Positions 1 to 64,000 of a DNA stretch of 64,000 bases are shown here, piece after piece; positions within the stretch are counted from its first letter, which is position 1; every line of letters starts with the position of its first letter. The notes below the pieces were generated by a model. That model was not told where the DNA came from and made no database searches. It saw only the letters and a list, made by a program, of their open reading frames with translations. This stretch comes from Klebsiella phage HMGUkp2: sequence record PV683292.1, one strand, 5' to 3'. The translations under genes and the position numbers were made by a program.

Positions 1-65
1 TAGAATGCAAATGCGGCGTTGGCATTGCCGGTTGTAAAGGTGGCGTTACTGTCGTTTATGATTCG

Positions 66-248
66 ATGGAAGAAGTTCCTGAAGAATTAAAGCCTTACGC
101 TGAACCAGCTAAAGGTCTTGCTTTCAGAGATAATGATAGAGTTATTGAGTGGGAAGAACACGGTAAAGTTGGTCTTTCCTGTATGCGTGCCTTCGAGCAT
201 GCTGGTCTAACTAAAATTTGGAACAACAGATGCAACAAGATTACGTAA
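66..248 (+). CDS. hypothetical protein (ORF at window edge)
   Basis: 60-aa ORF; no recognisable motif; overlaps next ORF. Confidence 0.25.
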   Translation: MEEVPEELKPYAEPAKGLAFRDNDRVIEWEEHGKVGLSCMRAFEHAGLTKIWNNRCNKIT

Positions 249-481
249 TTTTTAATCCAGAATTCGGCTCATATGCCAAGTACGTTAACAACGAATACTG
301 GGTTGGGTGGGAATTCACAGATATCCTTGATGCCGACGGCTTTATCGATATAGCACGGGCCCAACAGCGAATTGACGGGCTTATTCTTCCGTCAGGCCGT
401 GTACTAATTGAAGCCTCTGAAGAACTTAAAGGGTGCGTTGTTCGTCGACGCTCAATCATGATTCACGTAGAGGATATCTAA
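218..481 (+). CDS. hypothetical protein
   Basis: 87-aa ORF, ATGA-type coupling to next gene. Confidence 0.3.
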   Translation: MEQQMQQDYVIFNPEFGSYAKYVNNEYWVGWEFTDILDADGFIDIARAQQRIDGLILPSGRVLIEASEELKGCVVRRRSIMIHVEDI

Positions 482-933
482 TGGATATTGGTTCAGGGTC
501 AAGTTATCCAAGTTGTGCTTTAAGCAACTTTGCTCCACATGCTTTTGAAATTGATGGTGTTAAATGTGCCTCAATGGAAGGCTTCTTACAGTCGTTGAAG
601 TTCAGCTCTCCTGAAATGGCTGCACACGTTTGTACATTAGTCGGTAAAGCGGCTAAGTTCAAAGGTAAAAAGAAGAAGTGGTGGCGTACGCAAACTCTGT
701 ACTGGAAAGGCGTCCCTATGCAACGCCAGAGTGAGGCCTATAAGCTTCTTATTGAACGGGCATATGATCAATTGGCTACTAATGAAGGATTCAAGAGAGC
801 TCTCCTGGCTACACAGAACGCTACATTAACCCACTCTATGGGACGTTCTAAAAAGAATGAAACGGTTCTAACTGAGCAAGAATTCTGTAGTAACCTTTAC
901 CGTGTACGTGAAATGCTTAAAGGCGAAAAATGA
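481..933 (+). CDS. NADAR (YbiA/DUF1768)-domain protein, putative ADP-ribosyl-guanine hydrolase
   Basis: Start ATG 481 with GAGGA RBS; motif LSNFaPhaFEiDGv..aSmEgFlQslKF ... EGFkrALLATqnAtLtHS matches NADAR family signature. Confidence 0.55.
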   Translation: MDIGSGSSYPSCALSNFAPHAFEIDGVKCASMEGFLQSLKFSSPEMAAHVCTLVGKAAKFKGKKKKWWRTQTLYWKGVPMQRQSEAYKLLIERAYDQLATNEGFKRALLATQNATLTHSMGRSKKNETVLTEQEFCSNLYRVREMLKGEK

Positions 934-1166
934 TAGAATTAATGAAAGACCGACACGGTGTTCCAGTTTTTGAAGGCGACTATATCTTATTTGGTGTAAA
1001 AACCTCTGGTATGGGTCAAGATGGTGAAATGCGTGTTGGCAAAGTAACAGGCAAAACAGGACACGGTATCGGTGTGGATTCTTATCCATATCGATTCAAG
1101 GTATCTCATAAAATTGTTAAAGTCGATCCACATTTTGCTTTAGCTTTTATAGAGTATACTAAATAA
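930..1166 (+). CDS. hypothetical protein
   Basis: 78-aa ORF coupled to upstream gene. Confidence 0.35.
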   Translation: MIELMKDRHGVPVFEGDYILFGVKTSGMGQDGEMRVGKVTGKTGHGIGVDSYPYRFKVSHKIVKVDPHFALAFIEYTK

Positions 1167-1176
1167 ACTTATTAAA

Positions 1177-1300
1177 TGTTCAGTGGTGAAATCGGTAGAC
1201 ACGACCGGAATAGCTTGATTGAACCCCCGATTGGTACTCGGGTGAGTAAAGCGGAAACCGGTGCTGACCAGGCGTGCAGGTTCAAGTCCTGCCTGAATAA
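1177..1300 (+). ncRNA. tRNA-like stable RNA (class-II-like acceptor/D/T arms with 48-nt insertion in anticodon loop; T4 species-1/2-like?)
   Basis: Acceptor TGTTCAG/CTGAATA, D stem GTG/CAC, anticodon stem ACCGG(1204-1208)/CCGGT(1257-1261) separated by 48 nt, 13-nt variable arm, canonical T arm GCAGG-TTCAAGT-CCTGC. Confidence 0.35.
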
Positions 1301-1301
1301 T

Positions 1302-1378
<77 letters not shown>

Positions 1379-1382
1379 TTTC

Positions 1383-1467
1383 GCATTGATGGTGGAACTG
1401 GAATACACAGGAGACTTAAAATCTCCAGCCGAAAGGATTGAGGGTTCGAATCCCTCTCGATGCACCA
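1383..1467 (+). tRNA. tRNA-Leu (anticodon UAA), class II
   Basis: Acceptor GCATTGA/TCGATGC, anticodon stem GGAGA/TCTCC loop CTTAAAA, 13-nt variable arm, T arm GAGGG-TTCGAAT-CCCTC, CCA. Confidence 0.75.
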
Positions 1468-1476
1468 AATTAAGAC

Positions 1477-1562
1477 CTGGGAATAGTTGCTTAAACTTAG
1501 TGAGGAATTCAACGGCAGATACGTCTGTGCAACTATATAAGGTTCGAATCCTTATTTCCCGT
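1477..1562 (+). ncRNA. tRNA-like element with canonical T arm, anticodon not assignable
   Basis: T arm TAAGG-TTCGAAT-CCTTA and acceptor-like CTGGGAA/TTTCCCG (one mismatch); D and anticodon arms do not fold cleanly. Confidence 0.3.
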
Positions 1563-1567
1563 CTTAT

Positions 1568-1643
1568 GCCGATTTAGCTCAGATGGTAGAGCGCTTCATT
1601 TGTAATGAAGATGTCGCGGGTTCGACTCCTGCAATCGGCACCA
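1568..1643 (+). tRNA. tRNA-Thr (anticodon UGU)
   Basis: Acceptor GCCGATT/AATCGGC, D stem GCTC/GAGC, anticodon stem CTTCA/TGAAG loop TTTGTAA, T arm GCGGG-TTCGACT-CCTGC, CCA. Confidence 0.75.
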
Positions 1644-1752
1644 AATTAAACTTTACACCACAGAATAAAGAACGACGTCCTAGAATTGCACTCGAAGACG
1701 TAAGGCTGGCGAATGACCTCTGGGTGCATCCAAGTCATCAGAGCCGAGAAGA

Positions 1753-1778
1753 AAGGGAGGCTTCGGTCTCCCTTTCGG
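1753..1778 (+). terminator. stem-loop after tRNA cluster (processing site or terminator)
   Basis: GGGAGGCTTCGGTCTCCC followed by TTTC. Confidence 0.3.
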
Positions 1779-1816
1779 GCATAAATAGGATAAACAACTT
1801 AATAAGGGAACCTCTG

Positions 1817-2404
1817 ATGTTAAAATTTAAAGATATTCTCGCAGAATCTAGCGAACGCATGACCAAAGCTAAATGGCAAGCCGCCATGGATATGGTTCCT
1901 AAAGATCAGCGAAACGACTTTATGAAGTTTGCAGCTTCAGTAGAAAAGATCTACGGTATCAGTACTAATACGCCGAAAGATTATGCCAAGGTTCAGGCCG
2001 CATTTAAAACTTTAACCGGGAAGAAAAAGGTAGCTCCTCCTAAAGCCTCCGGGACTAAAGTTGAAGCACCCAAACCTACGCAGATGGCAAAACCTGTTGA
2101 AGCACAAAAGCCTGTTAAAGAACCTGTTAAACCCAGTGTTAAATTCGATACTTCAAGCATTACCAAGAAATACAATCAGATTCTAAGCTTGCTTAGTGAT
2201 ATCCAACGCGAATCAGGCCAGATTAAGAAAGATTTCGCTAAAATTCGTAACGGCCGACAGATTAATAACTTAGACGATCCAGAACTTTACGCTTTGTATG
2301 TATCTGTTGAAAACGTCGGGTATGTTGCTGATATTGTTAAGCTTGTGGACTCTCGCCTGTTCTCTATCAAGAACCTGGCTAAAAATGCTGCAGCAGTAAA
2401 ATAA
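1817..2404 (+). CDS. hypothetical protein with Lys/Pro/Ala-rich low-complexity linker
   Basis: ATG 1817 after AAGGGAA RBS (track ORF 1583 begins inside tRNA-Thr); 195 aa; central KPVEAQKPVKEPVKPSVK repeats. Confidence 0.5.
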   Translation: MLKFKDILAESSERMTKAKWQAAMDMVPKDQRNDFMKFAASVEKIYGISTNTPKDYAKVQAAFKTLTGKKKVAPPKASGTKVEAPKPTQMAKPVEAQKPVKEPVKPSVKFDTSSITKKYNQILSLLSDIQRESGQIKKDFAKIRNGRQINNLDDPELYALYVSVENVGYVADIVKLVDSRLFSIKNLAKNAAAVK

Positions 2405-2433
2405 TATATGGGGACCTTGGTCCCCATTAGGGG

Positions 2434-2493
2434 GTTTACACACCCAAAAGAACGTGTTAGTATGTTTGTACACTAACAAATGAGGATCTGTGT
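2434..2493 (+). promoter_or_regulatory. early promoter-stem-loop cassette (PeSL-like) a
   Basis: GGGGACCTTGGTCCCC hairpin, then GTTTACA(-35) ... GTTAGTAT(-10); near-duplicate of cassette at 18019. Confidence 0.55.
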
Positions 2494-2688
2494 GTGAAAC
2501 TTTTTAAAGATCTTAAAGATGGCGAGACGTTTGTATTACCTAACGGGCAGCAGCTGATTCGTGTCACAGAATCAAACATCTATAATGCTGTAGATACTGT
2601 TGATTCTTCTAAAGGCTTTTTTATTGCTGATAACGATGAAACGTATACTGTTGATGAATTCTGGGCCGACTCCGAGGAAGTGGAATGA
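2494..2688 (+). CDS. hypothetical protein
   Basis: GTG start with GAGGA RBS; 64 aa. Confidence 0.4.
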   Translation: MKLFKDLKDGETFVLPNGQQLIRVTESNIYNAVDTVDSSKGFFIADNDETYTVDEFWADSEEVE

Positions 2689-2927
2689 AAATTACTAAAA
2701 CTTTCGAAACTGATTCTGAACGCGAAATCCCATTAGGATGCTGTTTGATTCACTGGAAAGAAGGTGGGCGCTCTGAGGCGGTGATTGGTCAATTAGAAGA
2801 TGGTTCTAGATACTTTGCTTGTGCAAACTGGACTGCACAACATGAAACTCGTCATGAATTGATAGGTCTTATTAAGTACAATTCAGACGAAATCGATCGA
2901 ATTGAATTTATCAAGGTGAAATCATGA
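2685..2927 (+). CDS. hypothetical protein
   Basis: 80 aa, ATGA coupling. Confidence 0.45.
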   Translation: MKITKTFETDSEREIPLGCCLIHWKEGGRSEAVIGQLEDGSRYFACANWTAQHETRHELIGLIKYNSDEIDRIEFIKVKS

Positions 2928-3226
2928 GACGTAATATTACTGCCGGATACCCGGCATCTCTCTTCGAGAGTCAAGATTTTATAGAGTTTAATGAAGTAAC
3001 TGAATTTCTACCAGCTTCTTGGGTCCTGCAATACGCTGACCTGATTGTAAGAAACTGTTCAGAACCATTATACCAAAGCGCCTGGAAAGCATGTATGGAA
3101 GGCTTCCGTGCTGGCGCCGCTTCATGGGAAGATGAAGACGGGTACAGCGATGCTCTGTTTGATGTTTACGTAGATGAAGCAATAACGGAAGCTCTTGAAG
3201 AATTTATCTACAAAAATGTGAAATAA
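2924..3226 (+). CDS. hypothetical protein
   Basis: 100 aa, ATGA coupling. Confidence 0.45.
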   Translation: MRRNITAGYPASLFESQDFIEFNEVTEFLPASWVLQYADLIVRNCSEPLYQSAWKACMEGFRAGAASWEDEDGYSDALFDVYVDEAITEALEEFIYKNVK

Positions 3227-3229
3227 AGT

Positions 3230-3287
3230 GTTTACTTTTCTAGAGGGTGTGTTACTATAGACACATCACACAATTGAGGAAAACATA
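3230..3287 (+). promoter_or_regulatory. early promoter cassette b
   Basis: GTTTAC ... TGTTACTATAG ... GAGGAAAACATAATG. Confidence 0.5.
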
Positions 3288-3524
3288 ATGCATTATCCTG
3301 ATAAAGCTAAAGTAATAGCGCAAAAGTATTTTAAATCTTTCGGCGGTCTGTTTGGCAAAACACCTAATTTCCCGACAGGCGAAGAGCGTTTGTCAGCTTT
3401 ACGTTCATTAGAAAATATCATTTTGTCTACCATGCAAACCTATGGCGGCGATCCGGCGTTGTCTCGTATTATTGAAACAGCTGCTATAGATTTCATGGAA
3501 GAAGTTATCGAAACTTATAAGTAG
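3288..3524 (+). CDS. hypothetical protein
   Basis: 78 aa. Confidence 0.45.
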   Translation: MHYPDKAKVIAQKYFKSFGGLFGKTPNFPTGEERLSALRSLENIILSTMQTYGGDPALSRIIETAAIDFMEEVIETYK

Positions 3525-3605
3525 TTTACAATGTGTAGGAGACGTGTTATGATCTCCTACACAAACGGGATAATTTAATTTTTTACACACTGAAAGGAAA
3601 ATACA
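3524..3605 (+). promoter_or_regulatory. early promoter-stem-loop cassette c
   Basis: TAGTTTACA then inverted repeat GTGTAGGAGA...TCTCCTACAC flanking GTGTTATGA (-10). Confidence 0.6.
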
Positions 3606-4199
3606 ATGGCTATTCTGAAAAAACTGGTTGCATTCATCCGTGCTAAACTGGGTACCTTCGTTGCTAAAAATACTACTATCGAAGACCAGTATACTGAAGC
3701 GGCGAACATCCTGATTGACAAAATCACTCAGCTTCGTGTTTCTCATGTTAAATCTGTTAACGAAGAGAAACGTATCTTGGCTCTGGCCATCGAAAAAGAC
3801 AAACTGGCCGAATCTAAAGAAAAAGAAATTCGTCGTCTTCTCGCCGAAAACATGAACGTGGAAACCCACGCTAAATTGGGTCTTCTGTATCGTCGAACTG
3901 CTGCGGCCCTGCGTGAAAAAGCGGCCGGCTATGCAGCCATGCGTGAAGAAATCGAACGTAAAGTAGTTGAGCTGGATGACGCGCGTCTGGATCTGGCTGT
4001 TAAGCTCGAATACATCCGTGAAACTCGTTCCGCTGCTGATCTGGGTATTAGCTCTGCCGACGATGTGATCGAACTGGCTTCTCTGGCTAAAGTATCTGTG
4101 GACGATATCACTATGAAGGTTGAAACCTTTAACGGTGCTGAACCTGGTACTACCACCACAACTGCAGATGTTCAGGAATACCTGGCTTCTCTGAAGTAA
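3606..4199 (+). CDS. coiled-coil protein, PspA/IM30-like pattern; strongly biased (high-expression-type) codon usage
   Basis: 197 aa; heptad-rich; near-exclusive CTG/CGT/GAA/AAA codons unlike neighbours. Confidence 0.55.
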
Positions 4200-4203
4200 T
4201 ATA

Positions 4204-4230
4204 AAGAGAGGGCTTCGGCCCTCTCGTTGG
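4204..4230 (+). terminator. hairpin after 3606..4199
   Basis: AGAGGGCTTCGGCCCTCT, weak U tract. Confidence 0.35.
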
Positions 4231-4249
4231 GATAACAGAGGATAATACT

Positions 4250-4819
4250 ATGTCTAAAAGATTACAAATTGAAGCACTGCGTGAAAAAGGTATCCCTGAA
4301 AAAGCTATCGAGCTTTTGATGCCGTATATGCAAGATCGTTGCTCTGAAAATAATTTTTTGCAGACTCGTGGCAGTCACAACAACAAAAGGTATCCGCCTG
4401 CTATTATGCTGGCCAATACTAAGTTTATCAAAGAAATCGTGCTAGAATTCAGCCGTCGCTATAACGGCGCTCGTATTGAAGGTATCTACCAACTTGAGTA
4501 CAGCATCTACGCGTACAATGATGATAATGAGCATTGGCTCTCTTATGCAAGAGATAAGGCAAAGTTTTTATCTAAAAACGAGGACCTTTTTGCTTTTGTC
4601 CTAGAGTTTATGATTGAAGGTAAAATTTACACGGTTTCTTTACTTTGCAATCCTAATTATACTAATATGCCTGGTCAAGGGTACTATAGTGAACGGCGTA
4701 CTTATCTTAGAACCGTGTTGTCGCCAGAGATCTATGAGTTCAGCCAGAACCCTGGGCTAGCAAAGCAGATCGTTGTAGAAGAGTTTATCAAACATTGTCG
4801 TGAGGCAGTAAATGGCTAG
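4250..4819 (+). CDS. hypothetical protein
   Basis: 189 aa. Confidence 0.45.
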   Translation: MSKRLQIEALREKGIPEKAIELLMPYMQDRCSENNFLQTRGSHNNKRYPPAIMLANTKFIKEIVLEFSRRYNGARIEGIYQLEYSIYAYNDDNEHWLSYARDKAKFLSKNEDLFAFVLEFMIEGKIYTVSLLCNPNYTNMPGQGYYSERRTYLRTVLSPEIYEFSQNPGLAKQIVVEEFIKHCREAVNG

Positions 4820-5177
4820 ATACTATCGCAATAAACCTATTGACTGGGGTTATACTAAGGTAATTACAGACAAGTTCTTGTTTATATTGATAGGACTTAC
4901 TATAGGTCTGTGTGCTATGGTATTTTATCCGGCATTCATGATTAATGAAATGGGTGCCGAGATGTCTGTACTATCAATTTTGATCATGATAGTAACTGGG
5001 TTTTCTTTCGGATTTCCTATTATGGCTATTCCGTATATCATTAACGGCTGTGCTAAATTAAAACATATGTATAATTACCGAAAAGAAGTAAAAGAGTGGG
5101 AAAAAGAAAATGCAGAACAACGCCTTCTTGATTCCAGAGATGAAACATTAGCTTTCTTGAAAGAGATCAGAAAATGA
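4812..5177 (+). CDS. hypothetical membrane protein
   Basis: 121 aa, two hydrophobic segments. Confidence 0.45.
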   Translation: MARYYRNKPIDWGYTKVITDKFLFILIGLTIGLCAMVFYPAFMINEMGAEMSVLSILIMIVTGFSFGFPIMAIPYIINGCAKLKHMYNYRKEVKEWEKENAEQRLLDSRDETLAFLKEIRK

Positions 5178-5476
5178 GCAAATATACTTTTGAAGTAGAA
5201 GTTCCTGAATACAATGATTATAAATCAGCACGAGAAGCTATTAAGGCCGTCATGGGCCTGACTGAACAGATCGAAGCTGAAGCAGAAGCTATCGCTGACG
5301 AAATGGGTGTATCATTTAGTACAGGTGAATATGGTAACGGCCGCACGTATTACCCTAAAGGTACTAGTGCTGAAGACTATGGCCTTGAATACTATTGCCA
5401 GTGCTATGATGTAGACCTTGACGAAAACGGTAAAATTGTTGAAGGCGCTTGGGTATCATCTAGCGAGATGTGCTAA
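5174..5476 (+). CDS. small paralog family member 1 (C-terminal GAWVSSSEMC)
   Basis: 100 aa; C-terminal W-x-SSS-xx-C motif shared with four neighbours. Confidence 0.5.
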   Translation: MSKYTFEVEVPEYNDYKSAREAIKAVMGLTEQIEAEAEAIADEMGVSFSTGEYGNGRTYYPKGTSAEDYGLEYYCQCYDVDLDENGKIVEGAWVSSSEMC

Positions 5477-5751
5477 TGAAACGAAATCCTAAAGAAGAAA
5501 TGGCTAAAGCGGTTGAAGCTATTAATGAGGCAATTCGGCATGCTAAAGTTGTAGCGGATCGCTATAGTACTGAATTTTCTATTAGACCTGCTTACGGTAT
5601 GGGCGGTACGTATTATTCACCAGGGTTCTTGAAGAAAGAACTTGAGCAGTACACTGAACAAGGTAATCCTTCATGGGCTACCGTTAATCAACATGAGTAC
5701 TACACGAGCCTTGAAACAGGTGGTTGGGTCTCTTCATCTATGGAATGTTAA
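5470..5751 (+). CDS. small paralog family member 2 (GGWVSSSMEC)
   Basis: 93 aa; same motif. Confidence 0.5.
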   Translation: MLMKRNPKEEMAKAVEAINEAIRHAKVVADRYSTEFSIRPAYGMGGTYYSPGFLKKELEQYTEQGNPSWATVNQHEYYTSLETGGWVSSSMEC

Positions 5752-5752
5752 A

Positions 5753-5977
5753 ATGAGTACTATAACCGAATTAGAAGCAGCAGCAAAAGAACTGGCTATC
5801 CTGTATAATAAAGTTTCTAAAATGGCTAGTGAACAGAACTTTGGTATTGAATTTGACGCCTACGAAGGTTCTATTCGTTTCGAAGATTGGCTGAACAGCT
5901 CTTGCTACGGTGAAGAAGCTGGCCGTGAATTTAACGTAGAAGCGGATGGCCGTATTTGGCATCCTAGCTCTTGTTAA
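5753..5977 (+). CDS. small paralog family member 3 (GRIWHPSSC)
   Basis: ATG 5753 abutting upstream stop; 74 aa; motif variant. Confidence 0.45.
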   Translation: MSTITELEAAAKELAILYNKVSKMASEQNFGIEFDAYEGSIRFEDWLNSSCYGEEAGREFNVEADGRIWHPSSC

Positions 5978-5986
5978 GGAACTGGA

Positions 5987-6223
5987 ATGATTAAAGCAGA
6001 ATTTAAGCTTGAGACAGTTCGAGATGTTGAACAGGCCATTTCTAAACTGATCTCTGAAGGTGAAGCTATGGCAGAAGCAACCGGTGAGCATTTCTGTGCT
6101 GGTAATGAAGAGTATATCCCTGCAACCTCTGAAGAATGGGAAAGCTATAAGTGGATTCGTGAAGATAACTATCTGCCTCACGATAAAGGCTTCTGGTATT
6201 CAAGTTCTATGCAGAGCTGCTAG
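5987..6223 (+). CDS. small paralog family member 4 (GFWYSSSMQSC)
   Basis: 78 aa. Confidence 0.5.
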   Translation: MIKAEFKLETVRDVEQAISKLISEGEAMAEATGEHFCAGNEEYIPATSEEWESYKWIREDNYLPHDKGFWYSSSMQSC

Positions 6224-6271
6224 TTTACATTATCCTAGGGCCATGTTATAGTGGCCCTTACAGGAGGAGTT
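6223..6271 (+). promoter_or_regulatory. early promoter-stem-loop cassette d
   Basis: TAGTTTACA, inverted repeat TAGGGCCA...TGGCCCTTA around GTTATAGT. Confidence 0.55.
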
Positions 6272-6559
6272 ATGAGTATTTTCGTTAAAGATTGTTATTT
6301 GCATTACCAAAATGAACATGGCTTCGAAAGCACTTGTTCTGTAGCGTATTTGCATATGCTGTACACCCAGTACACTGTTCGTGAAAAGGTAAAAGCAGCC
6401 GCATATCTTTATGAAAAGCTTATCCAAGAATTAGATGGATTCACTTTTCCAAACGCTAAATTTATTGACGGCGAATGGGTTGTAGAAAACAATCAAAAAA
6501 TTACTGAAGCGGAAATTAATAGCTTCATCAAATACTGTAGAGGTAAACATGTCTCGTGA
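6272..6559 (+). CDS. hypothetical protein
   Basis: ATG 6272 after AGGAGG; 95 aa. Confidence 0.45.
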   Translation: MSIFVKDCYLHYQNEHGFESTCSVAYLHMLYTQYTVREKVKAAAYLYEKLIQELDGFTFPNAKFIDGEWVVENNQKITEAEINSFIKYCRGKHVS

Positions 6560-6746
6560 ATTAGATTGTGCCGTACGTACGGCTAAAGCTGCTCTGGAGA
6601 ACCTGTTCCAGCTTTGTGCAGAAGAAAATGAAAATGTCGATATCTACTTCGACGACCGAAGTGGCCTGAATATTCATAGCGCTGTTCAAGTAGGCTACAA
6701 TAATATTTCAATCCTTGGCTGGCAGAGTAGCTCACTTGACTGTTGA
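6549..6746 (+). CDS. small paralog family member 5 (LGWQSSSLDC)
   Basis: 65 aa. Confidence 0.45.
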   Translation: MSRELDCAVRTAKAALENLFQLCAEENENVDIYFDDRSGLNIHSAVQVGYNNISILGWQSSSLDC

Positions 6747-7095
6747 TTACTGTATCGAAACTCAAACCCCGTTCCATAAGAACGGGTACATCCATTGGTG
6801 GGAAAGAGATAAGCACCACAATCTATGTCTGAATCTGTTCAATTGGGCCGGAGAGATTTCAAGAGCCTTAGAACATATGTCTATAGGTCGTAAACTACTA
6901 TATGATATGTATGACCAGTATCCTATACGACGTGGTACATCTCTTCCTGTTCTAATCTACGACTTTGAAGAACAGCGCTGGAAAGAGCCTCCTTCAGAGC
7001 ATGAAATGTTTTTAGCTTTATGCCGTAAAAGAGTTTACAACCGTCTTAAAAATCAGTATAATGCTCCTATAAATCAACTGAGGAAAATATTATGA
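6715..7095 (+). CDS. hypothetical protein
   Basis: 126 aa; start uncertain (overlaps upstream by 32 nt). Confidence 0.35.
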   Translation: MAGRVAHLTVDYCIETQTPFHKNGYIHWWERDKHHNLCLNLFNWAGEISRALEHMSIGRKLLYDMYDQYPIRRGTSLPVLIYDFEEQRWKEPPSEHEMFLALCRKRVYNRLKNQYNAPINQLRKIL

Positions 7096-8054
7096 TGTTA
7101 GTTATCGGTTCTCGCGCTCTTGAACACCACGGCCTGATCTCTTATGACGATATTAAAAACTCAGACTGGGACTTCATCGCAGATCAAGGTTCTTGGAATG
7201 CCTTTAAGGCCCAAATGCTAGGTACTGAAGTAGCAGTCAATAATCCTGATGTACGTGCATTCAAATGCATGCATAATGGACGTGAAACTCACTTTGAAGC
7301 ATATATCGTTCCTTCTATTACTCGAATCCGACAGGAAGTTAATAAACTTCTTCCTGAAGATTTTACTTCAAACTTTGAGCTCTTGCGCTATTCTGAAGAG
7401 TTCCTCACAAAGGATAACATCTCTGGATTCCACTGGGCTACACCCGAGATTTGTTTGGCCATCAAAATGAGTCATCGTTTCAAAAAGAATAACCCATTCT
7501 TCCGTAAAACGATGCATCATATTCGCTTCTTGCGTAATAAAGGGGTTAAACTCTCTCCGGTTATGGAAGAGATTATGCTCCTTCGCCAGAAAGAAACGTT
7601 GAACTACAACCATCCTAAACTGGATGTGAATAAATCGACGTTCTTTAATGATACCATTTACACGTTTGACCATGACAGCATCCACCGCGCTGTAGCTCTG
7701 GCGGACCGTCCTGCTTATACTTTCTATATGAAAGACGGCTCTGAAGTCATGACTTCTCGCGAGAAGTTTGAAGCACTGCCTGAAGCTATTAAACTGGCTG
7801 GCGTTTACGAAGAAACCTGCGTCTTGGCTCTAGAGCGTTCCCAGATCCCGAATAACTTTCGGAATGTAAGTTCTGAGCATAGCTTTATGATGGCGCTTGA
7901 GAAAGTATGTACATCTATTACTTCAGGCTGGTTCCGTGAATACGCTTGGGAAAACTACCATAAAGTAGTCCACATGTACAAAACTCTAGGCGTGAATGAT
8001 TACATTGATCGTTTCCACAAAAACGAACATATGATTAAGCCGTTTCAAAAATGA
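7092..8054 (+). CDS. hypothetical protein (320 aa)
   Basis: Long uninterrupted ORF, ATGA coupling; no motif recognised. Confidence 0.5.
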   Translation: MMLVIGSRALEHHGLISYDDIKNSDWDFIADQGSWNAFKAQMLGTEVAVNNPDVRAFKCMHNGRETHFEAYIVPSITRIRQEVNKLLPEDFTSNFELLRYSEEFLTKDNISGFHWATPEICLAIKMSHRFKKNNPFFRKTMHHIRFLRNKGVKLSPVMEEIMLLRQKETLNYNHPKLDVNKSTFFNDTIYTFDHDSIHRAVALADRPAYTFYMKDGSEVMTSREKFEALPEAIKLAGVYEETCVLALERSQIPNNFRNVSSEHSFMMALEKVCTSITSGWFREYAWENYHKVVHMYKTLGVNDYIDRFHKNEHMIKPFQK

Positions 8055-8187
8055 AGCCTAAGCCGTTTACAGAAAAGACCTGTCCTAAATGTGGACGGGT
8101 CATTAGAATCAAGTACGGTAGCAACAACTACTTTGTAGAGCATGTTCGCTATTGCCAAGCCAATAAAATTTTATAGCAGGGCCCAAG

Positions 8188-8574
8188 ATGATTACTAAAG
8201 CATTGTATTTGTACTGGACTAATAGCAGTTGTATATGGAAATCTGAAAAGTTCTTTTTCTACCTATTAGTTATGGCGTTTACTTCAGTAGGCTTTGGTGT
8301 TTTAACATTTAACGGACTTATTATTTTTACAGCATTATTATTGCCACAGATTTGGTTTATTAGCCTTTGTGTAGTAGCATGCACTGTTGTTTACTGGGTA
8401 CTACGCTGGTGCCATCATCTTAAATTGGAAGCTAGGGGTAAAATGACCAGTAGAGGCGTAAGGCTTGATAAGGAAGAACGCAAGATGCGTAAGAAAGAGC
8501 TAGAGCTCAAAGAACGTGAACTAGCTATTAGAGAACGTGAACTTGCGTTGAATTTTGCAAAAGAGCTTAGATAA
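8188..8574 (+). CDS. membrane protein with C-terminal charged coiled coil
   Basis: Two TM-like segments then KEERKMRKKELELKERELAIRERELAL. Confidence 0.45.
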   Translation: MITKALYLYWTNSSCIWKSEKFFFYLLVMAFTSVGFGVLTFNGLIIFTALLLPQIWFISLCVVACTVVYWVLRWCHHLKLEARGKMTSRGVRLDKEERKMRKKELELKERELAIRERELALNFAKELR

Positions 8575-8576
8575 GT

Positions 8577-8635
8577 GTTTACAACGGTGTAGGATCATGG
8601 TACTATACTCTTACACAATCTGAGAGGAAAATATT
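8577..8635 (+). promoter_or_regulatory. early promoter-stem-loop cassette e
   Basis: GTTTACAACGGTGTAGGATCATGGTACTATACTCTTACAC ... GAGAGGAAAATATTATG. Confidence 0.55.
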
Positions 8636-9322
8636 ATGAATGGCCCAAAAACTTTTAATTCACAGGCGCAAGATGTAGGTCGTTTCGCTATGGGTATCTC
8701 TAACGAAGTGATCAAAAATGAAACAATGTTCTTTAACTGTGATTTGGCTTTTGCCTGGAAACATGGCGGTCCTATCACTCGTAGCTTCATCGATAATCTT
8801 CCTGTCGACTGGCGTTATGATGCAGTGGTTATCGATACCCGAATCCATATGCTGATGCCTGGCTGGTATCCTGCTATCCCTGGTTATCATCATGATGACG
8901 TGCCGCGTCCTGATATTCCGACCGGTCAACATTTCTTAACTGCAGGTCAACCTGATTATGACAACCCTCGCTATCGTTCCGAGCATATTATTGGTCTTGC
9001 TAATGCTGATATTTGTCCCACTCATTTTGCTACCGGTGTGGCTGAGTTTTCTGAAGTTCCTGAAGGTGCGACTATTTACAAGCACTGGCATCCAGAAGTC
9101 TTACGTCACATCGAAGACGGTAATCTTAAGCAATGGGAAGCTCCGGACCGTACATTACTTCAATTCAACCATGATACCTGGCACACCGGTTCTAAAGCGG
9201 TTCTTAACGGCTGGCGCTGGTTCGGTCGAGTCTCCAGAAATACAGACCGTGTCAAAAAGATCACAAACGAAATCCGAGTGAATGCTCAGGTTTATCTTGA
9301 GTTCCCTATGGAAGGATGGTAA
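8636..9322 (+). CDS. hypothetical protein, His/Asp-rich (possible metal-dependent enzyme)
   Basis: 228 aa; YHHDD, HWHPE, HDTWH clusters; no confident family. Confidence 0.45.
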   Translation: MNGPKTFNSQAQDVGRFAMGISNEVIKNETMFFNCDLAFAWKHGGPITRSFIDNLPVDWRYDAVVIDTRIHMLMPGWYPAIPGYHHDDVPRPDIPTGQHFLTAGQPDYDNPRYRSEHIIGLANADICPTHFATGVAEFSEVPEGATIYKHWHPEVLRHIEDGNLKQWEAPDRTLLQFNHDTWHTGSKAVLNGWRWFGRVSRNTDRVKKITNEIRVNAQVYLEFPMEGW

Positions 9323-9732
9323 TGACTATCTATCGTAATGAGTATGATAAGGACACTGTTGGCGTCCGTAATATTGACCCAAGAATGGCTGGAGTCTTGA
9401 AAGAAATGGCCGAATATAAAGAATACAATGTAGAATATCCTCAGACCTTTGTAGATAATTGTTCTAAAGTCGGTAGTTTTATCGGGCCGTTTTTAAGTGT
9501 ATCTTTATTTCTCTATTGTAATTGGACCGTTTTTACAGCACTGGAACTAGTTTTGCTTTCTGCTTTAGTGAGTGTTATGGGTACTCTTAGTGGGTTGCTG
9601 ATTGGTGGCGCTATAGGATGCGGTATTGCCGGAATCATCGCCGGGTTCAGAAAAACCAAACATGACAAACTTAAGCAGCAGCAAGCTAAAGACGCTGAGT
9701 TCGCAAACTGGATTAAAGGATGTAGAAAATGA
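9316..9732 (+). CDS. membrane protein, paralog A (C-terminal FANWIKGCRK)
   Basis: 138 aa; hydrophobic core. Confidence 0.5.
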   Translation: MVMTIYRNEYDKDTVGVRNIDPRMAGVLKEMAEYKEYNVEYPQTFVDNCSKVGSFIGPFLSVSLFLYCNWTVFTALELVLLSALVSVMGTLSGLLIGGAIGCGIAGIIAGFRKTKHDKLKQQQAKDAEFANWIKGCRK

Positions 9733-10028
9733 ATGCTATGAGTAGCCGTCGCCCACGTACTTGGATTGATGATGACGAGGCAGGATTTAAGATTGGCTTT
9801 GCTCTTATTTTTATTAACCTTGGAGCACTAGGCCTTTATAGCCTATTTAGCCCAATTCCGCTTGTATGGGTATTTGTTACAGCGATCAGTATTTTAGTAT
9901 TTCCACTAGTAGCTGCTATTCTTGTACATCTTTTCGCAATTATTCTTGATAAGATATACGCGAAAAAATACAAGAAATATGTTGAAGAACGTAACTTTAT
10001 GAACTGGGTCAAAGGATGTAGAAAATGA
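9729..10028 (+). CDS. membrane protein, paralog B (C-terminal FMNWVKGCRK)
   Basis: 99 aa; same C-terminal motif as upstream neighbour. Confidence 0.5.
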   Translation: MNAMSSRRPRTWIDDDEAGFKIGFALIFINLGALGLYSLFSPIPLVWVFVTAISILVFPLVAAILVHLFAIILDKIYAKKYKKYVEERNFMNWVKGCRK

Positions 10029-10327
10029 GTGCTCCAACTTATTTGATTTCATTTAAAGATGGCCAGGAAACAGGTCGAATCTACTTTAACTGGGGATGGG
10101 TCCCTCCTTCTCACCAGGAAGTCGGGATTAAAATTCTGAAGTTCATTGAACTCGGCATTCAACCTGGCCAATTAGCAAGTGGTAAACTCGGTGAATGGGA
10201 TACCATTAAAGAAAAGTATTATGGTACTCTGAAACGTGAAAAGTACTATGATATGTATGATGTACTGAAGGCTATTCACTATGGCCTTTATGATGGCGAA
10301 TTTAACGTGAAGGATTATTTTGAATGA
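10025..10327 (+). CDS. hypothetical protein
   Basis: 100 aa. Confidence 0.45.
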   Translation: MSAPTYLISFKDGQETGRIYFNWGWVPPSHQEVGIKILKFIELGIQPGQLASGKLGEWDTIKEKYYGTLKREKYYDMYDVLKAIHYGLYDGEFNVKDYFE

Positions 10328-10770
10328 AAGAATTAAGCGCCGGGATTATGTTCTTTACTAAAGACCATCGTCTGTTCATGGCTCGTATGACCGGCATTAA
10401 GCGTAAAGACGGAAGTTCTCGTTGGGACATTCCTAAAGGTCACGTAGAACCAGGCGAATCTCCTAAAGAAGCTGCTATTCGCGAATGCCGGGAAGAAACA
10501 GGATTTACAGACTTTAATCCTGAAGCCCTGTATGACCTAGGCGAGCACGAGTACGCTCGGAATAAGAATATTCATCTGTTTAGTTATATGCGCTTCGTGG
10601 ACATCGAGAGCTTCAGGAATTGCAAATGCACTGCTTACCACACGTTTGAAGATGGGTCTTCTGTTCCTGAAATGGATGCATTCGCATGCATTAAACCTGA
10701 GATGTGGAAACACGTAATGGGGCCGTCTCTTTACCGTATTATGCAGAAGTTGTATCCTAGCGTAGCGTGA
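10324..10770 (+). CDS. nudE: Nudix hydrolase (T4 NudE/e.1-like)
   Basis: Nudix box GHVEPGESPKEAAIRECREETG; position just upstream of lysozyme as in T4. Confidence 0.85.
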   Translation: MKELSAGIMFFTKDHRLFMARMTGIKRKDGSSRWDIPKGHVEPGESPKEAAIRECREETGFTDFNPEALYDLGEHEYARNKNIHLFSYMRFVDIESFRNCKCTAYHTFEDGSSVPEMDAFACIKPEMWKHVMGPSLYRIMQKLYPSVA

Positions 10771-10797
10771 TAAATACTCCTATCAATAGATAGGAGG
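10769..10797 (+). promoter_or_regulatory. late-promoter-like gATAAATA plus RBS-sequestering hairpin of lysozyme gene
   Basis: TGATAAATA(10768-10776) then stem CTCCTATC(10777-10784)/GATAGGAG(10789-10796) whose 3' arm contains the AGGAGG SD; same logic as published T4 e translational control. Confidence 0.5.
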
Positions 10798-10801
10798 TCC
10801 T

Positions 10802-11296
10802 ATGGACATTTTTGACATGCTTCGTATCGATGAAGGGTACGACAACAAAATTTATAAAGACACTGAAGGTTATTACACGATCGGTATTGGCCAGCTCTTA
10901 ACCAAGAGCCCTGATATTAATGTTGCTAAAGCTGAGCTTGATAAACTAATCGGCCGTAAGTGTAATGGCGTTATCACCCGTGCTGAAGCAGAGAAATTGT
11001 TCTTGAATTCAGTAGACAAGGCCACCCGTGGTATCTTAAGCAACCCAGTTCTGAAGCCTGTATATGAATCTCTTGATGCTGTACGTAAAGCGGCATTAAT
11101 TAATATGGTCTTCCAAATGGGTGTTACTGGCGTCGCAGGGTTCACTAATTCTTTGCGTATGCTTAAAGAGAAACGTTGGGACGATGCAGCAGTTAATTTA
11201 GCCAAATCCCGATGGTATAATCAGACTCCTAACAGAGCAAAACGCGTTATCGCAACATTTAAAACAGGAACTTGGAAAGCATATGAAAACCTATAA
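10802..11296 (+). CDS. e: lysozyme (T4 endolysin e)
   Basis: 164 aa; [33 protein letters not shown] nearly identical to T4 lysozyme N-terminus. Confidence 0.95.
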
Positions 11297-11585
11297 AGAA
11301 TTTATCACCGAAGCGCGAGTAAGTGCGGGTAAATTAGAAGCCGCCGTAAATAAAAAGGCCCATTCATTCCATGATTTGCCCGATAAAGACCGTAAGAAAC
11401 TTGTAAGCCTTTATATTGACAAAGAGCGTATTCTCGCTCTCCCTGGTGCTAATGAAGGTAAACAGGCCAAGCCTTTGAATTCTGTCGAAAAGAAAATTGA
11501 TAACTTTGCTTCTAAGTTCGGTATGTCTATGGATGACCTTCAGCAAGCGGCTATCGAAGCAGCTAAAGCAATTAAAGGTAAATAA
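11283..11585 (+). CDS. internal protein (IP) with capsid-targeting leader [11 protein letters not shown]
   Basis: N-terminal CTS typical of T4 IPI/II/III (cleaved after L/IxE). Confidence 0.6.
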
Positions 11586-11643
11586 CAATTTACTTTTACG
11601 ATCGCTGTGATATAGTAGCCTTACAAACTTAATGGAGGCTACT

Positions 11644-12051
11644 ATGACACGTATTAACTTAACTCTTGTTTCTAAACTCGCTGATCAACACCTGATGGCT
11701 GAGTATCGTGAACTGCCACGCATCTTCGGTGCTGTTCGTGATCGTCTGGCTAAAGGACAAGGCTTCAGCGATATTCCTAAAGACTTCCGCCTCGGCGCAG
11801 GTCATGTTAAGTTCTTCTACGATAAAATTGGCTTTTTGTTCTTGCGGCAAAATGCTATTATTGAGGAACTTTTAAAGCGTGGGTTCTAGATTCAAAATAC
11901 CCATGTTGACGTATCGGATATCCCGCTATGTCTAATGAATGATTTTACTCCATCTGAAGCTGACATCGCTTTAAGTCAGGCTCGTTTGGATGAAAAAATT
12001 GCACAAAGGCCTCAGTGGTATAAACATTATGGTAAGGCTATTTACAACTAA
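11644..12051 (+). pseudogene. denV: endonuclease V (denV, pyrimidine-dimer glycosylase) interrupted by in-frame TAG at 11887..11889
   Basis: [30 protein letters not shown] ... [17 protein letters not shown]...[27 protein letters not shown] colinear with T4 DenV across the amber codon, same frame. Confidence 0.8.
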
Positions 12052-12066
12052 GATAAACTTTGATAG

Positions 12067-12092
12067 AATGCTTCTATCAACTTAAAGGATAT
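12067..12092 (+). promoter_or_regulatory. possible MotA-type middle promoter upstream of IP gene
   Basis: aaTGCTTcta then ~12 nt then TATAAA; shared motif aggatataaaatgaaaac also at 12830. Confidence 0.25.
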
Positions 12093-12095
12093 AAA

Positions 12096-12671
12096 ATGAA
12101 AACATATAAAGAATTTATCGCTGAAGCTTCTGCAGGAAAGGTCAATGGCATTAATAAAGATGAGTGGACCTACCGAGGAAACGGCTTTGACCCTAAAACA
12201 GCTCCTATTGAACGATACCTAGCTACAAAGGCTTCTGACTTTAAAAGCTTTGCTTGGGAAGGACTTCGCTGGCGTAACGATCTAAATATTGAAGCTGACG
12301 GACTTAAATTTGCCCATATTCAAGATATTGTTGCCAGTAACTTGGACGCAGCTTTTGTTAAAGCCGATGCAGACCTTCGTCGCTGGAATTTAAAACTGTT
12401 CTCCAAACAGAAAGGCCCGGTGTTTGTGCCTAAAGCTGGTAAATGGGTTATTGACAATAAATTGGCTAAGGCCGTCAACTTCGCCGGTCTTGAATTCGCC
12501 AAGCACAAATCAGCATGGAAAGGTCTTGATGCAATGGCTTTCCGTAAAGAATTCGCCGAGGTTATGGCTAAAGGTGGATTTAAGGCAGATCTAGATACCA
12601 CTAAAGGTACGTTTAAAGACGCTAATATTCAGTACGCCTATGCCGTTGCTAATGCAGCCCGTAATTCCTAA
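12096..12671 (+). CDS. internal protein (IP) with leader [11 protein letters not shown]
   Basis: 191 aa; CTS at N-terminus. Confidence 0.6.
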   Translation: MKTYKEFIAEASAGKVNGINKDEWTYRGNGFDPKTAPIERYLATKASDFKSFAWEGLRWRNDLNIEADGLKFAHIQDIVASNLDAAFVKADADLRRWNLKLFSKQKGPVFVPKAGKWVIDNKLAKAVNFAGLEFAKHKSAWKGLDAMAFRKEFAEVMAKGGFKADLDTTKGTFKDANIQYAYAVANAARNS

Positions 12672-12848
12672 TAAAGCCGAACACGACCTCTCCTCATGAA
12701 CGTCGAGTCCTCTGAGTGAAGTAGCTTTCCCTACCTGTAATAAGGTCGAGCGCAATGCGGTAAGGGGTTTACATAGTGTGTCGATGGATTAAACATGTGC
12801 CAAGGAATGGCCCCATTTAATTTAAATCTTACCATCCTAGGATATAAA

Positions 12849-13163
12849 ATGAAAACTTATAAAGAATTTATCACTGAAGCAAAAGCCCAAAAAGAGCCAA
12901 AGGTATTCCAGATCTGTACACAAGGACATTTGGATAAAGAATTCGTCGATGCTATTGTGTCAAATCTTCGTAAGGAAGGCGTGCAAGTAGATTCAGTTGA
13001 ATGGACCAAAGGCAGTGATAATTTTATTATTACTGTATCTAAAGGTTCTTTGGCTAAAATTAAAAAGTCTTGGGGTGTAATGCGTGCTTATGATCTAAGC
13101 CATGACGGCCCTCAAGCCAAAGTACGAATGAACACCCTTAAAGGCGGGCGAGAATACGTTTAA
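12849..13163 (+). CDS. internal protein (IP) with leader [11 protein letters not shown]
   Basis: 104 aa; CTS. Confidence 0.6.
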   Translation: MKTYKEFITEAKAQKEPKVFQICTQGHLDKEFVDAIVSNLRKEGVQVDSVEWTKGSDNFIITVSKGSLAKIKKSWGVMRAYDLSHDGPQAKVRMNTLKGGREYV

Positions 13164-13240
13164 GTATTATCGTCTAACTTATTAGAAATACTATATGGAC
13201 CACCTAGAGCCAAGGACTGGCCCACAACTTTGGAAATAAT

Positions 13241-13756
13241 ATGAAATACTTAACAGCTCAATATCTATCTCTGATGCATGCTTTTGCAGACCATGCAATC
13301 AGTCGTTTAGATAACCCAGAAAATTCGTGGCAGTACCCTATTGCCATGCTTCAAGAATATGGAACACTACGTCTTGATGGCGGCCGTCAAACCGGTAAAA
13401 CTGAAGCAGTCTCTCAATTTGCTGCAGACTGGCTCTCAGAAGGTAATTCTGTTATTGTCATTGCAAACAAAAGCGAATACGCCCGAGATACTTGCGACCG
13501 TATTAAACGTCGTTGGAAAGTTTTAGAAAGCTTCGATAAAGAAAATGGCATACTAATGCATGATACTGTGCGCAGTTTCCTAGGCGGAAAAGATAAGTTC
13601 CGAGGTGTTTCGCTTAAGCGAACTTTGTTTATAGTTGAAGAACCTATTCGTATCCCAGAGATGTACAAGTTCTATGAAGCCTGGGACGATCTCAAGGCAT
13701 GTTACTCTACAAATAAGCCTAAGTTACCTTTATTTTTCGTTTTGGGGATTCAGTAA
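13241..13756 (+). CDS. P-loop (Walker A GGRQTGKT) protein, hypothetical
   Basis: 171 aa. Confidence 0.4.
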   Translation: MKYLTAQYLSLMHAFADHAISRLDNPENSWQYPIAMLQEYGTLRLDGGRQTGKTEAVSQFAADWLSEGNSVIVIANKSEYARDTCDRIKRRWKVLESFDKENGILMHDTVRSFLGGKDKFRGVSLKRTLFIVEEPIRIPEMYKFYEAWDDLKACYSTNKPKLPLFFVLGIQ

Positions 13757-13992
13757 TGGTTCGTTATATGTTTATGGATGGCCCTTTTAAACAGTCTGTT
13801 ATTCAAACAGAAGCTACTATTGAAGAGCTAAATTCTAAGCCAGATATTGAAATCATATTTGTTACTGGGCCACTTTGTGGCCTGGTATCACGCAGTCTGA
13901 TTTGCTATGACCGAAAACTTATTCGAGCCGTCGAATTGTTTAAAGAACCCATCAAATTAGATATTTCTATCCGCTATACAACCACAGGTTAG
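13756..13992 (+). CDS. hypothetical protein
   Basis: 78 aa. Confidence 0.35.
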   Translation: MVRYMFMDGPFKQSVIQTEATIEELNSKPDIEIIFVTGPLCGLVSRSLICYDRKLIRAVELFKEPIKLDISIRYTTTG

Positions 13993-13993
13993 C

Positions 13994-14224
13994 ATGGCCC
14001 AGGTTATTATTAAAGGTTCAGATAAGGCTATTAAAGCCTTTTGTGATTGGTTCAGTAATAGCGGTGAGCAAGGGCTGATGGAAGCCTGGGCTAGCGACTG
14101 GAACCCAGAAACTATGAAGTATGAAGAAGCAACTTCATACCTTGGTACTCGCGGCTACTCTACAGAAATCGAGTTAGTCGAATACGACAAAGAAACAGAC
14201 GAGGAAATTCCTTATGGCCATTGA
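13994..14224 (+). CDS. hypothetical protein
   Basis: 76 aa. Confidence 0.35.
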   Translation: MAQVIIKGSDKAIKAFCDWFSNSGEQGLMEAWASDWNPETMKYEEATSYLGTRGYSTEIELVEYDKETDEEIPYGH

Positions 14225-14480
14225 AGACATCAAAGGTTACAAACCGCATACTGATGAAAAGATTAATCGTGTTAACGCTATCAAAGATGCCGAGGTCCGT
14301 CTTGGGTTGATTTTCTCGGCCATCGAAGACGAGCTGCGTGAACACGTCCCAGACCAAAGCGATGAAGATTTTAATGCCGATATTCAAGCATTAAATGCTA
14401 TTGTGCTCGCTAAAGATCGCCTTAAAGAAGCTTCTATGTGGGCCTGCCGAGCGGTGTTCCGGCCTGAAGAAAAGTACTAG
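14214..14480 (+). CDS. hypothetical protein
   Basis: 88 aa. Confidence 0.4.
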   Translation: MAIEDIKGYKPHTDEKINRVNAIKDAEVRLGLIFSAIEDELREHVPDQSDEDFNADIQALNAIVLAKDRLKEASMWACRAVFRPEEKY

Positions 14481-14539
14481 TTTACAAGTGTGTAGGAGTA
14501 TGGTATAGTACTTCTACACCAAAATGAGAGGAAATTAAA
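14480..14539 (+). promoter_or_regulatory. early promoter-stem-loop cassette f
   Basis: TAGTTTACAAGTGTGTAGGAGTATGGTATAGTACTTCTACAC. Confidence 0.55.
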
Positions 14540-14998
14540 ATGACTAACATCGATCCAAGCGTTTTCATTCGCCGTAATAAGCTCCGCCGTGTCTTTGAAA
14601 CTACTTTCAAAGATATCAATTCTTCCGTGAAGTCCGCCGCTATTAAGGCCGGAGTTCAACCCTTCTTTATTAAATACTCTAATCATCTGTTGGACCGTGC
14701 TATCCAACGCGATATCGATGAAGAGTATGTATTCGCCCTCTTCAAAAAGATTCATCTTCATGTCGAAGAGATCTCAGAATTCTTGAAATTACCGCCATTA
14801 CCAATCGATACTGCTGATATAGATCCTAATGTAGTATACCGTCCTCAGCGCCTTGAAGTCACTGATGGAACTTTATGGTTGGGTATGACTGTGGATAACC
14901 ATATCCCAGGCCGGTGGTATTCCTTGAAATGCCGTATGGCTTTCGTTAACAATAAACGTTTAAAAGGTAAAATCAGCACATACGTTATTAATCTTTAA
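14540..14998 (+). CDS. regB: RegB sequence-specific endoribonuclease
   Basis: 152 aa; FIRRNKLRR.FE..F..IN...K.AA.KAGV..F.KYS.HLLDRAIQR.IDE.YVF.LF.KI matches T4 RegB. Confidence 0.8.
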   Translation: MTNIDPSVFIRRNKLRRVFETTFKDINSSVKSAAIKAGVQPFFIKYSNHLLDRAIQRDIDEEYVFALFKKIHLHVEEISEFLKLPPLPIDTADIDPNVVYRPQRLEVTDGTLWLGMTVDNHIPGRWYSLKCRMAFVNNKRLKGKISTYVINL

Positions 14999-15007
14999 GA
15001 GGAAAAC

Positions 15008-15547
15008 ATGAAAAAAGCGATACTAGCACTTACGATGCTTTCTGCATCTGTTTTTAGTGCTGAGCACCACTTCAGTAGTGTCCAACTCGATAATTTGCAT
15101 TACGCATATCAATTCGGGGAGCAATTCACTAAGGACGGTAAGTATAAAACTCACGAAACCCGTGATAAGAAAGGACTTGGATACATTATGGCTGCTATAG
15201 CTTGGCAAGAGTCAAGTGCGGGCGTTAATACCGGCAAGAACAAAAAGAAGCACCATGCTTATGGGGTATTTCAAAATTATTTGCCTACGGTCCGTAATAG
15301 AGCTGCACAAAATAACTGGAATCTTTCTGATACAGAAATCAAAAGAATGCTATCAGATCGTAAGCATTCGGCCCGCTGGGCGTATATTGAGCTGAGCTAT
15401 TGGTTAAATATACATAACGGGGACATGCGTAAAGCTATCTCTAGTTATAATGCGGGTTGGAATGTAAAGGCAGGTAATAAGTACGCCTCCCAAGTTATAG
15501 AAAAGGCGAATTATCTTAAATCGCATGAGATTCTAATTAGTGGATAA
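15008..15547 (+). CDS. secreted lytic-transglycosylase (SLT)-like protein
   Basis: Signal peptide; AIAWQESSAG...YGVFQ resembles SLT catalytic motif. Confidence 0.45.
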   Translation: MKKAILALTMLSASVFSAEHHFSSVQLDNLHYAYQFGEQFTKDGKYKTHETRDKKGLGYIMAAIAWQESSAGVNTGKNKKKHHAYGVFQNYLPTVRNRAAQNNWNLSDTEIKRMLSDRKHSARWAYIELSYWLNIHNGDMRKAISSYNAGWNVKAGNKYASQVIEKANYLKSHEILISG

Positions 15548-15550
15548 GAT

Positions 15551-15901
15551 ATGAAAAAATTATCTTTAGCTCTTGGGTTATTTTTATGTTTGGGAGTCAA
15601 TGCGGCACAGAGTACCGATAAATCCAGAATTCTTGAATACGCACATAGGACAGCTAAAGACTACTGTTCGCCAAAAAACGTTCAATGTATAACAGAGTTC
15701 TCTAATCAAGTCATTATGGCCTTTAAAGACGGTCAAATGGATTCGAGATCTCGGTTCCGTGAAAATTCTCTTTCAGATCGTTATGAAAATAGGTTGCTTA
15801 CCACAGAGTGTATTCCTTCTGATGATAAGTATAAAGAAATATGTGAATCTATGGTCGACCGTTTAGTCGACTCATATAATAGAGGTTTAAACTCTAAATG
15901 A
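15551..15901 (+). CDS. secreted/periplasmic protein
   Basis: Signal peptide MKKLSLALGLFLCLGVNAAQ; 116 aa; four Cys. Confidence 0.45.
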   Translation: MKKLSLALGLFLCLGVNAAQSTDKSRILEYAHRTAKDYCSPKNVQCITEFSNQVIMAFKDGQMDSRSRFRENSLSDRYENRLLTTECIPSDDKYKEICESMVDRLVDSYNRGLNSK

Positions 15902-16362
15902 TAACCCAATACATCTCCGGCAATATCGTAGAACTGTTTAAAACCGGGCATCATATCGCGCATGGCTGTAATTGCCATCACCAGATGGGCGCTGGTATAG
16001 CTGGACAGCTTGCTAAAGCCTTTCCACAAGTATTAGAAGCCGATATCCGCGAAACTAAACTTGGCGATCGAGAAAAGCTTGGTTTTATTACTATAGCAAC
16101 AAATAGCCAGCCCGAAGGAACGGCGTATTGCTTCAACTTGTATACTCAATATACTCCTGGTCGGAATCTAGATTACGGTGCCTTGTTGAATGCCTTCAGA
16201 CGTCTTGATATGATATCTGAAAATCAGATCACTCCTCTAACAGTTTATATTCCTCGGATTGGAGCTGGTATCGCCGGCGGTGATTGGGCTAAAATAGAAA
16301 CGATTATTAATATGTTCACTGATCATACTAATATCATCGTAGTGGATTGGGACGGTAAATAA
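15898..16362 (+). CDS. macro-domain protein (ADP-ribose binding/hydrolase)
   Basis: GNIVELFKTGHHIAHGCNCHHQMGAGIAGQLAKAFP and later RIGAGIAGG fit macro domain core. Confidence 0.55.
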   Translation: MITQYISGNIVELFKTGHHIAHGCNCHHQMGAGIAGQLAKAFPQVLEADIRETKLGDREKLGFITIATNSQPEGTAYCFNLYTQYTPGRNLDYGALLNAFRRLDMISENQITPLTVYIPRIGAGIAGGDWAKIETIINMFTDHTNIIVVDWDGK

Positions 16363-16943
16363 TGGCAAGCTTAATTTTTCATTTTGCAACAATGAACGCT
16401 GGAAAATCGGCACACTTATTAATATCCGCTCATAACTACAAAGAACGTGGTATGGGTACATTGATTCTTAAGCCTTCTGTTGACGGCCGGGATTCATCTA
16501 CTGAAGTTGTATCTAGACTTGGGCTTAGACAAGAAGCTAATATCATTACTCCTGATATGGATATATTCGAATTCTTTAAATGGGCCCAGACACAGCGTGA
16601 TATCCACTGTGTATTTGTCGATGAAGCCCAGTTCTTAACTCGTCACCATGTGATAGAACTGTGTAAAATTGTCGATCAATACAACGTTCCTGTGATGGCA
16701 TATGGGCTCCGTACAGATTTCCAAGGTATCTTATTTGAAGGTTCAGAAACATTATTAGCAGTTGCCGATAAGTTAGTAGAACTGAAAGGCGTCTGCCATT
16801 GCGGTCGTAAAGCAACAATGGTCGCGCGTATTGATGAAGAAGGTAATGCTGTACTAGAAGGTGATAAGATTGAATTAGGCGGCGAAGACCGGTATGTTTC
16901 TCTTTGTCGTAAACATTGGTTCGAATTAGTGACTGGAAAATAG
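16362..16943 (+). CDS. tk: thymidine kinase
   Basis: 193 aa; FATMNAGKSAHLL Walker A, VDEAQF, C-terminal CHCGRKATMVAR...LCRKHW zinc site. Confidence 0.85.
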   Translation: MASLIFHFATMNAGKSAHLLISAHNYKERGMGTLILKPSVDGRDSSTEVVSRLGLRQEANIITPDMDIFEFFKWAQTQRDIHCVFVDEAQFLTRHHVIELCKIVDQYNVPVMAYGLRTDFQGILFEGSETLLAVADKLVELKGVCHCGRKATMVARIDEEGNAVLEGDKIELGGEDRYVSLCRKHWFELVTGK

Positions 16944-16944
16944 T

Positions 16945-17076
16945 ATGAAATGGGTGATATGCTATCGTTGTTTACACGTCTATGACTATAATAAGGCTCC
17001 TAAGACTGCGACTAAGCGTCTTAAAAATAAAGAGCCAGAATGTCCTAAATGTAAATGCAAGGTAATTTTTAGCTGA
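16945..17076 (+). CDS. small zinc-ribbon protein (CxxC...CxxC), 43 aa
   Basis: ATG overlaps tk stop region; [12 protein letters not shown]...[14 protein letters not shown]. Confidence 0.35.
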
Positions 17077-17110
17077 TAAATACGTTTGTAAACTAACTCA
17101 AGAGGTGTAT

Positions 17111-17323
17111 ATGAAGCATTTGTCACATAAGCAGCTCCGCAATTTGACTACTTCTCAATTAGATGAAATTCGAGTTGAGGTTGGACACGCTATTTCAGCA
17201 CTTCGTGTTTCTTATAAAGAAACTGATTCTGAAGCGGACTATAAGCGTATGCGTTCTCACGAAAGATACCTCGATGCAGTTAAGGCTGTTTTACAGCATA
17301 AACGTAATACCGGTCAAAAATAG
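17111..17323 (+). CDS. hypothetical protein
   Basis: ATG 17111 after GAGG RBS; 70 aa. Confidence 0.4.
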
Positions 17324-17331
17324 GAGGCCTT

Positions 17332-17613
17332 ATGGCCTTTAAACGCTCACTTTGTCTCGCCTTAGGTGTTTGCATTAGTCTTCCTGTCGTAGCAACAGAA
17401 ACAGAAGGATTTAATCAATACGTCGAAGGCGCTTTAAAGGTTTACGCCCAGTTCCAAAAACCAAGTAAACAAGAGTCAGAGCAGTTCTATAGCTTTATTA
17501 AAAACAAGTGGTCAACTGTAAGTTGTACAAGCGAATGCTCTGTTACCGGCATCAATGCCGGACTACAGTATGCATCTCAAATGAGGATACCATTAGACCA
17601 TGAAGTTCAATGA
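17332..17613 (+). CDS. secreted protein
   Basis: Signal peptide MAFKRSLCLALGVCISLPVVA; AGGAGG RBS. Confidence 0.45.
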   Translation: MAFKRSLCLALGVCISLPVVATETEGFNQYVEGALKVYAQFQKPSKQESEQFYSFIKNKWSTVSCTSECSVTGINAGLQYASQMRIPLDHEVQ

Positions 17614-17986
17614 GTTTGTAACAGCTGGTAAACCTAATGAAGCGGATAATTATTTAGGTCTTTTAATGGCTTCTGCGTCGTATTTTCATTCGGCGCATTT
17701 TGAAACCAAAAGTTACTCGCGTCATAAAGCCTACGATAACTTTTTTAGCAAGATTCCGGCTTTAACCGATTCTTTTGGAGAAACTTGGCTAGGGTTTTCT
17801 GGAAAGAAATACTCTCCTGCCATCCCTTCTCAAAAAGATCTCCCACCTGATACAATAAAGATGCTTGATCATATCATAAGTGAATCAGAGCGCATCTATG
17901 AAACTATGCCTGGAGCTATTAAAAACATCATTGATGAAATTAATGCTCTTTGCTATCAAACTAAGTATTTGCTTTCATTAGATTAA
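17600..17986 (+). CDS. hypothetical protein
   Basis: 128 aa. Confidence 0.45.
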   Translation: MKFNEFVTAGKPNEADNYLGLLMASASYFHSAHFETKSYSRHKAYDNFFSKIPALTDSFGETWLGFSGKKYSPAIPSQKDLPPDTIKMLDHIISESERIYETMPGAIKNIIDEINALCYQTKYLLSLD

Positions 17987-18018
17987 ATCTTAAGGGGACC
18001 TTTTGGTCCCTTTAGGGG

Positions 18019-18076
18019 GTTTACAACGGTTTAGGAACGTGTTAGTATATCCTTACACGAACATGTGGAGAGCAAT
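18019..18076 (+). promoter_or_regulatory. early promoter-stem-loop cassette g
   Basis: GGGGACCTTTTGGTCCCC hairpin + GTTTACA ... GTTAGTATA; duplicate of cassette a. Confidence 0.55.
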
Positions 18077-18132
18077 ATGATTAATACATTCCATAAGTAC
18101 GGTGAAATGAATATTGCTAAAGAAATCGCTGA

Positions 18133-18318
18133 GTGGGTGCTCTAATGAATATGGTAAATTCCTCTGTAAAAGCAGAACTAATTAAAGCTATCTTCGAGCT
18201 TAAAGAAGCTTCCGTTCTGTTTGGCGCTGCAGTTACTCCTACGTTTCCTGCTTTAGAGCATAAGGCTCGTATGGAAAAACTTCAGAAACGTGTTAACGAA
18301 ATTGTAGAACGGCTATGA
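18133..18318 (+). CDS. hypothetical protein
   Basis: 61 aa. Confidence 0.35.
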   Translation: MGALMNMVNSSVKAELIKAIFELKEASVLFGAAVTPTFPALEHKARMEKLQKRVNEIVERL

Positions 18319-18358
18319 CCGAAGAACAAAAACTTTTCGATTATCTTAAGGAGCTGTA

Positions 18359-18616
18359 ATGGCTGTTGGGTTTGCTAAAGACGGCGCTGAACAAGACGAA
18401 ATTGCTGCTGTTGTACAGGCTGCAGTAGTTCACGCTCGCTCCCAGTTCAATACTGAACGTGAATCGCTTTATCGGTGTTTTGAGTGCGAAGAGCCTATTC
18501 CTGAAGCGCGTCGCCAAGCGATTAAAGGTGTGATATACTGTATCCGTTGTCAAGAGATGAACGATGAAATTTTTAAACGTGAGCCACGCAACTGCTGGCA
18601 CAGGAGCATGAGATGA
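18359..18616 (+). CDS. DksA/TraR-type C4 zinc-finger protein
   Basis: CFECEEPIPEARRQAIKGVIYCIRCQ. Confidence 0.5.
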   Translation: MAVGFAKDGAEQDEIAAVVQAAVVHARSQFNTERESLYRCFECEEPIPEARRQAIKGVIYCIRCQEMNDEIFKREPRNCWHRSMR

Positions 18617-18891
18617 GTATTGGTAAACTTGAAGTTGGTGATTTGATTTTAACTCGCACTTACACTGGCGGTGAATCTGTAGAAATCTGTCAATACCGTG
18701 GTGCTACAGGAAGTTTAATGTACATGGTATATCACCCTGAAGCTATCTTGAAATATCATCAAGAACGATTTGTTAAAGATACTGATAGCCAACCGGCTAG
18801 TGTTCGCATCGTTCGCAAAAGTAATGCCGCCGCATGGGCCGAAGTAATGATGCGTACAGCAGAGAATTTACAAACAGATAATATGGTATAG
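18613..18891 (+). CDS. hypothetical protein
   Basis: 92 aa, ATGA coupling. Confidence 0.45.
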   Translation: MSIGKLEVGDLILTRTYTGGESVEICQYRGATGSLMYMVYHPEAILKYHQERFVKDTDSQPASVRIVRKSNAAAWAEVMMRTAENLQTDNMV

Positions 18892-18922
18892 TATTCTTAC
18901 ACAAACAAACGAGGAAAACAAA

Positions 18923-19174
18923 ATGGGTTTATTAAAGTGGCAGTACCCGTCATCATCTTCAGCAGCTAAAATTGAATCTGATTTTCCAGGCGAAGCTGAC
19001 ACAGAGCTGTCGGTATTTCCTACTTCTAATTTTTCAGAGATTCAGTGCGACGTTGTTCATGTGAAGCAGTATGATGAAAAAGAAGATGAACTTAATTGGG
19101 TCACCTTTACTAAAGCTGAAGCGCAGGCCCTTGTTGCTTATCTGAACTCCGTTATTCCAACTATGGACAAATAA
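18923..19174 (+). CDS. hypothetical protein
   Basis: 83 aa, GAGGAAAACAAAATG. Confidence 0.45.
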   Translation: MGLLKWQYPSSSSAAKIESDFPGEADTELSVFPTSNFSEIQCDVVHVKQYDEKEDELNWVTFTKAEAQALVAYLNSVIPTMDK

Positions 19175-19176
19175 AA

Positions 19177-19611
19177 ATGATTATCAAACGCGACTCTTGG
19201 CACTGCAAAATGGTCACTTATCTGCTAGATTCTCCTAAGCGAGACCTTTGCGGCTATGTTAGACAAGTCCTCTGGCTTCTTCTAGTGTTTATTGCTTTAG
19301 CTGCATGCTTACTTCTATGGTTCGGTTCTACAGGTGTAAGTATTTTCGCTGCACTCGGTATTAGCTCGGCTGGCTTTATGCTTCTGCCGGCAACATTAAC
19401 CGGCCTGATGGCGATTGTGATAATTCTTGGACTTATCGGTAGTCCTGTTTATTGTATCTGGTATCTTTACGAAAAGCGTAGATCCCGTAAAGAAGCCGAA
19501 GAATATGAAGCCCGTGCAAACGGTACATATGTTAAACCTAAGCCGGGTTTTATTAAGACTGCATATAAATCATTTAAAGACAAAACTTGTCATTTTATCG
19601 AGTTCAAATGA
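19177..19611 (+). CDS. membrane protein
   Basis: 144 aa, three hydrophobic helices. Confidence 0.45.
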   Translation: MIIKRDSWHCKMVTYLLDSPKRDLCGYVRQVLWLLLVFIALAACLLLWFGSTGVSIFAALGISSAGFMLLPATLTGLMAIVIILGLIGSPVYCIWYLYEKRRSRKEAEEYEARANGTYVKPKPGFIKTAYKSFKDKTCHFIEFK

Positions 19612-19841
19612 AAAACGATCAAACTTATGTAGTAAACGGCCGAGAGGCCGTTTTTAACGCCTCTGTAGTTAAAACCGCCATGTTCTATTTTCCTGCTGCT
19701 GTATTTGTCTTTAAAGATACCGGCGAAGTGCTTAAAGTAATCTATAATACTATCTCTTCCGAGCAGTATGTTGAAAACGATAAGCCATTCGATTTAGACA
19801 TTTATTTCGACGGCCAATGGCATCAAGGTAAACGAGGTTAA
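19608..19841 (+). CDS. hypothetical protein
   Basis: ATGA overlap with upstream stop; 77 aa. Confidence 0.4.
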   Translation: MKNDQTYVVNGREAVFNASVVKTAMFYFPAAVFVFKDTGEVLKVIYNTISSEQYVENDKPFDLDIYFDGQWHQGKRG

Positions 19842-19842
19842 T

Positions 19843-20364
19843 ATGTTTATTAAACAGGTTAAATCTAAAGTCCAACTGAAAGATACTTTGGCCCGCCAGG
19901 ATTCTCTTGAGATTCTTACTGAAGACGGCTATAAAATCGAATGTAATGTTGACTTTATCTCTTTTAACAGTCACGGGACTTATAATATTTTCCTGGCTGA
20001 ATCAGGTGCTCGGTATCTAGTTAAAGGAAGTAATACTGGATACTGCGAAATTGCGATCTTTACTGAATATAAAGTATCTTGTCATCGTGTTAAATGTATG
20101 CATCGGACGGCTCGTAACTTCCGTGAAGAAGTCAGTCCTAAAGACCTTAGCTATAATCGCGCGGGTGAACAATACACCTGGGTCCCAGTTGAAGTGGGTG
20201 ATTCATTCGTTAAATCCGGCGGCACGTTTGAAATCTTAGCTATTAGTTCTAATGGCCAAACGATGTTTGCAAGCACCCCGGATGGCGGTGGTCTGCAGAT
20301 TAACTTTAGTGACAAGTGCATGATTGAAAAATTCCATGGTCTTCGTTGGGGTACACCAGATTGA
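19843..20364 (+). CDS. hypothetical protein
   Basis: 173 aa. Confidence 0.45.
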   Translation: MFIKQVKSKVQLKDTLARQDSLEILTEDGYKIECNVDFISFNSHGTYNIFLAESGARYLVKGSNTGYCEIAIFTEYKVSCHRVKCMHRTARNFREEVSPKDLSYNRAGEQYTWVPVEVGDSFVKSGGTFEILAISSNGQTMFASTPDGGGLQINFSDKCMIEKFHGLRWGTPD

Positions 20365-21371
20365 AAACAGTTGTAAAAGCTTATTTCGGGTCTCATCTTT
20401 ATGGGACCTCTACTCCGGAAAGTGATGTAGATTTCAAAGAAATCTTCGTTCCGCATCCTCGTGATATTCTAATGGGACGAGCGCCGAATCACTTTAACAT
20501 GAACACTAACAACACGGCTACTAAGAACACTCATGATGATGTTGACCATGAGCTTTATAGCCTGAAATACTTCTTTGAACTGGCTCAGTCTGGTGAAACC
20601 GTAGCACTTGATATGCTGCACACCCCACCAGATCTGGTTGTTAAATCTGATTTGCCTGATGTCTGGAAATTCATCCAAGAGAACCGCTCTCGGTTCTATA
20701 CTACAGACATGAAGTCATATTTAGGGTACGTCCGTAAGCAAGCCGCTAAGTATGGTGTAAAGGGTTCTCGATTAGCTGAACTGAAACGCGTACTAGAAGT
20801 TCTGAACCAATACCCAGAATGGAAATACGCCGATCGGCCTAAAGATAAAGCCCATAACCAACGCTGGAAATTAGGCGAAATTGAACACCTTCTGCCTACA
20901 TCAGAATTCTTGTTCTGGAAAGATGTCGTTGACTCTAAAATGGGCATTCAGCGTTTCTATAACGTTCTAGGCCGTAAGTTCCAAGATACGATAACTATTG
21001 CTGAAATCAAGTACAGTCTGACTAAGCTTGAGGCAGAATATGGTGAACGGGCCCGTAAGGCAGAAGCTAACGAGGGTGTTGACTGGAAAGCTTTGAGCCA
21101 CGCATATCGTGCAGGTGTTCAGCTACGTGAAATTTACCACACTGGTGATTTGGTGTTCCCATTATCATCAGCAGATTTGATTAAAGAAATCAAAGCTGGT
21201 AAGTTGCCGTTCAAATACGTTCAAGAACTACTGGAAGACACTGTTGACCAGGTTGAACGCTTAGCAGCACTTGCTCATAAGAACGGAATGCGTGATAAAG
21301 TGGACATGACTTTCTGGAACGACTTCGTCGAGAAAGTTTATCTTGAAAACCACCGGGCTTATTATCGGTAG
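20346..21371 (+). CDS. Pol-beta-superfamily nucleotidyltransferase-domain protein
   Basis: N-terminal GSHLYGTSTPESDVDF = GS-x9-DxD minimal NTase signature; 341 aa; alternative TTG start 20361. Confidence 0.5.
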   Translation: MGYTRLKTVVKAYFGSHLYGTSTPESDVDFKEIFVPHPRDILMGRAPNHFNMNTNNTATKNTHDDVDHELYSLKYFFELAQSGETVALDMLHTPPDLVVKSDLPDVWKFIQENRSRFYTTDMKSYLGYVRKQAAKYGVKGSRLAELKRVLEVLNQYPEWKYADRPKDKAHNQRWKLGEIEHLLPTSEFLFWKDVVDSKMGIQRFYNVLGRKFQDTITIAEIKYSLTKLEAEYGERARKAEANEGVDWKALSHAYRAGVQLREIYHTGDLVFPLSSADLIKEIKAGKLPFKYVQELLEDTVDQVERLAALAHKNGMRDKVDMTFWNDFVEKVYLENHRAYYR

Positions 21372-21427
21372 TTTACAGTGTTTTAACGTGTGGTAGTATA
21401 GACTTCTACCACACAAGAGGAAATATT
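21371..21427 (+). promoter_or_regulatory. early promoter-stem-loop cassette h
   Basis: TAGTTTACA ... inverted repeat GTGTGGTAG TATAGACTT CTACCACAC. Confidence 0.6.
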
Positions 21428-21688
21428 ATGAGCTTATTTTGGATTGCTATGCCTATTGTGATTGTTGTTGTATACCTTGTAATTGGGTCTATCATCGCTA
21501 ATAAGATGGTTGCTACTAACTACATCGAATCTTCTTTAGGGTGGTGGACATACGTTCTGTTCTGGCTTCCTATTGTTATCTGGTCTGGCTTCTACCACGC
21601 TATCGGGTGGCTAATTTCTATTCCGATTAATTTGGCTGAACACCAAATCAAAAAGCATCTACCGAAAGGTCCTCGACCTTTCAAATAA
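21428..21688 (+). CDS. small membrane protein
   Basis: 86 aa, two TM helices. Confidence 0.45.
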   Translation: MSLFWIAMPIVIVVVYLVIGSIIANKMVATNYIESSLGWWTYVLFWLPIVIWSGFYHAIGWLISIPINLAEHQIKKHLPKGPRPFK

Positions 21689-21692
21689 AATT

Positions 21693-21718
21693 AAGGCTCC
21701 TTCGGGAGCCTTTTTTCG
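21693..21718 (+). terminator. intrinsic terminator
   Basis: GGCTCCTTCGGGAGCC followed by TTTTTT. Confidence 0.75.
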
Positions 21719-21724
21719 TTTAGG

Positions 21725-21783
21725 TGTTTACATTCTCGTAGGTCATGATACTATAGAGGATCTACGTAAACAAAGAGGTGAAT
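21725..21783 (+). promoter_or_regulatory. early promoter-stem-loop cassette i
   Basis: GTTTACATTCTCGTAGGTCATGATACTATAGAGGATCTACG. Confidence 0.55.
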
Positions 21784-21936
21784 ATGAAAGCTATTATATG
21801 GTGCTTTGGCCTTAATAAGATAGTAGGTGAGCTCCAGGATCAACGTGAGGTAGATGGTGTAATGTATTACACTTTTCTTGAAAAAGCCACAGGGCGTTGC
21901 TACACACTCCAGGAATCAGACTTTACCGTTATGTGA
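21784..21936 (+). CDS. small hypothetical protein (50 aa)
   Basis: ATG after AGAGG RBS directly downstream of cassette i. Confidence 0.35.
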   Translation: MKAIIWCFGLNKIVGELQDQREVDGVMYYTFLEKATGRCYTLQESDFTVM

Positions 21937-21943
21937 GGAACCT

Positions 21944-22402
21944 ATGAAATTATACGTATATGAAATAAAATTCAAACGTTTCGTTGATGGTGTATGGGAC
22001 GGTAAGTTCCGTAAAGTTTCTATCAGCGCTGAAAACGAATACCAAGCTGTGTTCCAGCACGGCCAGACCAACGGTGTATCTTTCCCAGAACAGAATGTTG
22101 AAGATGTTATCGTGATGGTCTCAGGCGGTCAGCATTCTTACTTTGAAGTAGGCCACACCTACGAAACTCTCGAAGGTAAGAAAGTTAAAATCGTTGAGTT
22201 CAAAGACCTTGACGTTAAAGAAAAGCGTACTGGCTATGAAACTGTGATGGACGAAAATGGCCACCATAGATATTCTCGTCGAGACCGTGGTCGTTGTACA
22301 GGCTCTAAGACATCGGATCCTGGAAATATTCAGCTCGGTGTATTCTGGCTCCGTATGGACATTGACGACCCTTATTGCTACATCATGGAAAGGAAATCAT
22401 AA
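21944..22402 (+). CDS. hypothetical protein
   Basis: ATG 21944 after GAGGAA; 152 aa. Confidence 0.45.
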   Translation: MKLYVYEIKFKRFVDGVWDGKFRKVSISAENEYQAVFQHGQTNGVSFPEQNVEDVIVMVSGGQHSYFEVGHTYETLEGKKVKIVEFKDLDVKEKRTGYETVMDENGHHRYSRRDRGRCTGSKTSDPGNIQLGVFWLRMDIDDPYCYIMERKS

Positions 22403-22578
22403 TGGGCGCTTTACTGTTTTTGATGCTTTGGATGTCTGTAGGTTTTTGTATCAACCATAAGACCGATTGGGCTATGCCAGGGCGTAACGACCAGAAAGTA
22501 AGAAATTTCTTTTTGGCGTTAAACATGTTCACCTGGCCTTTATGGCTTATCTGGTACTTAGCAGTGGAGTTCTACTAA
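22402..22578 (+). CDS. small membrane protein
   Basis: 58 aa; ATGA coupling. Confidence 0.4.
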   Translation: MGALLFLMLWMSVGFCINHKTDWAMPGRNDQKVRNFFLALNMFTWPLWLIWYLAVEFY

Positions 22579-22895
22579 TGAGCTGTGTAAGAAAATACCT
22601 TAAAATCCGAGATGCTTTTGCATCTGATATGATTGCAGCTGCAATCAAGTATGCACAGGCGGTAAACCTGGCTTACCGTTATGTAGGGATGTTCCCTAGC
22701 GGTGCAGCGGGCTTCAAAAAGCGAAGCATCTTGAAATCTAAAGCAATTCATCTGATTGTTATGGACCACGACCAACTTCAGGCCGCTAAGGACTTTAAAG
22801 AAGCTTTATCTCAGCTGGATGCAGAGATTAAAGCCAAGATGAACGAAAAACAGCTTAACGCGCACAAATCCGTTTGGTTCACCGGAGACCGCTGA
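22578..22895 (+). CDS. hypothetical protein
   Basis: 105 aa; TAATG coupling. Confidence 0.4.
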   Translation: MSCVRKYLKIRDAFASDMIAAAIKYAQAVNLAYRYVGMFPSGAAGFKKRSILKSKAIHLIVMDHDQLQAAKDFKEALSQLDAEIKAKMNEKQLNAHKSVWFTGDR

Positions 22896-23088
22896 TGTTT
22901 ACTCCTCTAGGTTTAGCTTTAGCGAGTCTGTTCTTGGTTGTGTGGATGGCCGCCGGTTGTGTAATAGCAATAATGACGTCTGGCTGGGTCAAAGGTGTCG
23001 GACTGCGGTAGAGCGTCTACCGAAGAATATTTTGATTGTCCTGTTTTGGCCTCTTTGGTGCTGGTATATCTTAACGGTGATGTAAATT

Positions 23089-23274
23089 ATGGAACTAATT
23101 TTAAGTTTGTGTGCAGCTGTTGTACTATGTTCGGTGTACTTATGGTATGGGTTTAATTTATATACTAAAATCTGGTGGGCCTATGGTAAGCAAAGCCAAC
23201 TTAAGTCAATTTTAACCTTTATTAGTGTTGTCTTAGGCTGGCCACTAATTTTCTTAAAGTGTCTAACAAAGTAG
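23089..23274 (+). CDS. small membrane protein
   Basis: 61 aa. Confidence 0.35.
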   Translation: MELILSLCAAVVLCSVYLWYGFNLYTKIWWAYGKQSQLKSILTFISVVLGWPLIFLKCLTK

Positions 23275-23331
23275 TTTACAACGGTGTAGGATGGTGATAC
23301 TATCATCTTACACCAACACGGAGATGCAAAA
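23274..23331 (+). promoter_or_regulatory. early promoter-stem-loop cassette j
   Basis: TAGTTTACAACGGTGTAGGATGGTGATACTATCATCTTACAC. Confidence 0.55.
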
Positions 23332-24105
23332 ATGTTAAACGAAATCGTAATGAACATTATTGAAGAAAATCGTAAAGCCCGCCAAGCACACCGAGCGAAA
23401 GTTGAAAAACGCGCCGAGGAGTTGAATGCTGGTTGGTGCAAGTCCCGCTTCGGACGTGACGGATTCGATAAAGTCGTTGCACCTACTTGGGGAGTTGATG
23501 ACCGCCCGCATGCGCCGTTCGATGGATACTTGTGGGAAAACGAACTAGGTGAAGTAGAAGCTTATCATGCCGGGAGTTATCTCCCGTATGTAACTGAATT
23601 TGATAACATGGATAAACCTGAGTACACAGGTGACCATGGGTGGTGGAAGCTTCGTTTAACACAAGAGATGTATGACGAGATCTTCGGGATCTACGGTATT
23701 CAGTTCCAGACTCCTTATAAGCGTTGGACTATGGAACAGACTAATACCGAAGTTCTAATGGTTAAAGTACGAGCCCACCAGGACATCCTGAAAGCGATCC
23801 AGGCATACTCCAATGAATGGTTTAATAACCTATTCGAGAGTATGAAACAGGACAAAGGCGAAGCTCCTGTGGGCAAACAGGTAGTAAAAGGACGTGTTGT
23901 ATCTGTTAAGACCTTCGAAGATTACTACGGTATTGTTTCTAAGATGACTGTAGTGTTAGAAAACAAATCTACTGTCTACGGAACACTACCAAAATGTGTA
24001 CCTATGGACCATCGTGGTGAAATCGAATTCAGTGCTACATTCGAACAGGCCCGTGATGATAAAACTCACGCATTCTTCAAACGACCTACTAAGGTGAAAA
24101 TCTGA
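23332..24105 (+). CDS. hypothetical protein (257 aa)
   Basis: long ORF, no motif recognised. Confidence 0.5.
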   Translation: MLNEIVMNIIEENRKARQAHRAKVEKRAEELNAGWCKSRFGRDGFDKVVAPTWGVDDRPHAPFDGYLWENELGEVEAYHAGSYLPYVTEFDNMDKPEYTGDHGWWKLRLTQEMYDEIFGIYGIQFQTPYKRWTMEQTNTEVLMVKVRAHQDILKAIQAYSNEWFNNLFESMKQDKGEAPVGKQVVKGRVVSVKTFEDYYGIVSKMTVVLENKSTVYGTLPKCVPMDHRGEIEFSATFEQARDDKTHAFFKRPTKVKI

Positions 24106-24338
24106 TGGAAATAGTAGTATGGGTTCTGGTAGCCTTCATTGGCTACCTTGTTATCGGTAATATTGTTGCCTGCTGCATGAAGTTACGCGGTCATATAATG
24201 ACCGATACAGAGCATGATTTCAAGATAGTGATAGCCCTTTGGCCTGCTCCTGTTATTCTAGGTATTTTGGAATCACTCATTAAAATCGTAACATTCCCGT
24301 TCGGCGGCGTCTATCGTTTCATGGAGAAGCGCAAATGA
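24105..24338 (+). CDS. small membrane protein
   Basis: 77 aa. Confidence 0.4.
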   Translation: MEIVVWVLVAFIGYLVIGNIVACCMKLRGHIMTDTEHDFKIVIALWPAPVILGILESLIKIVTFPFGGVYRFMEKRK

Positions 24339-24769
24339 TTATTTTATCTAACTGGATCGAAACCACTGCTTTGTACCCTCCGGCATACATCTACGCAGGA
24401 ATGCCTAAAGGAAAGCAAGAGAAGCAGGCAGAGGCCATTTGTGAAGATCTGTATAAGTTTAATTGGGGTAAAGATAAAAACGTCCTGGGTGACCTCAGGG
24501 AGCTCTGGCGCCATACTAGTGTTTTATGTTCTACTAACTATGACGGCTCTGTTAAACGAGAAGTAATTGAAAAATACTTTGATGATTTACAAGCGGCTCT
24601 TATCGAAGCCAATAACAAGCTTCAGTCAGTATTCAAGAAGCACCAAGATCTGAACAAGTGGTACAATGATCACCTGAAAGTATCAAATACACAGCTTAAA
24701 GAGGCCGTGTACAGTTACAAGCAGGCCCAGCTTCGTAATATCGATAACGGACTTTTTGCTTTAAAATAA
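24335..24769 (+). CDS. hypothetical protein
   Basis: 144 aa. Confidence 0.45.
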   Translation: MIILSNWIETTALYPPAYIYAGMPKGKQEKQAEAICEDLYKFNWGKDKNVLGDLRELWRHTSVLCSTNYDGSVKREVIEKYFDDLQAALIEANNKLQSVFKKHQDLNKWYNDHLKVSNTQLKEAVYSYKQAQLRNIDNGLFALK

Positions 24770-24780
24770 AGGTTGGTATA

Positions 24781-25053
24781 ATGGTTTCATGGATGTTTCC
24801 ATTACACTCTATACTCGGTGAAAAAAGAATGGAAATTTTAATTGGTTTACTTTGTGTATTCGGTTATGTTATGATAGGAATCCTGATGACGAAGCTGTTC
24901 ATTGTTACGTCAGGCTGGACTGGTATCTATGATGATATCACTGAAGACACTGAGATAGCATGGATTGTAACATTCTGGCCTATCTTTTCTGTGTTCTGGG
25001 TAGTAGCTATTGCAGGACTGCCGCTGTTAGCTTTAATTCGTAAAATATTCTGA
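24781..25053 (+). CDS. small membrane protein
   Basis: 90 aa; start uncertain. Confidence 0.35.
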   Translation: MVSWMFPLHSILGEKRMEILIGLLCVFGYVMIGILMTKLFIVTSGWTGIYDDITEDTEIAWIVTFWPIFSVFWVVAIAGLPLLALIRKIF

Positions 25054-25063
25054 GGAAAATAAT

Positions 25064-26011
25064 ATGACCCGTAACGAAGTTATTGAAAAAGCACACGAAA
25101 TCTTTATCAACACCCAGGCTGAAACGGTAGGATTCCCTAAAGCAAAACGTATCGAAGTCCTGACTAATCGCCTGAAGAATGAGTTTGGTGATTTTACTCA
25201 TCTGTTTAACTCATCTCAGAGCCGTAAGTGGCGCGCAGGCTTTAGTCACCATTATGACTTCAAAGAATTCTTCAAGCACTCTCGTATCCTATCTAATATC
25301 ATGGCTCGTAAACGCCTCGGTAATTTTGGCACTGTTTCAAGCACTCACCAGCGTTACGATCTGCGAGCAGCAGAATATCGTGGTGGTGAAGCAGTTATCA
25401 CTAACCAGGTTGATTACTTCATTGGCCAATTCAACTACGACCGTGACCTTATTCTGAAGCTTGCTTCTAAAACAATGCGTGATACAAATCGCCATCAACT
25501 GTTCGATCATCAGAAAACTGTTCAAGTGATTGCTAAGCGACCTTCTATGCTTGGCCTGACTAACTCAGTCTGTATTGATATTCGTATCAACAAAGACAAA
25601 GCACATAAAGATTTTCGTACTCTGTCTGTTGTTAAAGAGCAGGTTGCACAGGCTCTGTGTATTATTCCTGGCGTTTCTTCTTATGAATGGAAACCAGCTA
25701 ACGGGCATAGTGGCACTTTCTTAGTATTCCTGAAAGATACTAAGCCTGTTAAAGAGTTTGATGAAGAAATTCTAAACGGTAAAGTCTCAGCCTCAAAGTA
25801 TGTGGTAGATAAATCCTTTATTACTACCGTGGCTCAGCCTGAGCTAGTCCCGGCCGAACGGCACTTTGCTTCCCAGATGCTTGAAGTAGTATCCAAGCTC
25901 GATGATATGGTTAAAGAAGCAGAACAGAAGGTAGAAGAAGCTCGTAAGCATCTTACCAACATCACTACTCAGCGTGGTAAACTTCTGCGCGCAATTCAGG
26001 CACTTAAATGA
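25064..26011 (+). CDS. hypothetical protein (315 aa)
   Basis: long ORF with GAGGAAAATAATATG RBS. Confidence 0.5.
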   Translation: MTRNEVIEKAHEIFINTQAETVGFPKAKRIEVLTNRLKNEFGDFTHLFNSSQSRKWRAGFSHHYDFKEFFKHSRILSNIMARKRLGNFGTVSSTHQRYDLRAAEYRGGEAVITNQVDYFIGQFNYDRDLILKLASKTMRDTNRHQLFDHQKTVQVIAKRPSMLGLTNSVCIDIRINKDKAHKDFRTLSVVKEQVAQALCIIPGVSSYEWKPANGHSGTFLVFLKDTKPVKEFDEEILNGKVSASKYVVDKSFITTVAQPELVPAERHFASQMLEVVSKLDDMVKEAEQKVEEARKHLTNITTQRGKLLRAIQALK

Positions 26012-26232
26012 GAAATCAACTGAAAGCTGACCTCGTCACGGATGACGAGGATTTTGAAATCGACTGGGAAGCAGCACTAGAAATGGTAGACCGGCGCGAA
26101 GCTGCAGCAAAACAAGTTGTACCTTGTGAAAAATGTAGTAGTATGCAAGTACAATTAGTTGACTGGAGCTCTGATATTCTGAAAATGAAATGTCGGGCCT
26201 GCAAACATAAATTTGAGAGAACATTAAAATGA
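26008..26232 (+). CDS. zinc-ribbon protein
   Basis: CEKCSS...CRACKHKF. Confidence 0.4.
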   Translation: MRNQLKADLVTDDEDFEIDWEAALEMVDRREAAAKQVVPCEKCSSMQVQLVDWSSDILKMKCRACKHKFERTLK

Positions 26233-26735
26233 TTGGTATTAAATTAGACACCCATGCAGTACGCCAGTTGTTCCCGGAAGGAACAGAAGCATATTCTCAA
26301 CTACAGCAATCTGTTATTTCTAACATTGCTAAAGACCTTATCGTTAAGGACACCGGTAATAAGGTTCGTAAGCTGATTCAAGATGAAATCAATGCTTATG
26401 GGCTGGTTGTCCCTGACGTATCGTCGGCTGTTCAGAAAGAAGTAGAATCATGGTTCAGTCGTCGTGGTTATGGGGCTCCTTATGAAACCTCTAGCGTTCT
26501 TAAAGGCCGTCTTCGCGAAGCAGCCGACCTAGAAGCACGTAATGCTATTGACTCTATTATTAGCGATGTAATTAAGAATGCTACCGATAAAGCAATGAAA
26601 GATATCGAATACAAAATCGAATCCGCCACTCGTCGTATCGAGAAAATCATTGTTGACCGCGTTAATCAGAACTTTGCTTCAATCATCGATCAGGCTGTAG
26701 CAGAGAAAATCAAGAAAGCTTTCCCGGGGTTATAA
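26229..26735 (+). CDS. hypothetical protein
   Basis: 168 aa. Confidence 0.45.
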   Translation: MIGIKLDTHAVRQLFPEGTEAYSQLQQSVISNIAKDLIVKDTGNKVRKLIQDEINAYGLVVPDVSSAVQKEVESWFSRRGYGAPYETSSVLKGRLREAADLEARNAIDSIISDVIKNATDKAMKDIEYKIESATRRIEKIIVDRVNQNFASIIDQAVAEKIKKAFPGL

Positions 26736-27034
26736 TGGCTAAACGTAAAAAATACCTAGAAGAAGCCGAACGTGCTATTGTTCGGTTATTAATCGCTTAT
26801 TCTGAAGAGCATGACCAGATCCCTGATTTCAGCGTATTAAAATCTGCATTGACCAAGAGTTATAATAAAGTTCATTCAGATATCCATGATGAAATCCGTC
26901 GTACTCTGAAAATTAAAACGACTCCGATCCAATCATATTGGGACGCTATCGCTAGTCCTGCGTATAAAGATGCTTATAAAGAATTCATGATTCAAGTTAA
27001 GGAACAGAAAAGTGTACACAATATTCGGTTATGA
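26735..27034 (+). CDS. hypothetical protein
   Basis: 99 aa. Confidence 0.45.
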   Translation: MAKRKKYLEEAERAIVRLLIAYSEEHDQIPDFSVLKSALTKSYNKVHSDIHDEIRRTLKIKTTPIQSYWDAIASPAYKDAYKEFMIQVKEQKSVHNIRL

Positions 27035-27275
27035 TTCAACTATTCACCGCTGCCCGTATTGCGATAATGCAAAACGCTTCCTTACTGTAAAAAAAGAACA
27101 GTTTGAATTTATTAACGTGATGCCTGAAAAAGGCGTTTTTGATGACAACGTTATTGCTGACCTGCTTAAACGCCTTAATCGTGAGAGCAAAGTAGGACTG
27201 ACGATGCCTCAGATTTTTGCACCTGATGGCACACATATCGGTGGTTTTGACGAACTACGAGCAACTTATAAATGA
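27012..27275 (+). CDS. nrdC: thioredoxin/glutaredoxin NrdC
   Basis: 87 aa; CPYCDNAKRFLTVKKEQFEFINVMPEKGVFDD...GLTMPQIFAPDGTHIGGFDELR matches T4 NrdC. Confidence 0.85.
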   Translation: MYTIFGYDSTIHRCPYCDNAKRFLTVKKEQFEFINVMPEKGVFDDNVIADLLKRLNRESKVGLTMPQIFAPDGTHIGGFDELRATYK

Positions 27276-27439
27276 CTATCGCTTTCTTAATTCTTATTGC
27301 TTATCTTGTTATCGGTATTGGCTACGGTAAAACTCTAGTTGCTTTAGATGACGGCTCTGCTCAAGGCACGGTTTTCATCGCAGGCTTCTTGTTCTGGCCA
27401 ATTGCTTTAATCATCGCTTCTTTCTGGAACTTCAAATGA
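27272..27439 (+). CDS. small membrane protein (55 aa)
   Basis: ATGA overlap with nrdC stop; hydrophobic. Confidence 0.3.
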   Translation: MTIAFLILIAYLVIGIGYGKTLVALDDGSAQGTVFIAGFLFWPIALIIASFWNFK

Positions 27440-27624
27440 ATGATCAAGAATTTGCCGAATTCAAAGATACAGTAGATTTTCTTAACTGTGAACTGGAAAC
27501 CGACCATAAGGTCGGTACAGTGTTCTTCCATTGTCCTCAGTCTATTAAAGATGAAGCCAAACAATGGGGTTGGTCTGATACTGTAGTTCGTGAAGAACTT
27601 TGTGAATTTATGGAATCACTATGA
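27436..27624 (+). CDS. hypothetical protein
   Basis: 62 aa. Confidence 0.35.
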   Translation: MNDQEFAEFKDTVDFLNCELETDHKVGTVFFHCPQSIKDEAKQWGWSDTVVREELCEFMESL

Positions 27625-27938
27625 AAGATGAAATAATTGTTTTAAATGAAGCCAAAGGTGAAGAAGACCTTGAATGGATGCTTTATGAATTCATGGTCAA
27701 GCGCGCTAACGAATTCGGTATTGACTGGGCTGTCCAAAACGCGTACGGCGAAAATGAAGTTGTTATTAAAGGCGTAGCTTACACAGTTCAGTGGCAATAC
27801 GTAGGTCTTGAACCGGCCGACTATAAAGAAATCCGTAATAAAGAAACAGGTGAAGTAGACTACGATCCTGTTGGCCCTTGGTCATGGGATTACGGCGGTC
27901 CTGACTTCGAAGTTTCTAGCTATTGGCGTGATGAGTAA
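27621..27938 (+). CDS. hypothetical protein
   Basis: 105 aa. Confidence 0.45.
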   Translation: MKDEIIVLNEAKGEEDLEWMLYEFMVKRANEFGIDWAVQNAYGENEVVIKGVAYTVQWQYVGLEPADYKEIRNKETGEVDYDPVGPWSWDYGGPDFEVSSYWRDE

Positions 27939-28065
27939 GCCATGGTACAGCGCTCGTTGGGAAACTCTCGAGCCTGAAGAACCAGTTTACACTGAGTCTG
28001 AATCATGTTATGATGAACCTACGGTAAATGATCTACTTGATTTAGAGGATTACTATGATCGGTAA
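27931..28065 (+). CDS. small acidic protein (44 aa)
   Basis: ATG 27931 overlapping upstream stop. Confidence 0.3.
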   Translation: MSKPWYSARWETLEPEEPVYTESESCYDEPTVNDLLDLEDYYDR

Positions 28066-28495
28066 ATGTTTTGAAATCGTTAAAGAAGATAGTGAAGACG
28101 GTTACGGCACTTCAGTGTTGTTTCCACAACTGAAGGTAGGCGTCAAGTTCAAGGTTCTGCGTACTGGTGCTGAAGAATCGTGCCATCACCACGGCATTAA
28201 AAGTATTATTTTAGAAGACGGAACCGTTATTGATATCGATTCTGTAGATTCATCTTTCTGGTGTCTTTGGGCCCCGGCCTCTATGGACGAAATTAAAGAA
28301 ATCCCGCCAGAATCTTTTGGTTCTATAGCTAGCACGGGTTACTTTGACGGGCAATATCTGCCTGACCGCTTAAAACGTATTGAAAGGGAATTTGACGCTG
28401 AGTATAACTATTACGATGCAAATGTAATTAAAGCTACTATTGAACACATTAAGTGGCTTGAAGCTCAGCTGAGATTTTCTGACAGACCGTTCTAA
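28055..28495 (+). CDS. hypothetical protein
   Basis: 146 aa. Confidence 0.45.
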   Translation: MIGKCFEIVKEDSEDGYGTSVLFPQLKVGVKFKVLRTGAEESCHHHGIKSIILEDGTVIDIDSVDSSFWCLWAPASMDEIKEIPPESFGSIASTGYFDGQYLPDRLKRIEREFDAEYNYYDANVIKATIEHIKWLEAQLRFSDRPF

Positions 28496-28530
28496 TAATA
28501 AATAGATTCATCTACTTATGAGGTGAATCT

Positions 28531-29004
28531 ATGTTATTGGCTGGTAAGCTCTACAAAGAAGAAAAACAAAGACTATTTGATTTGCAGGGCGGTGTATGTC
28601 CTTTATGTAAACGCCCTCTAGATAATGACGTACAGGCCAATCACTTAGACCATGATCACTCTTTATCAGGTCCTCAAGCTGGCAAGGTGCGTGCATTGCT
28701 CTGCAATCTATGTAACGTAACCGAAGGTATGATGAAACACAAGTTCAACCGTTCAGGTCTGAAAGGTCAAGATATCGACTACCTCGTTTGGTTGAAAGAA
28801 TTAGTGGCGTACCTCGAAAAAGATTATTCTGGGGCTAACATCCACCCAGAGTACGTGACTGACAAGTCAAAAGAATTTGGACGTCTCAGTAAAGAAGAGA
28901 TGGTTCAAGAAATGCTTAAAGCCGGATTTGTATATAATGAATCCGACACTAAAACGAAGCTTCAAGCTTCATTCAAAAAACAACTGAGGAAATCGTTAAA
29001 ATGA
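28531..29004 (+). CDS. 49: recombination endonuclease VII (Holliday junction resolvase)
   Basis: 157 aa; CPLCKRPL...HLDHDH...CNLCN zinc/His-Me motifs as in T4 gp49. Confidence 0.85.
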   Translation: MLLAGKLYKEEKQRLFDLQGGVCPLCKRPLDNDVQANHLDHDHSLSGPQAGKVRALLCNLCNVTEGMMKHKFNRSGLKGQDIDYLVWLKELVAYLEKDYSGANIHPEYVTDKSKEFGRLSKEEMVQEMLKAGFVYNESDTKTKLQASFKKQLRKSLK

Positions 29005-29119
29005 TTATGAACTTTGTGAACGACGTTATCGACTGTGGCAATGAAACCGTTCTACGTTTCGGCTCTGAATTCCCGGCGATGTTTTCCTTCCTGTTCTTTT
29101 TCTCTTACTAAGGATTAAA

Positions 29120-29320
29120 ATGACTAAGTTCCGTGATATCGTAGCAAACATCATCGTTTATATCGTTCTGTTCTTCTCTGCTCTGGTTGCGGTCCCAGCC
29201 ATTGCACTGATTATGGTTGCTGAAGCTATTCGTGGTACTAAGCAACCGAGTGTTTCTAAAGAAGAAATGACTCGTCGAATGGAAGAGCTTACTAATAAGA
29301 TTGAAAAGCTTTTCAAATGA
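29120..29320 (+). CDS. small membrane protein
   Basis: 66 aa. Confidence 0.4.
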   Translation: MTKFRDIVANIIVYIVLFFSALVAVPAIALIMVAEAIRGTKQPSVSKEEMTRRMEELTNKIEKLFK

Positions 29321-29622
29321 ATATAGAAATCTACGGCATCCCAGAACAAGTCTGGAGATGTCCTGGATGTCACTGGATAAGAGGCCTTTTGGCCTCTTTG
29401 AACGTTGAATATACTTTTATCGACGTAATAAGTCCTGGTGACACCGGGCCTGTTTATGATAGACCACTCATCGAATCTCTGGCTAAACGTCTAGGCCAAT
29501 TCCCTTCACTCTCTATCAAGTATCCTGTTATCTTTGTAGATAACCAGTTCATCCCATCTCTTAAAGATTTCCAACAGTTCCTTATTGACAAAGGCTATGA
29601 CCGAGATTTAATTGAAGATTAG
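29317..29622 (+). CDS. thioredoxin-fold (glutaredoxin/NrdH-like) protein
   Basis: CPGC motif and YPVIFVDNQFIPSL. Confidence 0.45.
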   Translation: MNIEIYGIPEQVWRCPGCHWIRGLLASLNVEYTFIDVISPGDTGPVYDRPLIESLAKRLGQFPSLSIKYPVIFVDNQFIPSLKDFQQFLIDKGYDRDLIED

Positions 29623-29625
29623 GGT

Positions 29626-29683
29626 GTTTACAACACCCTTTCATCATGTTAGTATACTCCTACACTAACAGTGGAGGTACAAA
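29626..29683 (+). promoter_or_regulatory. early promoter-stem-loop cassette k
   Basis: AGGGTGTTTACAACACCCT palindrome around -35, then GTTAGTATA. Confidence 0.5.
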
Positions 29684-29941
29684 TTGAAAACTGTTGAAAT
29701 CCAACGTCACATCACCGCCCACGTACAGGTTGAAGTTTTAAATGGGTACACTCAAGACCTTATGATCGAGGTTCGCGGTTCTACAATCTTCTTCCGTAGT
29801 CGTGGGAAGTGTACTGAGTGCAATACCATGGCTGCTAAAGCTCATGTTGGCAAAGCGATTAATGCCACGGTTGCTTTGATTCCTGAAATGTGTGATTACG
29901 AGCGAAAAGAGATCAGCCGTTTAGTATTGGGGTTAATCTAA
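29684..29941 (+). CDS. hypothetical protein (TTG start)
   Basis: GGAGG RBS then TTG. Confidence 0.35.
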   Translation: MKTVEIQRHITAHVQVEVLNGYTQDLMIEVRGSTIFFRSRGKCTECNTMAAKAHVGKAINATVALIPEMCDYERKEISRLVLGLI

Positions 29942-30198
29942 TGATTAAAATTGAAGATGCAAAGGTAATTATTCGTTGTATCGTTGATGAATGCAAAGTT
30001 ATGTTCATCACTATGTGGCCCACTGCTGAACTAGGCCGAATCCAAATTGAATTCTCTATTGGTTCAAAAGTATGCTTTATTAAAAAGGGCCAATATGTCC
30101 ATCTTCAAACTAAGCTTAAAGAAATAGGCGTTAAAATAACTGAAGATGAAGCTTCGCATATGGCTAGTGTAATTAATCAACATTTGGAAATATTTTAA
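29941..30198 (+). CDS. hypothetical protein
   Basis: 85 aa. Confidence 0.4.
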   Translation: MIKIEDAKVIIRCIVDECKVMFITMWPTAELGRIQIEFSIGSKVCFIKKGQYVHLQTKLKEIGVKITEDEASHMASVINQHLEIF

Positions 30199-30482
30199 TG
30201 GGTAAAACATACCGTCGTAAAGATATCAAATCGAAAGGTGAATACTGGTCAGGGCGCCGTCAGGCTCCAGCAGGCATCTCTGATGAAACTGTGGCAGATA
30301 ACATCTTCCACTCTGACAAGCCTAAGCGCTGGAAAGGGCTGGACTCTGCGGTTAAAGAAGACCAGAATCGTTATGCACGGGCCGACAAGCGTCGCCTGAA
30401 ACTGAACTACGATTCTGAAACTGAGCTCAAAACTGACAAATACTACGCTCGCAAAGCCAACGAAGGCTGGCAACACTCGTAG
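30198..30482 (+). CDS. basic hypothetical protein
   Basis: 94 aa. Confidence 0.4.
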   Translation: MGKTYRRKDIKSKGEYWSGRRQAPAGISDETVADNIFHSDKPKRWKGLDSAVKEDQNRYARADKRRLKLNYDSETELKTDKYYARKANEGWQHS

Positions 30483-30554
30483 TTTAAGAACTCGTGAGGA
30501 CCGAGTATAATGTCCTCCTTGGATAATAAAATTTAAACCACAGAGGAAAATACT
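30483..30554 (+). promoter_or_regulatory. early promoter-stem-loop cassette l (variant GTTTAAG)
   Basis: TAGTTTAAGAACTCGTGAGGACCGAGTATAATGTCCTCC. Confidence 0.5.
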
Positions 30555-30887
30555 ATGTCTCAGGCTATCAAAAACGTTCTGCACTCTTTTGCTTTTGATA
30601 AAGTAGAAGAAATCCGTAAGAAGGGTGGCATTGTTACTCCTGAAATTTTAGATCAGTGGGAAAAAGACCTTCACGGAACTATGGTTGAAAATGAGCAGAA
30701 AATTGGTAAAGCTCGTATTCGTGAACTACTAGTCTGCTATATCATTGGCGAATTTGATGTTGATGCTTTTGGTGTCCAGTCGGTTGTCAAGAAAGCTGGT
30801 GAAATTTCCGACACATGTATTCGCAAAATGAAGAACCAACGTAAGAAAGGTTTCAACGATCTGAAGATCGTTAAGGCGGCAAAATGA
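30555..30887 (+). CDS. hypothetical protein
   Basis: 110 aa. Confidence 0.45.
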   Translation: MSQAIKNVLHSFAFDKVEEIRKKGGIVTPEILDQWEKDLHGTMVENEQKIGKARIRELLVCYIIGEFDVDAFGVQSVVKKAGEISDTCIRKMKNQRKKGFNDLKIVKAAK

Positions 30888-31165
30888 TTGTTCTTAATCA
30901 ACGCGGCTGTCCGGAACGTGTACGGTTCCGTATCTTAGAATTAAGAAACGGTGAACCTTATTTAGTTGATAGCTATGCTTCTATCATAATGGTTCAACGA
31001 TACGTTAACCTGCGTACATCTGGTCTCACGCACAAAGAACACGGTCTTCCGGTTAAGTGCCGATTCTATATGATGAGTGCGGACCACCCTGATTATTCAG
31101 GTCTTAGTAAAAGTTGGGCCGAAGGTCTTACACTTAAAGAGCTTGAGGATTATCTTAATGACTGA
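30884..31165 (+). CDS. hypothetical protein
   Basis: 93 aa. Confidence 0.45.
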   Translation: MIVLNQRGCPERVRFRILELRNGEPYLVDSYASIIMVQRYVNLRTSGLTHKEHGLPVKCRFYMMSADHPDYSGLSKSWAEGLTLKELEDYLND

Positions 31166-31385
31166 AGAACAACTAGCTGAACTCGGATACCTTGGTTATC
31201 TGATAACTCATACTGAAGATGGACGCATTTTGATTGAAGGTTCATCTAATGGCATCGACTGGCTCATTGAAGACGACTTTGGTATCTGGTGGGTATACGA
31301 ATACACTTCTTCAGATACATTTATTTCTGTTGATGCTTTCGGTGTATTTGAACAAGCCCATGAATGCGCAAGGAATCTAAGATGA
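31158..31385 (+). CDS. hypothetical protein
   Basis: ATGA coupling; 75 aa. Confidence 0.4.
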   Translation: MTEEQLAELGYLGYLITHTEDGRILIEGSSNGIDWLIEDDFGIWWVYEYTSSDTFISVDAFGVFEQAHECARNLR

Positions 31386-31648
31386 ACAGCTTAACTTTGG
31401 TTGCTAACGATGAACACTTTATTGTAGATAGTTACATGGGTGTGTACTATTTACCGTTTGGTGATGCATCAGACGATTCGTATAATTTCCACGTGTCTGA
31501 ACTGAACCATAGCCATTATCAACGCTTATATAAAGGCTTGGTACAATACCAACAAGAAAACGGAATATCTGTTTCTTTAAGCTATGAACAGTTCCTTAGT
31601 ATCTGTGAACGCTTATTTGAAATGTACTGTATTCTTCGTAAATTGTAA
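31382..31648 (+). CDS. hypothetical protein
   Basis: ATGA coupling; 88 aa. Confidence 0.4.
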   Translation: MNSLTLVANDEHFIVDSYMGVYYLPFGDASDDSYNFHVSELNHSHYQRLYKGLVQYQQENGISVSLSYEQFLSICERLFEMYCILRKL

Positions 31649-31714
31649 TATGCTTTAAGCGGCCTCTTCGCATCCTATGTTATAATGAATATATACTATT
31701 TGATGAGGCCAACT

Positions 31715-32254
31715 ATGAGTGATTACGTAAATAATAAGGAGTTGTACAAAGCTATTTGTGCTTGGAAGGAACAGGTTAGAAATGCTCCCGAAGGGGTTAA
31801 AGTACGACAAAATGACACGATTGGTCTTGCCATCATGTTAATAGCCGAAGGTCTGAGCAAACGATTCAACTTCTCAGGATATACCCAGTCTTGGAAGCAA
31901 GAAATGATTGCAGACGGTATTGAGGCCGCAATTAAAGGTCTTCATAACTTCGACGAAACCAAATACACCAACCCTCATGCATATATCACAATGGCTTGTT
32001 TTAATGCCTTCGTTCAGCGTATCAAGAAAGAACGCAAAGAAATGGCAAAGAAATATAGCTACTTCGTTCACAACGTTTATGATAGTCGTGACGATGATAT
32101 GGTTGCGTTAGCAGATGAAACCTTTATTCAGGACATCTACGATAAAATGACGCAATACGAAACCTCAACATACAAGGCACCAGGGTCTGATAAAAAGAGT
32201 GAACCGGTAGTTGAAGGTAATGAATTGGAATTTTTATATGAGGCTCAAAATTAA
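31715..32254 (+). CDS. 55: late-transcription sigma factor gp55
   Basis: [20 protein letters not shown] parallels T4 gp55 N-terminus (YVNNKELLQAI.DWK); ~180 aa; start could be 31685. Confidence 0.75.
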
Positions 32255-32468
32255 CCTCGAAGGATTTTTAGAAGAAGTGCAAGACCAAGATGCCATCCCT
32301 TATTTGCTTAAATTGTATCTAAGGGAAATGCTTGATCTTGATATTCACATCGACCCTAAGAACCCGCACGATACGGATATCACATCCGAAACTGCTTTAA
32401 TTAATCATCAGTATAATGTTTCTGATGACGGATTTAGCGTAGTAATTGATTACATTCCTAAGGTATAA
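32238..32468 (+). CDS. hypothetical protein
   Basis: overlaps gp55 3' end; 76 aa. Confidence 0.35.
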
Positions 32469-32469
32469 A

Positions 32470-32814
32470 ATGACCGAGATTGAAATTGATAGCATCACTG
32501 AAGCACTAGAAAAACGTGGTGTCGAGAAGGACGAAATTGAAGAAGCGATTCTGGCTCAGCAAGCTATTGCAGAACGTCAGGCGCAAGTTAAAGCTAAAAA
32601 AATTTATCGTAAGAACCGACGCGAACTTGAGCGGCTATATAAGCATGCTCAAGCAGCTGTTCTTGACAATAACTTCCCGGCGTATAAGTATGCTATCGAG
32701 AAATCTCGTGACATCTTACGCCAACCATACACCGATGAGATTATTCTGACCGGTTGGCAGACCTCTCGCAAAATCATTTGGGACATTATCAATGATCAAG
32801 CAGGTAAAATTTAA
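32470..32814 (+). CDS. hypothetical protein
   Basis: 114 aa. Confidence 0.45.
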   Translation: MTEIEIDSITEALEKRGVEKDEIEEAILAQQAIAERQAQVKAKKIYRKNRRELERLYKHAQAAVLDNNFPAYKYAIEKSRDILRQPYTDEIILTGWQTSRKIIWDIINDQAGKI

Positions 32815-32989
32815 ACGTTTGCAGGTTAACGCAGGATTCACTCTGTCTATAGCTAATGGTACTATGGCTGTTAAAATATCAGAAACGCATTATCGCGTTC
32901 TAGGCTCAAAAGGGGTAATTAATAAAGCTGATCCGAAAAAGCTTGTATGGGCTGACACTGCACAAATTAAAAGGTGGTATAAATGGTAA
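32792..32989 (+). CDS. hypothetical protein
   Basis: 65 aa. Confidence 0.3.
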   Translation: MIKQVKFKRLQVNAGFTLSIANGTMAVKISETHYRVLGSKGVINKADPKKLVWADTAQIKRWYKW

Positions 32990-33074
32990 GAGAACCTGAT
33001 TCTTCTGAATACTTTATCCATGATGTAGACGATCTTGGTGTTGTAGAAAACATGGTCGGCTTTGGTGAAGGCTG

Positions 33075-33260
33075 ATGGAAACAGTAATAGCTAAAGCAAA
33101 TGTAGTAACTCGTAATGGAACTATGTATTCTCCTGAAGCCTTGGAAAAGGCCATCGATTATGCAAAGATCCGTAGCGATAAGAATGAAATGATTAGCCGG
33201 TTCAATATGGCTTACGATAAAGCTAAAGCTGAAGGTACTATCACGTATCGTAAAATTTAA
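33075..33260 (+). CDS. hypothetical protein
   Basis: 61 aa. Confidence 0.35.
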   Translation: METVIAKANVVTRNGTMYSPEALEKAIDYAKIRSDKNEMISRFNMAYDKAKAEGTITYRKI

Positions 33261-33279
33261 AGGGCTTCGGCCCTTTTAG
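33260..33279 (+). terminator. intrinsic terminator
   Basis: GGGCTTCGGCCC + TTTT. Confidence 0.65.
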
Positions 33280-33286
33280 GGTAACT

Positions 33287-33904
33287 ATGTATATAACTTA
33301 TCTAACAATTTATTCTGGAGATAAACTCCCTCCTTTCTACATTGGCTCTTCTTCCTTAAAGAAACATATGGAAGGCTATACCGGTACTGTTATTTCTAAA
33401 GCGTACAAAGAAATTTATGATAAAGAGAAAGAAGAGCATCCTGAATTATTCGATACAATTCTTTTAGAACAATTTGAAACCAGGCAAGAAGCTATTGCAA
33501 ATGAGTTGCACTATCAAAAACTTCATGACGTAGTTCGTTCTCCTCTTTTCATGAATATGTCTTTTGCTGTACCTAACGGTTGTTTTGGGAGAGATGTTTC
33601 TAAAGAAAAGCACCCTCTATATGGAAGCCATAATGGTTCTGGTAATATCCATTCTTATCATCCTGAAACTTTAGAACAGTCGTTTGCACCATTTATCCCA
33701 GAAGGATTTATAAAAGGCCGTTCCCCGAAGTATAAAGCATCTTGCCACAATAAGGGTAAGAAGTGGTATAATAACGGAATAGAACATAAGATGATTCATC
33801 CTGATAATGTTCCTGATGGGTGGGTTAAAGGTAAACTTCCAGGCTCTGCTTCTGCAGCAGCTACTAAAATGTGGGAACGAATTCGAAATGAAAATAATTC
33901 ATAG
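33287..33904 (+). mobile_element. GIY-YIG homing endonuclease (Seg-like) gene inserted between gp55 region and gp47
   Basis: 205 aa; YITYLTIYSGD...PFYIGSS GIY-YIG motif; 3' end overlaps gp47 start; not at this position in T4. Confidence 0.6.
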
Positions 33905-34910
33905 CGGCGATTGGCATTTAGGTGTAAAGGCGGACGACCCTTGGGTTCAAGAAATCCAATTAAAAGGTATCAGAGACCACATCCAATACGCTAAAGATAA
34001 CGGTATTGATACGATTATTCAATACGGTGATATTTTTGATGTGCGTAAAGCCATTACTCACAAGTGTATGGAGTTTGCACGTAGAATCATTAAAGAACTG
34101 GATGAAGCTGGGATTAAACTCATTACTATTGTTGGGAACCACGACTGCCATTTTAAAAACACCTTGACTCCTAATGCGGCTCAAGAAGTAATGGGAAAAT
34201 ACGATAACGTTACGGTGATCGAAAAGCCCACTACTATGGATTTCGACGGTACATTGATTGATTTGATTCCTTGGATGTGTGATGAAAACACAACAGAAAT
34301 CATGGATCATATCAAGCAGTCTAGCGCTGAATACTGTATTGGCCACTGGGAGCTGAATGGCTTCTATTTTTATAAAGGTATGAAATCTCATGGGCTCGAA
34401 CCAGATTTCCTCAAAAAGTACAAACACGTATGGTCTGGGCACTTCCACACCATATCAAGTGCAGCAAACGTTAAGTACATCGGAACGCCTTGGACGCTTA
34501 CAGCGGGTGACGAGAACGACCCGCGTGGATTCTGGGTTCAAGACACTCGACTACAAACATTTGATTTCGTCCCTAACGAAGTCACTTGGCACAGAAAAAT
34601 CTTCTACCCTGTAACAGGGCCATTTGATCCAAACGAATTTAAAAATCTAGCAGTTCGTGTAGTTATTACTAAAGTAGATGATAAACTGCCGGCCTTCGAA
34701 AGTGAGCTTGAAAAAGTAGTTCATGAACTTCGAACGGTTTCTAAAGTAGATAACTCTGTTGACACTGAAGAAGCTGATGAAGAAGAAGTGGTAGGCTTGC
34801 TTGATATGATGATGGAATATATTGAAGCTCTCCCTGATGCTACATCTCAAGATGACATTGAGGCTCTTAAAGCATTAGCTACTCAACTTTATATCGAGGC
34901 CAGTGCATGA
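33888..34910 (+). CDS. 47: recombination nuclease subunit gp47 (Mre11-like)
   Basis: MKIIHSGDWHLG phosphoesterase motif I, GNHD; 340 aa. Confidence 0.85.
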   Translation: MKIIHSGDWHLGVKADDPWVQEIQLKGIRDHIQYAKDNGIDTIIQYGDIFDVRKAITHKCMEFARRIIKELDEAGIKLITIVGNHDCHFKNTLTPNAAQEVMGKYDNVTVIEKPTTMDFDGTLIDLIPWMCDENTTEIMDHIKQSSAEYCIGHWELNGFYFYKGMKSHGLEPDFLKKYKHVWSGHFHTISSAANVKYIGTPWTLTAGDENDPRGFWVQDTRLQTFDFVPNEVTWHRKIFYPVTGPFDPNEFKNLAVRVVITKVDDKLPAFESELEKVVHELRTVSKVDNSVDTEEADEEEVVGLLDMMMEYIEALPDATSQDDIEALKALATQLYIEASA

Positions 34911-36589
34911 AAGTTTTTAAGTTAAATAGGGTCAAATACCAAAACATTATGTCGGTAGGCCAAGCGCCTATCGATATTCAACTCGACAAATGTCATAAGA
35001 CTCTAATTACAGGTAAAAATGGTGGTGGTAAGAGTACTATGCTCGAAGCTATCACATTTGCTTTATTTGGCAAGCCATTCCGTGATATCAAGAAAGGCCA
35101 ATTGATTAACTCCTTCAATAAGAAGAATCTGGTTGTTGAACTCTGGATGGAGTACGACGGGCACACATTTTATATCAAGCGTGGCCAGAAACCAAATATC
35201 TTTGAAATAACACGAGACGGCGAAAAACTTGACGAAAGCGCAAGTTCAAAAGATTTCCAGGCATATTTCGAAGAGCTTATCGGAATGACATATTCATCCT
35301 TTAAGCAAATTGTCGTACTTGGAACGGCTGGTTATACTCCATTCATGGGCCTATCAACTCCGGCCCGAAGAAAACTTGTCGAAGATCTTCTTGAAGTATC
35401 TCTGTTGGCTGATATGGATAAGTTGAATAAGAGTTCAATCCGTGAGATTAACTCTCAAGTCCAATTGATTGACGCTCGTCAAGAAGGTATCATTCAACAG
35501 ATTAAAATCTATAACGAGAACGTAGAACGCCAAAAGAAATTATCCGGCGAAAATGTGGCTCGTTTACAATCAATGTATGACGAACTTGCTTCTGAAGCTC
35601 GTCAAATTAAATCTGATATTGAAAAATCTGTTACACGTTTAGCTGATATTGTTTTAGATGAAGACCCTAGAGTTGCACTGCAAGAGATCCAGCAGAAAAC
35701 TACAACTTTACATAATAAGATAAATTCTTTCAATAAAGTTGTTAAAATGTACCACGCAGGCGGTGAATGCCCTAGTTGTATGAGTATCTTGCATCCAGGC
35801 GATCCTGTTGTAGCTAAGATAGCGGATAAAGTTCATGAATGTGAATCATCAGCCGCTAGTTTAGAAGCCCACAGACAGTCACTGGAGACGCTAGTCGCCG
35901 AATATGAAGCTAATGTTAGGACCCAGCAGTCTCTCGCTCAAGATATTCGCTCTAAGAAACAGGCGTTAGTATCTACGGTCGAGAAAGCTAAGAAGGTTAA
36001 AGCTGCTCTAGACCAAGCGGCTTCAGACTTCATCGACCATGCTTCAGAGATTGCTTCGCTTCAAGTAGAACTAGATAAATTGGTGGCCGAGAAAACTAAG
36101 CTAGTGATGGAAAAATACCACCGTGGTATTCTCACTGATATGCTGAAAGATACTGGTATTAAAGGCGCTATTATCAAGAAATATATTCCGCTGTTTAATA
36201 AACATATTAATCAGTATTTGAAAGTAATGGAAGCTGATTACTCATTCACACTGAATGAAGAGTTCTCTGAGACTATTAAGTCTAGAGGTCGAGAAGAATT
36301 TAGTTATGCGTCATTTAGTCAAGGTGAAAAAGCACGTATTGATATAGCCTTGTTGTTTACCTGGCGTGATATTGCCGAAAAGGTATCCGGCGTTAAAATA
36401 AACTGTCTTTTCCTCGATGAGATTTTTGACTCTGCCGCGGATGCTGAAGGTATAAAATCTATAGGTTCTATACTGAATACTATGGCTGATGTTAACGTGT
36501 TTATTATTAGTCACCGAGACCATGACCCACAAGCTTACGGCCAGCATCTACAGATGAAGAAAGTTGGTCGTTTTACGGTGATGGAATGA
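34907..36589 (+). CDS. 46: recombination ATPase gp46 (Rad50/SbcC-like)
   Basis: 560 aa; Walker A GKNGGGKST, coiled coil with CxxC zinc hook (CPSC), signature SQGEKARIDIAL, Walker B LFLDE. Confidence 0.9.
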   Translation: MKVFKLNRVKYQNIMSVGQAPIDIQLDKCHKTLITGKNGGGKSTMLEAITFALFGKPFRDIKKGQLINSFNKKNLVVELWMEYDGHTFYIKRGQKPNIFEITRDGEKLDESASSKDFQAYFEELIGMTYSSFKQIVVLGTAGYTPFMGLSTPARRKLVEDLLEVSLLADMDKLNKSSIREINSQVQLIDARQEGIIQQIKIYNENVERQKKLSGENVARLQSMYDELASEARQIKSDIEKSVTRLADIVLDEDPRVALQEIQQKTTTLHNKINSFNKVVKMYHAGGECPSCMSILHPGDPVVAKIADKVHECESSAASLEAHRQSLETLVAEYEANVRTQQSLAQDIRSKKQALVSTVEKAKKVKAALDQAASDFIDHASEIASLQVELDKLVAEKTKLVMEKYHRGILTDMLKDTGIKGAIIKKYIPLFNKHINQYLKVMEADYSFTLNEEFSETIKSRGREEFSYASFSQGEKARIDIALLFTWRDIAEKVSGVKINCLFLDEIFDSAADAEGIKSIGSILNTMADVNVFIISHRDHDPQAYGQHLQMKKVGRFTVME

Positions 36590-36783
36590 ATGAAGATGCA
36601 ATTACAGGCCAGTGGTTGCTGGCCTGGCCTGAAGTGAAACGCTTCAGGCTTACAAACGCGTTCAGTGGCGATGAACACATTGTTACTGAACGAATGATTA
36701 AAAATGCTTTTAAAGAATCAGATTACAATCTTATAATGTCGAACAGACATTCTGCATGGTTCCTTGAAGACTACTTCGATTAA
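36586..36783 (+). CDS. hypothetical protein
   Basis: 65 aa. Confidence 0.4.
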   Translation: MNEDAITGQWLLAWPEVKRFRLTNAFSGDEHIVTERMIKNAFKESDYNLIMSNRHSAWFLEDYFD

Positions 36784-36798
36784 TTGATAAGGTATATT

Positions 36799-37173
36799 AT
36801 GAACATCCTGACTGCTAAAGATATCCAAGTTAAAAACGTACGTACTGATTTGAACCCTAACAATCAAAACAAAATTCGTAAGTCTTGGGTACTAGCCCTT
36901 GATGAAGGCACACAAGCTGCTATTAAAGCTAAAATCAAAACCCCTGAAGCTCGCTGGGCATATTATGAAGCTCTCGATTCCGCTGTAAACGATAAATGGT
37001 TAGAATTAATGCGGGCTCATTATGCCGATTCTATTAAAGCCGGTGCTAAGATCGTTGTAGATCGTAATGGTGGCGAACGTCTTGAAGACGACTACTGTGT
37101 AGATGCAGATGAACAGCTGGTTATCGCAGGTCGGTTCGTTGCTGAAGAAGTTATCGCTGAATTCTCTAAATAA
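36799..37173 (+). CDS. RpbA-like protein (by position and size)
   Basis: ~125 aa ORF between 46 and 45 as T4 rpbA. Confidence 0.3.
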   Translation: MNILTAKDIQVKNVRTDLNPNNQNKIRKSWVLALDEGTQAAIKAKIKTPEARWAYYEALDSAVNDKWLELMRAHYADSIKAGAKIVVDRNGGERLEDDYCVDADEQLVIAGRFVAEEVIAEFSK

Positions 37174-37191
37174 TGATTTGAAAGGTACAAA

Positions 37192-37896
37192 ATGAAATTT
37201 TCTAAAGAAACCATCGCAGTTCTGAAAAACTTCTCTACTATCAATTCTGGCATCGTTCTGACCCCAGGTAATTTTGTAATGACCCGTTCTATTATTGGAA
37301 CGACTTATGCCGATGCAACAATTCAAGATGAAATCGATAACGAGCTGGCAATCTATGATCTGTCTGGCTTTCTAAGTGTTCTGTCTCTGGTCGGTGATGA
37401 TGCTGAAGTAACTCTTCAAGACGACGGCCAAATTGCAATCAAGAGCAATCGTTCTGCGGTGTACTGGGCCGGCGCCGATAAATCTACTATCGTTGTACCT
37501 AAAGCCAAAGCAAGCTTCCCGGTAGCAAACGTTATCACTGAACTGAAAGCTGAAGATCTTCAACAGCTGAAACGTGTTGCAAGTGGTCTGAACCTTGATA
37601 CGATTACCATTTCTAATAAGTCTGGTGAAATCGTTATGCAGGCTTATAATAAAACTGAAGACCCAGAACTGATTAAACCTAAATATGCATTAACCCTCGG
37701 TGAGTATGATGGTACTGAAAACTTCAACTTTGTTATTAACCGTGATAACTTGAAGATGGTTCCATCTGATTACAAACTGATGTTATGGGGTAAAAACCTG
37801 GCTGATGGCAAGAAACAAACTGCTGCTAAATTTGAAAGTGACAACTACACTTACATTACAGCAATGGAAATCGATTCGACTTTCGACTTTCAATAA
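37192..37896 (+). CDS. 45: sliding clamp gp45
   Basis: 234 aa; KNFSTINSGIVLTPGNFVMTRSI ... KAEDLQQLKRV ... MEIDSTFDFQ closely parallels T4 gp45. Confidence 0.9.
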   Translation: MKFSKETIAVLKNFSTINSGIVLTPGNFVMTRSIIGTTYADATIQDEIDNELAIYDLSGFLSVLSLVGDDAEVTLQDDGQIAIKSNRSAVYWAGADKSTIVVPKAKASFPVANVITELKAEDLQQLKRVASGLNLDTITISNKSGEIVMQAYNKTEDPELIKPKYALTLGEYDGTENFNFVINRDNLKMVPSDYKLMLWGKNLADGKKQTAAKFESDNYTYITAMEIDSTFDFQ

Positions 37897-37942
37897 AATT
37901 TAAATGGGAGCTACGGCTCCCTCTGAACTGAGGAAAATATTG

Positions 37943-38902
37943 ATGCTGACAGTAAATAAAAATGAGTTCATGTTTGAACAACGTTATCGCCCAAGCACAA
38001 TTGAAGAGTGTATTCTTCCTGCTCGCGATAAAGAAATATTTCAGGCTCTTGTTAAGAAAGGGCAGATTCCTCACTTAATCCTCCAAAGTAATTCACCTGG
38101 AACAGGCAAAACTACTGTAGCTAAAGCATTATGCCATGACGTTAATGCTGAGATGCTGTTTGTCAATGGTTCTGATTGTAAGATCGATTTTGTCCGTAAC
38201 GAATTAACTCGATTTGCAAGTTCTATCTCTATGGAAGGACGTCAGAAAATCATCGTTATCGATGAATTCGACCGTAGCGGCTTGGCTGAAGCCCAGCGTC
38301 ACTTACGTTCTTTCATGGAACAATATTCAAGCAACTGTTCAATCATTATTACTGCTAACGACCTTGACGGTATTATTAAGCCACTTCAGTCTCGTTGTCG
38401 TGTAATCACATTTGGTTCTCCTTCTGAAGAAGATGCCAAATCAATGCAACGTGAAATGCTGAAACGCTGTATTGCCATTTGTGAAAACGAAGGTATTGTT
38501 GTTGAAGACCGTAAAGTTCTGGCTGCGTTAGTATCTAAGAACTTTCCTGAACTTCGTAAGACAATCAATATGCTAGACCATTATAGTTCTAAAGGAATTA
38601 TTGATGCAGGCATCTTGAACGTCGTCACTAAGGCCTCCGATTCAATCGAAGCAGTTATTGAAGCACTTCGAAATAAAGATATCAAATCTCTTCGTGCTTT
38701 GGCTCCGAAATATGCAGCCGATTATGCATGGTTCGTAGATAAGCTATCGTCTGAACTGTATACTATGGTCACTGGACCAAGTATCGTACGTATGTATGAA
38801 ATTATTGGTGAAAACAACCAATATAAAGGTGTGGCGGCTTCAACTGAACTCCACATCGTGTATATGTTCATTCAACTAGCTATCGAGATGCAGTGGAAAT
38901 GA
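37943..38902 (+). CDS. 44: clamp-loader large subunit gp44
   Basis: 319 aa; EQRYRPSTIEECILPA, SPGTGKTT, VIDEFDRSG, SRC motifs. Confidence 0.9.
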   Translation: MLTVNKNEFMFEQRYRPSTIEECILPARDKEIFQALVKKGQIPHLILQSNSPGTGKTTVAKALCHDVNAEMLFVNGSDCKIDFVRNELTRFASSISMEGRQKIIVIDEFDRSGLAEAQRHLRSFMEQYSSNCSIIITANDLDGIIKPLQSRCRVITFGSPSEEDAKSMQREMLKRCIAICENEGIVVEDRKVLAALVSKNFPELRKTINMLDHYSSKGIIDAGILNVVTKASDSIEAVIEALRNKDIKSLRALAPKYAADYAWFVDKLSSELYTMVTGPSIVRMYEIIGENNQYKGVAASTELHIVYMFIQLAIEMQWK

Positions 38903-39471
38903 GTTTATTCTTTTTTGATGATGAACCGGAATACAATGAGCACCAAATCGCATGGCTGACTAAGGATTGGTCAGCAGTCCAGAAATGTGCAGATCAATTT
39001 AAAGAATCTCCTGAAAGTGAGTTCTTTAGATTAATAAACGCAATCAATGACACTAAGCAACAAATTAATGTGTCGCAAATGGACTACAGCAAATTCATGA
39101 TTGAAAATGCCTTAAGCCAACATGCTGAATGCATGCCAGCGGTTTATGTAATGAACTTAGTAGGACAAGGTCTCTCAGACCAAGCACACTTTAACTACAT
39201 GAAACACGCCGTTCCAAAAGGTAAGCGATACGGTAAGTGGGCTAAACTAACTGAAGATTCGAATAAAATGCTTATACTTAAAGTAATTCAAGCATTTTAT
39301 AAAATCAACGTCTATGATGCTGATATGTATCATAAGACAATGTTCGCTAAAGGTAATCTACTTTCTTTCTTAAAACAGGCTAAAGCTCTTGTTACAGATG
39401 AAATGGTTAAGAGCATTACTAAAAATGTGAAAGAACAAAAACAACTCAAAAAACAAGCATTGGAATGGTAG
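38899..39471 (+). CDS. 62: clamp-loader small subunit gp62
   Basis: ATGA coupling to 44; HQIAWLTKDWSAVQ ... KEQKQLKKQALEW parallels T4 gp62. Confidence 0.8.
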   Translation: MSLFFFDDEPEYNEHQIAWLTKDWSAVQKCADQFKESPESEFFRLINAINDTKQQINVSQMDYSKFMIENALSQHAECMPAVYVMNLVGQGLSDQAHFNYMKHAVPKGKRYGKWAKLTEDSNKMLILKVIQAFYKINVYDADMYHKTMFAKGNLLSFLKQAKALVTDEMVKSITKNVKEQKQLKKQALEW

Positions 39472-39473
39472 GT

Positions 39474-39842
39474 ATGATTGAAATTACATTAAAACAGCCA
39501 GAAGATTTTCTGAAGGTTAAAGAAACCCTTACTCGTATGGGTATTGCTAATAATCGTGATAAGGTATTATATCAGAGCTGTCACATTCTTCAGAAGCAAG
39601 GTCTGTACTATATTGTTCATTTTAAAGAAATGCTAAAACTGGACGGTCGCCCTGTGGTTATGACTGAAGAAGATGAACAGCGACGTGACTCAATTGCTTG
39701 GCTACTTGAAGACTGGGGTCTGATTGAGATTGCCCCAGGCCAGCGTACATTAATGCACGAAATGACTAATAACTTCCGTGTTATAGGATTTAAGCAGAAA
39801 TCCGAATGGACCCTGAAATCTAAGTATACTATCGGTAGTTAA
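39474..39842 (+). CDS. regA: translational repressor RegA
   Basis: 122 aa; MIEITLKQPEDFLKVKETLTRMGIANNRDKVLYQSCHILQKQGLYYIVHFKEML near-identical to T4 RegA. Confidence 0.9.
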   Translation: MIEITLKQPEDFLKVKETLTRMGIANNRDKVLYQSCHILQKQGLYYIVHFKEMLKLDGRPVVMTEEDEQRRDSIAWLLEDWGLIEIAPGQRTLMHEMTNNFRVIGFKQKSEWTLKSKYTIGS

Positions 39843-39851
39843 AGATTAAGC

Positions 39852-39875
39852 AATGGGACTTCGGTCCCATTTTGG
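39852..39875 (+). terminator. intrinsic terminator
   Basis: TGGGACTTCGGTCCCA + TTTT. Confidence 0.7.
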
Positions 39876-39925
39876 AGTATAATTCATTCACCAAATAAAA
39901 GACAATTACTCGTCTAAGGAACCAA

Positions 39926-42634
39926 ATGAAAGAATTCTTTTTAACTATCGAACAGTTAGGCAACACCATTCACGAGAGATACATCGATTCAAATGGGGTT
40001 GAACAAACTCGTCAGATTGATTATAAACCAACCCTGTTCTATCATTCTGATGTTGAATCAAAGTACAAAGATATCTATGGAATGAATTGTAAGAAAAAAC
40101 GATTCCCGGATATGAAGGAAGCTCGTAACTGGATTCGTAGAATGGAAGACATCGGGCAGGATGCAATGGGCATGGATGACTTCAAGCTGGCCTATTTGTC
40201 TGACAGGTACCCAGGTGAAATTCATTTTAACCCGGCGTTAGTTCGCCAGTGTAACTATGACATCGAAGTAACAGCACCGGAATTTCCAAAGCCTAATGAA
40301 GCCAAGTATCCTATCGATGCGTTAACTCATTACGATAGTATTGCTGATAAGTTCTATGTGTTTGACCTTCTGAATTCTCCTTATGGTAAAGTATCTAAGT
40401 GGGACCCGGTACTAGCCGGTAAGCCTGAATCAGAAGGTGGTGATGAAATCCCTCAGGATATTCTCGACCGAGTTGTTTATCTGCCGTTTGATAACGAACA
40501 AGAACTTCTTCTCGAATACCTGAATCTGTGGGAACAGCAGACACCTGTTATTCTGACAGGCTGGAACGTAGAAAGTTTCGATAACCCGTACGTTTATAAT
40601 CGACTGAAGAATGTGTTTGGTGAAAAGACTGCTAAACGTTTAAGCCCTCTTCGTAAAGTCAATAGCAAAATTATTGCCGACACCTTTGGTGATGAGCGTG
40701 AAATTATCACACCGTTGGGTATCAGTGTTCTTGACTACCTAGATTTATATAAGAAATTTAGTTTTACGAACCAGCCTTCGTATCGCCTTGACTACGTAGC
40801 TGAGTATGAACTTGGTGTAGGTAAATTAGAATACGACGGACCTATCAACAAACTTCGTGAAACTAACCACCAACGATATATTTCGTATAACATTATCGAC
40901 GTTGCTCGAGTACAACAAATCGATAAAAAACGTCAGTTCTTGAACCTGGCGTTAGATATGGCTTATTATGCTAAAATGCCGATGCAGTCTGTGTTCAGCC
41001 CTATTAAGACTTGGGATGCAATCATCTTTAACTCTTTGAAGAACGACAATAAAGTCATTCCTCAGAAAAAGCACCACATTCCACAAAGTTATCCAGGTGC
41101 ATATGTTAAAGAGCCTACTCCTAATAGTTACAAGTACGTTATATCTGCTGACTTGACATCTCTGTATCCAAGTATTATTCGACAAGTTAACATAAGCCCG
41201 GAAACTTTGCACGGCCAGTTTGCTGTTCGACCTCTTCATGAATATATCGCTGGGACCGCTCCAAAACCGAGCGAAGAATACTCTTGTTCACCTAACGGTT
41301 GGATGTATCGTAAAGATATCGATGGTGTCGTACCGGTTGAAATTAAGAAAGTTTTCGACCAGCGTAAACTTCATAAAGGATTTATGTTGGCTGCCCAACG
41401 TAATGCGGAACTTATTAAAGAAGCATTGCATAATCCAAAGAGCACTTCTGATAAATCAGAACCAACTCTTGATTACCGTTTCGATATGGAAGAAAGTATC
41501 AAGGCCCAGCTTCATGATTTGAACGAAGCTATCTTGTTGAGTATGCTTGATAAAGCAACTCGTACTGAAGTAGCCGGTATGACTGCACAGATCTGTCGTA
41601 AACTACTTATCAACTCGCTTTATGGTGCACTTGGTAACGTACACTTCCGTTATTATGACCTTCGTAACGCAACGGCAATCACTTTGTTTGGCCAGTTGGC
41701 ACTGCAATGGATTGAACGACGAGTGAACGAGTTCTACAATGAAACACTGAAGACTGGTAACCATAAGTATGTTATCTATGGTGACACAGACTCAATTTAT
41801 ATGTGTGTAGACCCATTAATTGAGAAGATTGGTGAAGACAAGTTCCGTGACACGAACCATTTAGTAGACTTCTTAGATAAGTTTGCTAAAGAAAAATTAG
41901 AGCCAGCTATTGGCCGTGCATTCCAAGATATGTGCGACTACATGAACAACAAAGAACAGCTGATGTTCATGGACCGAGAAGCTATTGCTTGTCCTCCGTT
42001 AGGTTCTAAAGGTCTTGGTGGTTTCTGGACTGGTAAGAAGCGATACGCTTTGAACGTGTATGACATGGAAGGGACTCGATATGCGGACCCTAAAATGAAA
42101 ATTATGGGCCTTGAAACACAGAAATCAAGTACTCCTAAAGCATGTCAGAAAGCGTTGAAAGAATGCATCCGTCGTATGCTTCAAGAAGGTGAAAGCTCAT
42201 TACAAGACTACTATAAAGAGTTTGAACAAGAATTCCGTAAGCAGCACTATATGACTATTGCTGGCGTTAGTTCTGCAAACAACATCGCCCAGTACGACGA
42301 TAACGGTTATCCAGGATATAAGTGCCCGTTCCATATTCGTGGAATCCTAGCTTATAACCGTGCAACCAAAAACATTCCTGATGCAGAAGCAATTGTCGAA
42401 GGTTCTAAAGTAATGGTACTCCCATTACGGGACCAGAACCCATTCGGTGATAAATGCATCGCATGGCCGTCAGGTACTCAAATTAATCCTGCTATTCGTG
42501 AAGATGTATTAAAATACCTTGACTATTCGACTTTGTTCCAGAAAACGTTTGTTAAACCGTTGTCTGGGTTTACCACGGCGGCTAGAATCAATTATGAACA
42601 TGTCGCGACCTTAGATGATATCTTAGGGTGGTAG
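39926..42634 (+). CDS. 43: DNA polymerase gp43 (family B)
   Basis: 902 aa; N-terminus MKEFFLTIEQLGNTIHERYIDSNGVEQTR matches T4 gp43; exo and pol motifs (YGDTDS) present. Confidence 0.95.
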   Translation: MKEFFLTIEQLGNTIHERYIDSNGVEQTRQIDYKPTLFYHSDVESKYKDIYGMNCKKKRFPDMKEARNWIRRMEDIGQDAMGMDDFKLAYLSDRYPGEIHFNPALVRQCNYDIEVTAPEFPKPNEAKYPIDALTHYDSIADKFYVFDLLNSPYGKVSKWDPVLAGKPESEGGDEIPQDILDRVVYLPFDNEQELLLEYLNLWEQQTPVILTGWNVESFDNPYVYNRLKNVFGEKTAKRLSPLRKVNSKIIADTFGDEREIITPLGISVLDYLDLYKKFSFTNQPSYRLDYVAEYELGVGKLEYDGPINKLRETNHQRYISYNIIDVARVQQIDKKRQFLNLALDMAYYAKMPMQSVFSPIKTWDAIIFNSLKNDNKVIPQKKHHIPQSYPGAYVKEPTPNSYKYVISADLTSLYPSIIRQVNISPETLHGQFAVRPLHEYIAGTAPKPSEEYSCSPNGWMYRKDIDGVVPVEIKKVFDQRKLHKGFMLAAQRNAELIKEALHNPKSTSDKSEPTLDYRFDMEESIKAQLHDLNEAILLSMLDKATRTEVAGMTAQICRKLLINSLYGALGNVHFRYYDLRNATAITLFGQLALQWIERRVNEFYNETLKTGNHKYVIYGDTDSIYMCVDPLIEKIGEDKFRDTNHLVDFLDKFAKEKLEPAIGRAFQDMCDYMNNKEQLMFMDREAIACPPLGSKGLGGFWTGKKRYALNVYDMEGTRYADPKMKIMGLETQKSSTPKACQKALKECIRRMLQEGESSLQDYYKEFEQEFRKQHYMTIAGVSSANNIAQYDDNGYPGYKCPFHIRGILAYNRATKNIPDAEAIVEGSKVMVLPLRDQNPFGDKCIAWPSGTQINPAIREDVLKYLDYSTLFQKTFVKPLSGFTTAARINYEHVATLDDILGW

Positions 42635-42725
42635 TATAGATTAGGCCAGGCCCTAAAGTGATTCTAGGGCCTCGCTTTAATTATTATGTAGTATAATGGC
42701 TCCGTCAACAATTGAGGAACACAAA

Positions 42726-44390
42726 ATGCGTAAAGTAGTTATCTTAGGTGCCGGTCTTGGGTCTCGCTTATATCCAATTACCAATGAGATCCCTAAAGTG
42801 CTTGTAAACTATAAACAGCACACAGTTTTTAAACACCTGGTTGATTTGTATAAAAATCAATCAGATGAAATTATTCTAGTAATTCATAGTAAATTTGATG
42901 GGCTAGTTCGTGGATACATGAAGTCGGTTGGAATAAGCGATATCACCATTCGCCATGTTGATGTATCCATAGGTTCTGCACACGCTATTGATTGTATTGC
43001 TGATGATATCGTAGGACACAACGTACTATTCAACTGGTGTGACATTATTCCGGAAGGCCACAAAGTAGAATGGGGTAACGATTATTGCTATACCTTTGGT
43101 ACAGATTGCCGTTTCACTTTTGAAGAACCGTATTTTCGTGAAATTGGGACAGGTGGCGGTGTGGTTGGCCTGTATCAAGTAGCTAAATGGCCCGGGTTCT
43201 GTTCTTTTGAAGGCAACTACGGTGAAGACCTTGCCGACAATTTAGATTCTATGGTTTATATGACCGAGCGTAAGCTAGAGGCAGTCATTGACATCGGCGA
43301 TAAGATTAAATTGGCCGAAGCACATAAAACCTCTGAGATTAATCGTGACTTTAACAAGCTCAAATTTACAGATCAACACGCTATTAAAATCCCGACTAAT
43401 GAGTATGGTAAAGAAATTCAAGCTAAAGAGCTTAAATGGTATAATTCTGTACAATCGAAATTTATTCCTACTATTGTAGATTTCACACCAGGCGAATTTA
43501 TTAAAATGGAACGAATCTACGGTAAAACCATGGCAGATGCGTACCCTCTGATGACCAAAGATACCCAAGTATTAATGGTATATAAAGTAATCAGTGCTCT
43601 GAAATCATTAGGCGGCGATATCTATATTCCTACCGACGAACAGTGGTACGCGGACGTTAAGAAAGAAGTTCTTGATAAGGTATTAATCCGCAACGATTCT
43701 ATTAAAGAACTTTTAGAAGGGTTTGCACCTGAAGGCATTACCCATGTTAATGATTTTAAAGTAGGTAAGCCAGAAAAACTGCTGGAACACGCATTAGAAA
43801 TTCTATCCGAGCATAAAGAACCGTACCAGTTGATTCATGGGGACCCGCATTATTCTAACATTATGTTTACTGATTCGGGTGATATTAAAATTATAGACCC
43901 GCGTGGATATTTTGGTAATAGCCAATACGGCCCTACCATTTATGATGAAGCTAAAGTGCTTTATTCTATTGATGGGTACGATAAATTTAATGCAGACCCA
44001 CTATGGGGCGGTATTTCTCGGAATGGCACTAGGCTGTTTGTCGAGATTGAGAAAGTAATGCCGTTAGATGATATTCCTATGTGTACCTTTAAGCATAAAC
44101 TGTGGATTGCTGTTATTTGGATGGCTTTAGCAGGCTATTTCAAGAACAATCCGCTTAAGGCTATTGGCGCTTATTATCATGGTCTATATCAGCTGAGTGT
44201 GCTGCTTAAAAGTCAGCCTCGTAAACGCAAACTTATCGATGGCACAGAAGTAACTGAAGTTAAAGACCCTATCACAGCTTCTATTATTACCAGATGCCCT
44301 GATAAATGGGAACTGCTTGATAAAGAAACTGGTGTAAAATATAAACCAATTGGTGGTAACATCACCCATCAGTGGGAACGAATTGGGTAA
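42726..44390 (+). CDS. bifunctional nucleotidyltransferase / APH-like (anomeric sugar or small-alcohol) kinase
   Basis: N-term LGAGLGSRLYPIT (GxGxRL NTase motif, GlmU/RmlA/LicC-like); C-term HGDPHYSNIMF + IIDPRGYFG (Brenner HxDxxxxN and DxG motifs of APH/choline-kinase/AmgK fold); GAGGAA RBS. Confidence 0.65.
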   Translation: MRKVVILGAGLGSRLYPITNEIPKVLVNYKQHTVFKHLVDLYKNQSDEIILVIHSKFDGLVRGYMKSVGISDITIRHVDVSIGSAHAIDCIADDIVGHNVLFNWCDIIPEGHKVEWGNDYCYTFGTDCRFTFEEPYFREIGTGGGVVGLYQVAKWPGFCSFEGNYGEDLADNLDSMVYMTERKLEAVIDIGDKIKLAEAHKTSEINRDFNKLKFTDQHAIKIPTNEYGKEIQAKELKWYNSVQSKFIPTIVDFTPGEFIKMERIYGKTMADAYPLMTKDTQVLMVYKVISALKSLGGDIYIPTDEQWYADVKKEVLDKVLIRNDSIKELLEGFAPEGITHVNDFKVGKPEKLLEHALEILSEHKEPYQLIHGDPHYSNIMFTDSGDIKIIDPRGYFGNSQYGPTIYDEAKVLYSIDGYDKFNADPLWGGISRNGTRLFVEIEKVMPLDDIPMCTFKHKLWIAVIWMALAGYFKNNPLKAIGAYYHGLYQLSVLLKSQPRKRKLIDGTEVTEVKDPITASIITRCPDKWELLDKETGVKYKPIGGNITHQWERIG

Positions 44391-44453
44391 TCCCAGTTCG
44401 TAATTAAGATGTTGAGGAGGCTAAAGCCTCCTCTTAAACTATAAGGCCTATTA

Positions 44454-44813
44454 ATGAATCTCTGTTTCGACATCGACAACACAATCACGATATGGAATAG
44501 CAACCGTGATTATCTGAATTTTGAGCCGGACCCAGAAATGGTGGCCATAATTAACAAGCTCTATGATGAAGGCCACGAGATAACCTTGTATACGGCCCGT
44601 GGTATGACCTCTTGTGGCCCTGGTCGAATTCTGACTGAAGTGGTCCCGGCTCTTGTAAAGAACCTTGAAAAAATTGGACTGAAGTATCATAACCTGCTTA
44701 CACATAAACCAAGTTATGATTTTATTATTGACGACCGGGCAATTCGTCCTGATCACTTTAAGAAAATGATTCAAGATGGCACATTTGAAACATACAAGGC
44801 GTATCATCCATGA
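44454..44813 (+). CDS. HAD-superfamily phosphatase
   Basis: FDIDNTIT (DxDxT motif I), later LYTARG and DDRA. Confidence 0.6.
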   Translation: MNLCFDIDNTITIWNSNRDYLNFEPDPEMVAIINKLYDEGHEITLYTARGMTSCGPGRILTEVVPALVKNLEKIGLKYHNLLTHKPSYDFIIDDRAIRPDHFKKMIQDGTFETYKAYHP

Positions 44814-45373
44814 GTCCTAAAATTATTGTTGTAGACGGCCCTGATAATTCAGGGAAGTCTACTTTAATTAACAAGTTACTTAATAATACTAATTTTAAGC
44901 TTATTGATTTTCCTAAGAAAATTAACGGCAAGTGTATTTCTATAGGCACCGATAACGATAAGGCTTTAGTAGAGACCTTATATAAATTTTTAGACCCTAA
45001 TTTCGTCTACATCTTAGATCGCGGTTATCCTAGTAATATTGTTTACTCTGGATTTCTTCGTGGCGAAATGGACCCGTTCGAAGAACTTAAAGACTGGGAA
45101 GAATTCAAAGAAGAGTTCAATGTCATCGAGGTTATTTTAACTCGCAATCCGTTGGACGAGGACTTTGAAGACGATCTTATTAAGCTGACTAAGGATGAGT
45201 TCAATATGACTATTCGTCAGTATGAAACCCACTTTAAGAACGTGTTCAAGATTCTTAATCATGACGGTAAGAATAATCTGCTTAACGTAGATACAGTAGA
45301 ATTAAAACGTTTGAACGGCTATATTAATTATGAGGTTAGTAAACGAAACGCATTACAAAGGCCTCTACATTAA
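44810..45373 (+). CDS. P-loop kinase, thymidylate-kinase/dNK-like
   Basis: IVVDGPDNSGKSTL Walker A; LDRGYPSNIVYSG (DR motif); ATGA-coupled to HAD gene. Confidence 0.55.
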   Translation: MSPKIIVVDGPDNSGKSTLINKLLNNTNFKLIDFPKKINGKCISIGTDNDKALVETLYKFLDPNFVYILDRGYPSNIVYSGFLRGEMDPFEELKDWEEFKEEFNVIEVILTRNPLDEDFEDDLIKLTKDEFNMTIRQYETHFKNVFKILNHDGKNNLLNVDTVELKRLNGYINYEVSKRNALQRPLH

Positions 45374-45523
45374 TTACTGACGGCAAAGCTATATACTATG
45401 ATTAATTCAAAACCTTAATGAATAAAGGTGAATTTGAATTTTTAATCTTATAACCAAACTTATAAAAATAATTTAAAGTAAGACCTGCAAAAACCGTCGC
45501 GTCAGTTAACAACGAGATGCAAA

Positions 45524-46684
45524 ATGAATATTTTTAAAGTAGGAACAAATTTCGATTTAGCTTTGTTGGATAAAATTGTAGAACTCAGCAAAAAATATCC
45601 GAACAGCCTTATTAACGAGGTATACGGCTCTACTAGAGAAATGGCCTTCATCGCAGCAAGGCCTGATTTCAGATTACCTGATGTCGGGAAGTCTTTTCTT
45701 GAAGAGTATGTCAAGCGCTGTAATGAACTAGGAATCTGTTTTAATTATACTTTTAACACAATAAATCCAGGTTCAAAACGAGAACTTGATGAATGGAAAA
45801 AGAAAGCTATTCAAGAGTACGTTCAGTATCTTTGGTCTATAGGTGTTTGGCGTATCACTATAGCTAACCCAGTTGTAATGGAAATTGTTCGTGAAGTCAA
45901 TAAAGAGATTGAGATCGAAGTTTCAACTATACTTCATATTGATGCCGTGACTCAAATCAAATATCTTCACGACCAATACAACATTAAGAAAGTGTGTTGT
46001 GGAATTCATAAGAACCGGTCTGTTAACTTCTTGAAGCAGGCCGCGGCGTTTTGTAATGAAAACGGAATTATTTTTGAAGTCCTTGTTAACGAGTTCTGTT
46101 CTAACGCCGGAAAAGGTTATACAACTCACTGCAGTTATCGTGACTCTTGTTATATTTTCCATAGCACAGATGTTACAGCTGACGATGCTAAATCCTTAAA
46201 TGGCTATCCGATGCAACACTGCATTAAAGCTCGAGACACTGATCCGTTTAACTGGTTACGAACTCGCTTTGTTCGCCCGCAAGACCTGCATCTGTACCGT
46301 GACATCGGTATCACACAGTTCAAAGTTTCTGGACGTACTGGCTCAACTGAGTACATTATGAAGGTCCTTGAGGCGTATTCTTCAGAGAAGTTTGAAGGTA
46401 ATCTTCTTGAGCTGTGGAAACCTCTCGAAACCATCTACAATGGCGAATCAGATGCTAACTATAGCCATACCGTGAACATCGAAACATCGCTGTTAGACGG
46501 CTTTCTTGAAAAACGTTGGTTCAAACATCCTACGTTTGATTGCGCTAATGAAGTCTGCGGCAGTACTTGTACTTACTGTGAGCGTTACTATAAGCGTCAG
46601 TTATCTAAAAATGACCGCCCGCTGAATTCTATTCAGATCGTAGACGTTACCAGTTCAGACGACGAACTTCGTTACCCAGAATAA
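45524..46684 (+). CDS. peptidase-U32-family Fe-S protein (UbiU/UbiV/RlhA/TrhP-like putative hydroxylase)
   Basis: 386 aa; NEVYGS, ICFNYTFNT, FEVLVNEFCSNAGKGYTTHCSY and FKVSGRTGSTEYIMKV align to the U32 core (DAVYIG / AINT / FGSLC..EGRCYLSSY / VKIEGR.RSP.Y); Cys cluster CGSTCTYC at C-terminus. Confidence 0.55.
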   Translation: MNIFKVGTNFDLALLDKIVELSKKYPNSLINEVYGSTREMAFIAARPDFRLPDVGKSFLEEYVKRCNELGICFNYTFNTINPGSKRELDEWKKKAIQEYVQYLWSIGVWRITIANPVVMEIVREVNKEIEIEVSTILHIDAVTQIKYLHDQYNIKKVCCGIHKNRSVNFLKQAAAFCNENGIIFEVLVNEFCSNAGKGYTTHCSYRDSCYIFHSTDVTADDAKSLNGYPMQHCIKARDTDPFNWLRTRFVRPQDLHLYRDIGITQFKVSGRTGSTEYIMKVLEAYSSEKFEGNLLELWKPLETIYNGESDANYSHTVNIETSLLDGFLEKRWFKHPTFDCANEVCGSTCTYCERYYKRQLSKNDRPLNSIQIVDVTSSDDELRYPE

Positions 46685-46686
46685 GC

Positions 46687-46709
46687 AAAGAGGCTTAGGC
46701 CTCTTTTAG
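46687..46709 (+). terminator. intrinsic terminator
   Basis: AGAGGCTTAGGCCTCT + TTTT. Confidence 0.65.
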
Positions 46710-46727
46710 TATATAATAGGATTTTTA

Positions 46728-47441
46728 ATGTCAGAGCACAACAGAATGAAACATATTTCATATCCGTCTTTCCAGACCGCATTCAAAGTACTGAATGAAG
46801 AGATTCTCAACAATCCGCAGTTCGTTATTGATTCTCGTATTGGCCGTTGTAATGAAATCGGTTCTGCTTCAATTGAAGTAACCGATCCGACAACGTTCAA
46901 ATTCACTGATCCTCGTATCAACCGCATTAGTTATGAATATGCCGAAGCCTTCTGGCAATTCATGATTTCTGGTGGTACTGATGCTGCTGAAGCATTTAAG
47001 GAATACCCGAATGTTGCTAAGTTCATTGATAAGCCGAAAAGTGACGTACTGCCTGCAAACTTCAACACTTTCTATGGGCCTCGAATTGCTGCCCAGCTCC
47101 CAGCCTTACTTAAAGAGCTTAAAGAAAAGGCTAACTCGCGACGGGTTGTATTCCAAATTCTTCAAGAGAAAGACCAAGCACTGTTAGATTCAGATGAATC
47201 CCTCGAATACCCGTGCACAGATTCTATAACATACTATATCCGTGAAGGCAAGCTTTATGCCCATACACATATGCGTTCACAGAACTGTGCTGTAGTGATG
47301 CAGCTGGACTTTTATCTGCAAGGCAAGTTAATGCAATACATTGCAGATCAATGTGGTGTACAATTAGGTACGTATTCTCACACTATGGTTTCAGCCCACG
47401 TCTTTGAACGTGATTTTGATTATGTAAGAGGTTTTATCTGA
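46728..47441 (+). CDS. 42: thymidylate-synthase-fold pyrimidine (dCMP?) hydroxymethylase, gp42-like
   Basis: 237 aa; EYPCTDSITYYIREGKLYAHTHMRSQNCAV aligns with gp42 DFMCTNTVQYLIRDKKINAVVNMRSNDVVF (catalytic Cys, RS-x-N/D phosphate site); downstream LDFY Asp at the specificity position. Confidence 0.65.
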   Translation: MSEHNRMKHISYPSFQTAFKVLNEEILNNPQFVIDSRIGRCNEIGSASIEVTDPTTFKFTDPRINRISYEYAEAFWQFMISGGTDAAEAFKEYPNVAKFIDKPKSDVLPANFNTFYGPRIAAQLPALLKELKEKANSRRVVFQILQEKDQALLDSDESLEYPCTDSITYYIREGKLYAHTHMRSQNCAVVMQLDFYLQGKLMQYIADQCGVQLGTYSHTMVSAHVFERDFDYVRGFI

Positions 47442-48337
47442 TGGCTTATTTCCGTGTACCAATCTTTAGTATGCGAAGCTATGAAACTGGTGAATACGCC
47501 GTCCTTAAGGACGGCAACTTCCAGTTACATTTGAATCGTGCTAGTGCTGGTGATATCATCGCGGTTCCACGTAATGCAAGTGATATCGAAGAGTGTAAAG
47601 AACTATTCCCAGAGTTTGAATTTGTCCCTCTTTGGTACAAGGAAAATGCTTATGAAACTCGTAAACATTTCTGGGAAGAAAATCAGTTTATAGTTGATTC
47701 TTTAGTTGATTACTACGACTGCTCTTATCTAGTGACAGATATTACTGGATATCAAGGCAAACACGAGGTATTCTTTGTTTTTAATATAACTAAAGACCCT
47801 GAGAATCCTCGGTATTATATTGACGAGTTTATTGACATTGACGTTGAATCTGTAAACAAGTCTGTAGCAACGTTTGTTCTTAATCATGGCCAGAAAGACG
47901 TTCTCGTAGCGGCAGGTGCAATTCCGGGCCGTATCTTTGTAGATCAACGGGTCATTAAGCCGAGTGTCATGGAACGTTATACGGAAGGCCTGGAACCAAT
48001 CCACCTTGATGGTATTTTTCATCCATTCCGTATCAGCGATCCGTGTTATCGTTTCGACCAAGTTGTCGAATGCGCTATTGCAGCAGATAGCGTCTTGTAT
48101 ATCACAGACCCGAACATGAGTTTCAAACGTGAACTGTATCCTGAAGAAGCAAAGATCCATGTTCTTCGTCTGTCTAAGAAAGAATACTATCAAGTACTAA
48201 TGGGTCGACCGACTATCCAGTACTTTGAAGACCCTGAAAAAGTGTTTCACCCTGGGTTAGCAGAGTTTATCTATTTTAATGCTAAAATAAATTCTCCATA
48301 TAATATTCCTGCTTATAACCATGTGGTAATTAATTAA
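47441..48337 (+). CDS. hypothetical 298-aa protein in beta-glucosyltransferase position, translationally coupled to hydroxymethylase (candidate DNA-modifying transferase)
   Basis: ATGA coupling; no motif I can assign. Confidence 0.45.
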   Translation: MAYFRVPIFSMRSYETGEYAVLKDGNFQLHLNRASAGDIIAVPRNASDIEECKELFPEFEFVPLWYKENAYETRKHFWEENQFIVDSLVDYYDCSYLVTDITGYQGKHEVFFVFNITKDPENPRYYIDEFIDIDVESVNKSVATFVLNHGQKDVLVAAGAIPGRIFVDQRVIKPSVMERYTEGLEPIHLDGIFHPFRISDPCYRFDQVVECAIAADSVLYITDPNMSFKRELYPEEAKIHVLRLSKKEYYQVLMGRPTIQYFEDPEKVFHPGLAEFIYFNAKINSPYNIPAYNHVVIN

Positions 48338-48362
48338 TAAGTTTATTTTGTAAACCAGGCGG

Positions 48363-48415
48363 TTTACAATGGTGTAGGAGCGTGTTAAAGTGTTCCTACA
48401 CATTTGGAGAAAACT
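48363..48415 (+). promoter_or_regulatory. early promoter-stem-loop cassette m
   Basis: GTTTACAATGGTGTAGGAGCGTGTTAAAGTGTTCCTACAC. Confidence 0.55.
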
Positions 48416-48856
48416 ATGAAACTTAAATCAATTATAGTACTGTCTGCATTAACTCTTACTGGCTGTGCTCAGACTGAAGGATACCCGTATCGTCTTTCTG
48501 ATGTAGGTACAATCTTTACTGTTGGTGGTAACAATATAGGTTATGTCCGTAACGCAAATGCTAATCAGGTTCACTATTCTAGCGACCATGAAGAAGCAAT
48601 GGCTATGAAACGAGAACATGACGCCAAGATGGATGCCATAATCGCCGGTGAGCAAGCAAAGCAACCTAAAAACTCACCATTCAAACGACAGTGTGAAATC
48701 AACTGGAAACTGGATGAAGCCGTACTTCAGCAGCGTTTAATGAATTCTTCTATTCATAACTACGAAGCTAACTATAAAGCCCTGAACAACCATAGGCTGG
48801 CTGCTTATTCCAAAGTGGAAAAGTGTATAGCTAAGGCTGAAGCCAAAGCAAAGTAA
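48416..48856 (+). CDS. lipoprotein
   Basis: MKLKSIIVLSALTLTGC lipobox. Confidence 0.55.
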   Translation: MKLKSIIVLSALTLTGCAQTEGYPYRLSDVGTIFTVGGNNIGYVRNANANQVHYSSDHEEAMAMKREHDAKMDAIIAGEQAKQPKNSPFKRQCEINWKLDEAVLQQRLMNSSIHNYEANYKALNNHRLAAYSKVEKCIAKAEAKAK

Positions 48857-48867
48857 GTTTAAAGATT

Positions 48868-48900
48868 TAATTGCTGTTAAACCTTAGGTGTATAATTACT
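48868..48900 (+). promoter_or_regulatory. possible MotA-type middle promoter for uvsX
   Basis: aTTGCTGTTA then TATAAT ~13 nt downstream. Confidence 0.25.
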
Positions 48901-48953
48901 TTACTTTCTAAACAACGTGAGAAAAATATAATGGTGACTAATGGTAAATATTA

Positions 48954-50123
48954 ATGTCCGATTTGAAATCTCGCCTGATTAAAGCTTCTACCACTAAACT
49001 GACCGCTGATCTGACTAAATCAAAATTGTTCAATGATCGTGATGAAGTTATGACACGAATTCCTATGCTGAACATCGCATTAGGCGGTAGCTTGAATAGT
49101 GGTTTACAAAGTGGCTTAACAATCTTTGCTGCACCATCCAAACACTTTAAAACTCTGTTTGGTCTGACTATGGTTGCTGCATATATGAAGAAATATCCGG
49201 ATGCGATTTGTCTGTTCTACGACAGCGAATTTGGTGCTTCTGAAAGTTATTTCCGTTCAATGGGTGTTGACCTGGAACGTGTTGTCCATACTCCGATCCA
49301 GTCAGTTGAACAACTGAAAATTGATATGGTCAATCAGCTGGAAGCTATCGAACGCGGTGACAAGGTGATTATGTTCATCGACTCTATCGGTAACACAGCC
49401 TCTAAGAAAGAAACACAAGATGCTTTAGACGAGAAACAGGTCGGTGACATGACTCGTGCTAAATCTCTTAAATCTTTGTTCCGTATCGTTACGCCTTATT
49501 TGACGATTAAAGATATCCCTTGTGTGGCTATTAACCATACAGCTATGGAAATCGGCAGTATGTATCCTAAAGAAGTTATGGGTGGTGGTACCGGCATTCT
49601 TTATTCTGCAAGTACCGTATTCTTTATTTCTAAACGTCAGGTTAAAGAAGGTACTGAACTGACCGGGTATGATTTTACTCTTAAAGCCGAGAAATCTCGT
49701 ACGGTCCAAGAGAAATCTACGTTCCCGATCACTGTTAACTTCAAGGGTGGTATCGATCCGTTCTCTGGACTGCTTGAACTGGCCACAGAAATTGGCTTTG
49801 TTGTTAAACCTAAAGCAGGCTGGTATTCTCGTGCTTTCTTAGACGAAGAAACTGGTGAAATGGTTCAAGAAGAAAAGTCATGGCGTGCTAAAGCCACAGA
49901 TGACGTAGAATTCTGGGGTCCTTTGTTTAAACACAAGCCATTCCGTGACGCAATCGAAACAAAATATAAACTCGGTGCTGTTTCTTCTATTAAAGAAGTT
50001 GACGATGCGGTTGCTGATCTGTTATCTTCTAAACCAACGTCTAAAATTCCGGTAAAAGCCAAATCAGCTCCTAGTGCTGCTGACATTGAAGACGAACTGG
50101 AAAATTTCGCTGATGAAGAATAA
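48954..50123 (+). CDS. uvsX: recombinase UvsX (RecA-like)
   Basis: 389 aa; MSDLKSRLIKAST.KLTA.LT.SK.FN..D ... high identity to T4 UvsX throughout. Confidence 0.95.
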   Translation: MSDLKSRLIKASTTKLTADLTKSKLFNDRDEVMTRIPMLNIALGGSLNSGLQSGLTIFAAPSKHFKTLFGLTMVAAYMKKYPDAICLFYDSEFGASESYFRSMGVDLERVVHTPIQSVEQLKIDMVNQLEAIERGDKVIMFIDSIGNTASKKETQDALDEKQVGDMTRAKSLKSLFRIVTPYLTIKDIPCVAINHTAMEIGSMYPKEVMGGGTGILYSASTVFFISKRQVKEGTELTGYDFTLKAEKSRTVQEKSTFPITVNFKGGIDPFSGLLELATEIGFVVKPKAGWYSRAFLDEETGEMVQEEKSWRAKATDDVEFWGPLFKHKPFRDAIETKYKLGAVSSIKEVDDAVADLLSSKPTSKIPVKAKSAPSAADIEDELENFADEE

Positions 50124-50454
50124 CTTCGAAGACCTGGACCTAGAGTCTCTGGCCGAAGAAATTGAAGCTGAAGCTCCCCTTGAAGAAGGGGAGTTTGAAC
50201 GTTCTCAAAGAATCTTCGACAAATCCCATAGTATAATCAAAGAAGCAATGGCTAGTGTTATCCAAGAAATGGTGATAAGATTAGACGGTGAAGAACATAT
50301 CGTTTATATCCATGAACTGGACATTAAGCCGAACGGTGAAGTGGCTGTTAAATTCAGTACACCGTCTGATAAAGACGTTTTATATCCTCACGTCGTGCAG
50401 TGTCTTAAAAGGCAATTTGAGATGGTGCCTAAAAAGCGAGGATTATTTTTCTAA
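50113..50454 (+). CDS. gene 40-like protein (by position/size)
   Basis: 113 aa ORF between uvsX and 41; ATG overlaps uvsX 3' end. Confidence 0.3.
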   Translation: MKNNFEDLDLESLAEEIEAEAPLEEGEFERSQRIFDKSHSIIKEAMASVIQEMVIRLDGEEHIVYIHELDIKPNGEVAVKFSTPSDKDVLYPHVVQCLKRQFEMVPKKRGLFF

Positions 50455-50463
50455 GAGGTCAAT

Positions 50464-51897
50464 GTGGTAGAAACAATTTTAGCTAATTTGCTTTTCAATC
50501 AGGCTTTCTTTAATAAAGTATGGCCTTACATGAAAGATGAATACTTTGAACGAGGGCCCGCTCTGACTTTGTTTAAAGCTATTCATCACCATGTCAACGA
50601 GTATAACGGAATTCCATCTAAAACTGCAATTAATATTGCGTTAGACAAGTCTTCTATGTCGGACGTGGAATTGAGCGGTGCTAAAGAACTTCTATCTAAA
50701 CTTACAGATGCTCCTGAAGATTTAAATTGGCTCACCAAAGAGACAGAAAAATATGTTCAAGAGAAGGCAATGTATAATGCTACTTCTCGAATTATTGAAA
50801 TCCAGGCTAATGACCAATTAGATGAAAAGCAACGTGATAAGCGTCTGCCTGGGGTAGGTGCTATTCCAGACATCATGCGTGAAGCCTTATCAGTATCATT
50901 CGATAGTTATATCGGCCATGATTGGATGGATGACTACGAAGCTCGATGGCTAGCGTATCAAAATAAATCTCGTAAGATCCCATTTAAACTGGATATCCTG
51001 AACAAAATTACCAAAGGTGGCGTTGAAACCGGCACATTGAATATTTTGATGGCAGGGGTCAACGTAGGTAAGTCTCTAGGTCTTTGTTCATTGGCTGCAG
51101 ATTATCTTCAGACTGGTCATAATGTCCTTTATATCTCCATGGAGATGGCCGAAGAAGTATGTGCTAAGCGTATCGATGCTAACCTTCTTGATGTATCACT
51201 TGATGATATTGATGACGGCTGTGTATCATATTCTGAATATAAAGCCAAGATGGAAAGATGGCGCAAGACCTCCACTCTGGGTCGTTTGATTATCAAGCAG
51301 TACCCTACAGGCGGTGCTTCAGCCAATAACTTCCGCGCATTGTTGAATGAACTGAAACTTAAAAAGAACTTCGTCCCAACAATCATCATTATCGACTACT
51401 TAGGTATCTGTGCTTCTTGTCGTATTAAGCAGTACACCGAAAACAGTTATACATTAGTTAAAGCAATTGCTGAAGAACTTCGTGGTTTAGCGGTTGAAAC
51501 CGAGACGGCTGTATGGTCCGCAGCTCAGACCGGACGTAGTGCTTGGGATTCAAGTGATGTCGATATGTCAGATGTTGCAGAATCAGCAGGTCTACCGGCT
51601 ACAGCAGACTTTATGCTGGCTGTAATAGAAACACCCGAACTAGCCGAGATGAAGCAACAGTTAATCAAACAGATTAAATCTCGATATGGTGATAAAAATA
51701 TCAATAACAAGTTCAATATCGGTGTTCGCAAAGGCAACCAGCGCTGGGTAGAAATTGCCCAAGAAGGCGGCCCGACCCATACTAATACCCAGCGTGAAGC
51801 CCAAGGCACCCAGATGAAGCAAGCTGCTAGTAATCTTCAGAAAAAGGTTTCATCGCGAGCTGATCTCGATAAACTAGCAGAAGATTTAAAATTCTAG
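50464..51897 (+). CDS. 41: replicative helicase gp41 (DnaB-like)
   Basis: 477 aa; MVETILANLLFNQAFFNKVWPYM ... GVNVGKSLGLCSLAADYLQ ... high identity to T4 gp41. Confidence 0.95.
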   Translation: MVETILANLLFNQAFFNKVWPYMKDEYFERGPALTLFKAIHHHVNEYNGIPSKTAINIALDKSSMSDVELSGAKELLSKLTDAPEDLNWLTKETEKYVQEKAMYNATSRIIEIQANDQLDEKQRDKRLPGVGAIPDIMREALSVSFDSYIGHDWMDDYEARWLAYQNKSRKIPFKLDILNKITKGGVETGTLNILMAGVNVGKSLGLCSLAADYLQTGHNVLYISMEMAEEVCAKRIDANLLDVSLDDIDDGCVSYSEYKAKMERWRKTSTLGRLIIKQYPTGGASANNFRALLNELKLKKNFVPTIIIIDYLGICASCRIKQYTENSYTLVKAIAEELRGLAVETETAVWSAAQTGRSAWDSSDVDMSDVAESAGLPATADFMLAVIETPELAEMKQQLIKQIKSRYGDKNINNKFNIGVRKGNQRWVEIAQEGGPTHTNTQREAQGTQMKQAASNLQKKVSSRADLDKLAEDLKF

Positions 51898-51957
51898 TTT
51901 ACATCTGTGTAGGAGCGTGATACTATGCTTCTACACAAACAAAGTGAGGAAATCGAA
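51897..51957 (+). promoter_or_regulatory. early promoter-stem-loop cassette n
   Basis: TAGTTTACATCTGTGTAGGAGCGTGATACTATGCTTCTACAC. Confidence 0.55.
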
Positions 51958-52239
51958 ATGAAAAAATCTATTCTTGCTTTAATTTTCGCTCTTTCTGCCT
52001 GCGGCGCACAACCGGCCTTTGCCAAAGCTGACTACAGTTCTCCGCTGTGCGAGTTAGCCATATCTTCTGATATGTCTGTACTACGAGGCGTAGTTATAAA
52101 AGAGCTCGAAAAAGCCGCTGATAAAAATCAATTAGCTCAGATCAAAAACATCAACAACGGAGAGATAGTTGTAGCTGCAACTAATCTTTTCTGTGAAAAC
52201 CTTAGTGCTAAAGAAACTTTAGAGTGGATTGGATTATGA
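51958..52239 (+). CDS. lipoprotein
   Basis: MKKSILALIFALSAC lipobox. Confidence 0.5.
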   Translation: MKKSILALIFALSACGAQPAFAKADYSSPLCELAISSDMSVLRGVVIKELEKAADKNQLAQIKNINNGEIVVAATNLFCENLSAKETLEWIGL

Positions 52240-52514
52240 GAACTTACATTATGTACCACCAGGCTTGTATTTCCGGTCTCTATACCAGGTGTCCCATTAT
52301 GTCGGATGCCAAGTGGGAAGTAGTATTAGACCGTGGAAGTACTGATAAAGTTGTCTTTGGTCACGTTCTGTCTGAGACATTTGTCTGTAAACCTACAAAG
52401 CGACAACTGAGAAAACTGCGCTGTGCTTTCCGAAAGGACTGGGAACAGATAATTCAACGTCAAGAATTTGAAAATTCGTGGGAAGGTATCCATTGCGATA
52501 TTGTTGGTTTATAA
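52236..52514 (+). CDS. Cys-rich hypothetical protein
   Basis: ATGA coupling; 92 aa. Confidence 0.4.
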   Translation: MRTYIMYHQACISGLYTRCPIMSDAKWEVVLDRGSTDKVVFGHVLSETFVCKPTKRQLRKLRCAFRKDWEQIIQRQEFENSWEGIHCDIVGL

Positions 52515-52517
52515 ATA
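52510..52517 (+). promoter_or_regulatory. late promoter consensus TATAAATA
   Basis: exact TATAAATA ~18 nt upstream of AAAGGAGAAAG RBS of 52536 ORF and upstream of gene 61. Confidence 0.45.
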
Positions 52518-52535
52518 GGCAAAAAGGAGAAAGCT

Positions 52536-52703
52536 ATGACTTTGCTTGATCAGTACAAACAATCTTTATCTGAAATGGTCGCTGGTGATTCTGGCGGCTC
52601 TCCATCTGATATCGCTTCTGGTACAACTACGGGCGATGTTGTCAATAAGGGTCCTGAAACCCTTTCTAAGAAAAAGCGCAAAGATAAGCCTTCTGAAGAG
52701 TGA
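52536..52703 (+). CDS. small hydrophilic protein (55 aa)
   Basis: strong RBS AAAGGAGAAAGCTATG; preferred over overlapping track ORF 52546..52740. Confidence 0.4.
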   Translation: MTLLDQYKQSLSEMVAGDSGGSPSDIASGTTTGDVVNKGPETLSKKKRKDKPSEE

Positions 52704-52726
52704 TATAATAACTCCAAGAGGTAAAT

Positions 52727-53746
52727 ATGAACTTTGTTGACTATGAATTTGCAGAACGGGCTTTGTCTGTTCTGCCTCGTTATCGAAAACTCCCAGGAAG
52801 TACTTTTAAATTAAACTGTCGTTGTCCTATCTGTGGTGACTCTCAGAAGAACCAAATGAAAGCTCGTTTTTGGTGCTTTGAAGTAGAGGGTGGACTACGC
52901 GTAGGATGTTTCAACTGTGACTACAAGGCTTGGTTCGCCAAGTTCCTTAAAGAAACAGATGAAACGCTGTACCGTGAATTCTTGCTAGAACGTCGTAAAG
53001 AGAACATGTATAGGGAGAAAAAGGCCCCATCTATCTCTGAAAAGATTAAAGCAAAGATGCCCGTGATTAAGAGGTTGCCAAATTGTGAGCGTCTGGATAG
53101 ATTACCAACCGATCACCCTATTATTAAGTATGTTAAGGCCCGTTGTATTCCTGAAGTAAACTGGAAGCGTTTATGGTTTACTATGGAATGGCCTGCTCTT
53201 GTTAACTCAGTTAATCCAGGAACATATAAAGATGAAAAGAGCGAACCGCGCTTGGTTATCCCAATCTTCAACGCCCGAGGAGACATCGAGTCATTTCAAG
53301 GACGTGCACTTCGAAAAAATGCTCCGCAGAAATACATCACAATCAAAGCACACGAACACGCAACTAAAATCTACGGGCTCGATACAGTGGATGAGTCAAG
53401 ACTCGTATGGGTCATGGAAGGACCAATAGATTCGTTGTTTGTACCTAATGCTATTGCTATTACAGGCGGATCTATGGATTTGAACACGGTTCCTTTTAAA
53501 GGGAACCGTGCTTGGATTATGGATAATGAACCTCGGCATGAGGATACCATTAAACGTATGAAGAGGTTGGTAGAAGCTGGTGAACGCGTCGTGTTCTGGG
53601 ACAATGCTCCTTGGGCATCGAAAGACATCAATGATATGATTAAGGACGAAGGGGCTACGCCTGAAGAAATACTCAAATACCTGAATATGAATATTGCTTC
53701 TGGGCTGATGGCTAAAATGCGGTTAAGCCGTTATGCTAAAGTTTAA
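52727..53746 (+). CDS. 61: DNA primase gp61
   Basis: 339 aa; N-terminal zinc ribbon CRCPICGDSQKN...CFNCDY and TOPRIM region. Confidence 0.85.
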   Translation: MNFVDYEFAERALSVLPRYRKLPGSTFKLNCRCPICGDSQKNQMKARFWCFEVEGGLRVGCFNCDYKAWFAKFLKETDETLYREFLLERRKENMYREKKAPSISEKIKAKMPVIKRLPNCERLDRLPTDHPIIKYVKARCIPEVNWKRLWFTMEWPALVNSVNPGTYKDEKSEPRLVIPIFNARGDIESFQGRALRKNAPQKYITIKAHEHATKIYGLDTVDESRLVWVMEGPIDSLFVPNAIAITGGSMDLNTVPFKGNRAWIMDNEPRHEDTIKRMKRLVEAGERVVFWDNAPWASKDINDMIKDEGATPEEILKYLNMNIASGLMAKMRLSRYAKV

Positions 53747-53943
53747 GATGGAACTCCAGTAAAAAAGCTTACAATACTCAATATATGCTCTATAGTAACT
53801 TGTGGGAGTACCACTCCTTGGGTAGCCGCTATAGGGACTACCAAAAGGTTCCAAAGGAACACATCTAGGGCAAGGAAGCCCAACATCAAGTTCCTGTCTT
53901 TTTTATCTGATAATTTCCAAATTTGGTAAAATATCGTTCCCAT
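53743..53943 (-). CDS. small membrane protein, late-expressed, opposite strand
   Basis: minus-strand ORF with AGGAGG RBS 7 nt upstream of ATG and exact TATAAATA on minus strand at 53963..53970. Confidence 0.5.
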   Translation of the reverse strand: MGTIFYQIWKLSDKKDRNLMLGFLALDVFLWNLLVVPIAATQGVVLPQVTIEHILSIVSFFTGVPS

Positions 53944-53962
53944 ATTATCCTCCTATTAAAGG

Positions 53963-53970
53963 TATTTATA
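53963..53970 (-). promoter_or_regulatory. late promoter TATAAATA (minus strand)
   Basis: revcomp of tatttata; positioned ~20 nt upstream of minus-strand gene start. Confidence 0.45.
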
Positions 53971-53971
53971 G

Positions 53972-54253
53972 ATGAATAACACCCAGCACGCACTTCTTAA
54001 GTTATCAGAAGAGTGCAATGAGGTAGCACAGATTTGCTCTAAAATTATGCAGTTCGGCTTCGACTCCGAATATGACGGTAAGACCAACAGAGAACGTCTA
54101 ACTGAGGAGCTTAACGATATTCTAGGGGCTGTTCTAAATTTGACCCTAGAAACTGACTTCAGGTTCTCTGAAGACGTGGATGCTAAGTGGGCCAAGGTAG
54201 ATAAAATGATTCGCTACAGAGAAATCTCTAAAAACTTAGGTTTTGTTCAATAA
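53972..54253 (+). CDS. small all-alpha protein, possibly MazG-like NTP pyrophosphatase
   Basis: 93 aa; LSEECNEVAQ...RERLTEELNDILGAVLNL pattern. Confidence 0.3.
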   Translation: MNNTQHALLKLSEECNEVAQICSKIMQFGFDSEYDGKTNRERLTEELNDILGAVLNLTLETDFRFSEDVDAKWAKVDKMIRYREISKNLGFVQ

Positions 54254-54256
54254 GCA

Positions 54257-54312
54257 GTTTACATCTCTGTAAGAGCATTGTATAGTGCTCTTACAAACTA
54301 AAGGAGAGTATC
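54257..54312 (+). promoter_or_regulatory. early promoter-stem-loop cassette o
   Basis: GTTTACATCTCTGTAAGAGCATTGTATAGTGCTCTTACA (perfect 10-bp inverted repeat). Confidence 0.6.
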
Positions 54313-55074
54313 ATGAAAACTATCTTAACTGCAATTGCTTTAACTATCGCTTCCTTTTCAGCTCAAGCTGCTTCATTTGACTGCTCTAAAGCTTCTACTA
54401 AAGTAGAAAAACTGATTTGTTCAGATGCATTAGTTTCTGACTTGGATTCGAGCCTTAACAAGGTTTATAATTCAATCAAAGAAAAGCCTGTTGAAGACCA
54501 GCGGGCTTGGATTAAAAATGTCAGAAACAAACAAACTACTGTAGAAGGTCTTGCATACGTTTATGCTTCCCGTATAGAAGAACTCGCTAATAATGAAAAG
54601 TACGAGTATACTGTAGTAGATATGCCTAAAGAGCCAGTGAAAGAAGTTAAAGAAGTTAAAGAAGTTAAAGAAACTAAGCCTAAATCCATAGTAGACAACT
54701 TAAAAGAACATGTGGCTAAAGGCTATATCGAAGCTGATGGGCGCAGAATTTCTTTAGAAGTCTTAGACAAGTTCGGCGATACCTATTTGGACCGGTGTAA
54801 CATAAAAATGGCTTATAACCAATTTGAGCGGATCGAATCTGAAGTTTACCGTTCGGCCCCTATTAGGGATGTTGCATGGCTTGATGCAAATAAAGAAGCT
54901 ATTGTAATAGCTTTAGCAAACACTAGTACTGCGCTTATTGAAACGCCGGAAGATGAAGCTTCTTTCCTAGATGCATGCAAAGACCTATTTAAGAAAGAAG
55001 AAGCCCGGTTAGAAAAAGAAAAAGAAAACCGGCGTTTGACTGAAGAGTTCTTTGAAAACGCTAAAAAGAACTGA
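54313..55074 (+). CDS. secreted DUF1311/LprI-N-terminal-like protein with KEV repeats
   Basis: Signal peptide; DCSKASTKVEKLICSDALVSDLDSSLNKVY; 9-bp tandem repeat gaagttaaa x3-4 encoding KEVKEVKEVKE. Confidence 0.45.
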   Translation: MKTILTAIALTIASFSAQAASFDCSKASTKVEKLICSDALVSDLDSSLNKVYNSIKEKPVEDQRAWIKNVRNKQTTVEGLAYVYASRIEELANNEKYEYTVVDMPKEPVKEVKEVKEVKETKPKSIVDNLKEHVAKGYIEADGRRISLEVLDKFGDTYLDRCNIKMAYNQFERIESEVYRSAPIRDVAWLDANKEAIVIALANTSTALIETPEDEASFLDACKDLFKKEEARLEKEKENRRLTEEFFENAKKN

Positions 55075-55118
55075 GTATATAATTACTCTACTTACCACAC
55101 TGAACTGAAAGGAATAAC

Positions 55119-55634
55119 ATGCCACATTTTAACGAATGTAGTCAACTGATTGATGGGGTTGATAAAGCTCAGGCTGCATATGATAGCCTTATAGCAAAAC
55201 ATTCCGACCCTCTTCAAGTTATGCTTAATATGCAAAAATCTCTGCAGGTTCGTCTTGCAAATGACCGTGAATACTGCTATCATCCAGATAAATTAGAAAC
55301 TGCTGGCGATGTGGTTTCTTGGATGCGTGAACAGAAAGACTGTATTGATGATGAATTCCGTGAATTACTGACTTCACTTGGTGAAATGTCACGTGGTGAA
55401 AAAGAAGCGTCCGCAGTCTGGAAAAAATGGAAAGCACGTTATACAGAAGCGCAAGAAAAACGTATTTCCGACATGTCTCCTAAAGACCAGCTTGAAATTA
55501 AATTCGAAATGATCGATATTCTTCATTTCGTTCTTAACATGTTCCAGGGCCTAGGTATGACGGCTGAAGAAATTTTCAAATTGTATTATCTGAAGAATGC
55601 CGAAAATTTTGCCCGTCAAGACCGGGGCTATTGA
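55119..55634 (+). CDS. 56: MazG-like dCTPase/dUTPase, gp56-like
   Basis: 171 aa (T4 gp56 size), all-alpha NTP-PPase pattern, position between primase and soc. Confidence 0.6.
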   Translation: MPHFNECSQLIDGVDKAQAAYDSLIAKHSDPLQVMLNMQKSLQVRLANDREYCYHPDKLETAGDVVSWMREQKDCIDDEFRELLTSLGEMSRGEKEASAVWKKWKARYTEAQEKRISDMSPKDQLEIKFEMIDILHFVLNMFQGLGMTAEEIFKLYYLKNAENFARQDRGY

Positions 55635-55813
55635 TGGCTACAAGAATATCTAAACGCCGTTTAAAAATCAAAAGAAAACAAAAAGAAAGGGCCTTGGTAA
55701 AGGTCCTTCAAGAAGAAATTACTCGTGAAATCGACCGAGAAATCTTAAAAGCATTAGACCCTTTAAATGAGGTGTTCCGTATTGCGGTTGATGGGGCCAA
55801 TGAAAAGCCCTAA
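55631..55813 (+). CDS. small basic protein
   Basis: 60 aa. Confidence 0.35.
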   Translation: MMATRISKRRLKIKRKQKERALVKVLQEEITREIDREILKALDPLNEVFRIAVDGANEKP

Positions 55814-55871
55814 AAGAGTTAGTAAAAATGAGTTATAAATACTCCTGATATTAATCATAAAGGGGTATAAT

Positions 55872-56108
55872 ATGGCTTATGTAAATATTAAAACTTTTGA
55901 TCATACCGTAGCCGGTGGCGAGGTTAAAGGCACAGAGGTATCGGTTGATTTCAAAGTATATTCCGACTCGCACCGCATTGCTGATGCTCAGTATCAAACT
56001 TTCCCGTCTGAAAAGCCTGCTTATTCTACGGTAATTGATGATGCAGCGGCTTGGGCTACTGCTAATGCGAAAATGTTTGAAGCAACCCCGGACGACGCTG
56101 GGGTATAA
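55872..56108 (+). CDS. soc: small outer capsid protein Soc
   Basis: 78 aa; YVNIKTF...SDSHRIADAQYQTFPSEKPAYSTV matches T4 Soc (YVNIKTF...SDVHKISGAHYQTFPSEKAAYSTV). Confidence 0.75.
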   Translation: MAYVNIKTFDHTVAGGEVKGTEVSVDFKVYSDSHRIADAQYQTFPSEKPAYSTVIDDAAAWATANAKMFEATPDDAGV

Positions 56109-56112
56109 TATT

Positions 56113-56145
56113 AAGGACTCCTTCTGGAGTCCTTTTTTGCTTTTA
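56113..56145 (+). terminator. intrinsic terminator after soc
   Basis: GGACTCCTTCTGGAGTCC + TTTTTT. Confidence 0.75.
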
Positions 56146-56181
56146 GTAGAGTAGGTAGAATACTTAAAACAACATGAGGAA

Positions 56182-56427
56182 ATGAAGATGGTTAAAAGTA
56201 CACCTTGGCGTAAACCTATTGGTGACTGCGGCGGCATCAATACTCTTATTGAACAACATTATAACCGGTTGCATGCTAAAGATTCATTTTGTTATTTTGA
56301 TGTTATTACTCATGCATACCGTGAAGTAGGTACATCTCTTGAAGCTGCCATTGAAGTCCAGTACTGGACCTTGCATAAAAAGAAGCGTAAAATAACTCAT
56401 ATTTCGTTTGAGACTTTCCGCGTATGA
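56182..56427 (+). CDS. hypothetical protein
   Basis: 81 aa. Confidence 0.4.
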   Translation: MKMVKSTPWRKPIGDCGGINTLIEQHYNRLHAKDSFCYFDVITHAYREVGTSLEAAIEVQYWTLHKKKRKITHISFETFRV

Positions 56428-56593
56428 ATTGGATTAAACGATTCTTAGACTGGTCTCTCGCTAACGAGAAATCTCCAGGCCAAGATTTCTGGGATGCTTT
56501 AGAAAAGGACCGCAATAATGAAGCAAAGAAGAAACTTATCAAGTACAGTGAAAAGGAAGTTATTGAACTGGCTAACAAATATCTGGTGATTCC

Positions 56594-56989
56594 ATGATTA
56601 ATTGGTTAAAGAATTTATTTGCACCACGGGCTGTTCCTGAAAAGCCATCGTTCGTTAAAGAGCGTGAATATGTTTATGTCGGCGATGGCATGATGGAAGA
56701 GGTTATTAAAGACACACGTACCCCATTACAAAAAGCTTTAGATGAAGTCACTATTGCTAATGCCTCTAGATTTAAGGAAATCCAAGAACAGGCGGCGCAG
56801 GCCAGAAAACGTAACCGGAATAGTATGGTTCCTTTGCCTGGTTCTAGTTCTAGCTCTAATTATACTTCACATTACGTTGATTCTACCCCAATAATTGCTG
56901 CTACAGCGGCAGCAGTTTATGCAGGAAGTTCATATGACTCTGGTAGCAGTTACTCCAGTTGTGACTCGGGCTCAGTTAGTTGCGACTAA
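56594..56989 (+). CDS. hypothetical protein with Ser-rich C-terminus
   Basis: 131 aa. Confidence 0.4.
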   Translation: MINWLKNLFAPRAVPEKPSFVKEREYVYVGDGMMEEVIKDTRTPLQKALDEVTIANASRFKEIQEQAAQARKRNRNSMVPLPGSSSSSNYTSHYVDSTPIIAATAAAVYAGSSYDSGSSYSSCDSGSVSCD

Positions 56990-57156
56990 GCCTAATTATC
57001 AGCACGCGATCTATAAAAGCCCACTTAAGAAATCTGACTTTGGTGCCTGGTACCGAGGCATCAGAGCAATGATTTTTCTGCTTAAGGCAGGACCAGCTAT
57101 AATGGCTGCGAACGATAAGTGGTTTGAAGAAAACAAAATGACTGAAGGAGCCTATT

Positions 57157-57660
57157 GTGGCAGACGCAAAAATCTATAAAGTAGGTATTAGCTTGGCTGA
57201 TAAAGACGGCCGTATTGAAGATACGGTTCGAACCTTTGATGTTGCATTATACAACATGTACGCTGACGACGTCCGAGTCTTAATTGACAAATTCCTAGAT
57301 ACAAGCTGGGTGCCTAGTATTGAATATGGGCAAGTTCGTATCATGCATATGTATGATGTGAATTATCGTAAAGGTAGCCCATGGGGTGTTCAAGAAGCTC
57401 TTATTAAGAACGGCTACAAACATATCAGCTGTTTTGAAACACCTTTTGATTACGATAGCAACGGTACTATTGAGAAAGGAAATAAGATTATTCTTAATAC
57501 AGTATCTGATGATATTCGGTATTTAGCTAAAATGGTCTGGAACTACATGAATGCTGATGCCGCGGACTGGGTACCGTCTACTAACCTTAAACGTGCTGTA
57601 GAAGATTATGAAAAAGCTGCAGCTATCCGTCAATACCAACCGTTAGAGTGGTTTATGTAA
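57157..57660 (+). CDS. hypothetical protein (GTG start)
   Basis: GAAGGAG RBS then GTG; 167 aa. Confidence 0.45.
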   Translation: MADAKIYKVGISLADKDGRIEDTVRTFDVALYNMYADDVRVLIDKFLDTSWVPSIEYGQVRIMHMYDVNYRKGSPWGVQEALIKNGYKHISCFETPFDYDSNGTIEKGNKIILNTVSDDIRYLAKMVWNYMNADAADWVPSTNLKRAVEDYEKAAAIRQYQPLEWFM

Positions 57661-57836
57661 TGGATCTGTTTGAAATGTTCGAGGCCGCCGCTCAAGAGCC
57701 TGTATCGCCGCTTGAGGACTTGATTAACGAACTTGATATGACCATACAGAAACACGGAATAAATCTCCCTCCCGCCGCCTTGTTAGAGCTGGCTTCATAT
57801 TATCGTGACCCTCCGCCATGGGCACCTTGGAAGTAA
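57660..57836 (+). CDS. small hypothetical protein
   Basis: TAATG coupling; 58 aa. Confidence 0.35.
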   Translation: MDLFEMFEAAAQEPVSPLEDLINELDMTIQKHGINLPPAALLELASYYRDPPPWAPWK

Positions 57837-57846
57837 ATCCAAAGGT

Positions 57847-57903
57847 GTTTACATCCTCTTTTTAACGTGTTAGTATCTCTCACATCAAACAGGAGATACT
57901 AAC
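57847..57903 (+). promoter_or_regulatory. early promoter cassette p
   Basis: GTTTACATCC ... GTTAGTATCTCTCACA ... AGGAGATACTAACATG. Confidence 0.5.
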
Positions 57904-58506
57904 ATGCTTATCCAAATCAGTTCAGAAGAAAAAGTTCGTCAAAGTATCCAGTCTAAAGTGGAAGAAAAATTCACTGATATGGAACAAAGTACTCTGTGGC
58001 TTTGTTTGAATGATAAGAATGAAGAACTTATTCATTCCAGGCTGAACCCGATAGTACGTAAGCACATGTCTACTACGGTGCCTGCAGAATTGTATCGTGG
58101 GGTGACACTGATTGAAGCGCAAAAACTTTATAATCTAGCTGAAGGTGATACATTTACTTTAGTCCGTGTTACAAGTTTCAGCTCTGATTTCTCCACAGCC
58201 AAGCAGTTTGCTTCTAAATGGCATTACGATTCAAATCTGATTCTAAGTATACAGAACTGCCCGTGGGCCTACAACTATCAAGAAGATATCACTAATATTC
58301 TTCTTGGTGCTCCTGATGAAGAGTACATGGGTTCAGTACCAGTTGAAGATCAACGCGAGGATAAGTTAGATATGGTTCAAGGTGAGTGCGAGTTTATGCT
58401 TCCAAAGGAAGCAGCGTACCGCATATTACGTATCGAAGATAAATCTAATCCAGACACAAACACAACAGATTATACTATTCTTCATCTGGAACTTGTCAGC
58501 TGGTAA
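57904..58506 (+). CDS. ADP-ribosyltransferase, ModA/ModB-like
   Basis: 200 aa (T4 ModA size); R (YRGVTL), STS-like (FSSDFST) and Q/ExE (QGECEF) triad; position upstream of dda as T4 mod genes. Confidence 0.55.
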   Translation: MLIQISSEEKVRQSIQSKVEEKFTDMEQSTLWLCLNDKNEELIHSRLNPIVRKHMSTTVPAELYRGVTLIEAQKLYNLAEGDTFTLVRVTSFSSDFSTAKQFASKWHYDSNLILSIQNCPWAYNYQEDITNILLGAPDEEYMGSVPVEDQREDKLDMVQGECEFMLPKEAAYRILRIEDKSNPDTNTTDYTILHLELVSW

Positions 58507-58575
58507 TAGCCTGAAGCCAAAGATCCATGAAACCATTATACCATTCAAATTTTTAAAGCAAATAAGGGCTCAAAA

Positions 58576-58767
58576 ATGCACAAATTCTTAATCATGTTAT
58601 GGTACACTAAAGATGGCGAACACTACCATTCTAGCTTCGAAAAAACCATCTTCGGGCCTGACGTCCACTGGGTTGCACAGCAATACGCAGAAGTCAACGA
58701 TAACTGCCTCTGCAAAATCTTCTTAGGCGACCGCAAAATCGCTGAGCACGGGTCTCACAAACAGTAG
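58576..58767 (+). CDS. hypothetical protein
   Basis: 63 aa. Confidence 0.35.
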   Translation: MHKFLIMLWYTKDGEHYHSSFEKTIFGPDVHWVAQQYAEVNDNCLCKIFLGDRKIAEHGSHKQ

Positions 58768-58825
58768 TTTACAATGGTGTAGAAGCGTGTTACTATATTT
58801 CTACACCAACATTGAGGATAAAATC
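58768..58825 (+). promoter_or_regulatory. early promoter-stem-loop cassette q
   Basis: TAGTTTACAATGGTGTAGAAGCGTGTTACTATATTTCTACAC. Confidence 0.6.
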
Positions 58826-59566
58826 ATGCAAGCATCTAACCAAGTTATCGTAGCACGTCGTCTGGCTAAAACTTTTGAATCGGCTAAGTCCAGAGGCAAA
58901 GAATTCAATCTTACCTTTGAGTACATGGCTAACATTTTAGCTCAAACACATTGTGCTTACTCTGGCGAGAAATTCTCTGAGTTTGGGCCCGACTCAATGA
59001 CTCTTGAGCGTTGGGACAACGACAAAGGTTACGTGATCGGTAACGTGATTCCTGTCAAAGAGAAATACAACTCTGCAAGAAGAGATTACTCTATTGAGCA
59101 GATGGAATCTCTGGCCAAAGAAAAATCAGCTCGCATTGTTCGTGGTTCAGATAACAGGCCTGTAACTTTAGCGGACGAAACCAAAGCTAAAATTGAGATT
59201 ATTGAGAAAAATATTGAAGCTATTAAGGCTCGAATGGAAGGAAGAATTGCAGCCCTGAATTCTCGTTTATCTGAAGAAACCCTCGATGAAGCTGGTAAAG
59301 TAATGGTAGCTTCTCTCAAAGCCCGCATTGAAGGCGGCAAGGCTGAGATAGGTCGTCAAGAAGCTAAGCTGTTTGCTCTTCGTGACGGGCGTAGCGCTAA
59401 GAACGCTACTAAGCTCTCTAAAGCAGAGGAACAGGTCCGTATCTATGGTATAATTGTTGAAGCTCTTAAACGATTAGAGAAACGTAACTGGTTGGATACC
59501 AAGAAACTGGAAAAAGGACTGCCGTTGAATTGTTCACTGCTCCAATTAATTAAAGGTAAAATGTAA
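58826..59566 (+). CDS. Srd-like protein (by position between mod and dda); coiled-coil C-terminal half
   Basis: 246 aa; ATG after GAGGATAAAATC. Confidence 0.35.
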   Translation: MQASNQVIVARRLAKTFESAKSRGKEFNLTFEYMANILAQTHCAYSGEKFSEFGPDSMTLERWDNDKGYVIGNVIPVKEKYNSARRDYSIEQMESLAKEKSARIVRGSDNRPVTLADETKAKIEIIEKNIEAIKARMEGRIAALNSRLSEETLDEAGKVMVASLKARIEGGKAEIGRQEAKLFALRDGRSAKNATKLSKAEEQVRIYGIIVEALKRLEKRNWLDTKKLEKGLPLNCSLLQLIKGKM

Positions 59567-59874
59567 TGATGATGCACTATGGATATGCGCTTGTGTATAA
59601 GGACAAATCTGGATTTGTACTTCCTTATGAATACAACGGGTGCTGCAATGTCTTCTCTGATGAAGCCAAAGCTAAAAATGAATATGAGGCTTTAAAAGCT
59701 TACTTAGAACATAAATTTGTTACCCGAGTTAAGTCTGTGGAGCGTCGAGTCGTCCCCCGTAAGTGGTGGTTCCCTAAAGTGCTTATTGTGACAACGCACT
59801 ATAGTGATGACGAACTTAAATCTCTCCGCCAAATCATTAGCACACTGCATGTTAAAAGGGTAAAATTAGCTTGA
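59566..59874 (+). CDS. hypothetical protein
   Basis: 102 aa. Confidence 0.4.
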   Translation: MMMHYGYALVYKDKSGFVLPYEYNGCCNVFSDEAKAKNEYEALKAYLEHKFVTRVKSVERRVVPRKWWFPKVLIVTTHYSDDELKSLRQIISTLHVKRVKLA

Positions 59875-61202
59875 TTACTTTAGATATGCTGAACAAAGGT
59901 CAGAAGAAAGCCTTTGACTATATTATCAGTCGTATTAAAGCCGGCAAAGGAAACCATATCACTTTAAATGGCCCGGCTGGAACTGGTAAAACTACGATGA
60001 CTAAATTCATCGTTGATTACTTGATTTCTCAAGGAGTATCTGGTGTCGTTTTAGCGGCTCCTACGCATGCCGCTAAAAAAGTATTAAGTAAATTGTCCGG
60101 TATCGAAGCTCGGACAATCCACAGCTTGTTGAAAATTAACCCGACGACGTATGAAGACTCTATAACATTTGAGCAAAAAGGCGATGTAGACGTTTCTGAA
60201 TTACGGGTAGTAGTTTGTGACGAAGCCTCTATGTACGACCGAAAACTGTTCCGGATTCTGATGGCCACCATTCCACGGTATTGTCTTGTCATTGCTATAG
60301 GTGATAAGGCTCAGATTCGTCCTGTAGAACCTGGCTCTACTGAACCGGCCCTATCGCCGTTTTTCACCCATAAAGATTTTGACCAGCTTGAACTTGATGA
60401 AGTGATGCGAAGTAACGCTCCTATCATTAAAGTAGCTACAGATATCCGTAATGGTAAATGGATCTATGATCACCAACAAGATGGCCACGGCGTTCACGGG
60501 TTCACGTCAACCACGGCTCTTAAAGATTTCATGATGAAATATTTTGAAATCGTTAAAGACCCAGAAGACATGTTCGAAAATAAGATGTTTGCTTTCACGA
60601 ATAAATCTGTCGATAAACTAAATTCTATTATTCGACGACGAATTCTTGAGACTGAAGATGCTTTTATCAAGGGTGAAGTTATAGTAATGCAGGAGCCTTT
60701 GATCAAAGAGCTTGAATTCGAAGGTAAAAGGTTTAACGACCTTAAATTTAATAACGGGCAGTATGTTCGTATTGTGAGCGCCGAATATGTTTCATCATTT
60801 GTTTCTTGTACAGGTGTCTCTGGTGAATATATGATTCGACACTGGCGGTTAGCTGTAGAAACTTATGACAAGGATGAAGATTATCATCTAGAAACTATTA
60901 ACGTTATCTCTGATGAACAAGAACAAAATAAGTTCCAGTTCTTTTTGGCTAAGGCCGCTGATACTTATCGCAACTGGCAGAAAGGTGGCAAGGCCCCTTG
61001 GAAATCTTTTTGGGCCGCTAAACGTATGTTCCATAAGGTAAAACCTCTGCCGGCTTCAACATTTCATAAAGCCCAAGGGTTATCAGTAGATACTAGCTTT
61101 CTATATACACCATGTATTCATGTAGTAAATGATGTTGAATTTGCTAGACAACTACTGTATGTCGGCGCTACACGAGGCCGACACGATGTTTATTATGTAT
61201 AG
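59871..61202 (+). CDS. dda: Dda DNA helicase (SF1B)
   Basis: 443 aa; LNGPAGTGKTTMTKFI, ILAAPTHAAKK.LSKLSG.EA.TIHS.LKINP.TYE ... near-identical blocks to T4 Dda; TTG start (or ATG 59886). Confidence 0.9.
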   Translation: MITLDMLNKGQKKAFDYIISRIKAGKGNHITLNGPAGTGKTTMTKFIVDYLISQGVSGVVLAAPTHAAKKVLSKLSGIEARTIHSLLKINPTTYEDSITFEQKGDVDVSELRVVVCDEASMYDRKLFRILMATIPRYCLVIAIGDKAQIRPVEPGSTEPALSPFFTHKDFDQLELDEVMRSNAPIIKVATDIRNGKWIYDHQQDGHGVHGFTSTTALKDFMMKYFEIVKDPEDMFENKMFAFTNKSVDKLNSIIRRRILETEDAFIKGEVIVMQEPLIKELEFEGKRFNDLKFNNGQYVRIVSAEYVSSFVSCTGVSGEYMIRHWRLAVETYDKDEDYHLETINVISDEQEQNKFQFFLAKAADTYRNWQKGGKAPWKSFWAAKRMFHKVKPLPASTFHKAQGLSVDTSFLYTPCIHVVNDVEFARQLLYVGATRGRHDVYYV

Positions 61203-61209
61203 GTGAACT

Positions 61210-61431
61210 ATGCTACGTATTAACGAATATACAGCTAACAAATTAATTGAATCTTATGACACTCGCCATGAAAATATGATGCCTCACCAAGCTGAAGCGA
61301 TGTATAAGGTTCGTTGCATCTGTGAAAATGCTATTAGCGTTGCATCTTATCTAGGTGCAACCCCAGACATCATTATTCCTAGCAATTTGGTTGAAGTTAT
61401 GTCAACAATTGCTTATGAAGGTAAACTATGA
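61210..61431 (+). CDS. hypothetical protein
   Basis: 73 aa. Confidence 0.4.
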   Translation: MLRINEYTANKLIESYDTRHENMMPHQAEAMYKVRCICENAISVASYLGATPDIIIPSNLVEVMSTIAYEGKL

Positions 61432-62114
61432 TTGATATTATTATCGACTACGAAACATTTGCTACAACTTCTAACTCTGCGGTAATTGATCTGAGTTTAA
61501 TTGCCTATGACCCAGACCCTGAAGTAGTTCAATCTTTAGATGAACTTATTTCTAAAGGCCTGCGTGTTAAATTCGATCTCGCATCACAGAAAGGCTCCAG
61601 ATTATTCTCTAAGTCAACTTTAGCTTGGTGGAAGGACCAATCTCCAGAAGCCCGTAAGAACTTGGCCCCGTCTACTGAAGATAAAACAGTTATCGAAGGC
61701 ATTAAGATCGTACTAGACTGGATTCGCGAACAAGGCGTCGATCCATGGAACAGTCAGATGTGGTGCCGTGGAATGAGCTTCGATATTCCTATTTTCACAG
61801 ATATGATTCGTGAACTGTATCGGGCCGAAGGCATCCCTGAAAATGAAATCGATACCTTTAAACTTGAGCCTGTTAAGTTCTGGAATCAACGTGATATCCG
61901 TACTGCTATTGAAGCATACAGTACAGTACGCGGTATGACTACGACTCCTCTACCTAATGGCACCCTTAAAGGCTTTGTAGCCCATGACAGTCTTCATGAT
62001 TGTGCTAAAGATATTTTGATGTTAAAGTATGCACAGCGTTACGCCCTTGGCCTGGATGAATGCCCGTCTGAAGCCGAAGCCGACCCACTTTCACTGAGTA
62101 AAACACTTCACTGA
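61428..62114 (+). CDS. dexA: exonuclease A (DexA, DEDDh 3'-5' exonuclease)
   Basis: 228 aa; IDYETF, KFDL.SQKG.RLF.KST..WWK.QSPEARKN.APS.ED, CRGMSFD.PI, FVAHDS.HDCAKD match T4 DexA. Confidence 0.9.
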   Translation: MIDIIIDYETFATTSNSAVIDLSLIAYDPDPEVVQSLDELISKGLRVKFDLASQKGSRLFSKSTLAWWKDQSPEARKNLAPSTEDKTVIEGIKIVLDWIREQGVDPWNSQMWCRGMSFDIPIFTDMIRELYRAEGIPENEIDTFKLEPVKFWNQRDIRTAIEAYSTVRGMTTTPLPNGTLKGFVAHDSLHDCAKDILMLKYAQRYALGLDECPSEAEADPLSLSKTLH

Positions 62115-62124
62115 GTAAAACACG

Positions 62125-62298
62125 ATGAACGATTTTGAGTATGATGAAAACTTTGAAGAATGGTTTAACTCGACCATTCTTCCTGAAATCTCCCCAAACA
62201 TGGTTTTAGTTGTTAAAGCAACTATGGCGAAAGGTTGGGAAGCTGGTTATAATTTTGGTGTTGACGTCGGTATTGAACTTTCTAACTGTATTCGCTAA
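62125..62298 (+). CDS. small hypothetical protein (57 aa)
   Basis: ORF immediately downstream of dexA. Confidence 0.3.
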   Translation: MNDFEYDENFEEWFNSTILPEISPNMVLVVKATMAKGWEAGYNFGVDVGIELSNCIR

Positions 62299-62307
62299 GG
62301 AAATAAA

Positions 62308-62685
62308 ATGATCCCTATTGATTCTCTGGTCTATGTATCCACTCAGTCCCGTTCCCGTATCGCCGGCAAGTCGGGTATTGTAGATGCCGTCCGTTTTGGT
62401 TGGCTTGGTGAAATTAAAGAATATGTTATCTCTTCTAATGGGGTTGTTGGCTATGTATCACCAGAGTATGTATCAATGATTGGGACTGTGGCTCTTGATG
62501 ACGACTACGATATCCGTGACGATCTTCTGTGTAAAGCAGTTCAAATCGAAACTCCTTTCATCCGCGTGTGCGGTTGGGTTTCCGACCAGTGGGTTGAAGA
62601 TGGCGTAGAACTGCTGAATGTAGTTCACGATGGCGATTACTCTGTGGTTCCGCGTTCTGCAGTGAAAAACATTATCACTAAGTAG
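62308..62685 (+). CDS. hypothetical protein
   Basis: 125 aa. Confidence 0.45.
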   Translation: MIPIDSLVYVSTQSRSRIAGKSGIVDAVRFGWLGEIKEYVISSNGVVGYVSPEYVSMIGTVALDDDYDIRDDLLCKAVQIETPFIRVCGWVSDQWVEDGVELLNVVHDGDYSVVPRSAVKNIITK

Positions 62686-62746
62686 TTTACAACCAGGTAG
62701 GAGCGTGATACTATGCTCCTACCAACCAAATGAGAGGAAAATAAAA
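62685..62746 (+). promoter_or_regulatory. early promoter-stem-loop cassette r
   Basis: TAGTTTACAACCAGGTAGGAGCGTGATACTATGCTCCTACC (perfect 9-bp inverted repeat). Confidence 0.6.
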
Positions 62747-62968
62747 ATGAAAGTTATAGCTACCACAGGTTCAAATCGCGACGAATTCGAAGATGTTCTG
62801 TTTAATCCAGATCTAGTAGTTGTGCAGAAAGATATCACTGAATTTTTATGCTATACCCAAATCGTGTATGTCTATAACAAATTAGGCGACACTGTTCCGG
62901 CTTATGCTATTTTCCGTGAAGTTTCTGAAAACGGTACTGATTACTGGAAAGAAACCTACGAGGCTTAA
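62747..62968 (+). CDS. hypothetical protein
   Basis: 73 aa. Confidence 0.4.
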   Translation: MKVIATTGSNRDEFEDVLFNPDLVVVQKDITEFLCYTQIVYVYNKLGDTVPAYAIFREVSENGTDYWKETYEA

Positions 62969-62969
62969 A

Positions 62970-63695
62970 ATGCAAAACAAATATTTCCGCTTTATCAGTG
63001 ATGAAGCCCGGACCCGATTTGAAAGCAACTATTCTTCAAATGCCGATATCGCTAATGCTATTCAGAACAGCATTTTTAAAGTTATTCGGCTTACCGGTAA
63101 TGATAGCGTCGTAGCTATTCAGTTTAAAAGCGGCGCGATTCTTACACACGGTAAAGATGGTCTCTGCATAACCCGCGCTGAGATGGACGAGTTCTTTGTT
63201 GAAGTCTGCGGCTTTGGCGGCGATTCAGGCATTTGGGAAGAGGGTGAAACCTACATCTGTACTGATTTAAAAGGTTTAGTTCAACGCAGTAAATTGAACA
63301 TTCGTTTTGCTGAACTAGTTCATTTGAACCGGTTTAAGGTTCTAACTGTTGATTATAGCCTTGGCAGCCCTCGTGTTAAGTCTGTTCAAGTAGGTAACCA
63401 GAAAATCAATCTGGCGTTAGTTCAAGCAGAACGTCCGTTCTTTAGACGTTGGATCGATTTCAAAAACAACATCAACGGCGATATAATTGTTCAAGAATAC
63501 CTCGATGAGCTTGGTGAGCTCGGCGAACTAGATGAACACGATGAGCCACAAGATGCTGAGAACGACATCGGTGCTGTTGAGCCAGCTCCACTAGTCCTTG
63601 AAGGACCTGCAAAGATTGAACTAACCGTATCAGATGAAAAATCTCGTCTGACAGCAATTAAATTTTTAGAAGGAACTCGTTTTGCCGACGTATAA
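62970..63695 (+). CDS. hypothetical protein with acidic C-terminus
   Basis: 241 aa. Confidence 0.45.
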   Translation: MQNKYFRFISDEARTRFESNYSSNADIANAIQNSIFKVIRLTGNDSVVAIQFKSGAILTHGKDGLCITRAEMDEFFVEVCGFGGDSGIWEEGETYICTDLKGLVQRSKLNIRFAELVHLNRFKVLTVDYSLGSPRVKSVQVGNQKINLALVQAERPFFRRWIDFKNNINGDIIVQEYLDELGELGELDEHDEPQDAENDIGAVEPAPLVLEGPAKIELTVSDEKSRLTAIKFLEGTRFADV

Positions 63696-63858
63696 CTATA
63701 AATGTGAAGCTTGTGATGAAGAGCGCGAGTACATTCGTAAAATCTCTGAACGCGACGAGCCAGTAGAGTGCCCGTTCCTGAATTGCGAAGGTAAAATGCA
63801 TCGTACTGTGTCTGCTCCGGCAGTTCACTATGACGGTCTTAAATCAGGTGACTACTAA
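63682..63858 (+). CDS. FmdB-family zinc-ribbon protein (TTG start)
   Basis: (M)PTYNYKCEACDEEREY...CPFLNCEG matches MP.YEY.C..C family N-terminus; overlaps upstream gene end. Confidence 0.4.
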   Translation: MPTYNYKCEACDEEREYIRKISERDEPVECPFLNCEGKMHRTVSAPAVHYDGLKSGDY

Positions 63859-63948
63859 TGGGCTTTAAACCCCGAGTTAAAATGGTCTCTGGCGAGATGC
63901 GAGAAATCAAATTTAAAGATGGTCGCACTGTGATACTTCGTAAGAAAT

Positions 63949-63975
63949 AAGGGCTTAGGCCCTTTTGCTTTTTAG
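63949..63975 (+). terminator. intrinsic terminator
   Basis: GGGCTTAGGCCC + TTTTGCTTTTT. Confidence 0.65.
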
Positions 63976-64000
63976 AATACAGGATAATATAACCTCCACT

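Follow-up and report, generated by a model that had tools for sequence, protein, structure and literature searches.

A probable minimal ara-5hoC DNA hypermodification island in Klebsiella phage HMGUkp2, with a Peptidase_U32 protein as candidate pyrimidine hydroxylase

Introduction

Between gp43 (39926-42634) and uvsX (48954-50123), Klebsiella phage HMGUkp2 carries an island of genes that an earlier note, made from the sequence alone, had read as a DNA cytosine hypermodification pathway of possibly new chemistry. Which modification does this island specify, and what does its Peptidase_U32 protein contribute? We addressed both questions in a 64,000-nucleotide stretch of sequence record PV683292.1 (the window), which is a Marfavirus.

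The arabinosyl-5-hydroxycytosine (ara-5hoC) modification was published in 2025-2026 for RB69, DLP3, HY126, Bas46/47 and Serratia phages (PMC13326640), and Lee et al. (NAR 2026) name Marfaviruses among the carriers of the cluster (PMC13326640). In this pathway, 5-hydroxycytosine takes the place of cytosine in phage DNA and arabinose is attached to it; the earlier assignment of arabinosyl-hmC to RB69 has since been corrected. We find that the island is very probably, as judged by orthology, a minimal version of the ara-5hoC system of RB69-like Straboviridae.

Results

Six + strand ORFs were confirmed in the block delimited by the earlier note (Table 1), and the island is 96.8% identical across its full extent to that of Klebsiella phage Marfa. 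The domain families claimed for it were recovered: NTP_transferase plus APH, HAD (weakly), P-loop kinase, Peptidase_U32 and Thymidylat_synt. The ORF3 start lies within the ORF2 stop (ATGA, 44810-44813), and ORF5 and ORF6 overlap in TGATG (47439-47443), so that the translational coupling described for the 298-aa protein holds and links transferase to synthase. ORF6 occupies the T4 beta-gt slot; in line with the note, alpha-gt, beta-gt and dam were not detected in the window, whose mid-size ORFs matched no glycosyltransferase or methyltransferase family. The predicted gp56-like dCTPase was found elsewhere in the window, its Marfa ortholog being annotated from similarity to T4 NP_049646.1. A degenerate second HAD remnant, identified by tblastn, is 61% identical to residues 98-128 of RB69 ORF051c and reads, with its stop codons, ITDGKAIYYD*FKTLMNKGEFEFLIL*PNL.

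Table 1. Features of the gp43-uvsX island and the associated dCTPase gene in the window.
Feature	Position	Strand	Size and basis
ORF1, NTase-kinase fusion	42696-44390	+	564 aa; Pfam NTP_transferase + APH
ORF2, HAD-family phosphatase	44454-44813	+	119 aa; weak HAD domain signal
ORF3, thymidylate-kinase-like P-loop kinase	44810-45373	+	187 aa; domain call
Second HAD-phosphatase 3' end, degenerate remnant (pseudogene)	45373-45462	+	tblastn to RB69 ORF051c
ORF4, Peptidase_U32 protein	45524-46684	+	386 aa; Pfam PF01136
Spacer hairpin AAAGAGGCTTAGGCCTCTTT	46687-46706	.	Terminator-like scan
ORF5, Thymidylat_synt-fold predicted 5-hydroxy-dCMP synthase	46728-47441	+	237 aa; Pfam 48.7 bits
ORF6, putative first GT-B arabinosyltransferase	47441-48337	+	298 aa; RB69 identity, AF2/Foldseek
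gp56-type dCTPase, outside island	55119-55634	+	Marfa ortholog; Pfam dUTPase_2 25.9 bits

Identities to the RB69 gp45-gp53 proteins (NTase 43%, kinase 43%, HAD 66%, U32 89%, TS 80%, transferase 67-74%, TMPK-like 38%) support the proposal of a DNA cytosine hypermodification island. The chemistry is not new, since the ara-5hoC cluster has been characterised in RB69, HY126 and DLP3, and that part of the note falls; its suspicion that the chemistry differs from glucosyl-hmC and from the then-accepted arabinosyl-hmC was correct. For orthologs, synthase, kinase/pyrophosphorylase and phosphatase activities have been demonstrated, as summarised in PMC13326640.

For the base, ORF5 is predicted to be a flavin- and O2-dependent 5-hydroxy-dCMP synthase, the counterpart of RB69 gp48 (ORF048c, 80% identical), which makes 5ho-dCMP in a flavin- and O2-dependent reaction, as demonstrated with 18O2 labelling (PMC13326640). 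Besides the catalytic C163, it has N186, D194 and E160, equivalent to D169N (the diagnostic change), N177D and L143E in E. coli ThyA, and matches the HY126-series structures 9iqc/9ir2 with an E of 1.4e-131. The earlier note had called it a gp42-like hydroxymethylase acting towards 5-hmC: the TS fold stands, but the gp42 type and 5-hmC as the base do not, given this residue signature and these matches. The corresponding alternative, in which 5-hmC or a further oxidised base is decorated from a novel self-made donor by undescribed chemistry, could draw on the TS fold, the dCTPase and the donor-building architecture; it is nevertheless very improbable, because ThyA position 169 is Asn in ORF5 and Asp in T4 gp42, T4 gp42 (PDB 1b49) is matched with an E of only 3e-4, RB69 gp48, 80% identical, makes 5ho-dCMP and the RB69 arabinosyl-hmC assignment has been corrected.

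ORF3 (phrog_761, E 3.5e-37; 38% identical to RB69 ORF045c) has the P-loop GPDNSGKS and a DR motif, and its homologs adjoin transferase and hydroxylase genes in most related loci. It appears to be the counterpart, relocated relative to RB69, of RB69 gp45 and DLP3 gp78, and is probably a dedicated 5-hydroxy-dCMP kinase. The base branch of the ara-5hoC pathway would begin with the gp56-type dCTPase, removing dCTP and supplying dCMP to the hydroxylase, and ORF5 would hydroxylate dCMP at C5 with flavin and O2. Conversion to 5ho-dCTP would fall to the TMPK-like kinase, to the phage gp1 dNMP kinase with host Ndk, or to both, and gp43 would then use 5ho-dCTP instead of dCTP.

For the sugar, ORF1 matches phrog_4098 over its full length (E 6e-260), with NTP_transferase at residues 13-106, APH at residues 355-424 and the motifs GLGSR (residue 20), HGDPHYSN (381) and DPRG (401). 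It is 43% identical to each of RB69 ORF053c and ORF052c and by sequence corresponds to RB69 gp52:53 and HY126 AfhE, with an N-terminal nucleotidyltransferase and a C-terminal APH-fold kinase. These counterparts combine D-arabinose-5-phosphate 1-kinase with UDP-arabinofuranose pyrophosphorylase (He et al., 2026, as cited in PMC13326640), which bears out the idea that the phage makes an NDP-sugar donor of its own with a kinase and an NTase. ORF2 (66% identical to RB69 ORF051c; PDB 9iqw, E 8e-55; 49.5 bits to the TIGR01689 capsule-biosynthesis phosphatase; DIDNT at residue 6) likewise appears to correspond to RB69 gp51 and HY126 AfhF. The account in PMC13326640 has AfhF taking the 5-phosphate off arabinofuranose-1,5-bisphosphate, and AfhE plus AfhF yielding UDP-arabinose.

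No match to an arabinose-5-phosphate isomerase was found in the window. Klebsiella is not among the host genera of the phage isomerase matches listed, which leaves room for no more than 3 carriers in the ~25 Klebsiella phage records. Because a phage isomerase is absent, D-arabinose-5-phosphate would come from host KdsD/GutQ; the ORF1 kinase domain would then phosphorylate it at C1, ORF2 would strip the 5-phosphate and the ORF1 nucleotidyltransferase domain would form UDP-arabinofuranose, UDP being the probable donor nucleotide. That the sugar genes have nothing to do with DNA, and are auxiliary metabolic genes by which sugars of the host envelope or capsule are salvaged, is the least credible reading of the island: the weak NCBIfam matches to MurU, GlmU-type nucleotidyltransferases and the EcbF/BcbF capsule phosphatase, and the PHROG label 'phosphoheptose isomerase' on the HAD protein, are outweighed by scores far under curated cut-offs (e.g. 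MurU, 22 versus 370 bits), by the fact that in every relative these genes are co-linear and translationally coupled with those for the dCMP hydroxylase and the DNA transferase, and by the reported UDP-arabinose synthesis by AfhE and AfhF.

ORF6 matched no Pfam family. It is 67% identical to RB69 ORF047c and 74% to ORF046c, and its AF2 model (pLDDT 94.4) has a GT-B fold with MshA (3c4q) and sucrose-phosphate synthase (6kih) as top Foldseek matches, the same as reported for RB69 gp46:47 (PMC13326640, Table 1); the protein placed by the note in the beta-gt slot is thus a transferase by fold. From this model and the RB69 identities we infer that ORF6 is the first DNA arabinosyltransferase, counterpart of RB69 gp46:47 and DLP3 gp79, which would move arabinose onto the 5-hydroxyl. 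Lee et al. did not succeed in reconstituting the first arabinosyl transfer and left undecided whether it takes place on the nucleotide or on DNA (PMC13326640). The second transferase, RB69 gp3, is absent from all Klebsiella phages, and its slot in Marfa holds small ORFs only; one arabinose per cytosine is therefore predicted, as in Thanatos, which has a single transferase and is mono-arabinosylated (PMC13326640).

ORF4, which the earlier note rightly singled out within a combination that it did not recognise, is the sole component for which we found no role assigned in the literature, although He et al. (2026) and Mahler et al. (2025) may already assign one. It scores 43.6 bits to Peptidase_U32 (PF01136; gathering score 22.4), has no exact match to the PROSITE U32 pattern, is 88.6% identical to RB69 ORF050c (gp50) and is conserved on a par with UvsX. 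Its AF2 model (pLDDT 91) finds a U32 protein, 5d88, as top PDB match, and ten cysteines are family-invariant (C158, C177, C192, C203, C209, C233, C340, C345, C349 and C352). With hhalign it pairs with RlhA at 70% probability, and with TrhP, UbiU and UbiV at lower values; E190/C203/C209 align to E161/C169/C176, which are essential in RlhA (PMC6599085). RlhA generates ho5C and TrhP ho5U, both requiring prephenate; RlhA requires Fe-S cluster biogenesis as well, and TrhP is active without O2.

Alignment with PWKp16 and Marfa shows that a 43-nt spacer 3' of U32 replaces a chorismate-mutase gene, which F48-type Marfaviruses and many further T4-like phages carry here; the PWKp16 gene has a CM_2 domain, and no chorismate mutase was found in the window. 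In 51 phage genomes, spanning at least 12 host genera, the gene immediately after U32 encodes a CM_2 chorismate mutase, and in metagenomic phages DAHP synthase, or the whole shikimate pathway plus chorismate mutase, adjoins U32.

Discussion

On these grounds we propose that the U32 protein hydroxylates pyrimidines at C5 in a prephenate-dependent reaction that needs no O2, so that the 5-hydroxy pyrimidine could be reached by two routes. The 37 non-T4-like viral loci discussed below, where U32 has transferase, kinase and donor genes beside it but no D169N-type TS within 8-10 kb, also speak for this. U32 is missing from phages of strict aerobes (57/57 Acinetobacter and 16/16 Rhizobium phages carrying the TS enzyme lack it), an aerobe/anaerobe contrast that amounts to two or three independent clades. 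Against the proposal, the TS enzyme also occurs without U32 in ~75 enterobacterial phage records, which means that some lineages can dispense with U32. The inexact PROSITE match, the 70% hhalign probability, the absence of a chorismate mutase from the window and, in Marfa, the lack of annotated nrdD/nrdG at the T4 syntenic position weigh against it as well.

An accessory role, as a redox partner of the TS-fold hydroxylase (e.g. in flavin reduction) or as a tailoring enzyme of the pentose donor, is unlikely but the better of two alternatives. The cysteines suggest Fe-S clusters apt for electron transfer, Lee et al. use the label 'sugar or heterocycle reductase' (PMC13326640, Table 1) and an NAD-dependent epimerase/reductase-like gene adjoins U32 in locus L010. 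However, in none of 37 non-T4-like viral loci does a D169N-type TS enzyme lie near U32, which is thus not merely that enzyme's partner, although these metagenomic loci span 8-10 kb each side and a TS-type hydroxylase may lie elsewhere on the genomes. Moreover, the donor modules beside U32 vary (isomerase/NTase-kinase or UDP-galactopyranose mutase/TAGT), Acinetobacter phages build the same arabinofuranosyl chains without U32, and the recurrence of chorismate mutase and shikimate-pathway genes beside U32 would have no obvious reason.

Somewhat less likely still is a TrhP/RlhA-like RNA hydroxylase with tRNA or rRNA of phage or host as its substrate, whose place in the island would be fortuitous or reflect nothing more than co-expression. 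Every characterised pyrimidine-hydroxylating U32 protein does act on RNA, the phage carries tRNA genes and RlhA is the best E. coli match of ORF4. Yet ORF4, at 386 aa versus 653 aa for RlhA, is without the C-terminal DUF3656-type extension, and among isolated phages U32 is confined to genomes with the 5hoC cluster. In the 37 non-T4-like loci, U32 belongs to compact operons, all genes on one strand, that it shares with the DNA transferase family (23/37, abutting it in 9), a dNMP-type (TMPK-like) kinase, donor-synthesis genes such as isomerase/NTase-kinase, or dCMP deaminase.

Altogether, we regard the island as an ara-5hoC system that is minimal in being without arabinose-5-phosphate isomerase, second transferase and chorismate mutase. 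If the U32 protein is the hydroxylase that we propose, its route would permit phage replication in hosts growing without oxygen, and the pairing of TS-fold and U32 enzymes would parallel the dual TrhP/TrhO pathways to tRNA ho5U in E. coli.

The island between gp43 and uvsX has the gene set of an arabinosyl-5-hydroxycytosine system

The six + strand ORFs that the earlier note had described between gp43 and uvsX are present (table), with the catalytic motifs GLGSR, HGDPHYSN, DIDNT and GPDNSGKS all intact, and translational coupling is borne out by overlapping genes, with ATGA at 44810-44813 and TGATG at 47439-47443. The gp56-like dCTPase that the note placed elsewhere in the window is likewise present. 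Along its entire length the island matches that of Klebsiella phage Marfa at 96.8% identity; identity to that of the F48-type Marfaviruses is ~90%, and some 260 T4-like phages are more distant. Its base composition shows no foreign-island signature, and a promoter and terminator scan of the island stayed at chance level.

Features of the modification island, its borders and associated sites in the window
Feature	Position	Strand	Basis
DNA polymerase gene (gp43), island border	39926-42634		
ORF1, NTP_transferase + APH	42696-44390	+	Pfam
ORF2, faint HAD signal	44454-44813	+	Pfam
ORF3, P-loop/thymidylate-kinase-like	44810-45373	+	Pfam
Degenerate second copy of HAD 3' end	45373-45462		
ORF4, Peptidase_U32, 386 aa	45524-46684	+	Pfam, 43.6 bits vs gathering score 22.4
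Spacer at chorismate mutase site	46685-46727		
ORF5, Thymidylat_synt, 237 aa	46728-47441	+	Pfam
ORF6, 298 aa, no Pfam match	47441-48337	+	ORF call
Predicted lipoprotein, 150 aa	48404-48856		phrog_1754
uvsX, island border	48954-50123		
MazG-like ORF and LprI-domain ORF	53972-55074		
gp56-type dCTPase	55119-55634		dUTPase_2 family; Marfa ortholog annotated by similarity to T4 gp56

By its gene set, the island is the already known ara-5hoC DNA modification system. In RB69 and the Acinetobacter phage DLP3, 5-hydroxycytosine takes the place of cytosine and bears between one and three arabinofuranoses, attached through the C5 oxygen (Lee et al. NAR 2026, PMC13326640). The enzyme making 5-hydroxy-dCMP is RB69 gp48, a flavin-binding, O2-using thymidylate synthase (TS) homologue, and the diagnostic residue of such synthases is Asn where E. 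coli ThyA has Asp169; the RB69 cluster extends from gp45 to gp55, and genera with a syntenic cluster include Marfaviruses (PMC13326640). From He et al. (Nat Chem Biol 2026), as summarised in PMC13326640, AfhE is a bifunctional arabinose-5-phosphate kinase/UDP-arabinose pyrophosphorylase and AfhF a Mg-dependent HAD phosphatase. The 'arabinosyl-hmC' given for RB69 is an earlier assignment, since corrected. Mahler et al., in Cell Host Microbe in 2025, reportedly found ara-5hoC in Mosigvirus and relatives.

Compared with their RB69 counterparts, the window proteins are 43% (NTase half and kinase half alike, against gp52:53), 66% (HAD, gp51), 80% (TS homologue, gp48) and 38% (TMPK-like kinase) identical, and ORF6 shares 67% and 74% identity with the gp47/gp46 transferase. 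ORF5 has the catalytic C163 together with E160 (L143E), N186 (D169N) and D194 (N177D), and so lacks the Asp at ThyA position 169 of the T4-type glucosyl-5hmC system, retained in T4 gp42. In PDB sequence searches it matched 9iqc/9ir2 at E 1.4e-131 and T4 gp42 (1b49) at just E 3e-4. The earlier description of ORF5 as gp42-like is therefore abandoned and, given Asn at ThyA-169 and the identity to RB69 gp48, the base is predicted to be 5hoC instead of 5hmC. ORF2 matched PDB 9iqw (E 8e-55), and ORF1, a fused NTP_transferase and APH with intact motifs, has the AfhE-type architecture and probably the corresponding activity. The proposed parallel of ORF1 to AmgK/MurU and LicA/LicC stands for the two-step kinase/NTase logic but not for actual AmgK/MurU membership: MurNAc salvage was rejected, as the NCBIfam MurU models scored no more than 20-22 bits where 250-370 is the cut-off.

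ORF6 falls into a family of 117 proteins, all unannotated. Its model (pLDDT 94.4) has a GT-B fold with MshA 3c4q and sucrose-phosphate synthase 6kih as best PDB matches, both of which are listed by Lee et al. for RB69 gp46:47 (PMC13326640), and it had no sequence-level match to T4 beta-gt in the PDB search. By sequence and model, ORF6 is predicted to be a GT-B glycosyltransferase of the first (base-proximal) arabinosyltransferase type, adjoining the hydroxylase. A 2025 PDB series (9iqc, 9ir2, 9iqu, 9iqw, 9iqz and 9ir0) comprises solved structures of proteins closely related to the HAD phosphatase and to the TS-fold hydroxylase, together with a 366-aa glycosyltransferase labelled phage HY126; U32, the NTase-kinase fusion and the first transferase have no solved structure.

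The window thus holds a D169N TS, AfhE- and AfhF-type proteins, a first transferase and a dCTPase, and lacks the isomerase. This gene set upholds the earlier idea of a hypermodification island with its own activated donor; that of a new chemistry has been overtaken by the 2025-2026 publications naming Marfaviruses. By its gene content, the island itself would do no more than confirm ara-5hoC in Klebsiella Marfaviruses, which are phage-therapy candidates. In practice, ara-5hoC DNA matters for evasion of restriction, CRISPR and type IV defences, for nanopore and PCR handling, and for engineering.

The Marfavirus copy is reduced and rearranged

Arabinose-5-phosphate isomerase (RB69 gp55, DLP3 gp83) gave no tblastn match in the window, and Klebsiella is absent from the host genera listed for the 276 phage records that carry it, at most three of which could be Klebsiella. 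Because it is missing from 4 of 15 T4-like loci, we regard the isomerase as an accessory, not a defining, part. Host KdsD/GutQ can supply Ara5P, as known from LPS biochemistry, and with no isomerase in the window we infer that Ara5P must come from them. The second transferase (RB69 gp3) is limited to Escherichia, Shigella and Acinetobacter phages plus one Tegunavirus record; its slot in Marfa contains small ORFs only, and the window's mid-size ORFs yielded no second glycosyltransferase. Since Shewanella phage Thanatos, also with a single transferase, is mono-arabinosylated (PMC13326640), we predict by analogy one arabinose per cytosine in the window phage.

The TMPK-like gene lies between the HAD and U32 genes, and after the transferase in RB69. 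Directly behind it the 3' end of the HAD gene recurs as a degenerate copy with stop codons (translation ITDGKAIYYD*FKTLMNKGEFEFLIL*PNL; 61% identity to RB69 gp51 residues 98-128). This remnant resembles the RB69 sequence more than it resembles the HAD gene of the window, and looks like a recombination scar of the kinase-gene relocation.

The slot between transferase and uvsX is variable, with a predicted lipoprotein (signal MKLKSIIVLSALTLTGC) in the window, an unrelated 89-aa ORF in F48-type relatives and the homing endonuclease segA in T4. Between primase and dCTPase, where T4 has dam, are two ORFs, one for a MazG-like pyrophosphohydrolase of 93 aa and one of 253 aa in which an LprI (lysozyme-inhibitor) domain is weakly recognised; no methyltransferase was found in this interval, in line with the earlier statement that dam is missing from its syntenic position.

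Family and conserved residues of the U32 protein

In the literature we covered, namely Lee et al. with its summary of He et al. and full-text searches, U32 is the sole island component with no assigned role. RB69 gp50 is labelled 'sugar or heterocycle reductase' from fold matches alone, without discussion (Lee et al., PMC13326640), and the full-text searches turned up no relevant report that links phage 5hoC with U32, with prephenate or with chorismate mutase. The protein is a member of PF01136, with a model pLDDT of 91. Foldseek ranked 5d88, the single solved U32 structure, first and generic TIM barrels next, so that fold comparison cannot discriminate functions; a PDB sequence search gave no match.

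The PROSITE pattern PS01276 (E-x-F-x2-G-[SA]-[LIVM]-C-x4-G-x-C-x-[LIVM]-S) has no exact match in the protein, the phage variant being NEFC-x10-C-x5-C; RlhA, TrhP and UbiU match the pattern, and UbiV, a bona fide member, does not. Ten cysteines, including a C-terminal CX4CX3CX2C, are invariant in the phage U32 family (33 members). In a weak hhalign alignment (probability 70%, E 4e-5), E190, C203 and C209, invariant along with seven other cysteines in the same 33 members, fall opposite the essential RlhA residues E161, C169 and C176 (PMC6599085); alignments of the family profile with single E. coli UbiU, UbiV and TrhP sequences were too weak for use. Identity between this phage and RB69 is 88.6% for U32, 88% for UvsX, 70% for gp43 and 73% for gp41. 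RlhA produces 5-hydroxycytidine in 23S rRNA and needs prephenate and Fe-S cluster biogenesis, while TrhP produces tRNA 5-hydroxyuridine, needs prephenate and is O2-independent, beside the O2-dependent TrhO, a pair suited to organisms of both oxygen regimes (Sakai et al.). The T4-like U32 orthologs also have in common a C-terminal acidic tail (…SDDELRYPE), absent in distant homologues and disordered in the model (residues 374-386, pLDDT below 50).

Genes for prephenate supply adjoin U32 in several phage lineages

F48-type Marfaviruses encode an 81-aa CM_2 chorismate mutase (39.5 bits vs 27), translationally coupled to the U32 stop (6894-7139 in locus L001). In all, 51 phage genomes have this gene between the U32 and TS genes; their hosts belong to at least 12 genera, reaching as far as Shewanella. 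Of the 15 T4-like IMG/VR loci, 13 have it. In the window and in Marfa the gene has given way to a spacer of 43 nt, which contains the hairpin AAAGAGGCTTAGGCCTCTTT and, behind it, TATAAT. In RB69 the slot is taken by ORF049, for which no similarity to chorismate mutase could be detected, and the link between chorismate mutase and U32 therefore fails in Mosigviruses.

Chorismate mutase, DAHP synthase or whole-shikimate-pathway genes adjoin U32 in several phage lineages. A phage-like contig of 25% GC (L007, 7068-17107; also L008 and L009) carries a near-complete shikimate pathway around its U32 homologue, the genes of this lineage being a DAHP synthase-chorismate mutase fusion, DHQ synthase, shikimate kinase, a DHQase-EPSP synthase fusion, chorismate synthase and shikimate dehydrogenase. 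Literature searches found no description of a phage-borne shikimate pathway. At locus L010, the DAHP_synth_1 neighbour was considered as a KDO8P synthase using Ara5P and rejected, scoring 237 bits as DAHP synthase and 63 bits as KDO8P synthase.

Distant U32 loci lack a nearby gene for the O2-dependent hydroxylase

U32 homologues number ~290; those beyond the T4-like orthologs share 37-58% identity and come from viral or virus-like contigs. We compared 37 distant loci over 8-10 kb either side of U32. U32 lies there in same-strand operons of four types: TMPK-like/transferase/U32, sometimes followed by TAGT and UDP-galactopyranose mutase; transferase/isomerase/NTase-kinase/(kinase)/(DAHP synthase)/U32; dCMP deaminase/U32; and U32/chorismate mutase/transferase/NTase-kinase. 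An Aat-family transferase is present in 23 of the 37, adjoining U32 in nine, and DAHP synthase in seven, and none has a D169N-type TS within the 8-10 kb. The single TS-fold gene seen, beside U32 at locus L039, was rejected as a hydroxylase, being a canonical thymidylate synthase (L143, D169, N177). In this operon context, U32 thus stands where the TS-fold hydroxylase stands in the kinase/transferase/hydroxylase triads of RB69, DLP3 and RL38J1. The same operon data fit less well with the other readings of U32: an RNA hydroxylase such as RlhA and TrhP, a redox partner of the TS enzyme, or a sugar-tailoring enzyme.

At two loci (L012, 5777-14179; L044, 8424-16281), the genes around U32 encode a TMPK-like kinase, an Aat-family transferase and two TAGT-like transferases, along with dUTPase/DCD and UDP-galactopyranose mutase, and there is no TS-type hydroxylase; this gene content suggests that these phages may make galactofuranosylated hydroxy-pyrimidine DNA via U32. 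At three others (L006, 7447-9086; L011, 7504-9083; L059, 9513-11098), U32 directly follows dCMP deaminase, with DNA polymerase III alpha, UDG and a thymidylate-kinase-like gene close by, and judging from the gene order it could act there on dUMP and not on dCMP.

Of the isolated-phage records, 369 have the TS-type hydroxylase (57 of them from Acinetobacter phages and 16 from Rhizobium phages) and 221 have U32. The hosts listed for U32 are all Enterobacterales genera or Shewanella, with no Acinetobacter or Rhizobium; this aerobe/anaerobe contrast rests on few independent clades. Some 75 enterobacterial phage records (among them WG01, IME281, CLB_P2, Salmonella SHP1 and Enterobacter IME523) have a D169N TS without U32 or chorismate mutase, the TS gene there directly neighbouring a HAD or kinase gene.

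A proposed O2-independent route to 5-hydroxypyrimidine DNA

Family precedent, conserved residues, selection, prephenate supply, distant homologues and host range argue for the phage U32 protein being a prephenate-dependent, O2-independent C5 hydroxylase of deoxycytidylate or another pyrimidine DNA precursor; the variant motif that fails PS01276, the window without chorismate mutase and the ~75 enterobacterial records with TS and no U32 argue against, and we consider the question evenly balanced. U32 would hydroxylate C5 of dCMP or a related precursor with prephenate replacing O2, and a phage that destroys dCTP could thereby replicate in the anoxic gut. Action at the nucleotide level is favoured, since a dNMP-type kinase recurs beside U32. 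In phages of facultative anaerobes, U32 would serve as a reserve for the TS-fold 5ho-dCMP synthase, which depends on O2; many uncultivated phages may have U32 as the only hydroxylase feeding Aat/TAGT-type DNA glycosyltransferases. In some of these, the oxygen donor would be supplied by a chorismate mutase, a DAHP synthase or a complete shikimate pathway of the phage itself.

The T4-syntenic site for an anaerobic ribonucleotide reductase, between gp55 and endonuclease VII, was covered in Marfa (36209-39932; 7210-10933 of its locus L020; approximately window 29100-32800): small ORFs and a glutaredoxin lie there, and at this one site no nrdD/nrdG is annotated, a point against the proposal.

The lead worth following is the U32/chorismate mutase module. 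If the proposal is true, a U32 hydroxylase would for the first time be seen to act on DNA precursors, extending poorly understood prephenate-dependent chemistry from RNA and quinones and offering a small soluble enzyme for its study. It would also give a reason for aromatic-pathway genes in phages, explain how gut phages that replace every cytosine replicate without oxygen, and bring to light a set of uncultivated phages whose DNA contains glycosylated hydroxy-pyrimidines and which have shikimate genes of their own.

Comparison with known systems

The island shares with those of RB69 and HY126 its location between gp43 and uvsX and seven protein families (NTase-kinase, HAD, U32, D169N TS, first transferase, TMPK-like kinase and dCTPase) at 38-89% identity, but differs from RB69 in lacking gp55, a gp3-type second transferase and an ORF049 equivalent, and in its relocated TMPK-like gene with the HAD remnant left behind. 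F48-type Marfaviruses, Thanatos and T4-like phages of Serratia, Yersinia and Edwardsiella have, like the window, the cluster with a single transferase, and unlike the window and Marfa, with their hairpin spacer, have the CM_2 chorismate mutase coupled after U32. The DLP3 cluster (gp76-83) is similar in its D169N TS, TMPK-like kinase, first transferase, HAD and NTase-kinase, whereas in DLP3-type phages the isomerase and two further transferases (tri-arabinose) are present and U32 is absent.

The island follows the logic of the T4 gp42/alpha-gt/beta-gt system: a dCTPase, a dCMP-directed enzyme of TS fold, gp43 building the product into DNA, and glycosylation by a transferase encoded in the equivalent genomic slot. 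It has Asn in place of Asp at ThyA-169 and unrelated transferases, and would differ from T4 in adding a hydroxyl instead of a hydroxymethyl, with flavin and O2 in place of methylene-tetrahydrofolate, and in using a phage-made UDP-arabinofuranose donor, not host UDP-glucose. As in AmgK/MurU and LicA/LicC, an APH-fold kinase followed by a nucleotidyltransferase yields an NDP-activated donor; here, however, kinase and NTase are fused, and a HAD phosphatase acts between the two steps because the substrate carries a 5-phosphate from the start.

The E. coli U32 hydroxylases are RlhA (23S rRNA ho5C2501), TrhP (tRNA ho5U34) and UbiU/UbiV (anaerobic ubiquinone). The phage U32 shares their Pfam family and the C-terminal four-Cys cluster of RlhA, and may share the Glu and two Cys essential in RlhA and TrhP, to judge from the weak alignment; there are also a genomic link to prephenate supply and a parallel O2-dependent enzyme (TS-fold, compared with TrhO or UbiIHF). 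Unlike them, it has a variant motif, C-x5-C after an inserted loop, and it is shorter, without the RNA-binding extension, its proposed substrate being a deoxynucleotide or DNA.

Follow-up and report, generated by a model that had tools for sequence, protein, structure and literature searches.

Why does a phage carry, among genes for DNA modification, a gene for a protein of the peptidase U32 family? The question is raised by Klebsiella phage HMGUkp2 (sequence record PV683292.1), of which a stretch of 64,000 nucleotides, here called the window, was analyzed. HMGUkp2 is a Marfa-like phage, and the U32 protein of the window is the ortholog of RB69 ORF050c (RB69p050; 88.6% identity) and of Marfa gp040. 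The favored answer, to which a probability of roughly 0.6 is given, is that the protein is a prephenate-dependent, O2-independent C5-hydroxylase of a pyrimidine deoxynucleotide, which works in parallel to a ThyA-type 5-hydroxy-dCMP (5hodCMP) synthase.

An earlier note, made from the sequence of the window, had called this role undescribed for phage DNA. That holds in so far as the gene is without an assigned function in the accessible literature. Full-text searches for papers on phage DNA modification that also deal with U32, prephenate or chorismate mutase returned nothing relevant, and the gene is unmentioned in the Thanatos, RB69-2018 and Durham papers. The gene itself is already on record, however, being listed as RB69p050 in Table 1 of PMC13326640, where a U32 fold match is given and a 'sugar or heterocycle reductase' is predicted.

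The gene cluster

The neighboring genes confirm that the U32 gene lies within a phage base-modification cluster (Table 1). The roles of the AfhE-like gp52:53 homolog and of the AfhF-like gp51 homolog are taken from PMC13326640, in which RB69 gp46:47 is the predicted first arabinosyltransferase acting on 5-hydroxycytosine (5hoC) in DNA (Table 1 of that paper). A promoter scan around the U32 gene gave nothing better than shuffled sequence.

Table 1. Features of the U32 gene and its surroundings, in positions of the window.
Feature	Position	Strand	Evidence
Bifunctional sugar-1-P nucleotidyltransferase / sugar kinase (RB69 gp52:53, AfhE-like), NDP-arabinose synthesis	42696..44390	+	Pfam NTP_transferase and APH; 43% identity to RB69 protein
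Small HAD-like phosphatase homolog (RB69 gp51 / AfhF-like), annotated 'phosphoheptose isomerase'	44454..44813	+	phrog_1238; 66% identity to RB69 ORF051c
Thymidylate-kinase-like NMP kinase (RB69 gp45 homolog)	44810..45373	+	phrog_761, E 3.5e-37; P-loop kinase Pfam matches; 38% identity to RB69 ORF045c
U32-family protein, 386 aa	45524..46684	+	ORF; PF01136; PHROG match phrog_5757
U32 core domain, residues 94-286, within TIM-barrel-like fold	45803..46381	+	
Predicted catalytic/Fe-S motif E190-F-C192 ... C203-x5-C209-Y210 ... H213	46091..46162	+	hhalign; invariant in 108/108 homologs
Family-specific C-terminal Cys cluster C340-x4-C345-x3-C349-x2-C352 (FDCANEVCGSTCTYC)	46541..46579	+	invariant in 108/108 homologs
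8-bp, GC-containing hairpin in the 43-nt spacer between U32 gene and ThyA homolog	46687..46706	.	sequence; terminator-like scan
ThyA-superfamily 5-hydroxy-dCMP synthase (O2/flavin-dependent), RB69 gp48 homolog	46728..47441	+	Pfam Thymidylat_synt, 48.7 bits; 79.7% identity to RB69 ORF048c
phrog_3891 protein, RB69 gp46:47 homolog	47441..48337	+	phrog_3891, 515 bits; 67% identity over 179 aa to RB69 ORF047c

Family, fold and conserved residues

Membership of the U32 family, as first proposed in the earlier note, is borne out by a profile match to Pfam PF01136 (43.6 bits, gathering cutoff 22.4, E 2.8e-11; 42.2 bits for the RB69 ortholog) and by a fold search with an AF2 model, which has the TIM-barrel-like U32 fold of Mk0906 (PDB 5d88). 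A PDB sequence search returned no match for the protein, so that the fold search alone was informative. In NCBIfam, its sole match is UbiU, at 17.9 bits against an equivalog cutoff of 440, and it matches neither the RlhA nor the TrhP equivalog. Since all equivalog cutoffs are missed, the protein represents a distinct subfamily and is the ortholog of no characterized U32 member. The family comprises 484 clusters at 50% identity (E <= 1e-30); the protein belongs to a large, virus-borne subfamily of U32 enzymes, which are predicted to hold iron-sulfur clusters.

The note's view that the characterized relatives are O2-independent hydroxylases also stands: they form the prephenate-dependent group, and the nearest is RlhA. 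When the family was aligned with RlhA by hhalign, a probability of 85% (E 5.9e-6) was obtained over 206 columns with ~22% identity, and scores for TrhP (probability 19%), UbiU and UbiV were far lower. In this alignment, E190, C203 and C209 pair with RlhA E161, C169 and C176, which are essential residues, as are E162, C170 and C177 in TrhP (PMC6599085). The spacing is E-x12-C-x5-C in the phage proteins and E-x7-C-x6-C in the canonical motif. E190, C192, C203, C209, Y210 and H213 are invariant in all 108 U32 homologs compared. Nine cysteines are invariant in total. Two Fe-S ligand positions align with RlhA, and the invariant C158, C192 and C233 are further candidate ligands; the four-Cys motif that binds [4Fe-4S] in UbiU/V is described as shared by most U32 proteins (PMC10990095).

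The C-terminal cysteine cluster pointed out in the earlier note is present in the protein and in all 108 homologs compared. It falls outside the region aligned with RlhA, is modeled by AF2 with a pLDDT of 93-96, and may form a second metal or Fe-S site. Its C345-x3-C349-x-Y-C352 spacing prompted a radical SAM reading, which was rejected because no Radical_SAM Pfam match was obtained and the motif lies C-terminal to the barrel. The fourth invariant cysteine, C340, four residues upstream of C345, suggests a fully ligated site, unlike the open iron site of radical SAM enzymes.

Database names such as 'peptidase', 'putative protease' and 'collagenase protein' would make the protein a true, collagenase-like peptidase. 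This can hardly be right: such names have no other basis than what the family was historically called and the transfer of annotations, whereas the characterized U32 members are linked to hydroxylation rather than proteolysis, and nine invariant cysteines in a context of nucleotide metabolism are unlike a protease.

The neighboring hydroxylase and the modified base

The ThyA homolog of the window had been taken for a pyrimidine hydroxymethylase, which was wrong. Its sequence is 79.7% identical to that of RB69 gp48, which was experimentally shown to be an O2/flavin-dependent 5-hydroxy-dCMP synthase (PMC13326640), and the active-site segment LEYPC...HMRSQNCAVVMQLDFY is the same in both. The L143E, D169N, N177D signature described in PMC13326640 is found in the homolog of the window by ungapped reading, at a place where MAFFT puts a 2-residue gap. 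Labeling with 18O2 demonstrated that the oxygen introduced by the ThyA-type synthase comes from O2 (PMC13326640). According to that paper, the modified base in these phages is arabinosyl-5-hydroxycytosine, with arabinose attached directly to 5-hydroxycytosine, and the RB69 nucleosides were identified by NMR and MS as the mono- and di-arabinosyl forms.

These structures bear on the further proposal of the earlier note, namely that the U32 protein adds an oxidation or hydroxylation to an already modified base or its substituent. The U32 gene does adjoin that of a base-modifying enzyme, and its family is tied to hydroxylation; yet this neighbor is itself a hydroxylase, not a hydroxymethylase, and the RB69 nucleosides leave no extra oxygen to explain (PMC13326640). 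Since the structure, as published, can be reached without any additional oxidation, the proposal appears very improbable; that the same 5-hydroxy base is made by a parallel, O2-independent route is the likelier reading. As the neighboring hydroxylase uses O2, such a route would fill a real gap.

In the parallel route, the U32 enzyme would carry out an O2-free hydroxylation at C5 of a pyrimidine deoxynucleotide, the most likely reaction being that of dCMP to 5-hydroxy-dCMP. Prephenate would supply the oxygen atom, in line with the proposals made for UbiU/V, RlhA and TrhP. After phosphorylation by the adjoining NMP kinase, the modified nucleotide would enter the DNA through the phage polymerase and there receive its arabinose. 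With this enzyme alongside the ThyA-type synthase, which requires O2 and flavin, modified DNA might still be made in anoxic habitats.

In vitro hydroxylation has been shown for no U32 protein (PMC10990095), so that even the chemistry of the family rests on genetics and isotope labeling, and the pyrimidine substrates known so far are RNA polymers rather than mononucleotides (PMC10990095, PMC6599085). It is conceivable, albeit unlikely, that the phage enzyme acts after replication on cytosine (or uracil) in the DNA polymer, for instance by turning residual C into 5hoC for glycosylation. All characterized pyrimidine-directed U32 enzymes use polymers, RlhA is the closest paralog, and the glycosyltransferases of the pathway act on DNA (PMC13326640). 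However, the phage protein ends without the extended C-terminal parts by which RlhA reaches 653 aa and TrhP 453 aa, and its most constant neighbors, namely NMP kinases, NTP pyrophosphatases and dCMP deaminase, point to the metabolism of mononucleotides.

Genomic linkage to prephenate supply

Prephenate is the demonstrated oxygen donor for UbiU/V (PMC10990095) and is genetically required by RlhA and TrhP (PMC6599085). In relatives of the window, a type II chorismate mutase gene (Pfam CM_2 above threshold) lies directly 3' of the U32 gene, and in PWKp16 the stop codon of the one and the start codon of the other overlap in GTGA. Chorismate mutase is encoded in 51 phage records, and in 14 of the 18 Straboviridae loci examined. 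Outside the Straboviridae, it adjoins the U32 gene in 13 of 39 loci; chorismate mutase and/or DAHP synthase are found in 16 of them, in at least six distinct architectures. At two loci (L005 and L006), a DAHPS-CM fusion adjoins the U32 gene, and all remaining enzymes of the shikimate pathway are encoded within 8 kb. The DAHPS-like neighbors are of the DAHP type, not the KDO8P type. Such linkage, recurring in many independent lineages of phages, is strong though indirect support for a dependence of the U32 enzyme on prephenate.

No chorismate mutase gene was found in the window, in Marfa or in RB69. In the window, the slot that it occupies in most relatives is filled by the hairpin listed in Table 1. 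RB69 ORF049c, which lies in the same slot, was rejected as a chorismate mutase (no Pfam match; hhalign probability 0.1%). For want of this gene, the U32 enzyme of the window would have to rely on prephenate from the host.

U32 loci outside the Straboviridae

A ThyA-type hydroxylase is encoded within +/-10 kb of the U32 gene at none of the 39 non-Straboviridae loci, and none of the 22 non-Straboviridae U32 contigs of IMG/VR is among the 29 contigs that carry such a hydroxylase in a peptide-pattern scan; these absences refer only to the flanks and the scan. The scan of viral contigs was confined to hydroxylase-type sequences; a broader scan gave canonical thymidylate synthases, and at one locus (L025) a canonical ThyA lies 4.5 kb from the U32 gene. 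The phrog_3891 glycosyltransferase, homologous to RB69 gp46:47, is present at 23/39 loci and usually adjoins U32. Other companions are TMK-like NMP kinases, NTP pyrophosphatases of the dUTPase_2/MazG type, dCMP deaminase and replication genes, and an NMP-kinase fusion was found two genes upstream of a U32 gene. Five loci (L027, L029, L036, L042 and L051) combine U32 with kinase, glycosyltransferase and polymerase and are without AfhE-like or HAD sugar genes. In a second type of context, a protein of ~270 aa beside U32 matched an 8-oxoguanine glycosylase only marginally (E 0.015) and no PHROG, and was given no assignment.

An RNA-directed role, in which the U32 protein would tune translation during infection by forming ho5U34 or ho5C in host or phage tRNA or rRNA, is decidedly unlikely in view of this synteny with genes of DNA modification and replication, which is strict and deeply conserved across unrelated phage groups. 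Such a role is the one demonstrated for the nearest characterized relatives, and T4-like phages encode tRNAs, several of which appear in the Marfa annotation. Nevertheless, no consistent link to tRNA genes emerged at the loci examined, and the phage protein has neither RNA-binding extensions nor, as noted above, an NCBIfam match to RlhA or TrhP.

Distribution across phages and hosts

The U32 gene was found in 221 phage records, with Enterobacterales or Shewanella as hosts among the matches listed, and the ThyA-type enzyme in 377, including 57 of Acinetobacter and 22 of Rhizobium phages. The Acinetobacter and Rhizobium phages have kept the rest of the cluster and are missing the U32 gene. Acinetobacter phage DLP3, which has no U32 gene, nonetheless produces tri-arabinosyl-5hoC (PMC13326640), and the same cluster without U32 occurs in Ac42 and in the E. 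coli Dhakavirus WG01. Within the Straboviridae, the U32 gene is accessory and conditional. Dhakaviruses infect E. coli and yet have no U32 gene, so that the oxygen physiology of the host does not fully predict its presence.

The named genomes with U32 relatives belong mostly to obligate anaerobes (Erysipelotrichales, Gastranaerophilaceae, Romboutsia, Clostridium and an isolate of Phocaeicola faecalis), a pattern that is confounded by phylogeny; the assignment of phage contigs to MAG bins is also unreliable. Together with the absence of U32 from the Acinetobacter and Rhizobium phages, this occurrence hints, by distribution only, at an O2-independent activity. Anaerobic ribonucleotide reductase genes are absent from the Marfa annotation between gp55 and endonuclease VII, and an argument for anoxia from ribonucleotide reductase was dropped.

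The distribution also bears on the label given in Table 1 of PMC13326640, by which the U32 protein would be an enzyme of the sugar pathway that makes or tailors the NDP-arabinose donor. The gene does lie between those for arabinose activation and base modification, and many enzymes of sugar phosphates have a TIM-barrel fold. This assignment is nonetheless quite unlikely: the sugar genes occur without U32 in DLP3, Ac42 and WG01, and DLP3 attaches three arabinoses; many non-Straboviridae U32 loci are without AfhE-like or HAD sugar genes; and the linked chorismate mutase and DAHP synthase, which is DAHP-type rather than KDO8P-type, have no role in pentose chemistry.

The preferred hydroxylase reading can be widened, at about even odds, to a widespread and unrecognized class of phage DNA hypermodification whose base-modifying step is carried out by U32 proteins as prephenate-dependent, O2-independent deoxynucleotide 5-hydroxylases. 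In phages of anaerobic hosts they would take the place of the ThyA-type enzyme, and where the host is a facultative anaerobe they would serve as a backup to it; they would be fed by chorismate mutase, DAHP synthase or the whole shikimate pathway, and the new hydroxyl would afterwards be linked to a sugar or, in certain lineages, to a methyl group.

Implications

If true, prephenate-dependent hydroxylation, so far found on RNA and in ubiquinone synthesis, would extend to DNA precursors and to viruses, and a soluble small-molecule substrate would become available for the U32 family, which has no in vitro assay yet. It would be explained how phages that depend on an O2-requiring hydroxylase replicate in the anoxic gut, and why phage genomes contain puzzling genes for chorismate mutase, DAHP synthase and the shikimate pathway. 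For phage therapy, oxygen-dependent differences would be predicted between phages that are otherwise similar, U32 being present in Mosigvirus and Marfavirus and not in Dhakavirus. Hundreds of uncultured phages, such as gut jumbo phages and a Phocaeicola element, would be likely carriers of 5-oxy-pyrimidine DNA.

Comparison with known systems

The only solved U32 structure, that of Mk0906, belongs to an archaeal protein of 247 aa with 12% identity to the phage protein, and it is without the C-terminal 100 residues of the latter. Among the E. coli paralogs, RlhA (YdcP), the 5-hydroxycytidine synthase for C2501 of 23S rRNA, is the best profile match; it shares the U32 core and the essential Glu/Cys/Cys, and its chemistry is a prephenate-dependent C5-hydroxylation of cytosine (PMC5727448, PMC6599085). 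RlhA, a protein of 653 aa, has extensive C-terminal regions and acts on rRNA in the ribosome, whereas the phage protein has 386 aa, the altered motif spacing, the extra invariant C192, a unique C-terminal four-Cys cluster and a DNA-precursor context. UbiU-UbiV are likewise U32 proteins, in which four cysteines hold a 4Fe-4S cluster; 18O-shikimate labeling proved prephenate to be the donor, and their role is the adaptation to anaerobiosis (PMC10990095). In contrast to the phage enzyme, they form a heterodimer with UbiT as accessory protein and act on the aromatic ring of a lipid, and the similarity is barely detectable.

A precedent for the proposed pairing of a U32 and a ThyA-type enzyme is provided by TrhP and TrhO of E. 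coli, two non-homologous enzymes, one of the U32 family, prephenate-dependent and O2-independent, the other O2-using, that make one product, ho5U34 in tRNA (PMC6599085). There the substrate is a tRNA uridine and the O2-using partner is of the rhodanese family, and here the partner is a flavin-using ThyA homolog. The ThyA-type 5hodCMP synthases (RB69 gp48, DLP3 gp80 and the HY126 homolog) share with the U32 protein the proposed product and the cluster, their gene lying directly downstream of U32. They differ from it in their thymidylate synthase superfamily fold, their flavin, their O2-derived oxygen and their occurrence in Acinetobacter and Rhizobium phages without U32. Finally, the non-Straboviridae loci, with NTP pyrophosphatase, NMP kinase and DNA glycosyltransferase near replication genes, resemble the T4 gp42 module of dCTPase, gp42, dNMP kinase and glucosyltransferases (PMC13326640). 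Enzyme family, cofactors and predicted product (5-hydroxy as against 5-hydroxymethyl) are different, and the place of the base-modifying enzyme is taken by the U32 gene.

Identity and kinship of the U32 protein

The gene under study encodes a member of the Peptidase U32 family, as the earlier note had proposed: residues 94-286 match PF01136 with 43.6 bits (Pfam cutoff 22.4), and phrog_5757 is matched over the full length (866 bits). In Klebsiella phage Marfa, a T4-like Marfavirus from swine faeces whose DNA is 96.5% identical to the window, the gene is gp040, the ortholog of RB69 ORF050c (88.6% amino-acid identity). In all, 221 phage records contain orthologs with 77-99% identity, and the hosts among the records listed are all Enterobacterales or Shewanella. 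Homologs on uncultured phage contigs beyond the T4-like phages share about 45-58% identity, and when 1.84 billion representatives were searched with a profile, the family comprised 484 clusters (E <= 1e-30), nearly all of about 350-390 aa. The gene order in the window is DNA polymerase, AfhE-like sugar nucleotidyltransferase-kinase, small HAD-like phosphatase, TMK-like NMP kinase, U32, ThyA homolog, phrog_3891 protein (homolog of RB69 gp46:47) and UvsX. Coordinates are collected in the table, where L-numbers denote individual phage or contig loci.

Characterised U32 proteins are associated with O2-independent hydroxylation. RlhA produces ho5C2501 in 23S rRNA, TrhP produces ho5U34 in tRNA and UbiU/V hydroxylate ubiquinone precursors; all of them genetically require prephenate, which was identified as the oxygen donor of UbiU/V by 18O labelling. 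[4Fe-4S] clusters matter functionally in UbiU/V and are believed to be widespread in the family, for which there is still no in vitro assay (PMC10990095, PMC6599085). A protease role of the phage protein has a negligible probability.

Among the four E. coli paralogs, the cytosine-5 hydroxylase RlhA is the nearest (hhalign probability 85%, E 5.9e-6, 206 columns), the profile matches of TrhP, UbiU and UbiV being much weaker. In the alignment to RlhA, E190, C203 and C209 coincide with three essential residues of RlhA and TrhP; together with Y210 and H213 they are invariant across 108 homologs. None of the characterised subfamilies is orthologous to the phage protein (best NCBIfam match UbiU, 17.9 bits vs a cutoff of 440), whose motif spacing is altered compared to the characterised members. 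Nine cysteines are invariant (C158, C192, C203, C209, C233, C340, C345, C349 and C352). A feature of its own is a C-terminal extension of about 100 residues ending in C-x4-C-x3-C-x2-C, possibly a second metal or Fe-S site; C340 and the CGSTCTYC motif would probably hold either zinc or a second, fully ligated cluster. The Pfam Radical_SAM profile finds no match in the protein.

Coordinates of the features discussed, in the window or in the locus named
Feature	Sequence	Coordinates	Strand	Remarks
U32 ORF	Window	45524-46684	+	386 aa, intact; holds every sequence block quoted in the earlier note
CGSTCTYC	Window	46556-46579		C-terminal, residues 345-352; radical-SAM-style C-x3-C-x-aromatic-C pattern; preceded by the fourth invariant Cys, C340
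U32-ThyA spacer	Window	46685-46727		43 nt with hairpin, in the chorismate mutase slot
RB69 ORF049c	L003	7158-7397		79 aa, phrog_8601; in the chorismate mutase slot of RB69, unrelated to chorismate mutase
Kinase-ThyA homolog junction	Escherichia phage WG01 (Dhakavirus), L052	4468-5699		Gene order of the window; TMK-like kinase stop overlaps ThyA-homolog start
Complete shikimate pathway around U32	L005 and L006 (ENA contigs scaffold_349, k141_715825)	7068-17107
BrxA-like-match protein	L005	11264-11779		Homologs in L025, L030, L032, L034-37, L048, L054, L059; several unrelated phage lineages
dCMP deaminase directly upstream of U32	L004; L049	7447-9086; 8279-9858		Stop/start overlap in L004
U32 with sugar-related neighbours	L050	7777-16179		Flanked by phrog_3891-type protein, Gly_transf_sug glycosyltransferase, TAGT-like (Tet-associated) glycosyltransferase, UDP-galactopyranose mutase
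Second conserved U32 context	L056, L060, L061, L062 (Phocaeicola faecalis FXJYN30E22 scaffold17)	3044-7125 (L062)
Two U32 paralogs of the phage subfamily	L056	8001-9098; 13227-14360		Both on one Bacillota-binned contig, separated by 5 kb

The neighbouring ThyA homolog and the published record

In the DNA of RB69 and Acinetobacter phage DLP3, arabinose is joined directly to 5-hydroxycytosine (5hoC) (Lee et al., NAR 2026, PMC13326640). The ThyA homologs RB69 gp48 and DLP3 gp80 produce 5-hydroxy-dCMP; the enzyme binds flavin and takes its oxygen from O2, as shown by 18O2 labelling, and the in vitro confirmation of the synthase is attributed there to He et al. 2026 (PMC13326640). The ThyA homolog of the window is 79.7% identical to RB69 gp48 with the same active-site segment and is therefore an O2-dependent 5-hydroxylase, not the pyrimidine hydroxymethylase that the earlier note had supposed. 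The further oxidation or hydroxylation of the modified base or its substituent, which that note had assigned to the U32 protein, is highly improbable, as the solved nucleoside structures hold no product needing it.

The U32 gene itself appears in one table row as RB69p050, a 'sugar or heterocycle reductase' with a 5d88 fold match and no experiment, and two RNA hydroxylation pathways are discussed without a tie to it (PMC13326640). A second paper loosely lumps the region as 'putative sugar-modifying genes'. The fold and the family are already known, and the gene itself has appeared in print. Full-text searches of the openly accessible literature found no paper tying a U32 protein, prephenate or chorismate mutase to phage DNA modification.

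Prephenate supply genes beside U32

Prephenate is the product of chorismate mutase (CM). An 81-aa gene of Klebsiella phage PWKp16 (Marfavirus F48) begins at the U32 stop codon (GTGA overlap) and encodes a full-length type II CM (Pfam CM_2, 39.5 bits vs a cutoff of 27). Its homologs occur in 51 phage records, comprising Klebsiella, Enterobacter, Edwardsiella, Pectobacterium, Yersinia, Serratia, Erwinia, Kosakonia, Escherichia, Morganella, Providencia and Shewanella phages, and in every record listed the match lies between the U32 gene and the ThyA homolog. Of the 18 Straboviridae loci examined, 14 have CM. Marfa and the window are without it, and the 64-kb window holds no homolog of either CM or RB69 ORF049c; the latter was ruled out as a CM by Pfam and hhalign.

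A prephenate-supply gene also stands beside U32 in 16 of the 39 loci outside Straboviridae. A fusion of DAHP synthase (DAHPS) and CM adjoins U32 in L005/L006 and L055 and lies two genes off in L030; a stand-alone CM is found directly 3' of U32 in a group of jumbo phages of about 200-290 kb and about 3.3 kb downstream in L054; DAHPS lies nearby in L022, L048 and L063. Each of these assignments was confirmed with Pfam; the stand-alone synthases belong to the DAHP type, not the KDO8P type. In L005/L006, the DAHPS-CM fusion is accompanied by all remaining shikimate-pathway enzymes (DHQ synthase, shikimate kinase, a DHQase II-EPSP synthase fusion, chorismate synthase and shikimate dehydrogenase) less than 8 kb from U32. 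A virus-encoded entire route to prephenate is unusual in itself. The L005/L006 contig is phage-like, with numerous small ORFs and an HNH gene.

The link to chorismate argues against the published label of a sugar-pathway role. So do phages that arabinosylate without U32, as well as loci that have U32 and no sugar-activation genes, and we consider this role quite improbable.

DNA-modification modules outside Straboviridae

For the 39 loci, ORFs were called, neighbours clustered and clusters annotated. The most frequent partner is phrog_3891 (23 of 39 loci, mostly directly adjacent), a family that includes the 298-aa window protein and RB69 gp46:47, predicted to be the first glycosyltransferase acting on 5hoC in DNA. 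Other recurrent neighbours are TMK-like NMP kinases, dUTPase_2/MazG-type NTP pyrophosphatases, dUTPase/DCD, AfhE-like sugar-activating enzymes, HAD phosphatases, additional glycosyltransferases and one UDP-galactopyranose mutase, next to replication genes (DNA polymerase III alpha, primase, RecA, SSB). Such synteny is left unexplained by an RNA-directed role, which appears very doubtful. The UDP-galactopyranose mutase locus, L050, recalls Rhizobium phage RL38J1, whose table entry lists the same enzyme (PMC13326640). A protein of about 170-210 aa, whose BrxA-like Pfam match is weak (21 bits, under the threshold), turns up repeatedly at a distance of a few kb or less from U32.

A ThyA-type hydroxylase was found within +/-10 kb of U32 in none of the 39 loci, the ThyA of L025 being a canonical thymidylate synthase only (243 bits). 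Likewise, none of the 22 U32-bearing IMG/VR contigs outside Straboviridae is among the 29 contigs with a hydroxylase-type ThyA homolog.

dCMP deaminase recurs near U32 and is translationally coupled to it once. In the lineage concerned (L004, a 466-kb contig, and L049, a related 60-kb contig), dUMP might take the place of dCMP as the substrate. Neither locus has a phrog_3891 glycosyltransferase; TMK, UDG, Pol III alpha and SSB genes lie nearby.

The second conserved context consists of a fusion of a guanylate-kinase-like NMP kinase and a SAM methyltransferase, a protein of about 270 aa with only a marginal match to 8-oxoguanine glycosylase, and U32, in this order. In Phocaeicola, the locus borders on bacterial genes and has a phage GP88 gene next to it. 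This arrangement suggests a pathway from 5-hydroxy to 5-methoxy pyrimidine nucleotides, paralleling the conversion of ho5U to mo5U in tRNA. The two paralogs of L056 could form a heteromeric pair like UbiU/UbiV.

Distribution and dispensability

The DLP3 cluster, which lacks U32, yields tri-arabinosyl 5hoC (PMC13326640), and Acinetobacter phage Ac42 and E. coli Dhakavirus WG01 carry the same clusters minus U32, WG01 having neither U32 nor CM between kinase and ThyA homolog. U32 and, where present, CM thus make up an accessory cassette placed immediately 5' of the O2-dependent hydroxylase gene; it is dispensable for arabinose activation and for modification in air.

Phage records with the ThyA-type hydroxylase number 377, among them 57 from Acinetobacter and 22 from Rhizobium, which are aerobic hosts; U32 occurs in 221 records, and those listed include none from either genus. 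Relatives in the named genomes come from contigs attributed to Erysipelotrichales, Gastranaerophilaceae, Romboutsia, Clostridium and other MAGs, and from the Phocaeicola faecalis isolate. This distribution is consistent with a function that needs no O2. As evidence it is weak: it is confounded by phylogeny, the Dhakaviruses depart from it, and phage DNA is not reliably binned into MAGs. The Marfa annotation (L047, Marfa 30000-69100, about window 1-39000) lists NrdH- and NrdC-like glutaredoxins. Between gp55 and endonuclease VII, the place of nrdD/nrdG in T4, it contains no such anaerobic ribonucleotide reductase genes.

In RB69 and Ac42, an arabinose-5-phosphate isomerase (SIS domain) adjoins the DNA polymerase gene. 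The window has no room for it at 42635-42695 and no tblastn match in its whole 64 kb; arabinose-5-phosphate may come from host KdsD/GutQ, or the isomerase may be encoded outside the window.

Proposed function

We propose, with a probability of about 0.6, that the U32 protein is a prephenate-dependent pyrimidine 5-hydroxylase serving DNA modification; dCMP as the specific substrate and an anaerobic back-up role are held with less confidence. The Fe-S enzyme would convert a pyrimidine deoxynucleotide, most likely dCMP and possibly dUMP in the dCMP-deaminase-coupled lineages, into its 5-hydroxy form. Prephenate would donate the oxygen, releasing phenylpyruvate and CO2 after the scheme proposed for UbiU/V, and electrons would exit via the cluster(s) to an acceptor. 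The product would be phosphorylated by the adjacent NMP kinase and built in by the polymerase, before the phrog_3891 transferase begins glycosylation on DNA. In HMGUkp2, the host would supply prephenate. Post-replicative hydroxylation of DNA, the leading alternative, differs solely in the substrate and is regarded as unlikely.

Compared to the openly accessible literature, the functional reading of the U32 protein, the CM/DAHPS/shikimate linkage and the large virus-borne U32 subfamily within DNA-hypermodification modules lacking a ThyA-type enzyme are new. If true, the U32 hydroxylases would gain both a substrate class and a biological setting that are new to them. A conceivable rationale is that the switch from hydroxymethylcytosine, made O2-free, to hydroxycytosine tied phage DNA synthesis to O2, and that the U32 cassette lifts this dependence. 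In HMGUkp2, U32 would duplicate the O2-dependent ThyA-type enzyme, as TrhP and TrhO provide duplicate routes to tRNA ho5U in E. coli (PMC6599085). The modules outside Straboviridae resemble the T4 hmC pathway in their architecture of pyrophosphatase, base-modifying enzyme, NMP kinase and DNA glycosyltransferase, with the U32 gene occupying the position of the base-modifying enzyme.
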